A stretch of 41,890 bases of DNA from Octopus bimaculoides (GCF_001194135.2 NC_069004.1:1616823-1658712); one strand, 5' to 3'. Shown: positions 1-41,890, counted from the first letter of the stretch. Notes: a model not told the origin generated them from the sequence alone. Numbers and translations: made by a program.

Positions 1-42
<42 letters not shown>

Positions 43-1974
43 GTGCATATATATATGTTTATATATATAATTATATGCATACAAGCACATGTATATATAC
101 TTACACCTATATATACATACACAAACTTATGCCTAAAAGAGAGATAAGGAGAGTGTTTATTATAAACACAGATACAAATGTCTATTAACTTTAATATACT
201 AAATTAATGAATTCGTAGAAACGCCAAGTAGAAACACTTATGAGGGAAGAAAACGCTCAGATCAGACAATGACTAATATTTTTTCATCTTGCTTTATCTA
301 AAAGTCCGGGGTCAGCTCCTCAGCGAATGAAATCACTTATGATATTGAGAGAGAGAGAGAGAAAGGGGTAGCAGACGAGAGGGTCATTATAGATAGAGTC
401 ATCTATTAGTGTTAATATGTTTAATTAATGAATTCATGAAATTACTAACCAGAAACATATATCAGGTGAGAAGACACTTATGTGTTAAACAATGACTAAA
501 ATATTATGTCACCATTTTTTTTGTTTATCTATCGCCAAGTCCTGGGGACAACCGCGTTCAGCGAATCAAATCGTCCTGTACTCGTCGGAGTAGTGATGTA
601 TGAATCACTGAATTTGTGCATGAATTAGTACAGTTATTAGTGCAAGGAAAATATGATTGTTTAGAGATTAAGTAATCGAATGACGACATCCGAATGGCAA
701 AAGGTAGAATCGATCGATCAGTGTGTGTGTGTGTGAGTGAGTGTGAGTGTGAGTGAGTGTGAGTGTGAGTGAGTGTCAACATATTGATGGAAAGGAGCAA
801 TAAGGAGCTGAGTGTAAATAAATATGCTTGCACGTGTATGCACATATATATATATATATANNNNNNNNNNNNNNNNNNNNNNNNNNNNNNNNNNNNNNNN
901 NNNNNNNNNNNNNNNNNNNNNNNNNNNNNNNNNNNNNNNNNNNNNNNNNNNNNNNNNNNNNNNNNNNNNNNNNNNNNNNNNNNNNNNNNNNNNNNNNNNN
1001 NNNNNNNNNNNNNNNNNNNNNNNNNNNNNNNNNNNNNNNNNNNNNNNNNNNNNNNNNNNNNNNNNNNNNNNNNNNNNNNNNNNNNNNNNNNNNNNNNNNN
1101 NNNNNNNNNNNNNNNNNNNNNNNNNNNNNNNNNNNNNNNNNNNNNNNNNNNNNNNNNNNNNNNNNNNNNNNNNNNNNNNNNNNNNNNNNNNNNNNNNNNN
1201 NNNNNNNNNNNNNNNNNNNNNNNNNNNNNNNNNNNNNNNNNNNNNNNNNNNNNNNNNNNNNNNNNNNNNNNNNNNNNNNNNNNNNNNNNNNNNNNNNNNN
1301 NNNNNNNNNNNNNNNNNNNNNNNNNNNNNNNNNNNNNNNNNNNNNNNNNNNNNNNNNNNNNNNNNNNNNNNNNNNNNNNNNNNNNNNNNNNNNNNNNNNN
1401 NNNNNNNNNNNNNNNNNNNNNNNNNNNNNNNNNNNNNNNNNNNNNNNNNNNNNNNNNNNNNNNNNNNNNNNNNNNNNNNNNNNNNNNNNNNNNNNNNNNN
1501 NNNNNNNNNNNNNNNNNAAATACAACAGATTATACACATTCTCAACACACTTTTGTGCTAAGCACGTTTATATTTTTGTCCAACAAAGGAAACAAAAACT
1601 ATATATGTATATGTATATATATGTGTGTGTGTGTGCGTTTGTGAGTGCGTGCGTGCGTGTATGTGTATGCACGTGTGCGTGCGTGTAGTTTATTTAAACT
1701 GAATATTTTCCACGTCACTCGTGTTTCGCGTTATTGCGATCGTCAGATAACCCGATGATTGCAATCGCAGGAAATTCAAATTGCAAAAAAAAAAAAAACA
1801 ATACAAAAATCAAAAAATTGAGTCTAAATAAACATTACATTGTTCGCAAGTACTGAATACTCCGTCTCTTTCGTTGACAAACTAGAGACACACACATATA
1901 TAATATATCTATATCTATATATCTATGTAGCTATCTATCTGTCCATATGTGTATTACACACACACACATACACA

Positions 1975-2070
1975 TAAGGTCTGATCAATAAGTACCCGGA
2001 CTATTGCCATAGTAACGAAGCTAAAGCATGTAGAGCGAAGCCACTTGGGAAAGATTGACTCTAAACACTG
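1975..2070 (+). mobile_element. Mariner 5' end (TIR plus subterminal), same family as 32937-33495
   Basis: taaggtctgatcaataagtacccggactattgccatagtaacgaagctaaagcatgtagagcgaagccactt aligns to the reverse complement of 33424-33497. Confidence 0.7.
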
Positions 2071-4633
2071 CAGTGTATATATATACTTATACATATGTAT
2101 ATATATATGTATATATACTTATACGTATATGTATTTATGTATATACGTATAAGTATATATACGTATATACATACACACACACACACATGTGTATTTGCAA
2201 ACTTGGACACGCACAGATATGACCATGCATGTGAAAGCACTCGTAAAGATATAAAACTAGGACTTACCAAGACACACACCAAATATCAATGACTATAAAT
2301 ATAGAAACAAAGGACAAACGCCCAAAACATTATGACTTTCTCCCATCCCATTAAAGCGCTAATAACTTGTTTATTACATTCTATTTTCAGAAGTATGTAC
2401 ACAACTAAAAAGTTTCAGTAAAATTGCTATTACTCTGATAATATCGAAGGAAATCAAACGAAANNNNNNNNNNNNNNNNNNNNNNNNNNNNNNNNNNNNN
2501 NNNNNNNNNNNNNNNNNNNNNNNNNNNNNNNNNNNNNNNNNNNNNNNNNNNNNNNNNNNNNNNCAAAGCTGCTTCATGTGAATTATTTCTCTGGCGAGAA
2601 TTACGAAAATATCATCAACAGAGACAGAAATACGACGACTTCCTCCTTGTCGTGTTTTCCTTTCTTCCTGCAGTTTCTCTTGCTATCTCTTCTGCTTTCA
2701 GACAGGTTTTGGAACTCCTACTTTCTCTGTCTGCGTTGTGCAACAAGTTAACATCTCACTTCGCACTCTTCCAGCCAAACTGGTACGAGATTTATTTCAC
2801 CGCGCCCCGGTTGCTACTCTCGATGTTTTTGTTGTTGCTATTGTTGTGCTGCTGCTACTGCCGCGGTTAACTGTTCTGCCTCTGCCTACTGTTGCTGTTG
2901 CTGTTGTTGTTGTTGTTGTTGCTGTTTAGCGCAGGTCTGGCATGGACGGAGTTATCTCAGTACAGCTTATTGCTGTTGTTTCGCCCCGGGCCTCCTCTGG
3001 CCAAGCAAGCTCATCATTAAACACTTCGTTGTTGTTGTTGTTGTCGTCGTAGTCCCCCTCCTTCCCCCCNNNNNNNNNNNNNNNNNNNNNNNNNNNNNNN
3101 NNNNNNNNNNNNNNNNNNNNNNNNNNNNNNNNNNNNNNNNNNNNNNNNNNNNNNNNNNNNNNNNNNNNNNNNNNNNNNNNNNNNNNNNNNNNNNNNNNNN
3201 NNNNNNNNNNNNNNNNNNNNNNNNNNNNNNNNNNNNNNNNNNNNNNNNNNNNNNNNNNNNNNNNNNNNNNNNNNNNNNNNNNNNNNNNNNNNNNNNNNNN
3301 NNNNNNNNNNNNNNNNNNNNNNNNNNNNNNNNNNNNNNNNNNNNNNNNNNNNNNNNNNNNNNNNNNNNNNNNNNNNNNNNNNNNNNNNNNNNNNNNNNNN
3401 NNNNNNNNNNNNNNNNNNNNNNNNNNNNNNNNNNNNNNNNNNNNNNNNNNNNNNNNNNNNNNNNNNNNNNNNNNNNNNNNNNNNNNNNNNNNNNNNNNNN
3501 NNNNNNNNNNNNNNNNNNNNNNNNNNNNNNNNNNNNNNNNNNNNNNNNNNNNNNNNNNNNNNNNNNNNNNNNNNNNNNNNNNNNNNNNNNNNNNNNNNNN
3601 NNNNNNNNNNNNNNNNNNNNNNNNNNNNNNNNNNNNNNNNNNNNNNNNNNNNNNNNNNNNAAAGTCTTTAGTGAGATCCTCAACAATCAATCTTACGTGA
3701 CACATCTGCTTCTATGTTTGATAGAGATAAGGCATCCCGAATGTTATTTTAACAAGTTTAAAGTGATGGTTTTTTGTGCCGTAAACCATTTACCATTTTT
3801 GTGGTTTCCCCTACTCTTTCCTTTGATGCTCTAAGCACGTACAATGATTGATCCAGTGCAGCTGTTATTGTTATATAGTCCTTCGATTCCCCTTTTCATG
3901 CAGACACAATTATATTGCTTGCTTTCGTCGTCGTTTCTCTTATTCAAGCAAATATATACATAACTACATTGTTAGATCACCGAGTAGGAAATCCTATTCA
4001 TTAGTTTCCGCAAAAGAAAGTACTTGCACAAACATCCGGGAAACACGCCCCCAAAAGAAAAAATAATTGGCGGAGCGGTGTGCCCAACAGATTAACCAAG
4101 AATAACTTATTAACGCACTCCAGCCTTCGGCCCATGGATGAAGTGTCTCCTTTCTCTCTCTTTTCTGTTGCTGGTACATTCTGCCCCTTAGAGCTGACTC
4201 ATCTCATGTCCCCTCTTCCCAGGCAACCCGAAATGATTCTCTTTCCTTCTCTTCTCCCCTGTATTGTAACCATCTGCCTATCCTCCTCACGCTAACTACT
4301 GTGCCAAATCCTTTCTCCCCTGTGTGTCTACCGGATGGAATTCCCTCACTGCTCACATTGTTATTTCTCTTTCTACGTGCAATTGCATTTCGTTCACGAA
4401 GGACAAACAGCACCATGGTTTGAGGGAGATTTAGTCGCTATTTCTAGCATATCGAACAATCATATGAAACTACCCCCCTTTTTTTATTTAGTTCATTTCA
4501 TCTTCAATTCATTTTATTAATTTACTGATGTACTTTTCCATTGGCTCGAACTCGTGAGGTTGATTTACTGGTAAGCGATGTTCGAAGGAGCCGAAATGTG
4601 TGCCACTTGTGGCGTTGTAATGGCTGTAATGAG

Positions 4634-4813
4634 GAGACAAACAAGGGCAGACAAAGGGATTAAGTCAATTACATCGACTCCAGTGCGTAACTGGTACTTA
4701 TTTAATCGACCCGGAAAGGATGAAAGGCAAAGTCGACCTCGGCAGAATTTGAACTCAGAACGTACCGCTAAGCATTTCGCCCGGCGTGCTAACGATTCTG
4801 CCAGCTCGCCGCC
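4634..4813 (-). mobile_element. tRNA-derived SINE family A
   Basis: The minus strand begins ggcggcgagctggcagaatcgttagc (A box) and contains gagttcaaattc (B box). Highly similar to 7360-7592 and the other copies. Confidence 0.9.
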
Positions 4814-5300
4814 CTACACCTACATTGTATTGAACGGTGACTTTGACGGGTGGAAAGTGAACAAGTAAATTTTTGTTCAGAATTTTAAATATGAAATGAA
4901 TTCCTTAAAATTTATAATTTTCAAGTGACGTAGAAGAATGTATAGGAAGAAGTGGGAATGAAATNNNNNNNNNNNNNNNNNNNNNNNNNNNNNNNNNNNN
5001 NNNNNNNNNNNNNNNNNNNNNNNNNNNNNNNNNNNNNNNNNNNNNNNNNNNNNNNNNNNNNNNNNNNNNNNNNNNNNNNNNNNNNNNNNNNNNNNNNNNN
5101 NNNNNNNNNNNNNNNNNNNNNNNNNNNNNNNNNNNNNNNNNNNNNNNNNNNNNNNNNNNNNNNNNNNNNNAATAAGTAAACGTCTTGTGGTGAACTGAAA
5201 ACCAATGAGAAACTCACGTGTGTGCAGCGATGACAAAACTCTGGGTATTTGCGTATGAAAGAAATATGGTGGAGGGAGGAGACGGAGAAGGAGGAGGCAG

Positions 5301-5360
<60 letters not shown>

Positions 5361-5574
5361 AAAATGTAAAGGTAACAAAAGCGGAAGTTGAGGTTATAGG
5401 ATAGTTTAAATCATACCTTGTTAGAAATGTAAGCTTAACACTTAAGCAATTTAAAGGATGATTCATAAGTCATTACACGATTTTAATTTTAATTTAATAT
5501 TTAATTAAAATGCTGAAGAAACGTCGGATTAACTCTAGGTCTGGTGGATGATGTCAAGCATTTTAAAAATCTGG

Positions 5575-5890
5575 ACGACGTCTTTAATTAATCTTTTATT
5601 CTGGTGGACCCCCCCCCTATAGTTATTCGATGTTTAAAAACTAGTTTTATAGATACTTCTTTCAAAATCCCTCTTTTGTTTCTCACTCACTTGTATAGTT
5701 TAAACTACGTAAAATATTCGCGAAAGAAACCTAGATGTTTCTTGCAATAAATACGTCTAATGCAAAGTTTTTTCATGAACCCTTAAAATACTACAACGGA
5801 TCCCCATTTTGCTATTTCGCTTGTACGGACCACCATAAATCTTATATGGACCCTTTAGGATTCATATGGACCCCAGTTGAGAATCACCTG
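5575..5890 (-). mobile_element. hAT-like MITE, sibling of 37938-38320
   Basis: The reverse complement aligns over about 300 bp with 37990-38300. End gttgagaatcacctg resembles CAGTGGTTCTCAAC-type hAT termini. Confidence 0.7.
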
Positions 5891-7140
5891 TCTAGTGAAT
5901 GAGGTCAACCATCCAGCTCGTTCTTTCACAGCAACAACTTCCGTTTACTTCTTCGATGTCCTTCATTATTAGTTGGTGGCGCCCTCTTTTCCAGTATCCA
6001 TACTTTGATACATTCCTTTTCTTGATATCGCCTTACAGACCTTTCTCCTCAGATATTTCGCCCTTTCGTTTTATCTTCTACTCAGCTAAAACGCAACAGA
6101 ATCTTTCTCCGTACTTACTTAAACCCTTTGCCCCTGCTGGAGTAAAGGCCATTGATGTCTTTTCTCCACTTTTCCCCTACTGTGGTCTGCCTTTTCTGCT
6201 TCTCTCCCGTTGGCTCCCTACTTTTTCAGCCCTACCCCGTATCCCGTACCCAGTTTTATGGGTGTGTTTTTTAGGCCGTCCTCTCTTCCGCTTCTCTTTT
6301 GATTTTTAGATCGGGACCTAACGTGTTACATGTTTCCCTGGGGGGTAAGGACTTCCTTTTCCAGGTCTTACCGATTCTGAATTGTCGTCGATGTTCCAGT
6401 AACTTTGGTTTTCTGTAGATAAGGATGCTGGCCCTTATGTCTTCGATCATAGATTTGCATAATCAGGATTAATCTGGACGACGTTTATCAAGATCATCCA
6501 GGCTAAAGAACAACGTTAAACATTAAAATGAGCAGAAGCTAAATAATATCATCAGAATCGTGATTCCTTTTAGACTGAGCTGAGGCCACACAACACCCTA
6601 AGCATTTGTTAGGCTGACCCGAGACTAAACTATAACGCCAAACAATTCTTAGACTTACTCAAGGCTAAATTACAATGCCAGGCTGACCTGGGGTTAACCA
6701 TAAGCATCACACTGCTCTGAGACTGCCTAAGACTAAACAAGAACGCCAACTCTAAAATGGAACTCATGGTGGAATATTTTGGTTGTCATGACGATCGGCG
6801 CAAGTCCTGTTTATGACACGTGATTAGAAATGGCTGGGAAAGCTTTAATAACTGAAGAATATTGTTAGAGCAATTTGTAGTTGAAAAACTGGTTTTTCTA
6901 AGGCAGCCTTATTGTCATTTTTTCGTTGGCTTGATACACAAGACCAGCCATAAATGAGTGGACACACAAGCCGAGGAATAGATGGAAAGAGTGTCTATAA
7001 AAATTTGACAAGTCTTTGGGGATAGAGATAAGCACGTGAATGAGTTTGTGTGCGTTTACGTATATGCATGTGTGTGTGTTTGTGTTGTATCATACACACA
7101 CACACAAATAGATAGACAAATAAGATAGACAGACAGACAC

Positions 7141-7206
<66 letters not shown>
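7141..7206. repeat. (ATAG)n microsatellite
   Basis: Direct reading of the sequence. Confidence 0.98.
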
Positions 7207-7208
<2 letters not shown>

Positions 7209-7359
7209 AACGCTCGAAACTCTCGGCCCTTAAGTATATAGATATATACGCGCATACATACATACATACGTACATACATACATATCTCTGTATGTGTGTG
7301 TTTGTGTATGTATATAGATATAATTATTATTATTATTAAATATATATGTATGTATGTAT

Positions 7360-7592
7360 TATTTCTTTACTACCCACAAGGGGCTACACACAGAGGGGAC
7401 AAACAAGGACAGACAAACGGATTAAGTCGATTATACCGACCCCAGTGCGTAACTGGTACTTATTTAATCGACCCCGAAAGGATGAAAGGCAGAGTCGACC
7501 TCGGCGGAATTTGAACTCAGAACGTAGCGGTAGACGAAATACCGCTAAGCATTTCGCCCGGCGTGCTAACGTTTCGGCCAGCTCGCCGCCTT
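7360..7592 (-). mobile_element. SINE family A, full length, low divergence
   Basis: A box, B box, central gtcgactttgcctttcatcc block and 3' tail are all present. Flanked by (TATG)n. Confidence 0.92.
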
Positions 7593-7790
7593 TATGTATG
7601 TATGTATGTATGTATGTATGTATGTATGTATGTATGTATGTATGTATGTATGTATGTATGAAACTTACTCTGTAAAACATATACACACATACGCATATAT
7701 ACATAAAATACATGTGTATTTGTACACATTATTTACACACGCATAAAGGCGAGGATCATCGTAGCACGTGCGTGCTCGGGTGTGTGTGTG

Positions 7791-7830
<40 letters not shown>

Positions 7831-8006
7831 CGTGCGTAAGTATATATGTTCGTGTGTGGCGTTCAAGTGACACACAACAGCGGCATATGCACAAAAGTTA
7901 TTAATCACATTGGTGACATGAAAAGAGTATAAAATATAGACATGGGGGGAAATAATAGCCACTTTCCCATTCCCACACCCCGCTCCCACAATACCCAGGT
8001 AACTCA

Positions 8007-8020
8007 GTAACCATGGCAAC
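8007..8020. promoter_or_regulatory. RFX X-box motif GTAACCATGGCAAC
   Basis: Exact match to the X-box consensus GTHNYYATRRNAAC. Function untested. Confidence 0.4.
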
Positions 8021-8201
8021 TATATTTACTCTAAAATCTTTGTTGATTGAGCTCTTCTCCTCCAACTACCCCTCCAACAGGGGAGGGGGGGGCTATCTTC
8101 GTTGGTCTAACATACTCCTGTACGGGTAGCCACCCGCATTTATTCAGACACACACACACACACGCTAGATGGATGGATGGATGGATACACACACATGCAT
8201 A

Positions 8202-8238
<37 letters not shown>

Positions 8239-8370
8239 CATATATCTACATATACACACACAAATATATATATATATATACATATATATTATACATGTAT
8301 ATGTACATACACATACACGTATATATATATATATATATATATATTATCAATATTATTATTCTTATTATCG

Positions 8371-8438
8371 TTGCCTTTCATCCTTTCGGGGTCGATAAAT
8401 AAAGTACCACTTGAGTATTGGAGTCGATTGGACCGACT
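8371..8438 (+). mobile_element. SINE family A central fragment
   Basis: ttgcctttcatcctttcggggtcgataaataaagtacc matches the family A core. Confidence 0.75.
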
Positions 8439-8628
8439 GTCCACAAAATATATATATATATATAAATAATTAAATTAGACAGTTGTTTAACAATGTAGAA
8501 CCAAAAGAGAAATTTTTAATTGTCATTAAAAATGACAAAGGCTGTAGGAAACACCTACCATGCTAGAAATAAGAGTTAAATTGCTCTGATGCTGCAGTCA
8601 ACGCACATGAATGTATACAGGCATACTG

Positions 8629-8673
<45 letters not shown>

Positions 8674-9099
8674 GAGAGAGAGGAGTGGAGATAGATAGCC
8701 GGATAGATAGATAAATAGACNNNNNNNNNNNNNNNNNNNNNNNNNNNNNNNNNNNNNNNNNNNNNNNNNNNNNNNNNNNNNNNNNNNNNNNNNNNNNNNN
8801 NNNNNNNNNNNNNNNNNNNNNNNNNNNNNNNNNNNNNNNNNNNNNNNNNNNNNNNNNNNNNNNNNNNNNNNNNNNNNNNNNNNNNNNNNNNNNNNNNNNN
8901 NNNNNNNNNNNNNNNNNNNNNNNNNNNNNNNNNNNNNNNNNNNNNNNNNNNNNNNNNNNNNNNNNNNNNNNNNNNNNNNNNNNNNNNNNNNNNNNNNNNN
9001 NNNNNNNNNNNNNNNNNNNNNNNNNNNCTCCCACTCCCCCCTCTCTCCCCATCCACCATCTCATACTTTCCCTTTGTTTTGCAGTATTTATTACTTCTG

Positions 9100-9126
9100 T
9101 ACATTTATCATTATTATTATTATTAT

Positions 9127-9192
<66 letters not shown>

Positions 9193-9201
9193 TAGTAGTA
9201 G
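9100..9201. repeat. Compound (TTA)n(TAG)n(CAG)n(TAG)n trinucleotide repeat
   Basis: Direct reading of the sequence. Confidence 0.95.
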
Positions 9202-10662
9202 TATTTGGTCGTATCTGTTTCTATAGTGCTCTTCTTCGTTTCACATACACCTACACACACATACACACACACACCACACACACCACACACACGCACACAC
9301 AGACACACACAAACACATATATATATAGAGAGAGAGAGTGGGAGAGAGAGAGAGAGAGAGTGGGAGAGAGAGATAGAGAGAGTGGGAGAGAGAGAGAGAG
9401 TGGGAGAGAGAGATGGGGAACAAAACGAGAGAGGGACAGACAGAAGGAGATATAAGCATATATACATACGTATATATATATATGGAAAAAAGTGTATATA
9501 TATGTGTATATGTATNNNNNNNNNNNNNNNNNNNNNNNNNNNNNNNNNNNNNNNNNNNNNNNNNNNNNNNNNNNNNNNNNNNNNNNNNNNNNNNNNNNNN
9601 NNNNNNNNNNNNNNNNNNNNNNNNNNNNNNNNNNNNNNNNNNNNNNNNNNNNNNNNNNNNNNNNNNNNNNNNNNNNNNNNNNNNNNNNNNNNNNNNNNNN
9701 NNNNNNNNNNNNNNNNNNNNNNNNNNNNNNNNNNNNNNNNNNNNNNNNNNNNNNNNNNNNNNNNNNNNNNNNNNNNNNNNNNNNNNNNNNNNNNNNNNNN
9801 NNNNNNNNNNNNNNNNNNNNNNNNNNNNNNNNNNNNNNNNNNNNNNNNNNNNNNNNNNNNNNNNNNNNNNNNNNNNNNNNNNNNNNNNNNNNNNNNNNNN
9901 NNNNNNNNNNNNNNNNNNNNNNNNNNNNNNNNNNNNNNNNNNNNNNNNNNNNNNNNNNNNNNNNNNNNNNNNNNNNNNNNNNNNNNNNNNNNNNNNNNNN
10001 NNNNNNNNNNNNNNNNNNNNNNNNNNNNNNNNNNNNNNNNNNNNNNNNNNNNNNNNNNNNNNNNNNNNNNNNNNNNNNNNNNNNNNNNNNNNNNNNNNNN
10101 NNNNNNNNNNNNNNNNNNNNNNNNNNNNNNNNNNNNNNNNNNNNNNNNNNNNNNNNNNNNNNNNNNNNNNNNNNNNNNNNNNNNNNNNNNNNNNNNNNNN
10201 NNNNNNNNNNNNNNNNNNNNNNNNNNNNNNNNNNNNNNNNNNNNNNNNNNNNNNNNNNNNNNNNNNNNNNNNNNNNNNNNNNNNNNNNNNNNNNNNNNNN
10301 NNNNNNNNNNNNNNNNNNNNNNNNNNNNNNNNNNNNNNNNNNNNNNNNNNNNNNNNNNNNNNNNNNNNNNNNNNNNNNNNNNNNNNNNNNNNNNNNNNNN
10401 NNNNNNNNNNNNNNNNNNNNNNNNNNNGCAAGGAATCTTTTAAAATAATGAAGAATTTCACAAAGACTTTCGTTGACTGAGAACGTAGCTTAAATTCTGC
10501 GTTCTTTTTGAGAGATCTTTTGCATTAATGCAGGCATGTGAGTAATTTATTTATTATTAAATATCATAATATAAATTATTTACATGTCTTTAAGTTACGA
10601 AACAATTTGTTGTGATATTTGATTTTTTTTATTTTGGAATAAAATTTCATCAAACTATTTCT

Positions 10663-10955
10663 CAGTCATTTATGACGAAATAATGGAAGCACCTTAAAAT
10701 TTCAAACAAATTTATTTTACTATTGGGTGGGACCGCCTTTGGCAGTAATTACAGCTTGAATTCTACTCGTACAAAGTTTGAATTGTTTAAGGAATTTTCG
10801 TCTTGTAGTGATGATGGTGGAGGATATCGACTCCTGACTTGTTTTTTCTAAAATGCACCATAAATATTCAATAATATTGAGATCTGGGGACTGTGGTGGC
10901 CAGATAAGATGTTCGTCTTCACTAGAATGTTCCTCGTGCCATTCAGTAACAACTT
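10663..10955 (-). mobile_element. Tc1-type (DD34E) transposon 3' remnant
   Basis: The minus strand encodes WPPQSPDLNIIE (10867-10902), then frameshifted RIQAVITAKGGPT*. TIR-like end cagtcatttatgacgaaataatggaagcacc. Confidence 0.85.
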
Positions 10956-10964
10956 TTTATAATA

Positions 10965-11108
10965 CGTCAGCGTAATGTAGCGGTTCGGCAAAAGAGAGCG
11001 ATAGAATAAATACCAGGCTTAAAGAAAAAAGTACTGAGCAGTTCATCTGATTAAAAATTCTTCAAAACTCTTCATTAGCACAGCCAAATGACTGAAACAA
11101 GTAAAAGT
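10965..11108 (+). mobile_element. SINE family B 3' tail fragment
   Basis: agcggttcggcaaaagagagcgatagaataa...aaatgactgaaacaagtaaaag matches 16130-16265. Confidence 0.75.
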
Positions 11109-13020
11109 TTATATATATATATATATATATATTCTCCCACGTACATTCACACACACACACAAACACACACACACACACACACATTACGCAGTATCTGTGA
11201 TTTATTTCTCCTTATGACTGATTCACTGGTCTTGTGTGTCCTGCAGTAGCAAACCCCTCCCTCTTTCTCCTCCTCTCTTCATAACCAAGCAGCTGTTTAA
11301 CCAATGAGGCGTTGCTAATTAACATGGATGACTGATCCTGTAGGTTTGTACTTTAGTAGTAGTAGTAGTAGTAGCTTTAGTCACTTTTGTTCCACCTCAG
11401 ATCTGTTGTGACCATATGATTAGTGTTCTAGCGTTCCAGACATGACCACATCGTCTTATTTACAAACAATACATAGAAGATATATTTTTCAATGTCCTTT
11501 AAAAACCATAAGACTTGTCTCGATTGAAATTTGTCGCCGGACGATTAGCCATGTAGAAGTCCATTACATGACCTCACTCAAGATTGTTGTTATTGTTGTT
11601 GCTGTTGTTTAACCCTAGGTCATCTCTGGTTGAACAAACATGATCAAAGTCATCCCAGCCATGACCATCTCAGACCACGTTACGCAATATGTTCTTTGTG
11701 ATTTTTATTTTATCAAAGAAAGTACAATGTAAGTCTTGAGGGATTTGGTGGTGGTGGTGGTGGTAGTGGTGGGTGTGGTTGTGGTTGTGGTTGTAGTTGT
11801 GGTAGATACAACTAGAAAAGTAGTGTCAGGTAACGCAGGCTACTTATCACCTGTTCAACGTAAATCATTAAACAATTGATAGAATTTCTCCGCCACCATC
11901 ACCACCACCACCACCACCACCACCACCACCACCTGCCTATTATATGTCTCGAATTAACTATTAGAAACTATGATTAACATACGGAAAAGGAAGAGTTAGC
12001 TGTGTGGGTCATGTTGCCTCACAGATGAACGTGATTGGTGGAGGTTTCTAATTGNNNNNNNNNNNNNNNNNNNNNNNNNNNNNNNNNNNNNNNNNNNNNN
12101 NNNNNNNNNNNNNNNNNNNNNNNNNNNNNNNNNNNNNNNNNNNNNNNNNNNNNNNNNNNNNNNNNNNNNNNNNNNNNNNNNNNNNNNNNNNNNNNNNNNN
12201 NNNNNNNNNNNNNNNNNNNNNNNNNNNNNNNNNNNNNNNNNNNNNNNNNNNNNNNNNNNNNNNNNNNNNNNNNNNNNNNNNNNNNNNNNNNNNNNNNNNN
12301 NNNNNNNNNNNNNNNNNNNNNNNNNNNNNNNNNNNNNNNNNNNNNNNNNNNNNNNNNNNNNNNNNNNNNNNNNNNNNNNNNNNNNNNNNNNNNNNNNNNN
12401 NNNNNNNNNNNNNNNNNNNNNNNNNNNNNNNNNNNNNNNNNNNNNNNNNNNNNNNNNNNNNNNNNNNNNNNNNNNNNNNNNNNNNNNNNNNNNNNNNNNN
12501 NNNNNNNNNNNNNNNNNNNNNNNNNNNNNNNNNNNNNNNNNNNNNNNNNNNNNNNNNNNNNNNNNNNNNNNNNNNNNNNNNNNNNNNNNNNNNNNNNNNN
12601 NNNNNNNNNNNNNNNNNNNNNNNNNNNNNNNNNNNNNNNNNNNNNNNNNNNNNNNNNNNNNNNNNNNNNNNNNNNNNNNNNNNNNNNNNNNNNNNNNNNN
12701 NNNNNNNNNNNNNNNNNNNNNNNNNNNNNNNNNNNNNNNNNNNNNNNNNNNNNNNNNNNNNNNNNNNNNNNNNNNNNNNNNNNNNNNNNNNNNNNNNNNN
12801 NNNNNNNNNNNNNNNNNNNNNNNNNNNNNNNNNNNNNNNNNNNNNNNNNNNNNNNNNNNNNNNNNNNNNNNNNNNNNNNNNNNNNNNNNNNNNNNNNNNN
12901 NNNNNNNNNNNNNNNNNNNGTTACTCGGACATAAATACCAACACTGGTTGTCAAGCGGTGGATGAGGAAACATACACACACACACACACACAAACTCACG
13001 TACATACATACAAACATACA

Positions 13021-13051
<31 letters not shown>

Positions 13052-13065
13052 GTATATATATATGC

Positions 13066-13170
13066 GCAGGCATGGCTGTGTGGTAAGTTGCTTGCTTCAC
13101 AACGACACGGTTTCAGATTCAGTCACACTACGTGACACTTTGGGCGAGTAACTTTTACTATAGCATCGGG
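13066..13170 (+). mobile_element. SINE family B head, diverged
   Basis: gcaggcatggctgtgtggtaag...actttgggcgagtaacttttactatagc matches the head of the 14642-14999 copy. Confidence 0.75.
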
Positions 13171-13237
<67 letters not shown>

Positions 13238-14091
13238 NNNNNNNNNNNNNNNNNNNNNNNNNNNNNNNNNNNNNNNNNNNNNNNNNNNNNNNNNNNNNNN
13301 NNNNNNNNNNNNNNNNNNNNNNNNNNNNNNNNNNNNNNNNNNNNNNNNNNNNAGAGAGAGAGAGAGAGAGAGATAGAGAGGGGTTGGAGAGGGAAAGTGA
13401 AAGAGAAGGAAAGAGAAATACCCATATGCATGTAATGTGTCTATGTCTTTTTTTTTTTTTCTCTCTCATTCACGTGTTACCCCAAAAAAACTCTATCCAA
13501 TCAAACAACTACAAAGAGCAGAAACCGTCCTGTCATCACTCCGTTGCATCGTCATCGGGCGAACGCGTCCGCCACAAGTTGTAACAATAAACATATTATG
13601 ACTCAATAACACCGACCTTCTTTCATCCGTTTCTCCTACTTTGCGTTCATCTCTTTGTTAATTCAGTAACAACGCATTTCTTATTGTCACACTAGTAATA
13701 CCATGTTCACGTGTGTTTGTGTATACATGTGTGCATGTGCATGTGCGTGTGTGTACCTGTATCTATATTTATATCTCTCTATATATATGTGTGTGTGCGT
13801 ATGTGTGTGTGTGCATTGATGACGTCATGAAAATGTTTTCTAAACTTTGGAGAGAAAGTGGAATTATTCTCTTTCGAAACAGTGGATCTCGAAGCACGTA
13901 AAGCTATGAATAATAGCATGAAAATATTGGGTTGAAAAATCCCGTTGGTTAGAAATAGTCGGAAGCTGCTTGTGGGACACGCACCCACATCTGTAGGCAT
14001 TTACATATATGTGTATGTGTATATATACACACACACTCACATATATATACATATATATATACATACATACATACATATCTATATCTATATC

Positions 14092-14123
<32 letters not shown>

Positions 14124-14641
14124 AACACACATATATATACACATATATATTGGTGTTAAATGTGTTGGTGCTAGTATTGGAAATGGCGATGTTGTTAATG
14201 GTGATGATGGTGTCGGTGGTATTGTTATTAAAGGTGGTTTGTGGTGTTAAAAACGGTGATTATTGATGGTGAGGACGGGGCTCCTTATTCCCCAGCTAAG
14301 TAAACTGCGATAAGAAAATTTCATGTGCCTTATCTCGAGATGACGAGAACGAATTATATTTAGTTTGTTATAAGCTTTCAACCCTGTTTTTCTCAGATGT
14401 TTCGCCTCTAAAATAAACTGTCTGTTTGTTAGAACAAACATCTTCAAATAAAGGTCCGATTACTAATCTCATCTACATCTGCAACATTTCATCATTTACT
14501 GTATTCGATGGTGTAAAAGACCACACGGCCAGATTAAACACACCCCAAGTTTCGGCAGTGCACCTCCAGGAAAAGTTTTTAGGAGTAGGCGTGGCAGTGT
14601 GACAGGAAGCTTGCTTCCCAGTCAGATGGTTCGGAGTTCGC

Positions 14642-14714
14642 TAAGTAACGGGGGACGTAAACACACCAGCATCGGCTGTCAAGCGATGTTGGGGGGACAA
14701 ACACAGACACACAA

Positions 14715-14765
<51 letters not shown>

Positions 14766-14999
14766 NNNNNNNNNNNNNNNNNNNNNNNNNNNNNNNNNNN
14801 NNNNNNNNNNNNNNNNNNNNNNNNNTATATATGCATACGACGGGCTTCTTTCAGTTTCCGTCTACCAAATCCACTCACAAGGCTTTGGTCGGCCCGAGGC
14901 TATAGTAGAAGACACTTGCCCAAGGTGCCACGCAGTGAGACCGAACCCGGAGCCATGTGGTTCGTAAGCAAGCTACTTACCACACAGCCACTCCTACGC
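14642..14999 (-). mobile_element. SINE family B (tRNA head, CORE-like domain, internal microsatellite), possibly octopus OR2-like
   Basis: Minus strand: aggagtggctgtgtggtaag, ggttcggtctc, ggcaccttgggcaagtgtcttc (resembles the CORE gaccttgggcaagt motif), then (AT)/(GT)n and tail. Family name from memory, unverified. Confidence 0.85.
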
Positions 15000-15632
15000 T
15001 TATACTATCAAAAGAAGATATTGCGGTCGATAAAATGAAGTACCAACAATACTGAGGTCGATTTAATCGAATTGTGCATTTCCCTAAAAAATTTCCGGTC
15101 TTGGAACCTGAAACGGACCGGTATTCCGTTCAGTTAGGTAGATTACGATTTCGGTCATTTGTACGTCACGGAAGTCGGACATCCGGGCTTTATGCATCTT
15201 AGAGCCCAGGAAAATAATAATAATAATTATAAAAAGATGATTACGGATAAGCTTTCCGGAACAGGATGTCGGATATTGCATATCATCTCATAACACCGCC
15301 GTGTGTGACTGTTATCACGCGTTAATAGTGTCTCCATCGTTAACACGGATACTATCTTGTTAGATCGAGGATGCTGAGGTTTCGAACCCTCGTCAAAGCC
15401 ATTTACTTCACTGATTATATAATAAGGTCCTTAAGAGGGGCATGACCATTACAACCCACCCACACACCCTATAACACCCCACCTATCCACACAAAATGAT
15501 AGAGATCTCGAAATGAAATTGATAGTTCATGGTGATTAAGAAAGTTAACAAAGTTAAGAAATAATTGCAGATAATTAATCGCTGATAATTGTTTAATAGC
15601 CGTGTTAGATTACACAACCATCGATAGCTGTA

Positions 15633-15633
<1 letters not shown>

Positions 15634-15708
<75 letters not shown>
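15634..15708. repeat. (TG)n microsatellite
   Basis: Direct reading of the sequence. Confidence 0.98.
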
Positions 15709-15712
<4 letters not shown>

Positions 15713-15902
15713 CGAGAGTGGGTGATATCGCCATAGGATGGTTCAGTGATACCTGTTATGAAGTAAGATAACAACCGGAGTAGAACTCGCTTAAAGATGG
15801 TGTCTTGGTCACGTGGTGATTGTCGGTGGGTAGGTGAGTGTTTGAGGAACTGGTATGTCTATGTAAGCATGTATATATGTATGAGTGTGTGTGTGTATGC
15901 AT

Positions 15903-15969
<67 letters not shown>

Positions 15970-16021
15970 TATAAAGCCTTGTGAGTGGATTTAGTAGACA
16001 GAAACTCAAAGAAGCCCATCG

Positions 16022-16066
<45 letters not shown>

Positions 16067-16270
16067 TCGTGTGTCTGTGTTTGTTCCTCCCCCCATCATC
16101 GCTTGACAACCAATGTTGGTGTGTTTACGTCCCTGTAACTTAACGGTTCGGCACAAGAGATCCGATAGAATAAGTACCAGGTTTACAAAGAATAAGTCCC
16201 GGGGTCGATTTGTTCGACAAAAAGCATGGCCGCCGTCAAATGAATGAAACAAGTAAAAGAATAAAAGAAT
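15970..16270 (+). mobile_element. SINE family B, 5'-truncated, with internal (GT)n and full tail
   Basis: aaagccttgtgagtggatt...(GT)n...cgcttgacaacc...ggggtcgatttgttcgac...gaaacaagtaaaagaataaaag. Confidence 0.88.
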
Positions 16271-16469
16271 ACTCGTATAACGAACAATTTGGTAAACGAA
16301 CAAGTCTCTGAAGCTGAATGTGTTCGTATAAAGAGACTTCACTGTATATATGTATATACATATGTGAAATATTAAATCAAAAATGAATATGTTTTTTGAA
16401 TTCAATCTTTGCTTTTCGTACTTTCAGAAAGAATGTTATCAGCGTTGCTTGTGAAAAACTTCCTTAAAC

Positions 16470-16545
16470 ATGGCCAGAAAACAATATCACATTCCAAAAG
16501 TAATTCCACCATTTTTTGCAATTCTTTTCGTCGTCTTCACAAATG
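16470..16545 (+). CDS. First coding exon (signal peptide) of a CUB-like/TM receptor gene: MARKQYHIPKVIPPFFAILFVVFTN-G|
   Basis: Pyrimidine-rich acceptor tctttgcttttcgtactttcag ends at 16427. In-frame TGA at 16452 precedes an ATG in strong context (aaacATGG). Basic N-region plus hydrophobic core. Donor G|gtaagt at 16545/16546, phase 1, matches the phase-1 start of the CUB exon. Confidence 0.75.
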
Positions 16546-16722
16546 GTAAGTTCTTCAATCACGTAAGTTCTCGCACCACTCAATAATTTCCCATTTCGCG
16601 TATAACAAGTCTCTTTACCACATGTAATAAATGTCTTTGTCACAGTTAATGTATTCCAATATTTCACTCAATAATTTCCCATTATGAGATGTAATATGTT
16701 TTTTATATGACGTTACGTAATA

Positions 16723-16925
16723 AAGCGGTGAGCTGGCAGAATCGTTAGCAGGCCGGACGAAATGCTTTGCGGTATTTCGTCCGTCACTACGTTCCAAGTT
16801 CAAATTCCGCCGAGGTCGACTTTGCCTTTCATCCCTTTCGGGATCGATAAGGAGTTACCATTTGAGTACTGGGGTCAATGTAATCGACTTACCCCCGTGC
16901 CCCATAACTGCTGACCTTGTTCAAA
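16723..16925 (+). mobile_element. SINE family A
   Basis: Head, B box and core match 7360-7592 in the opposite orientation. Confidence 0.88.
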
Positions 16926-16966
16926 AATTTAAAGCCAATATGAAGTTACGTCGGTAGTTTCTGTAG

Positions 16967-17045
16967 AAGGCGGCAGGCTGGCAGAATCGTCAGCGTGTCA
17001 GACTTTCTTCTGGCTCTTTGAGTTCTGAGTTCGAATCCTGCTGCT
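16967..17045 (+). mobile_element. SINE family A head fragment
   Basis: aggcggcaggctggcagaatcgtcagc...gagttcgaatcc. Confidence 0.65.
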
Positions 17046-17065
17046 ATGCATTTTTTTCGGCATAT

Positions 17066-17577
17066 TGATAATCCTTTCTATTATAGGCCCTAAATTTGGT
17101 GAAAGGGGGTTAGTTTATTACAACGACCCCCAGTGCTCAACTAGTACTTAATTTCATCGATTCCGAAAGGATGAAAGTTGAAGTCCATCACAGTGGGATG
17201 TGAATTCAGAACATAAATACGGACGAAAATGCCGCCATGCATTTCGTCCGGCGTGCTAACGATTCCGCTTGTTCGCTTCTTTGAAAAGGGTCAATAATCC
17301 TCTCAAGTACAGGAACAAGGCCTGACATTCAGTGAAGGGATCAAGTCGATTACATCGACAGGATTAATAATCCATTCTATTATAGACACAAGGCCTGCAA
17401 CTTTGGGGGAGGTGGTTAGTCGACCCCAGTGCGTAACTGGTACTTATTTCATCGACTTTCCAAGGATGAAAGGCAAAGTCATCCTCGACGGAATTTAAAC
17501 TCAAAACGTAAAGACGAACGAAATGCCGCTAAGCATTTTGTCCGGTGCACTAACGATTCTGCCTGTACGCCGCCTTG
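17066..17577 (-). mobile_element. Tandem cluster of three minus-strand family A SINEs (17066-17277, tail fragment 17290-17360, 17365-17577)
   Basis: Repeated heads (ctaacgattc), cores (aaggatgaaag) and the tail variant ctattatag..acaaggcctg. Confidence 0.85.
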
Positions 17578-18127
17578 AAGACTTCAATGCCCTAAAAAAA
17601 TGTTTTTCTTGAATAGTAAATGAAAATTATGCTATCAAAGAATATTTAAGTTCCTATGGTGACCCATATGCTGAAACGGTAAATACACAAATATGTCAAA
17701 ACAAGTGCATATTAAATAAAAGCTACTTTGCAAATACATTTTGGCTGTAGAAATATCTTAACAATGGGAAAAATATGCAATTTATTTACACTGAATTCGT
17801 TTTAATTGTGAGAGTGGATAACGTCTAAGGATATAAATATATTTATATTGTTATATATAATAGATTTGAATGTGTTATTATGTATTTCAACTAAAAGGTT
17901 TATTGTTGCTTGATGCGTAGAGGTGGATTTTCAGGAATATCGTTATATTTTGAAGAGAATTTTGGAATTTAAAAAAAATGTTATTGTGATTCCTGTTAAC
18001 TTGGTGTGATTCAAATATATTCATAAACACGTATTCTTAAATATAAATATGGTGATACACAACTCACTCACGAATAGAAATACAACCCACTCACGAATAG
18101 AAATACAACCATATGCAATGGCATATA

Positions 18128-18563
18128 CAGGGAGTTCGAAGTAAATTTGACGATTTGTATGTCTCCATTTTCCAGGGACAGTCTGATGTTTTGTTCAAAG
18201 GCTAACGATGTTTGAGAACGTAAAGATTAAAGTTGAGAAAAAGTTAGCTGACATGGAGTATTGGAAGCCATCTGAATATTGGAAAAGAGTTATTCGTATC
18301 ATGACGATTCGCGCCTAGTATCAATATGTCGACATCATGATTGCTGCTCAATGCTCTGTGAACATTGTAAAGGCTGTAAAAAGCATCATGGACAGCTACA
18401 AAGGAAACTAAGAAACCATGGCCAGCAGGAAGGGACACAGCAAGCGTTCTGAATGCCTCTGCACGCCGGAATTCATCCGGCAGTTGACTAAATTCAGACG
18501 ATTATGTGAAGCCGCTGGAGACTGTTGTCAAACCATGGCTGCGGATAGTTGCTTCTGGAAGGC
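18128..18563 (+). mobile_element. maT/DD37D-like Tc1-mariner 5' remnant with internal deletion
   Basis: TA|cagggagttcgaag terminus. Decayed N-terminus MEYWKPSEYWKR...RKGHSKRSECLCTPEFIRQL joins at about 18486 to catalytic-domain RLNSDDYVKPLETVVKPWLRIVASGR, which normally precedes the xWQQD motif. Confidence 0.75.
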
Positions 18564-18840
18564 TCCTTGCCAAATCTCTGGAAAGTGTCAGAAGGTTTGC
18601 AAATCTAACGGAGGCCTCAAAAGACATTTTAAGATCCACAAAAATCAGAACTTATCTGCAGCTCTTGGTGGTCCAAATCGGATGTGCAATTTATGTGGAT
18701 GTCTTTTCAGAATATTGTCTGGTTTAAAAAGCCACATCAGATGCCATCATGGTTCTAAGGTGTTGGTACAGGAGGTGGTGACCAAACTCTGCATAAGGAG
18801 TAGACGACCACCATCATGTATGTATGTATCTATGTATGTA
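18564..18840 (+). mobile_element. 3' end of a non-LTR element (RTE-like) with two C2H2 fingers and a (TGTA)n tail
   Basis: CQKVCKSNGGLKRHFKIH and CNLCGCLFRILSGLKSHIRCH lack TGEKP linkers and end directly in a tetranucleotide tail. The clade assignment is inference. Confidence 0.6.
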
Positions 18841-20149
18841 TTCATGTGTGTGTGAGTTTCTCTCTCTCTCTCTCTCTCTCTCTACATACATATATATATA
18901 TACATAAACACACTCACACATACACACACACACATATATTTCTACAAACATGCATATATGTAAATAAATATGTATATATATGTGTATGTATGTTTGTGTC
19001 TATGTATGTATGTGTGTGTGTGAGTGTATGTATGTATGTATGTATGTATGTATGTATGTATGTATGAATGTGCGTATGTAAGCACTTAGTAAGCGTCTTT
19101 TTAAAAGGACCCTGATACGTTTCCTGATTTCCTGGTTGAACTCTGACCCCGGGTGTATTTGGTGACAATACACGCGTCCATAAAAAGTGTTACAACCGAT
19201 ATTAACAAGATTTCGGTGTGTTTGATGTGTGTGAATCAGCGTGCAATATAACGCCGCGTAAAAGCTGTCCTCAAAGTCAAGTAGCAGCTCTTGTCTCAAT
19301 GGACTCAGATCTGTGACAGGAAACGTAAGAACGAGAATTAGCTAACGTTTGCCATGCTTATTATGGAGGAAGCTAAGTAATCTGAAGAATGAATACAGCA
19401 CTGTGAAAATAATATAGAAATAAGGAGATAACTATCGCATTTTAAATGAAATAATTACTAAAACACAACACTGAAATATAAACCTTTGTTTAACGGTTGA
19501 AAACCAGTTAGCTATTTTTCTGAATCATCAACTCTTCTTAATTTGGAAGCGTTTCCATTTTGTTTGCTTATCGTGTGTTCTAGTTCACACTGCGCAAACT
19601 TTGAGTATTCTATTTTATTCCTTTTTCTTTCTCGTTATTTCATACAAAAGGCCTCTCTGAACAAACTACAAAGATTTATCTAAAAATAAATAACCTATTT
19701 AATATTAATTCTAATTAGTCATTAGCATAACAAACTATTCTAACAGCCACACAGTTTCTTTTTACAGATTTCGCCAGATAGAATCGACTTCACGTTAAAA
19801 TTAATTAATTTTTTTTCTTTGTTTCTAATCAACTCTCTTTACTTAATTAGTACAGATACTAATTATATTAATATTAATTACTAACCAATTTGACGACACG
19901 TTTTCGTGCCATCTGAAGTCCTAACGTCTTGGGTGTTATCATTAGCAAGTCTCACAGCCCAGATATTTATATCCGTAAATAGATATGTCTTGCAGACGGG
20001 ACACTGTAGAATTAACGAAGTGTTATTGTTAACATGCAATATTAAATTCAAATAGTCATATTTCACTGGAGAAAATATTCATGTTTCAAACTCAGTTTGT
20101 TGTTGTTGTTGTTGTTTGGTCTAATTTAAAAACCGTCCAGTTAATTCTT

Positions 20150-20452
20150 CATTGAACACGTCCTCCGTCGGTTACGACGATGACTATTCCAGTTGATGTG
20201 ATCAACAGAACTGCCTGCTCGTGAAATTAACGTGAAACGTGTACCCTTAACATAGTTCTCAGGGAGATTCAGTGTGACACAGAGTGTGACAAGGCTGGCC
20301 CCTTTGAATTACAGGTACAACTCATTTTTGCCAGATGAGTGCACTGCAGCAACATGAAATAAAGTGTCTTGCTCAAGGACACAATGCACTGCCAGGAATT
20401 GAACTCATTACTTTACAATCGTGAGCCGAACGCCCTGACCACAAAGCCGCCT
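20150..20452 (-). mobile_element. tRNA-derived SINE family C (CORE/V-like central domain)
   Basis: Minus strand: ggctttgtggtcagggcgttcggctc, gagttcaattcc (B box), gtgtccttgagcaagacacttt. Confidence 0.75.
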
Positions 20453-21477
20453 ACCATCACAATTTTTCATTATACAAAATTAACTAAAAGCATATTCCGT
20501 AAACATGTTCGTTAGATTTTATAAAAATCTAAATTTTTTTTTAATGTCTTTTCAGGAGTTCAAACAGAGATGGAGAGTCTGTANNNNNNNNNNNNNNNNN
20601 NNNNNNNNNNNNNNNNNNNNNNNNNNNNNNNNNNNNNNNNNNNNNNNNNNNNNNNNNNNNNNNNNNNNNNNNNNNNNNNNNNNNNNNNNNNNNNNNNNNN
20701 NNNNNNNNNNNNNNNNNNNNNNNNNNNNNNNNNNNNNNNNNNNNNNNNNNNNNNNNNNNNNNNNNNNNNNNNNNNNNNNNNNNNNNNNNNNNNNNNNNNN
20801 NNNNNNNNNNNNNNNNNNNNNNNNNNNNNNNNNNNNNNNNNNNNNNNNNNNNNNNNNNNNNNNNNNNNNNNNNNNNNNNNNNNNNNNNNNNNNNNNNNNN
20901 NNNNNNNNNNNNNNNNNNNNNNNNNNNNNNNNNNNNNNNNNNNNNNNNNNNNNNNNNNNNNNNNNNNNNNNNNNNNNNNNNNNNNNNNNNNNNNNNNNNN
21001 NNNNNNNNNNNNNNNNNNNNNNNNNNNNNNNNNNNNNNNNNNNNNNNNNNNNNNNNNNNNNNNNNNNNNNNNNNNNNNNNNNNNNNNNNNNNNNNNNNNN
21101 NNNNNNNNNNNNNNNNNNNNNNNNNNNNNNNNNNNNNNNNNNNNNNNNNNNNNNNNNNNNNNNNNNNNNNNNNNNNNNNNNNNNNNNNNNNNNNNNNNNN
21201 NNNNNNNNNNNNNNNNNNNNNNNNNNNNNNNNNNNNNNNNNNNNNNNNNNNNNNNNNNNNNNNNNNNNNNNNNNNNNNNNNNNNNNNNNNNNNNNNNNNN
21301 NNNNNNNNNNNNNNNNNNNNNNNNNNNNNNNNNNNNNNNNNNNNNNNNNNNNNNNNNNNNNNNNNNNNNNNNNNNNNNNNNNNNNNNNNNNNNNNNNNNN
21401 NNNNNNNNNNNNNNNNNNNNNNNNNNNNNNNNNNNNNNNNNNNNNNNNNNNNNNNNNNNNNNNNNNNNNNNNNNNNN

Positions 21478-21509
<32 letters not shown>

Positions 21510-22265
21510 TTATATTATATAAAGAGAGATGGAAAGAGGAAGGAAGAGGAAGATTTGAGAGTGAAAGATCTGACATATTAGGTACATATGTGTGTGTGTG
21601 TGTGTGTGTTGGACATCAGTCATGTGAGTAAAAGATGTATATTTTTTGCATCAGTTTTTATCTGTTGCCATACTTTGATAAGTTGTACTCTAGATGTCTG
21701 TTTCTAAAGATAAATAATCACAAATGATGTTTAATTAAAATAATCTTGTTACTTCTTTAGTTTCAAAATGTAGGTGGAGATAAATATAGAACGAGGTTTA
21801 TGTCTACTCTCTCTTTCTCCCTCTTTCTGTCTGTCTGTCTCTCTCTCTCTCTCCCCAGCTACACTTGCATTTTTACACACATACACGCACATATACATAC
21901 TCATACACACACACACATATTTAAAACCTGTATTTATTAAATGATACTCATCTCCTGCCAGATGGAATATTTTTTTGCTGATTCTACGGATAATGGAACA
22001 GTACATTATATATATATATATATGTAATGGACGGGTGAATTGTTATTTTAACAATGGGGTGGGGAATGTACTCGGATTGTTTATTTTTATGAAAAGCTGA
22101 ACATTTTTTTTATTTGAAACCCTGAGCATCACGCTAGCAATAATTGAAACGACTGAAGTGTTACGTGGGCCATACGTTACATTTAAGAATCATACATACA
22201 ACTGCATTGCCAACATCAAATCTAAGTTAATAAACTCAAGTGAAAATGAGCTCGATAGATAATAT

Positions 22266-22298
<33 letters not shown>

Positions 22299-22301
<3 letters not shown>

Positions 22302-22404
22302 GTTCTTGTATGAGTACAGTCCCCCCGTCCCTCACTCCGTACAATTCCAGTGATATTGTCTCGTATTGTTTTCCACAGAAAGCAACATCATTCCNNNNNN
22401 NNNN

Positions 22405-22453
<49 letters not shown>

Positions 22454-22546
22454 GTTCTTGTATGAGTACAGTCCCCCCGTCCCTCACTCCGTACAATTCC
22501 AGTGATATTGTCTCGTATTGTTTTCCACAGAAAGCAACATCATTCC
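22299..22546 (+). other. Identical 96-bp duplication across a 10-N gap (probable assembly false duplication)
   Basis: 22299-22394 equals 22451-22546. Both follow (TG)n, and the first copy stops abruptly at the gap. Confidence 0.75.
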
Positions 22547-22896
22547 ATTCTGCAGTTCTGGTAAAAAGAGAGGAAAAACAGTTTTCATCGGAAACAAGAA
22601 CTACCCGGAATCTATTACAGGAGGCATTCACGAGTGTCACTGCCAAGTATATTCAGGATTTGGCAGCAGAATTACTCTCCATGCTGTGGACATCACAATA
22701 AGCTCCAGTAGCGAATTGGTATGTCAGAAAGGTTTAAAGATTTCGGATGTTCATGGCGAAGAAATTGAGATTGGCTGTGGATATAAAGGTCTATACGGAT
22801 TCCGTACAATTTACCAGAAAGGAGCAAACAATTTGACCGTAACGCTTTACAGTCTGTCAGAAGACTCTCGTGGGTATGTTTGGCTGCAAGCTAAAG
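22531..22896 (+). CDS. CUB-like domain exon (366 nt, phase 1-1)
   Basis: Acceptor ttgttttccacag at 22530, donor AAAG|gtaagt at 22896. The frame shows CUB hallmarks: C..(N)YP..C, RITLHAVDITI, C..L.I.D, CG, NNLTVTL, GYVWL. Confidence 0.85.
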
Positions 22897-22949
22897 GTAA
22901 GTTGCCTTCTGCACATCTCTATATAGTTTTGTCTGTGTGTCTGTGTGGT

Positions 22950-23035
22950 AAAGAGGTTTGCTTCTTGTTGACATAGCTTCGGGTTCAGGCCCACTTCCTG
23001 GTACCTTGGGTCGAGTAAAGCCATGTGAGTAGATC
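22950..23035 (+). mobile_element. Degenerate SINE family B head
   Basis: cgggttcaggcccact..ggtaccttggg...aaagccatgtgagtagat. Confidence 0.6.
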
Positions 23036-23039
23036 TATG

Positions 23040-23232
23040 TGCCAGCATAACGTGGCAGTCCTGTAAAGGACGATGTTACTGTTGTAAGACTAGAGATGGG
23101 AGCGATGACCTCCCTTGCAAATGCTATATACGGACACAGACAGTGTGTCGTTAGTCAGCTGGAAAAGATGTTTTCCTGGGGCTAAAACAACAGTAACGAC
23201 GTCGTTTATAGGACTACCACGTTATGTTGGCA
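23040..23232. mobile_element. MITE with ~48-bp terminal inverted repeats
   Basis: Left arm tgccagcataacgtggcagtcctgtaaaggacgatgttactgttgt pairs with right arm acaacagtaacgacgtcgtttataggactaccacgttatgttggca. TA lies at or near both ends. Confidence 0.8.
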
Positions 23233-23384
23233 TAGAAACATTACTATCTGGTACTGTTACTGTATTTCTATCGCTCAGAGATTTAAATATATATATTCAA
23301 GTAGTCATTTTACCTTGTCCTTATTCTAAGTGCAAGTTTTGAAGTGTGCACTTCGATTTTAACAATTATTTTTTCAAAACTATA

Positions 23385-23901
23385 ATGGAAGTGACAAAGT
23401 TGCATATTCGACATATTTTGCTCTATGAGTTCAATAAAGACAACAACGCAATGGAAAGTGCGAGGAATATTAATGCAGTATATGCGGATCGGACAATAAG
23501 CGTAAGCTAGTGTCAATGGTAGTTCCAGAAATTCTGAGCTGGAAACTATAGCCTAGAAGACGAGCCTCGTCTTGCAAGATCTGTAGAGCTCGACGAGGAC
23601 GTCCTGCAAACCCGAGCTCGGCCACATACAGCGAGGATGATATTCCAAAGGCTGGAGCAATTTGAATGGGAATGATGCTTCACCCACCATATTGGCCAGA
23701 CATTGCCCCATCTGATTATCATTTATTTTATAATCTTCAAAATCATTTGGACGGAAAAAGTATAGATTCTGTAGATGAGGTCAGAAGAGTACTGGAATGA
23801 GTATTTTTCGTCATGGACAAGTGAATTTTGGAAGAGGGGCCTTGCATGTCTACCCGATAGATAGAAGAGCATTGTAGAGAATGAGGGAGAGTGTATTTTA
23901 G
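23385..23901 (+). pseudogene. Internally deleted mariner transposase pseudogene
   Basis: HTH N-terminus MEVTKLHIRHILLYEFNK...SLEDEPR, fused to (N)ARPH, HPPYWPDIAPSDYHLF and FWKRGL..LPDR. Several stops and frameshifts. Confidence 0.9.
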
Positions 23902-23955
23902 ATTTCCTTGATTTTTCCATGTTATCAGTACATTTATTAATTTATTTCTGTTCAG

Positions 23956-23994
23956 CGGTGGAGAAAGAGGATTATGTCATCGTTGAATGCCATG
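23956..23994 (+). CDS. Start of exon 3 (runs into N-gap): (A)VEKEDYVIVECH
   Basis: Acceptor ttaatttatttctgttcag at 23955. Phase-1 join to exon 2 gives WLQAK-A-VEKEDYVIVECH and supplies a sixth Cys. The 3' end is lost in gap 23995-24498. Confidence 0.7.
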
Positions 23995-24573
23995 NNNNNN
24001 NNNNNNNNNNNNNNNNNNNNNNNNNNNNNNNNNNNNNNNNNNNNNNNNNNNNNNNNNNNNNNNNNNNNNNNNNNNNNNNNNNNNNNNNNNNNNNNNNNNN
24101 NNNNNNNNNNNNNNNNNNNNNNNNNNNNNNNNNNNNNNNNNNNNNNNNNNNNNNNNNNNNNNNNNNNNNNNNNNNNNNNNNNNNNNNNNNNNNNNNNNNN
24201 NNNNNNNNNNNNNNNNNNNNNNNNNNNNNNNNNNNNNNNNNNNNNNNNNNNNNNNNNNNNNNNNNNNNNNNNNNNNNNNNNNNNNNNNNNNNNNNNNNNN
24301 NNNNNNNNNNNNNNNNNNNNNNNNNNNNNNNNNNNNNNNNNNNNNNNNNNNNNNNNNNNNNNNNNNNNNNNNNNNNNNNNNNNNNNNNNNNNNNNNNNNN
24401 NNNNNNNNNNNNNNNNNNNNNNNNNNNNNNNNNNNNNNNNNNNNNNNNNNNNNNNNNNNNNNNNNNNNNNNNNNNNNNNNNNNNNNNNNNNNNNNNNTCT
24501 CTCTCTCTCTCACTCTCTCTCTCACCACACATTTTTGTTTATTTCTCGCTGACCAAACACCACAAACTGTCCT

Positions 24574-24612
<39 letters not shown>

Positions 24613-24661
24613 CTGTCGTTGTTGATGCTTGGTTACTATAGTTACGACGTCTCCATTGCAG

Positions 24662-24743
24662 TTTATGCTATCGGTGGTGCAGCTGCAGCGATTCTCTTGA
24701 TTCTGGTCCTGGCCTTGATTGGAATAGTTTTGTATTGTCGAAG
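24662..24743 (+). CDS. Transmembrane exon: (V)YAIGGAAAAILLILVLALIGIVLYCR-R|
   Basis: About 23 hydrophobic residues followed by YCRR. Donor AG|gtaagt is phase 2 and matches the last exon. The 5' boundary is uncertain: AG at 24660-61 (phase 1) or 24640-41 (phase 2). Confidence 0.8.
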
Positions 24744-25295
24744 GTAAGTAACGAACCCTGATTGCTTCGTCCTTTGGCAGAAATGCTTTCATCTGAAGAA
24801 CGTCTCTTAACTCATTCTCATTTAAATCGTGCATATTTTTATATGCAACACCTATAATATATTTATGTGGACCATGGCAAAATGTAAAAAACATCAAATG
24901 TGAACTACAACAAAAAAAAAAGATACCATTCCAATACAGAAAAAGATGAGAGGATTTTACAGCTGGAAGGCTTTTGATCATAGATTTGCCTGTTTTGGAC
25001 TGACCTAGGGCTAAAAAAAAACAACTACAACCACAAGAGAAATAGAAAAAGTGTAGATGTCATCAACATTAATTAACAAATAGTTTTATTTATCTGGGGG
25101 TTTTTTCTGCATTCTGGACACAGTTATTACAAGGGAGATAATCATTTCTTCATGATATTTAGTGGGATTAGAATTTTGAATTTGAAATTAAGGAAGTATA
25201 AGGAAAAAATACATAGAATTAGATTTAGAAAATTACTATTTGTAAATCTCACAACGAGAGATATTCAACAGCAGTACTTTGGAGTTAAGATTATT

Positions 25296-25400
25296 TGCCA
25301 ACATAACATGGCAGTCCTGATTTAGGATTAATGTTTCTGTAATTTAGCCCCTGGAGACATCGTCTCCAGCTGGCTATACAACACGATCTGTGTCCTTATA
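25296..25400. mobile_element. Partial copy of the 23040-23232 MITE, inverted relative to it
   Basis: tgccaacataacatggcagtcct...tttagcccctggagacatcgtctccagctgg...tctgtgtcc aligns to the reverse complement of 23128-23232. Confidence 0.7.
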
Positions 25401-25451
25401 TTTTCATTATTCTTTTGATTGTAATCATTTTCTTTCTGGTGTTCTTTGCAG

Positions 25452-26409
25452 AGTGAAAAAAAGGAAGAGAAGATTGTCTCAGCTTCAAAAATCATCCGTT
25501 TTCAATCCTTCAAAACTAGAAAACAAGCAAGACCCTTATAACTATAATGAAGATCATTACATCTCCATTCGTCGAAGTCCTCTCAGGGTTTCCACTTACA
25601 GCACTTTGCAAGCTGTCACTAAAAAGAAACCACCCAACTCCTTTGATCGAAGACACAGCGATCAAAATGGTGAGCTAAGTAACCATTACTTAAATGAGTT
25701 TGAAATGACAAATATTCCAGAAGAAACATCTGTTGATCCCATTGGTTCGTTAGCCAGGAAATCAACCAAGATTCCAAAATACGAGATGTCTTCCTGTCAA
25801 GAAGCAGATACACTTCCAGGCAATAGCCATTATGCTAACATAACATTTTCTGCACCTCCCAGTGAACAAAATACACTTAGACGCAACAAAACCAGCTTTT
25901 CGTCTCAGCCATCATGTGACAATGAGAAGCTGGAATTTCTTCCTCCTCCTTTAGAATCATTTTTGTCTGACGATGACAAGGACATGTATTATCCCACATC
26001 TCATAATACACCACCGATTTCGCCAATGACAGTTGACAACTATGATTGCAATTCTTCAAGGCAAGGTGAATACTACAAGACTCCGGTCATCCATCCGATC
26101 TATGATACCGTATCAGAGGACCAAAATTTTCTTCCTTCACCAACATTCCAAAATGATAACTATCTCATCAGGGAAAATCTCCCTGCTGCTAAGGCAGACT
26201 TGACCTATGACCTGAATGTAGAGAATGGTAACATCCCTCAAGGAAACTTTCTTGAACCAAACCATTATAAAATACCAAGGCAAACATCAAACAGTAACTT
26301 TATTTTCCCTCCGCCACCTTCTCCAACAGACTTTAACGATGACTTATATAATTCAAACGTCTACTGTGAAATGCAATTAGGTTCAGATAAAAATGATAAT
26401 TATAATTAA
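25452..26409 (+). CDS. Terminal coding exon: ~319-aa cytoplasmic tail starting RVKKRKRR
   Basis: Acceptor ttttctttctggtgttctttgcag at 25451. Long uninterrupted non-repetitive ORF to TAA at 26407-26409. Polybasic stop-transfer segment. About 19 Tyr and several Pro-rich motifs. Confidence 0.88.
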
Positions 26410-26474
26410 ACAAACTAATTGATATCTTCCAGATTTATCACTGAAGTTCAAATCGAAGTTTAGCAGTTGACTTT

Positions 26475-26496
26475 ATTATTATCATCATCATCATCA

Positions 26497-26531
<35 letters not shown>

Positions 26532-26560
26532 TATTATTATTATTATTATCTGTTATTATT
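26475..26560. repeat. (ATT)/(ATC)n repeat in the presumed 3' UTR
   Basis: Direct reading; starts about 65 nt after the stop codon. Confidence 0.9.
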
Positions 26561-27504
26561 TTGGGATTACTTCAGTAGAATTCTGGAATGAAAGTTATCA
26601 AATGTATATAATAACATTAAATACTACTATTGTGAAAAAAAGAAAAAAAGAAAATAAAAAAGGAAAACGTTAGCAGTAAGAGAATATTACAAATCAAACA
26701 AAATCAAACTTCATCCCAGATTATCTCATAATCCAACATCACACTCTTAACAGTGGGTTTTTTTTTTCATGTACAGCTTATTCACCCAACCAAATAGACA
26801 TATTTTGAATCCTCATCATGCATGAGTGAAGCTTCAAATTCTTCAAGAATAACTCTGCTCAAAGCCACTTGTGGGGTTTAATTATTCATCTTTAACACCA
26901 ATCGATCTAAAATCAATTGGTTGCTCTCACAACTATACACTAAACCTCACTTAACCCTGTGCCACCATAAAGCAGATCACAGCTACGACTTGTCTCAGAT
27001 TCAGGTCAAGGAATATCGAAATAGTTCGCATTTTACATAAAGTCTACTTTTTCTATTGAAATATGATATTTTTGGTAATTGATATGGTATTGTTATTTGT
27101 CAATGGTGTTTCAATTGTTTTTTTTTTTCATATATATATTTTTTTTAATAGTATATGCAGTCTAAATTATTTATTTATTCAAATGGAAACATTTTGTGAC
27201 ATTTATGATTGCAAAGGTCTGTATGAACGTCTTAATGTCTTTTTGAAAATAAACGTGTCAACAACTTCAAGACGCTTTTTAAATCACATTTTCTTTCTGT
27301 TTTTATCTGGAGCCATCATCATCATCTAATGGTTGGGTGCCTTTCCTGTCACCAATCCTCACCTGTTTCCAAACAAGGTCAAAATATTAGAAATTGACAC
27401 CGCTTGTATCATAGGCTGTGACGCACATTTACAACTATCACATGATATAAAAGAAAGAGCCACAAACACACACATGCGCACACACAATATTCTTACATAC
27501 ATTT

Positions 27505-27622
27505 ATATGACAAGCTTCTTTCAGTTTCCATCTACCAAATCCACTCACAAGGATTTGGTCAGCCTTGAGCTATAGTTGAAGACACTCAAAGTACCACACA
27601 ATGGAACTGAACCAGGAACCAT
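27505..27622 (-). mobile_element. SINE family B fragment
   Basis: gcttctttcagtttccatctaccaaatccactcacaagg matches 14840-14885. Confidence 0.8.
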
Positions 27623-28292
27623 AGTGATTGGTCACCATGCTGAAAGCTTGTAGCCCCAACAACAGCATTCGTTTCTCCACATGTATGAAGTAAATTAATG
27701 AATCTCACGAGACGACTATTGTCCTCCATAAATAACAATGGTGGCGAAAGCGATGAAAGCAGACAAAAAGGAAACCGCTGAACATTTCTAAAGTACTTTT
27801 ATGTAAATTGTTCTTCCCTTTTATTTCAAAAGAATATAGTTCATAGTTCGGTGTCGATGTGAAAATTTACCGATGAATTATTCAGTTCTGACTAACAAGC
27901 ATGGCGAGTGTCGAGTGTCGTTGAGTAGACACAGGCTGACTTTTGCTAAACTTTTGCTAAATTTGAATCTCTTATACGATTTTGATATGCCAGAAATGAA
28001 ATATTCTATCAACTCATCAATTTCGAGATCTTGGTATATGTCGTTGATGGAAGAGTATGGATGTGCAGTTCGTAACTAAGTGGTTGCTAGTTCGATCCCG
28101 ATCTATAATATAATAGCTACACATTTGGCAAACTAATAGCATGTGAGTGAAATTAAAAAGACAGCATCTCTACAGAAACACTTCATGTACACTTGAGTGT
28201 GTATGTATGTATGTATATACATATATATATATATATATATANNNNNNNNNNNNNNNNNNNNNNNNNNNNNNNNNNNNNNNNNNNNNNNNNNN

Positions 28293-28337
<45 letters not shown>

Positions 28338-28954
28338 CATAGATAGATAGATAGGTATGTATGTATGTATGTATGTATGTACTACCGTAGTTGAATAATA
28401 TTCTTAAAGCCGCAGTTTACTCACACGCGGCATCTTTCAGAGCTTGTCGCTAATTCAGTTCTTCACCAAACTGAAAACTGTTAACATTTTTGAAGAGGAC
28501 TGGTCCCTCGTTACATTTTGGCATAAAAAAAATTGAGATTGTCTGGGAATCGAGTGAAGTGCCGTTACGTCTTCTTCCCTATTATAATATGCCTGCTTTG
28601 GCTAGGACTTAAGTGTCAAATATCCACTTGTGTGTTCTTATATATGTGTGTCCAAGCTGAGATAACCGCGATTACATATCTTACAGCAACAACACCTTGC
28701 AAAGTACCCTTAAGAAGCGGCGATAAGAGGTCCTTATATCAGTTCTTCGTTCAACGAATGAAGTTGAAGCACAGATTCGGTTTAAGAGACAAATCAGCCA
28801 TCGCATGATAAATCGTATAACATAATATTCGGTTGTAATAAGGAAGAGAATTGCTAATCTCCGTTACACATTATTTAAGGAAAAATAACGGTTTCAAAAT
28901 TTGGTACAGGGTCAACAGTTTTTGAGGAGAGAGAGAAGTCGATGTGCTAAGCAT

Positions 28955-29035
28955 TCTTTTCTATTATAGGCACAAGGCCTGAAAATTTGGGGAAGGGGAA
29001 AGTCGATTACATCGACCTCCAGTAGTTTAGTACCT
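28955..29035 (-). mobile_element. SINE family A 3' fragment
   Basis: ctattataggcacaaggcctgaaaatttggggaaggggaaagtcgattacatcgacc. Confidence 0.75.
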
Positions 29036-29639
29036 CGTTTCACGGGATAGCGTTTACAAAATGCCTCATTCTCCTTACTTATCAAAAGCGAAACAACACA
29101 AGAGACTAGATTTATTTCAATCAAACAGAAGTTCTGCACAGAGGGGTTTTTTTTTTAATTCATATTGGATTATACTATCTCAGCCAGGATGTATATCTTT
29201 ATAGATATTTGCGTAGATAAGGAGGCCTCCCACGTTAAGTTTAAAAATGGATTTTACTTTGATGGATGTTATGTTGACGTGATGAATTATGAGCAAAAGA
29301 CGGATTTATCTTCACTCATGTTTTATTGATAACAATTTCCACTTGACTTTAAAATATGTACAATTGATTAATACATGACGTGCGTATGAATTACGAATTG
29401 TCAGAAAAAGACAAAAGTATAATTGTTAGTGGTAACACGAATAATTTTTTCAGTGAAGTAGTTGGATGAAAATTCTAATCAAACGTGAGACCAAAAGCAC
29501 ACACAGCTTCGGGCTGCCATAAGCTAAATATTCACCTACCAGTCAAAGAGTTGGTTCGATTTAATCGACGATATCATTCCATTAAAATGTGTGAGTGACC
29601 TTGAGCCGGTGTCAGAAATCATTATATTATGGCCCTTTA

Positions 29640-29780
29640 TGCTTTCTACTCGAATCTGATCGAGGTCAACTTCGCCTTTCATCCCGCCAGCGTCGGTAAC
29701 ATTAAGTACCAGGCAATTAATGGATGTTAACTTAATCGATTCTTCTCTCACCTAAAGTTTCTGGTCTTGTGACTAATGTC
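29640..29780 (+). mobile_element. Degenerate SINE family A
   Basis: gaggtcaacttcgcctttcatcc...taagtaccagg...aatcga. Confidence 0.6.
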
Positions 29781-31768
29781 AGACAGACATTATTTCCTCG
29801 TGGCTGCTTTTCTTCTTGAGGTTCGGGTTTCAACGGTGGTACGCTACTAATAACTCCGTCATCCCCAGAATACCAATTTGTCCTTGGCTGTTCACATTAA
29901 AACTTGTCTCATCTCCACAATCGTTCGGCCTTTGTTTGTTTCGCCCACAGCTTTATTTCCCTTCAACAACGGACGGATCTTTCTGTCCTCTTTCGACCCT
30001 TTCAATATTCGTCTTAGGATGTTTTCACAAACCAAATATTTTCTTTATCAATTCAGTAATGTAAACAAATGTCTTAAATAAACATTTACATTTATTCAAA
30101 AGATACTCATTTCTTTCACATTTGCTTTTTAACAGAAAACCCCCCCAACCAGCTGCGTAATCGCAGTTTTCGCTTCTCTTCCAGATGATACTAGCACTCC
30201 TTTGATTATTAAATATAACTCAACGATTGGAGTAAATTCAGAAAAAAAAGTAGCGCAGCTATTTTCTGAGAAATCATAGAAGTAGGAAATTTAAGGTCAT
30301 TGACTCTCTTCCTCCTCCTTTTTTTTTTTTTTTTTTTGCTATATTTAAACTATGCTTTTGTTTGTTTGTGGCCGTAACCAGGGTCGGCTGAAGATACGAG
30401 TAATTCGAACAGTTTGATCGGGGCTCCACAAACGCGAGGACCTGATTGATAAATTCCAAGAAATTCAATGTGAAAAGCAAAAACAAGAACAAAACAATAA
30501 ATAAATGATAAGACATTTCTAATAATTTATTTCTTTATTTCTAAATTTGCAGTTTTTACTTTTTGTTTAAAAAANNNNNNNNNNNNNNNNNNNNNNNNNN
30601 NNNNNNNNNNNNNNNNNNNNNNNNNNNNNNNNNNNNNNNNNNNNNNNNNNNNNNNNNNNNNNNNNNNNNNNNNNNNNNNNNNNNNNNNNNNNNNNNNNNN
30701 NNNNNNNNNNNNNNNNNNNNNNNNNNNNNNNNNNNNNNNNNNNNNNNNNNNNNNNNNNNNNNNNNNNNNNNNNNNNNNNNNNNNNNNNNNNNNNNNNNNN
30801 NNNNNNNNNNNNNNNNNNNNNNNNNNNNNNNNNNNNNNNNNNNNNNNNNNNNNNNNNNNNNNNNNNNNNNNNNNNNNNNNNNNNNNNNNNNNNNNNNNNN
30901 NNNNNNNNNNNNNNNNNNNNNNNNNNNNNNNNNNNNNNNNNNNNNNNNNNNNNNNNNNNNNNNNNNNNNNNNNNNNNNNNNNNNNNNNNNNNNNNNNNNN
31001 NNNNNNNNNNNNNNNNNNNNNNNNNNNNNNNNNNNNNNNNNNNNNNNNNNNNNNNNNNNNNNNNNNNNNNNNNNNNNNNNNNNNNNNNNNNNNNNNNNNN
31101 NNNNNNNNNNNNNNNNNNNNNNNNNNNNNNNNNNNNNNNNNNNNNNNNNNNNNNNNNNNNNNNNNNNNNNNNNNNNNNTTCTTTTCATTTACTCCGCTCC
31201 TCGTTTTACCTTTTGGTTGTCCCCTTCTAAACAAGCGAGTTCTGGTTCTAGTTCTACCCTCAACAGCACATTTTTCTACCCGTTCCTCTCTGCAATGCTT
31301 CTGAGCAAATTGGAAATAGAAAAAGAAAATATTTAAAAATATTTTACTTATTGTATGATCTGTTCATTTAAAAAGAAAATGTTTGTTTTATCTTATCCTT
31401 CTTTTTTTTCTATTTTTGATTACAAATGTGCGAGGTGATTCATTGACACCCTGTAATTACACACACACACACAGACACACACACACACACACATATATAC
31501 CTATGCGTGTCCATACGTATGTATGCGCACGTACCAACACACGTATCTACAGAGGCGTACACACTTGCTTAAATCCAGATATACTAATATACTTACCTTC
31601 ATACTCGGACTGATGTCTATAAACATGTGCCTATGTACACATACGAATATATATGCATGTGTGTATGTGTGTGTGTGTGTGTGTTTGTGTATATATGAGT
31701 CGCTATGTTTGTGTTTGTGCGATGTTGGGTGAATGCGTGCGTGTACCCATATGTGTGAACATATGAGT

Positions 31769-31833
<65 letters not shown>

Positions 31834-32936
31834 NNNNNNNNNNNNNNNNNNNNNNNNNNNNNNNNNNNNNNNNNNNNNNNNNNNNNNNNNNNNNNNGTAT
31901 AAGAAATATATTCATAGCTGTATTTCCTCTCCAATACGTCATGTTTACAAAGGGTGGCCTGGCTAAACCATTCATTACATATTGATATCCGAAATAATAA
32001 AGGTAGATTACTGTTAAGTAGCTTGTTTGCTTAGTTTTCCTTCCACAGCCTCTGGCAGCAATTGCATCTTAAACAAACTACTTTACTTTCCACTCGCATT
32101 CACCCGTTCTCTGTCCAGCCTTATAATCAAGAAATGGCGAAACACTCGAGATTTTTAAACTACTCACCCGAGTTCAGATGTGATCAGTTATGCAGTGCCA
32201 AGCCATTAAGTTTTCCTCTGAAGTTAGTTTAATACTTAATGACGGCCGAAAACAAATATTTCAACGTTAAAGTCAATTACTAAACAGACAGTCAATACAT
32301 ATGTTTTTATAAAGGTAAGTTTAGTACAGATAATTACCAGCAGTCATTAGTTGATTCGAGTATTAATTAACCGCTCCCTTTTCACTGTTATTTGTTCTGC
32401 TTTGTGTTCTGGTTGCTGAGACAAAGCAATCTTAATGTTTCCAACTGGTCAAACATTAGCAATTCAAGTTAGATGGGTTTTTAAACGCTCGCCGTCGTGG
32501 ACTGATATGTCGACTTCTAGTATGTCGGCAATAGATTGGCTAAAATTTCGTAAGTTTAAAGGGTTGCAACTTTTTTATCGTTATTTTCTTGAGAAAATAT
32601 GGCGGCAAGCTGGATAAAATTTCTTCGCAGTATTTCTATCAGCTTTACAGGGAAGGTTCTGTATACAGAAACATAAGGATATATATGAATGTACGTATGT
32701 TTCTCTGTGGGGTTGAAGGTGTATTGGGTATATATCTCCGCGTGGTGCCCCAGTCAGTTCCCATCTCCGCGAGAGATACTTTCTCATCCGTTGTATGTGG
32801 CCAATTAACACGAGCCGTCACCCCAGCCGGATCTTCATGAAAGAGAACACGAAAATCGAGCAACGTGACCAAACGGTTGAAACTGACGCTCCCAAATCAT
32901 AAAAGAAACAAGACAAAATTTAAATATAGGCTAATA

Positions 32937-33495
32937 CACGAGGTCTGATGAAAAAGTAACGGGACAGGGGTTACAAATAGAAAACTACAGCACATGTTAA
33001 TCCGCCATTTAATCTCCATCGATGTAGTCTCCTTCTGTAGTCATCCATTTTATCCAGCGTCCTTTCTATTGATGGAAGCATTCCCGGAACTTTTTTGAGA
33101 TAGCGAGTAGCTGCTTTGTCACATTGTCTTGGATTTCTTAGATGTCTTGAAATCTTGTTCCTTTCTAGAGAAATTCCTTTCATGCCTTGGTTTCGGGGTC
33201 ATAGCCATAGACCCACATTTCGTTCCCTGTTATGACAGTTTTCAAAACTTTCCCTCTTTAACACAATCAAGGGGATCCTGTGCAGCTGAAAACCGATCTT
33301 CTTTTTTTTTAATGACCACACTCTACACACTTTACTTCCAAACACTTCCTTAGAGAACGGAAGCAAGCGAGGGTGTTATAACTTCGTATCCATGCGCGAC
33401 AGACTTCGAAGTCATTCGGTGTCAAGTGGCTTCACTCTGCGTACTTTAGCTCCTTTACAATAGCAAAATCTCCAATACTTTTTGATCAGGCCCTG
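32937..33495 (-). mobile_element. Internally deleted mariner with both TIRs and TA flanks
   Basis: TIRs gaggtctgatgaaaaagta and tactttttgatcaggcc. The minus strand encodes VITGNEMWVYGYDPETK (first catalytic D motif, D->N) and C-terminal RWIKWMTTEGDYIDGD*. Confidence 0.88.
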
Positions 33496-33959
33496 TAAAT
33501 ATATATTCAGTGACTGTTCATACTAAACTGGTCACTAACTGCTTCAACCACAGACATAACCCACCTAGAAAAAAGAAAAGAAGAAATGTCAAAGGCATAT
33601 TGACATATTGAGTGTGTAGTCAATAATCTGACATTTTTCGAAATGCGACATTTCTTTAAAATTAAAGATGGAAATACAATCTACAGGAAATTCTTGGAAT
33701 GTGTTCTTTTTCTTCATAGAACATTAGTAGTTTAAGAACCGAGAAGAGTGAACGTTCTTAGTGTTTACTTAGAGAATAATAAGCTGTTTATTGCTTTTCT
33801 CAAAATCGAACAGGATCTGGTTAAAAACTTCAATTTTTATTATAAGCTTATGCAAACAACTGCTATGTGTTCGGTGTGCCAACGCACACACGCCATGAGC
33901 ATGAGTACGATTTTAATGTAAGACATTGGTCATCTATCTGTCTATCCTTCTATTTGTCT

Positions 33960-33985
33960 TTCCGTCTGTCTGTCTGTCTGTCTGG

Positions 33986-34020
<35 letters not shown>

Positions 34021-34160
34021 TCTATCTCTCTATCTACGTGTCTGTCTGTCTCTCTATCCATCTATCTGTCTGTCTGTCTGTCTGTCTGTCTGTATGTCTG
34101 TCTGTATGTATGTATGTATGTATGTATGTATGTATGTATGTATGTATGTATGCATGTATG
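33960..34160. repeat. Compound (TGTC)n/(TATC)n/(TATG)n microsatellite
   Basis: Direct reading of the sequence. Confidence 0.95.
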
Positions 34161-34916
34161 TAAATACACACACACACACACATTCATATTCATACATATA
34201 TATTCGAATACTTGTTTTAGCCGTAGTGATATACAAGACAGTCAGAGTAATATATAAGACAGTCCAAGAGTTTCGTACGTTGCAAGAAACTCTCGGGCCT
34301 TGAGCCACTCTGTTAGTTCTGCTAAATAATAAGGAAGATATACATATACTAATATTGTGTAACCTAAAGTTTGTTTATTTCTCAACACTTTGTTAACGCT
34401 CCTACTACTATAAAAATATATACATACAGGTTTATACCAGTAATTATTGGAGCCCTGGGATATGTAACACACTGCCTAACTACGAATCTTGAGAAATTAG
34501 GCTTCTGAAAACCAGAAAGGAGGAAGCAAATTCGAAGACTACAGATCCAAGCCATATCAATGGAACTGTAAAAATCTGTAAAAACTATCCAGAAGTTTAT
34601 TGTTTAAATATATATGAGCGTGTCTAGATATGTGACTATATGCATAAGAATACATACATAAAACATACAAATCTGCACATACATACATACATACATACAT
34701 ACATACATACATACATACATACATACATACAAAAATGCTCTGTTGTTGATGTTGAAATTCCAATGAAGGAGCCTTGGATCTAAGTTACAAACCGGTTCTT
34801 TCTTTATTGGCAAGAAATCTTGAAATGAACTGAATAATGACATATATACATATGTACATACATCTACGTACGTATATTTACATGAAGCGTATGTATATAC
34901 ATACATACATATATAA

Positions 34917-35530
34917 TTACTCTTTTACTCTTTTGTTTGTTTCAGTCATATGAATGCGGCCATGCTGGAGCACCGCCTTTAGTCGAACAAATCGACCCTA
35001 GAACTTATTCTTTGTAAGCCTAGCACTTATTCTATCGGTTTCTTTTGCTGAACCGCCAAGTTACGGGGCGTAGACACACCAACATCAATTGTCAAGCAAT
35101 GATGCGGGACATGGACACACAAACATATNNNNNNNNNNNNNNNNNNNNNNNNNNNNNNNNNNNNNNNNNNNNNNNNNNNNNNNNNNNNNNNNNNNNNNNN
35201 NNNNNNNNNNNNNNNNNNNNNNNNNNNNNNNNNNNNNNNNNNNNNNNNNNNNNNNNNNNNNNNNNNNNNNNNNNNNNNNNNNNNNNNNNNNNNNNNNNNN
35301 NNNNNNNNNNNNNNNNNNNNNNNNNNNNNNNNNNNNNNNNNNNNNNNNNNNNNNNNNNNNNNNNNNNNNNNNNNNNNNNNNTATATATATGCGACGGGCT
35401 TCTTTTAGTTTCCGTCTACGAAATCCACTCACAAGGCTTTGGTCAGCTCGAGGCTATGGCAGAAGACACTTGCTCAAGGTACCACGCAGTGGATCTGAAC
35501 CCAGAACCCTGTGGTTGGAAAGCAAGCTAT
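34917..35530 (-). mobile_element. SINE family B, near full length, spanning an N-gap at its internal microsatellite
   Basis: Head and core at 35385-35530 and tail at 34917-35128 both match the other family B copies. Confidence 0.88.

Positions 35531-41890: not shown

What the first reader, a model, noticed from the sequence alone, without database searches (positions are those of the whole stretch)
16428..26409. Unrecognised single-CUB type-I membrane receptor with a long phosphotyrosine-docking tail
Five exons with canonical GT-AG sites assemble into signal peptide, CUB-like domain, TM and ~319-aa disordered tail. Phases match wherever checkable; the exon 3-4 junction is hidden by a gap. The layout recalls CUB-TM signalling scaffolds such as DCBLD1/2, CDCP1 and NETO, but lacks their extra ectodomains and known sequence. 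It could be a lineage-specific lophotrochozoan or cephalopod receptor for immune recognition or cell guidance. The ORF track shows only pieces of it.
Basis: partly seen in the sequence, partly recalled or inferred. Interest (0 to 1): 0.8.

Follow-up and report, generated by a model that had tools for sequence, protein, structure and literature searches.

The report
Octopus lectin-CUB membrane receptor gene
This is a real but badly annotated octopus gene for a cell-surface protein with a sugar-lectin-type domain, a CUB domain, one membrane span and a long tyrosine-rich tail; it belongs to an unstudied family found in molluscs, annelids, nemerteans and brachiopods.

Summary
The window is Octopus bimaculoides chromosome CM046624.1. 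It carries a conserved multi-exon gene for a type I membrane protein.

The middle domain is a true but divergent CUB. The TM and the 319-aa tail are as described.

It starts at 20556 and is cut off after 28 nt by the gap at 20584. In the gap-free, syntenic O. vulgaris locus this 354-nt exon encodes a SUEL-type (rhamnose-binding-lectin fold) domain. The protein is therefore SP–SUEL–CUB–stalk–TM–tail, about 686 aa, not "single-CUB without extra ectodomains".

The second large gap hides most of the 219-nt stalk exon. O. vulgaris shows that the frame continues across it. The 10-N gap sits between two copies of an artefactual 94-nt duplication.

dN/dS between the two octopus species is 0.054.

About 100 representative relatives were found. 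All are "uncharacterized", and every one I looked up is lophotrochozoan.

RefSeq annotates only the last two exons (LOC106875887).

The function is inferred, not shown: probably a non-catalytic receptor or co-receptor that recruits adaptors through conserved tail motifs. Interest is moderate.

The parts
16470..16545 (+). Exon 1 (CDS part). MARKQYHIPKVIPPFFAILFVVFTN + first base of a Gly codon. It is a signal peptide with a basic n-region and a 13-residue hydrophobic core. The donor is G|GTAAGT, phase 1.
   Evidence: It is 24/25 identical to the start of O. vulgaris CAI9739977.1 (P0014), where it is joined to the SUEL domain. The 5' UTR extent is unknown. There is an out-of-frame ATG at 16433.
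20556..20583 (+). Exon 2, readable start only. The acceptor is ttttcag|GA and the sequence encodes (G)VQTEMESL. The remaining ~326 nt of the 354-nt SUEL-type lectin exon lie in the gap 20584-21477.
   Evidence: The window is colinear with O. vulgaris L007 up to the gap edge. L007 exon 17058-17411 encodes the whole domain. It is a SUEL fold: Pfam 18/28 members, AF2 pLDDT 95, and Foldseek hits to latrophilin Lec, CSL3 and SUL-I.
20584..21477 (.). Assembly gap that hides most of exon 2 and about 2 kb of intron 2.
   Evidence: The flanks map to L007 17085 and 19476.
22301..22404 (.). Artefactual duplicate of 22453-22546 plus the 10-N gap. It contains a spurious second copy of the exon-3 acceptor and the first 24 nt of the exon.
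22531..22896 (+). Exon 3. It encodes a divergent CUB domain (366 nt, phase 1 in and out).
   Evidence: It is 96% identical in protein to O. vulgaris, with dS 0.39 and dN 0.018.
23956..23994 (+). Exon 4, readable start only. It encodes (A)VEKEDYVIVECH, the conserved 'DYVxIxC' strand after the CUB, then an acidic stalk. The remaining 180 nt are in the gap.
   Evidence: The O. vulgaris exon is 22621-22839 (219 nt, phase 1-1).
23995..24497 (.). Assembly gap that hides the rest of exon 4 and part of intron 4.
24662..24743 (+). Exon 5. It encodes the transmembrane helix (V)YAIGGAAAAILLILVLALIGIVLYCR, entering in phase 1 and leaving in phase 2.
   Evidence: The acceptor was chosen from the phase of the O. 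vulgaris stalk exon. There are 0 non-synonymous and 6 synonymous differences from O. vulgaris.
25452..26409 (+). Exon 6. It encodes the basic stop-transfer (RVKKRKRR) and the 319-aa cytoplasmic tail. The tail has 20 Tyr, the conserved block YNYNEDHYISIRRSPLR, then HYANITF, HPIYDTV, PPPP and NVYCEM. The stop is TAA at 26407-26409.

Best explanation
**Shown.** The region holds one six-exon protein-coding gene of Octopus bimaculoides. It is the full form of the truncated RefSeq model LOC106875887. It encodes a type I membrane protein. In order, the parts are a cleavable signal peptide, a SUEL-type (rhamnose-binding-lectin fold) domain, a divergent CUB domain, a short Cys-containing strand with an acidic stalk, one TM helix with a GGAAAA small-residue face, and a ~320-aa low-complexity cytoplasmic tail. 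Two exons are mostly lost in assembly gaps and are read from the syntenic O. vulgaris locus. The gene is under strong purifying selection. It belongs to an uncharacterised family found in molluscs, annelids, nemerteans and brachiopods.

**Inferred.** The protein has no catalytic domain. It therefore most likely works as a non-enzymatic receptor, co-receptor or adhesion molecule. The rigid SUEL-CUB tandem would bind an extracellular ligand, a protein or a glycan. The tail would recruit cytoplasmic adaptors. The candidate motifs are the family-wide acidic Tyr cluster Y-[DN]-Y-[DN]-[ED]-D-x-Y-x-S-I-x-R-S-P about 40 residues below the membrane, further conserved Tyr motifs (YxN, YDTV/YDN[IL], YxxM), and, in gastropods, a C-terminal -ETGV PDZ ligand. 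These would act after phosphorylation by a partner kinase.
For: **Gene structure**
- Splice sites and phases.
- Identity of the window with GCA_001194135.2 CM046624.1.
- O. vulgaris gap-free syntenic locus with a clean 686-aa six-exon model.
- O. vulgaris model P0014 joins the identical signal peptide to the SUEL domain and the stalk.
- 736-aa uninterrupted ORFs with the same architecture on 3-5 kb transcript-like contigs of a related taxon.

**Selection**
- dN/dS is 0.054 overall. For the tail alone, dN is 0.013 against dS 0.228.

**Domains**
- CUB.
- SUEL.

**Family**
- Exhaustive HMMER gave 99 representatives at E<1e-3.
- Names and taxa.

**Tail**
- Conserved motifs.
- 11 tail Tyr are invariant among the four close sequences (two octopus, two from related taxa), while the octopus tail is only about 33% identical to P0003.

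**Mechanism by analogy (established knowledge)**
- Latrophilin Lec domains bind teneurin or TOL-1 as proteins (the PDB entries hit).
- CUB-TM proteins such as neuropilin, NETO and DCBLD act as co-receptors.
Against: - There is no expression, localisation, ligand or phosphorylation data for any family member. Literature searches found nothing.
- No octopus transcript spanning the junctions was available. Exons 2 and 4 of this species are inferred from O. vulgaris.
- The window's own CUB gets no direct Pfam hit.
- The close orthologues replace the Asp of the canonical 'C-x-D-W-L' Ca2+-site strand (CQKGL). Classic Ca2+-dependent CUB binding may therefore not apply.
- The second pan-mollusc tail block (KSVTFSQPVAMVTPLPSGSEES) is degenerate in Octopus.
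- Cephalopods lack the PDZ ligand.
- Short linear Tyr motifs occur by chance in Tyr-rich sequence.
Confidence: 0.55

Rival explanations
1. It is an immune pattern-recognition receptor. The SUEL lectin domain binds rhamnose- or galactose-containing microbial glycans, and the tail triggers phagocytosis or signalling in haemocytes.
For: - The fold is SUEL, and the Foldseek hits include the rhamnose-binding lectins CSL3 and SUL-I.
- A review notes that one bivalve SUEL lectin agglutinates Gram-negative bacteria via LPS (PMC8878817).
- The family has expanded into several subfamilies in bivalves, as immune families often do.
- There is an ITIM-like STYSTL motif.
Against: - The octopus pair shows strong purifying selection (dN/dS 0.054), not the diversification typical of immune recognition genes.
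- The lectin domain is only a weak Pfam SUEL match in the P0003 orthologue used as proxy (E 2.6e-3 to 0.13).
- Sugar-contact residues were not tested.
- The best structural matches are the latrophilin Lec domains, which use this fold for protein ligands.
Confidence: 0.2
2. It is an auxiliary subunit of an ion channel or neurotransmitter receptor, in the manner of the CUB-TM proteins NETO1/2, SOL-1 and LEV-10. The PDZ ligand would anchor it at synapses.
For: - The CUB model matches Neto2 in GluK2 complexes (7f57, 7f59, TM 0.67-0.68).
- Gastropod orthologues end in -ETGV, and a second subfamily ends in -TKF or -TKL, which are class I PDZ ligands.
- It is a single-pass protein with a CUB close to the membrane.
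Against: - There is no LDLa domain and no second CUB.
- Cephalopod members lack a PDZ ligand.
- Neto ranks below many complement CUBs.
- No co-expression or interaction data exist.
Confidence: 0.1
3. One reading: a single-CUB receptor made by splicing exon 1 directly to the CUB exon. The SUEL exon would be lost or skipped in O. bimaculoides.
For: - Exon 1 to exon 3 is in frame, because exon 2 is phase 1-1.
- The O. vulgaris gene model P0014 itself skips one symmetric exon, the CUB exon, so exon skipping is conceivable.
Against: - The first 28 nt of the SUEL exon, with its acceptor, are present and conserved at 20556-20583, right up to the gap.
- O. vulgaris has the intact exon.
- Nearly all full-length relatives carry SUEL and CUB in tandem.
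- P0014 is a prediction, not a transcript.
Confidence: 0.07
4. It is a pseudogene or a chance ORF assembly, or an artefact of the gapped assembly.
For: - There are three gaps inside the locus.
- RefSeq could only model the last two exons.
- There is an artefactual duplication at 22301-22404.
Against: - dN/dS is 0.054 with dS about 0.26.
- The 686-aa ORF is intact in O. vulgaris.
- Full-length ORFs sit on transcript-like contigs of a related taxon.
- About 100 relatives were found.
Confidence: 0.02

Closest known systems
EVA-1 (C. elegans) / EVA1C (vertebrates)
   Same: It is a type I membrane protein whose ectodomain starts with a SUEL-type lectin domain next to a second small globular domain, followed by a stalk, one TM and a non-catalytic tail. 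From established knowledge, EVA-1 works as a co-receptor for Slit/Robo.
   Different: EVA-1/EVA1C has two SUEL domains and the EVA1/FAM176 region. Here the second domain is a CUB, and no EVA1 Pfam match was found. The tails share no similarity.
Latrophilin (ADGRL) Lec/RBL domain
   Same: It is the best structural match for the N-terminal domain (6vhh, 8djg, 5afb, 8suf, 2jx9; E 7e-5 to 6e-4). It is an example of the SUEL fold used for protein-protein recognition (teneurin, TOL-1).
   Different: Latrophilins are adhesion GPCRs with olfactomedin, HormR, GAIN and 7TM parts. This protein has a single TM and a CUB.
Neuropilin / DCBLD1-2 (ESDN) / CDCP1
   Same: They are CUB-containing single-pass scaffolds without enzymatic activity. 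Their tails carry Tyr motifs or PDZ ligands and they act as co-receptors. The CUB model matches the neuropilin CUBs 6gh8 and 4gza.
   Different: There are no FA58C/discoidin, LCCL or MAM domains and no triple-CUB array. There is no detectable tail homology. The added SUEL domain is absent from all of them.
NETO1/2, SOL-1, LEV-10
   Same: The CUB is close to the membrane, the protein is single-pass, and some family members carry a PDZ ligand. There is a structural match to Neto2 (7f57, 7f59).
   Different: There is one CUB instead of two to four, no LDLa, and a far longer tail. No link to channels is known.
Short SUEL-CUB-TM proteins of Lophotrochozoa (e.g. Owenia A0A8S4Q285, Tubulanus XP_074660860, Lingula LOC106154093, Haliotis/Patella ~370-aa proteins)
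   Same: They have the same SP-SUEL-CUB-stalk-TM order and are detectably homologous over both domains.
   Different: Their domains are canonical enough to pass Pfam (PF02140 + PF00431). Their tails are short (~50-70 aa) and lack the YDYDDDHY...RSP block. They are also uncharacterised.

Membership tests
CUB domain (Pfam PF00431) | Direct match to the Pfam CUB profile above threshold | tested here: not met
   The window's domain gives 0 Pfam hits even at E<=10. The PDB sequence profile also finds nothing.
CUB domain (Pfam PF00431) | Homology to bona fide CUBs through intermediate sequences or profile-profile comparison | tested here: met
   13 of 46 aligned family members hit PF00431 (best 1e-16). 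hhalign of the close orthologues against the canonical-looking members gives probability 96.7% and E 4.5e-10.
CUB domain (Pfam PF00431) | CUB beta-sandwich fold | tested here: met
   The AF2 model has pLDDT 94.7 and pTM 0.88 with nine strands. Foldseek top hits are MASP-1 CUB2, C1r/C1s, MASP-2, TSG-6, neuropilin and Neto2, with TM up to 0.76.
CUB domain (Pfam PF00431) | Ca2+-binding acidic triad of the cbCUB subset | tested here: inconclusive
   In the hhalign columns the Asp of 'C-x-D-W-L' is Q/K in the close orthologues (CQKGL), while an E-D-S remains near 'F-S-D-x-S'. No coordinates were inspected.
SUEL-type / rhamnose-binding lectin domain (PF02140) | Profile match and fold | tested here: met
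   This was tested on orthologues, because only 9 residues are readable in the window. 18 of 28 members hit PF02140 (best 8.8e-8; P0003 2.6e-3). The AF2 model has pLDDT 95. The top 13 Foldseek hits are latrophilin Lec, CSL3 and SUL-I.
SUEL-type / rhamnose-binding lectin domain (PF02140) | Conserved sugar-contact residues / carbohydrate binding | not tested
   No residue-level comparison with CSL3 or latrophilin sugar sites was made. It needs structural superposition and binding assays.
SUEL-type / rhamnose-binding lectin domain (PF02140) | Presence of the domain's exon in this window | tested here: inconclusive
   The acceptor and the first 28 nt are present at 20556-20583. The rest is inside gap 20584-21477.
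DCBLD1/2 (ESDN) | CUB + LCCL + discoidin (FA58C) ectodomain | tested here: not met
   There is no LCCL or FA58C Pfam hit in the window model or the 736-aa orthologues at E<=10.
CDCP1 | Three CUB-like domains and homologous tail | tested here: not met
   There is a single CUB. No vertebrate protein appeared among the looked-up hits of the exhaustive profile search, which included the tail.
NETO1/2 | Two CUBs + LDLa + TM | tested here: not met
   There is one CUB and no LDLa hit.
EVA-1 / EVA1C | Two SUEL domains and the EVA1/FAM176 region | tested here: not met
   There is one SUEL followed by a CUB, and no EVA1-family Pfam hit.
Lophotrochozoan SUEL-CUB-TM long-tail family (unnamed; e.g. M. gigas K1QS15, Haliotis XP_046330053, Pomacea XP_025097751) | SP-SUEL-CUB-'DYVxIxCG'-stalk-TM order plus the juxtamembrane block Y[DN]Y[DN][ED]D.Y.SI.RSP | tested here: met
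   The alignments show it. The E-values are 3e-93 to 7e-61 for the mollusc orthologues. The window has YNYNEDHYISIRRSPLR and VEKEDYVIVEC.

The most novel reading that the evidence does not exclude
The gene represents a previously undescribed receptor family that may be specific to Lophotrochozoa. A SUEL-lectin/CUB recognition module would be wired to a conserved acidic poly-Tyr docking block, plus a PDZ ligand in gastropods. That would be a lineage-specific co-receptor for cell-cell recognition, for example neural wiring or self/non-self recognition, with no counterpart in ecdysozoans or deuterostomes.
Probability: 0.3. Interest if true: 0.55.

Novelty: new variant of a known kind. Interest (0 to 1): 0.38.

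Why it matters
**Practical value.** The work corrects a truncated RefSeq model in O. bimaculoides and a split model in O. vulgaris. It also shows that two assembly gaps hide coding exons.

**Biological value.** It defines a conserved, wholly unstudied family of single-pass receptors across molluscs, annelids, nemerteans and brachiopods. The family combines two well-known recognition folds, SUEL lectin and CUB, in an arrangement that the literature searches here did not find described. It has a strongly constrained cytoplasmic motif. According to a 2022 review (PMC8878817), the role of SUEL-type lectins in lophotrochozoans is still 'elusive'. A membrane-anchored signalling form gives a concrete handle for ligand hunts and knock-outs in tractable molluscs. 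Nothing here points to a new mechanism, so the value is moderate.

Tried and rejected
- **Four-exon model (1-3-5-6, 493 aa).** It is in frame. I rejected it as the full product once the 736-aa orthologues and O. vulgaris showed two more exons.
- **TM-exon acceptor at 24642 (phase 2).** Rejected, because the O. vulgaris stalk exon ends in phase 1.
- **Reading the poly-Leu/poly-Thr microsatellite 24575-24612 as coding stalk.** Rejected. It lies upstream of the acceptor, and its Thr frame ends in a stop.
- **Direct Pfam and PDB sequence searches of the CUB exon.** Nothing was found.
- **tblastn of the SUEL domain against the readable window.** Nothing was found, because the exon is in the gap.
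- **Chromosome-level O. bimaculoides record.** It is the same sequence with the same gaps.
- **Logan contig for P0002.** It is genomic and covers the last exon only.
- **Word-index searches.** They were much less sensitive than the exhaustive HMMER run.
- **Literature searches by locus names, SRA run and domain combination.** They found no study of the family.
- **Species of origin of P0003/P0004.** It could not be determined. They come only from Logan assemblies of SRA runs.

Full report
**Where the window comes from.** The window has 37% G+C and 19 N-gaps. Positions 14625-36409 are identical to Octopus bimaculoides GCA_001194135.2, chromosome CM046624.1, 1631447-1653231, including the same gaps. 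The public chromosome-level record therefore cannot fill them.

I read the sequence directly and spliced it in a script. That gives these CDS exons:
- 16470-16545: MARKQYHIPKVIPPFFAILFVVFTN, donor G|GTAAGT, phase 1.
- 22531-22896: acceptor ccacag|, donor G|GTAAGT, phase 1 in and out.
- 23956-23994: acceptor gttcag|, phase 1 in, encodes (A)VEKEDYVIVECH, then N.
- 24662-24743: acceptor ttgcag|, donor G|GTAAGT, phase 1 in and 2 out, encodes the TM helix.
- 25452-26409: acceptor ttgcag|, phase 2 in, stop TAA.

**What is already annotated.**
- RefSeq has only 'uncharacterized protein LOC106875887', 358 aa. This is the TM plus the tail. Its first 12 residues are read from intron sequence at 24625-24661.
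- Two 736-aa proteins, P0003 and P0004, come from Logan assemblies of SRA runs. They are about 50% identical over the CUB exon and about 33% over the tail.
- They sit as single uninterrupted ORFs on 3-5 kb contigs, which look like transcripts.
- They carry about 110 extra Cys-rich residues before the CUB and about 80 residues between the CUB and the TM.

**The missing exon.**
- An exhaustive HMMER search of 1.84 billion representatives found 99 relatives at E<1e-3.
- One of them, P0014, is O. vulgaris CAI9739977.1. It starts with the same signal peptide (24/25 identical). It continues into the Cys-rich domain and then into 'MEKEDYVIVECHEDGVVV…'.
- Its genomic locus, L007 from GCA_951406725.2, has no gaps and is colinear with the window.
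- In L007 I could write a clean six-exon, all GT-AG, 686-aa model:

| Exon | L007 coordinates | Length | Content |
|---|---|---|---|
| 1 | 10001-10076 | 76 nt | signal peptide |
| 2 | 17058-17411 | 354 nt | SUEL-type lectin |
| 3 | 21068-21433 | 366 nt | CUB |
| 4 | 22621-22839 | 219 nt | stalk |
| 5 | 23518-23599 | 82 nt | TM |
| 6 | 23864-24827 | 964 nt | tail |

- The window matches L007 up to the very last base before the first large gap (20116-20583 = L007 16614-17085).
- The window contains the acceptor and the first 28 nt of exon 2 at 20556-20583 (GVQTEMESL). It resumes only at L007 19476.
- So the gap 20584-21477 hides 326 nt of coding sequence.
- Likewise the gap 23995-24497 hides 180 nt of exon 4.
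- The O. vulgaris exon 4 ends in phase 1. That selects the acceptor at 24662 over the alternative at 24642.
- The 10-N gap at 22395-22404 sits between two exact copies of a 94-nt segment, and O. vulgaris aligns to only one of them. It is a scaffolding artefact and does not affect the CDS.
- Exons 2, 3 and 4 are all phase 1-1.

**Is the gene functional?** I compared O. bimaculoides with O. vulgaris over all readable exons.

| Region | dS | dN | Note |
|---|---|---|---|
| All readable exons | 0.258 | 0.014 | dN/dS 0.054 |
| CUB exon | 0.389 | 0.018 | |
| Tail exon | 0.228 | 0.013 | |
| TM exon | 0.333 | 0 | 0 non-synonymous, 6 synonymous differences |

The supposedly disordered tail is as constrained as the folded domain.

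**The CUB claim.**
- Pfam gives no hit for the window's domain. A PDB sequence profile gives none either.
- However, 13 of 46 aligned family members hit PF00431, best 1e-16.
- hhalign of the 16 close orthologues against the 8 canonical-looking members gives 96.7% probability and E 4.5e-10.
- An AF2 model of the window's exon has pLDDT 94.7. Its best PDB matches are all CUBs: MASP-1 CUB2, C1r/C1s, MASP-2, TSG-6, neuropilin and Neto2, with TM up to 0.76.
- It is a genuine but divergent CUB.
- In the close orthologues the Asp of the 'CxDWL' strand is replaced (CQKGL). Ca2+-dependent binding is therefore doubtful. This is an inference.

**The hidden N-terminal domain.**
- 18 of 28 members hit PF02140 SUEL_Lectin.
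- The AF2 model, built on the P0003 orthologue, has pLDDT 95.
- Its top 13 PDB matches are latrophilin Lec domains, CSL3 and SUL-I.
- Jackhmmer within the family shows SUEL and CUB in tandem in nearly all full-length members.

**The family.** Every relative I looked up is lophotrochozoan and is annotated 'uncharacterized' or 'hypothetical'.
- Long-tail orthologues occur in Crassostrea/Magallana (K1QS15), Haliotis, Pomacea, Lymnaea and Plakobranchus.
- A second long-tail subfamily ending in -TKF or -TKL occurs in Mizuhopecten and others.
- Shorter forms occur in Mytilus, Lottia, Patella, Gigantopelta, Solemya and Sinanodonta. Outside the molluscs they occur in the annelid Owenia, the nemertean Tubulanus and the brachiopod Lingula.
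- UniProt's automatic names for some of these proteins ('SUEL-type lectin domain-containing', 'CUB domain-containing') agree with the domain calls.
- I found no paper on any of these loci or on the domain combination.
- A 2022 review states that the role of SUEL lectins in lophotrochozoans 'remains elusive' (PMC8878817).

**The tail.**
- The O. bimaculoides tail has 20 Tyr and is rich in S, P, N, D and E.
- The only block conserved across all long-tail molluscs lies about 40 residues below the membrane: Y-[DN]-Y-[DN]-[ED]-D-[HRK]-Y-x-S-I-x-R-S-P-[LM]-[KR]. In Octopus it reads YNYNEDHYISIRRSPLR.
- A second block, K[ST]V[TS]FSxPxAxVTPLxSxSEES, is degenerate in Octopus.
- The four close sequences (two octopus, two from related taxa) share HYAN[IV]TF (YxN), HP[IV]YD[TI]V, HYK.P, a poly-Pro run and NVYC[EQ]M (YxxM). 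Eleven Tyr are invariant among them.
- Gastropod orthologues end in -YETGV, a class I PDZ ligand. The two octopus orthologues and P0003/P0004 do not.
- These features fit a phospho-dependent docking scaffold. No phosphorylation or binding has been shown.

**Most likely mechanism.**
- Shown: the architecture, the folds, the conservation and the absence of any catalytic domain.
- Inferred: the protein is a non-enzymatic surface receptor or co-receptor. Its SUEL-CUB tandem binds an extracellular protein or glycan. Its tail recruits SH2/PTB/PDZ-type adaptors after phosphorylation by a partner kinase.
- The closest working analogues are EVA-1/EVA1C (SUEL-SUEL-TM co-receptor), neuropilin, DCBLD and CDCP1 (CUB scaffolds), and NETO (CUB auxiliary subunits).
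- It is not a member of any of these. The defining extra domains (LCCL, FA58C, LDLa, second SUEL, EVA1 region) were sought and not found.
- Rivals are an immune glycan receptor, a channel auxiliary subunit, a SUEL-less isoform as the main product, and a pseudogene. They are weighed in the rival list.

**Verdict.**
The gene and the five exons are real, but a sixth exon and a second ectodomain were missed because of a gap.
- Novelty: a new variant of a known kind. Known domains appear in an arrangement I did not find described, in an unstudied family that looks restricted to lophotrochozoans.
- Interest is moderate (0.38). The annotation fix is useful and the family is a reasonable target, but nothing mechanistically surprising has been shown.

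Noticed in passing
window 22301-22404: There is an exact 94-nt duplicate of 22453-22546 next to a 10-N gap. It copies the exon-3 acceptor and the first 24 nt of the exon. O. vulgaris aligns to only one of the two copies, so it is a scaffolding artefact that could mislead gene predictors.
   Followed up: yes
window 23288-23901 (intron 3): This is a mariner/Mos1 transposase remnant. 23343-23507 hits PF17906 HTH_48 at 8.7e-12, and a C-terminal transposase-like piece lies at 23666-23797. The whole segment has no counterpart in the O. vulgaris locus, so it is a lineage-specific insertion or deletion.
   Followed up: partly
window 24625-24661: The N-terminus of RefSeq LOC106875887 (MLGYYSYDVSIA) is translated from intron sequence upstream of the true TM-exon acceptor at 24662.
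   Followed up: yes
L007 (O. vulgaris OX597837.1) 10001-24827: The O. vulgaris annotation splits the orthologue into two models. CAI9739977.1 holds exons 1, 2 and 4, skips the CUB exon and ends before the TM. A separate 236-aa model covers part of the tail.
   Followed up: partly
window exons 2-4 (20556-, 22531-22896, 23956-): All three ectodomain exons are symmetric phase 1-1 (354, 366 and 219 nt in O. vulgaris). Each domain can therefore be skipped in frame. Whether SUEL-less or CUB-less isoforms exist is unknown.
   Followed up: no
window 24575-24612: An (ACT)n microsatellite lies just upstream of the TM exon. It is also present in O. vulgaris, mixed there with ACC units. It reads as poly-Leu, poly-Thr or poly-Tyr depending on frame, and could be mistaken for a mucin-like stalk.
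   Followed up: partly
window 41353-41889 (-): This open frame hits reverse transcriptase (PF00078 RVT_1, 4.9e-7). It is a retroelement fragment at the window's end.
   Followed up: partly
window 14826-15003; also 35382-35529, 27497-27641, 13060-13171(-): This is a SINE-like dispersed repeat of about 150-180 nt, 78-87% identical between copies. Several copies also occur in the O. vulgaris locus.
   Followed up: partly
window 18412-18852 (+), intron 1: This 147-codon open frame has a weak C2H2 zinc-finger match (E 0.009, below the Pfam cut-off). It is probably a decayed transposon or pseudogene fragment.
   Followed up: partly
window 16433: An out-of-frame ATG lies 37 nt upstream of the start codon. 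It opens a 38-codon uORF that ends at the exon-1 donor.
   Followed up: no
relatives P0006, P0008, P0009, P0011, P0013 (gastropods); P0032, P0037, P0052, P0069: Gastropod orthologues end in -(Y/F/V)ETGV. A second subfamily ends in -TKF or -TKL. These are class I PDZ-ligand-like C-termini, and they are absent from the octopus orthologues and from P0003/P0004.
   Followed up: partly
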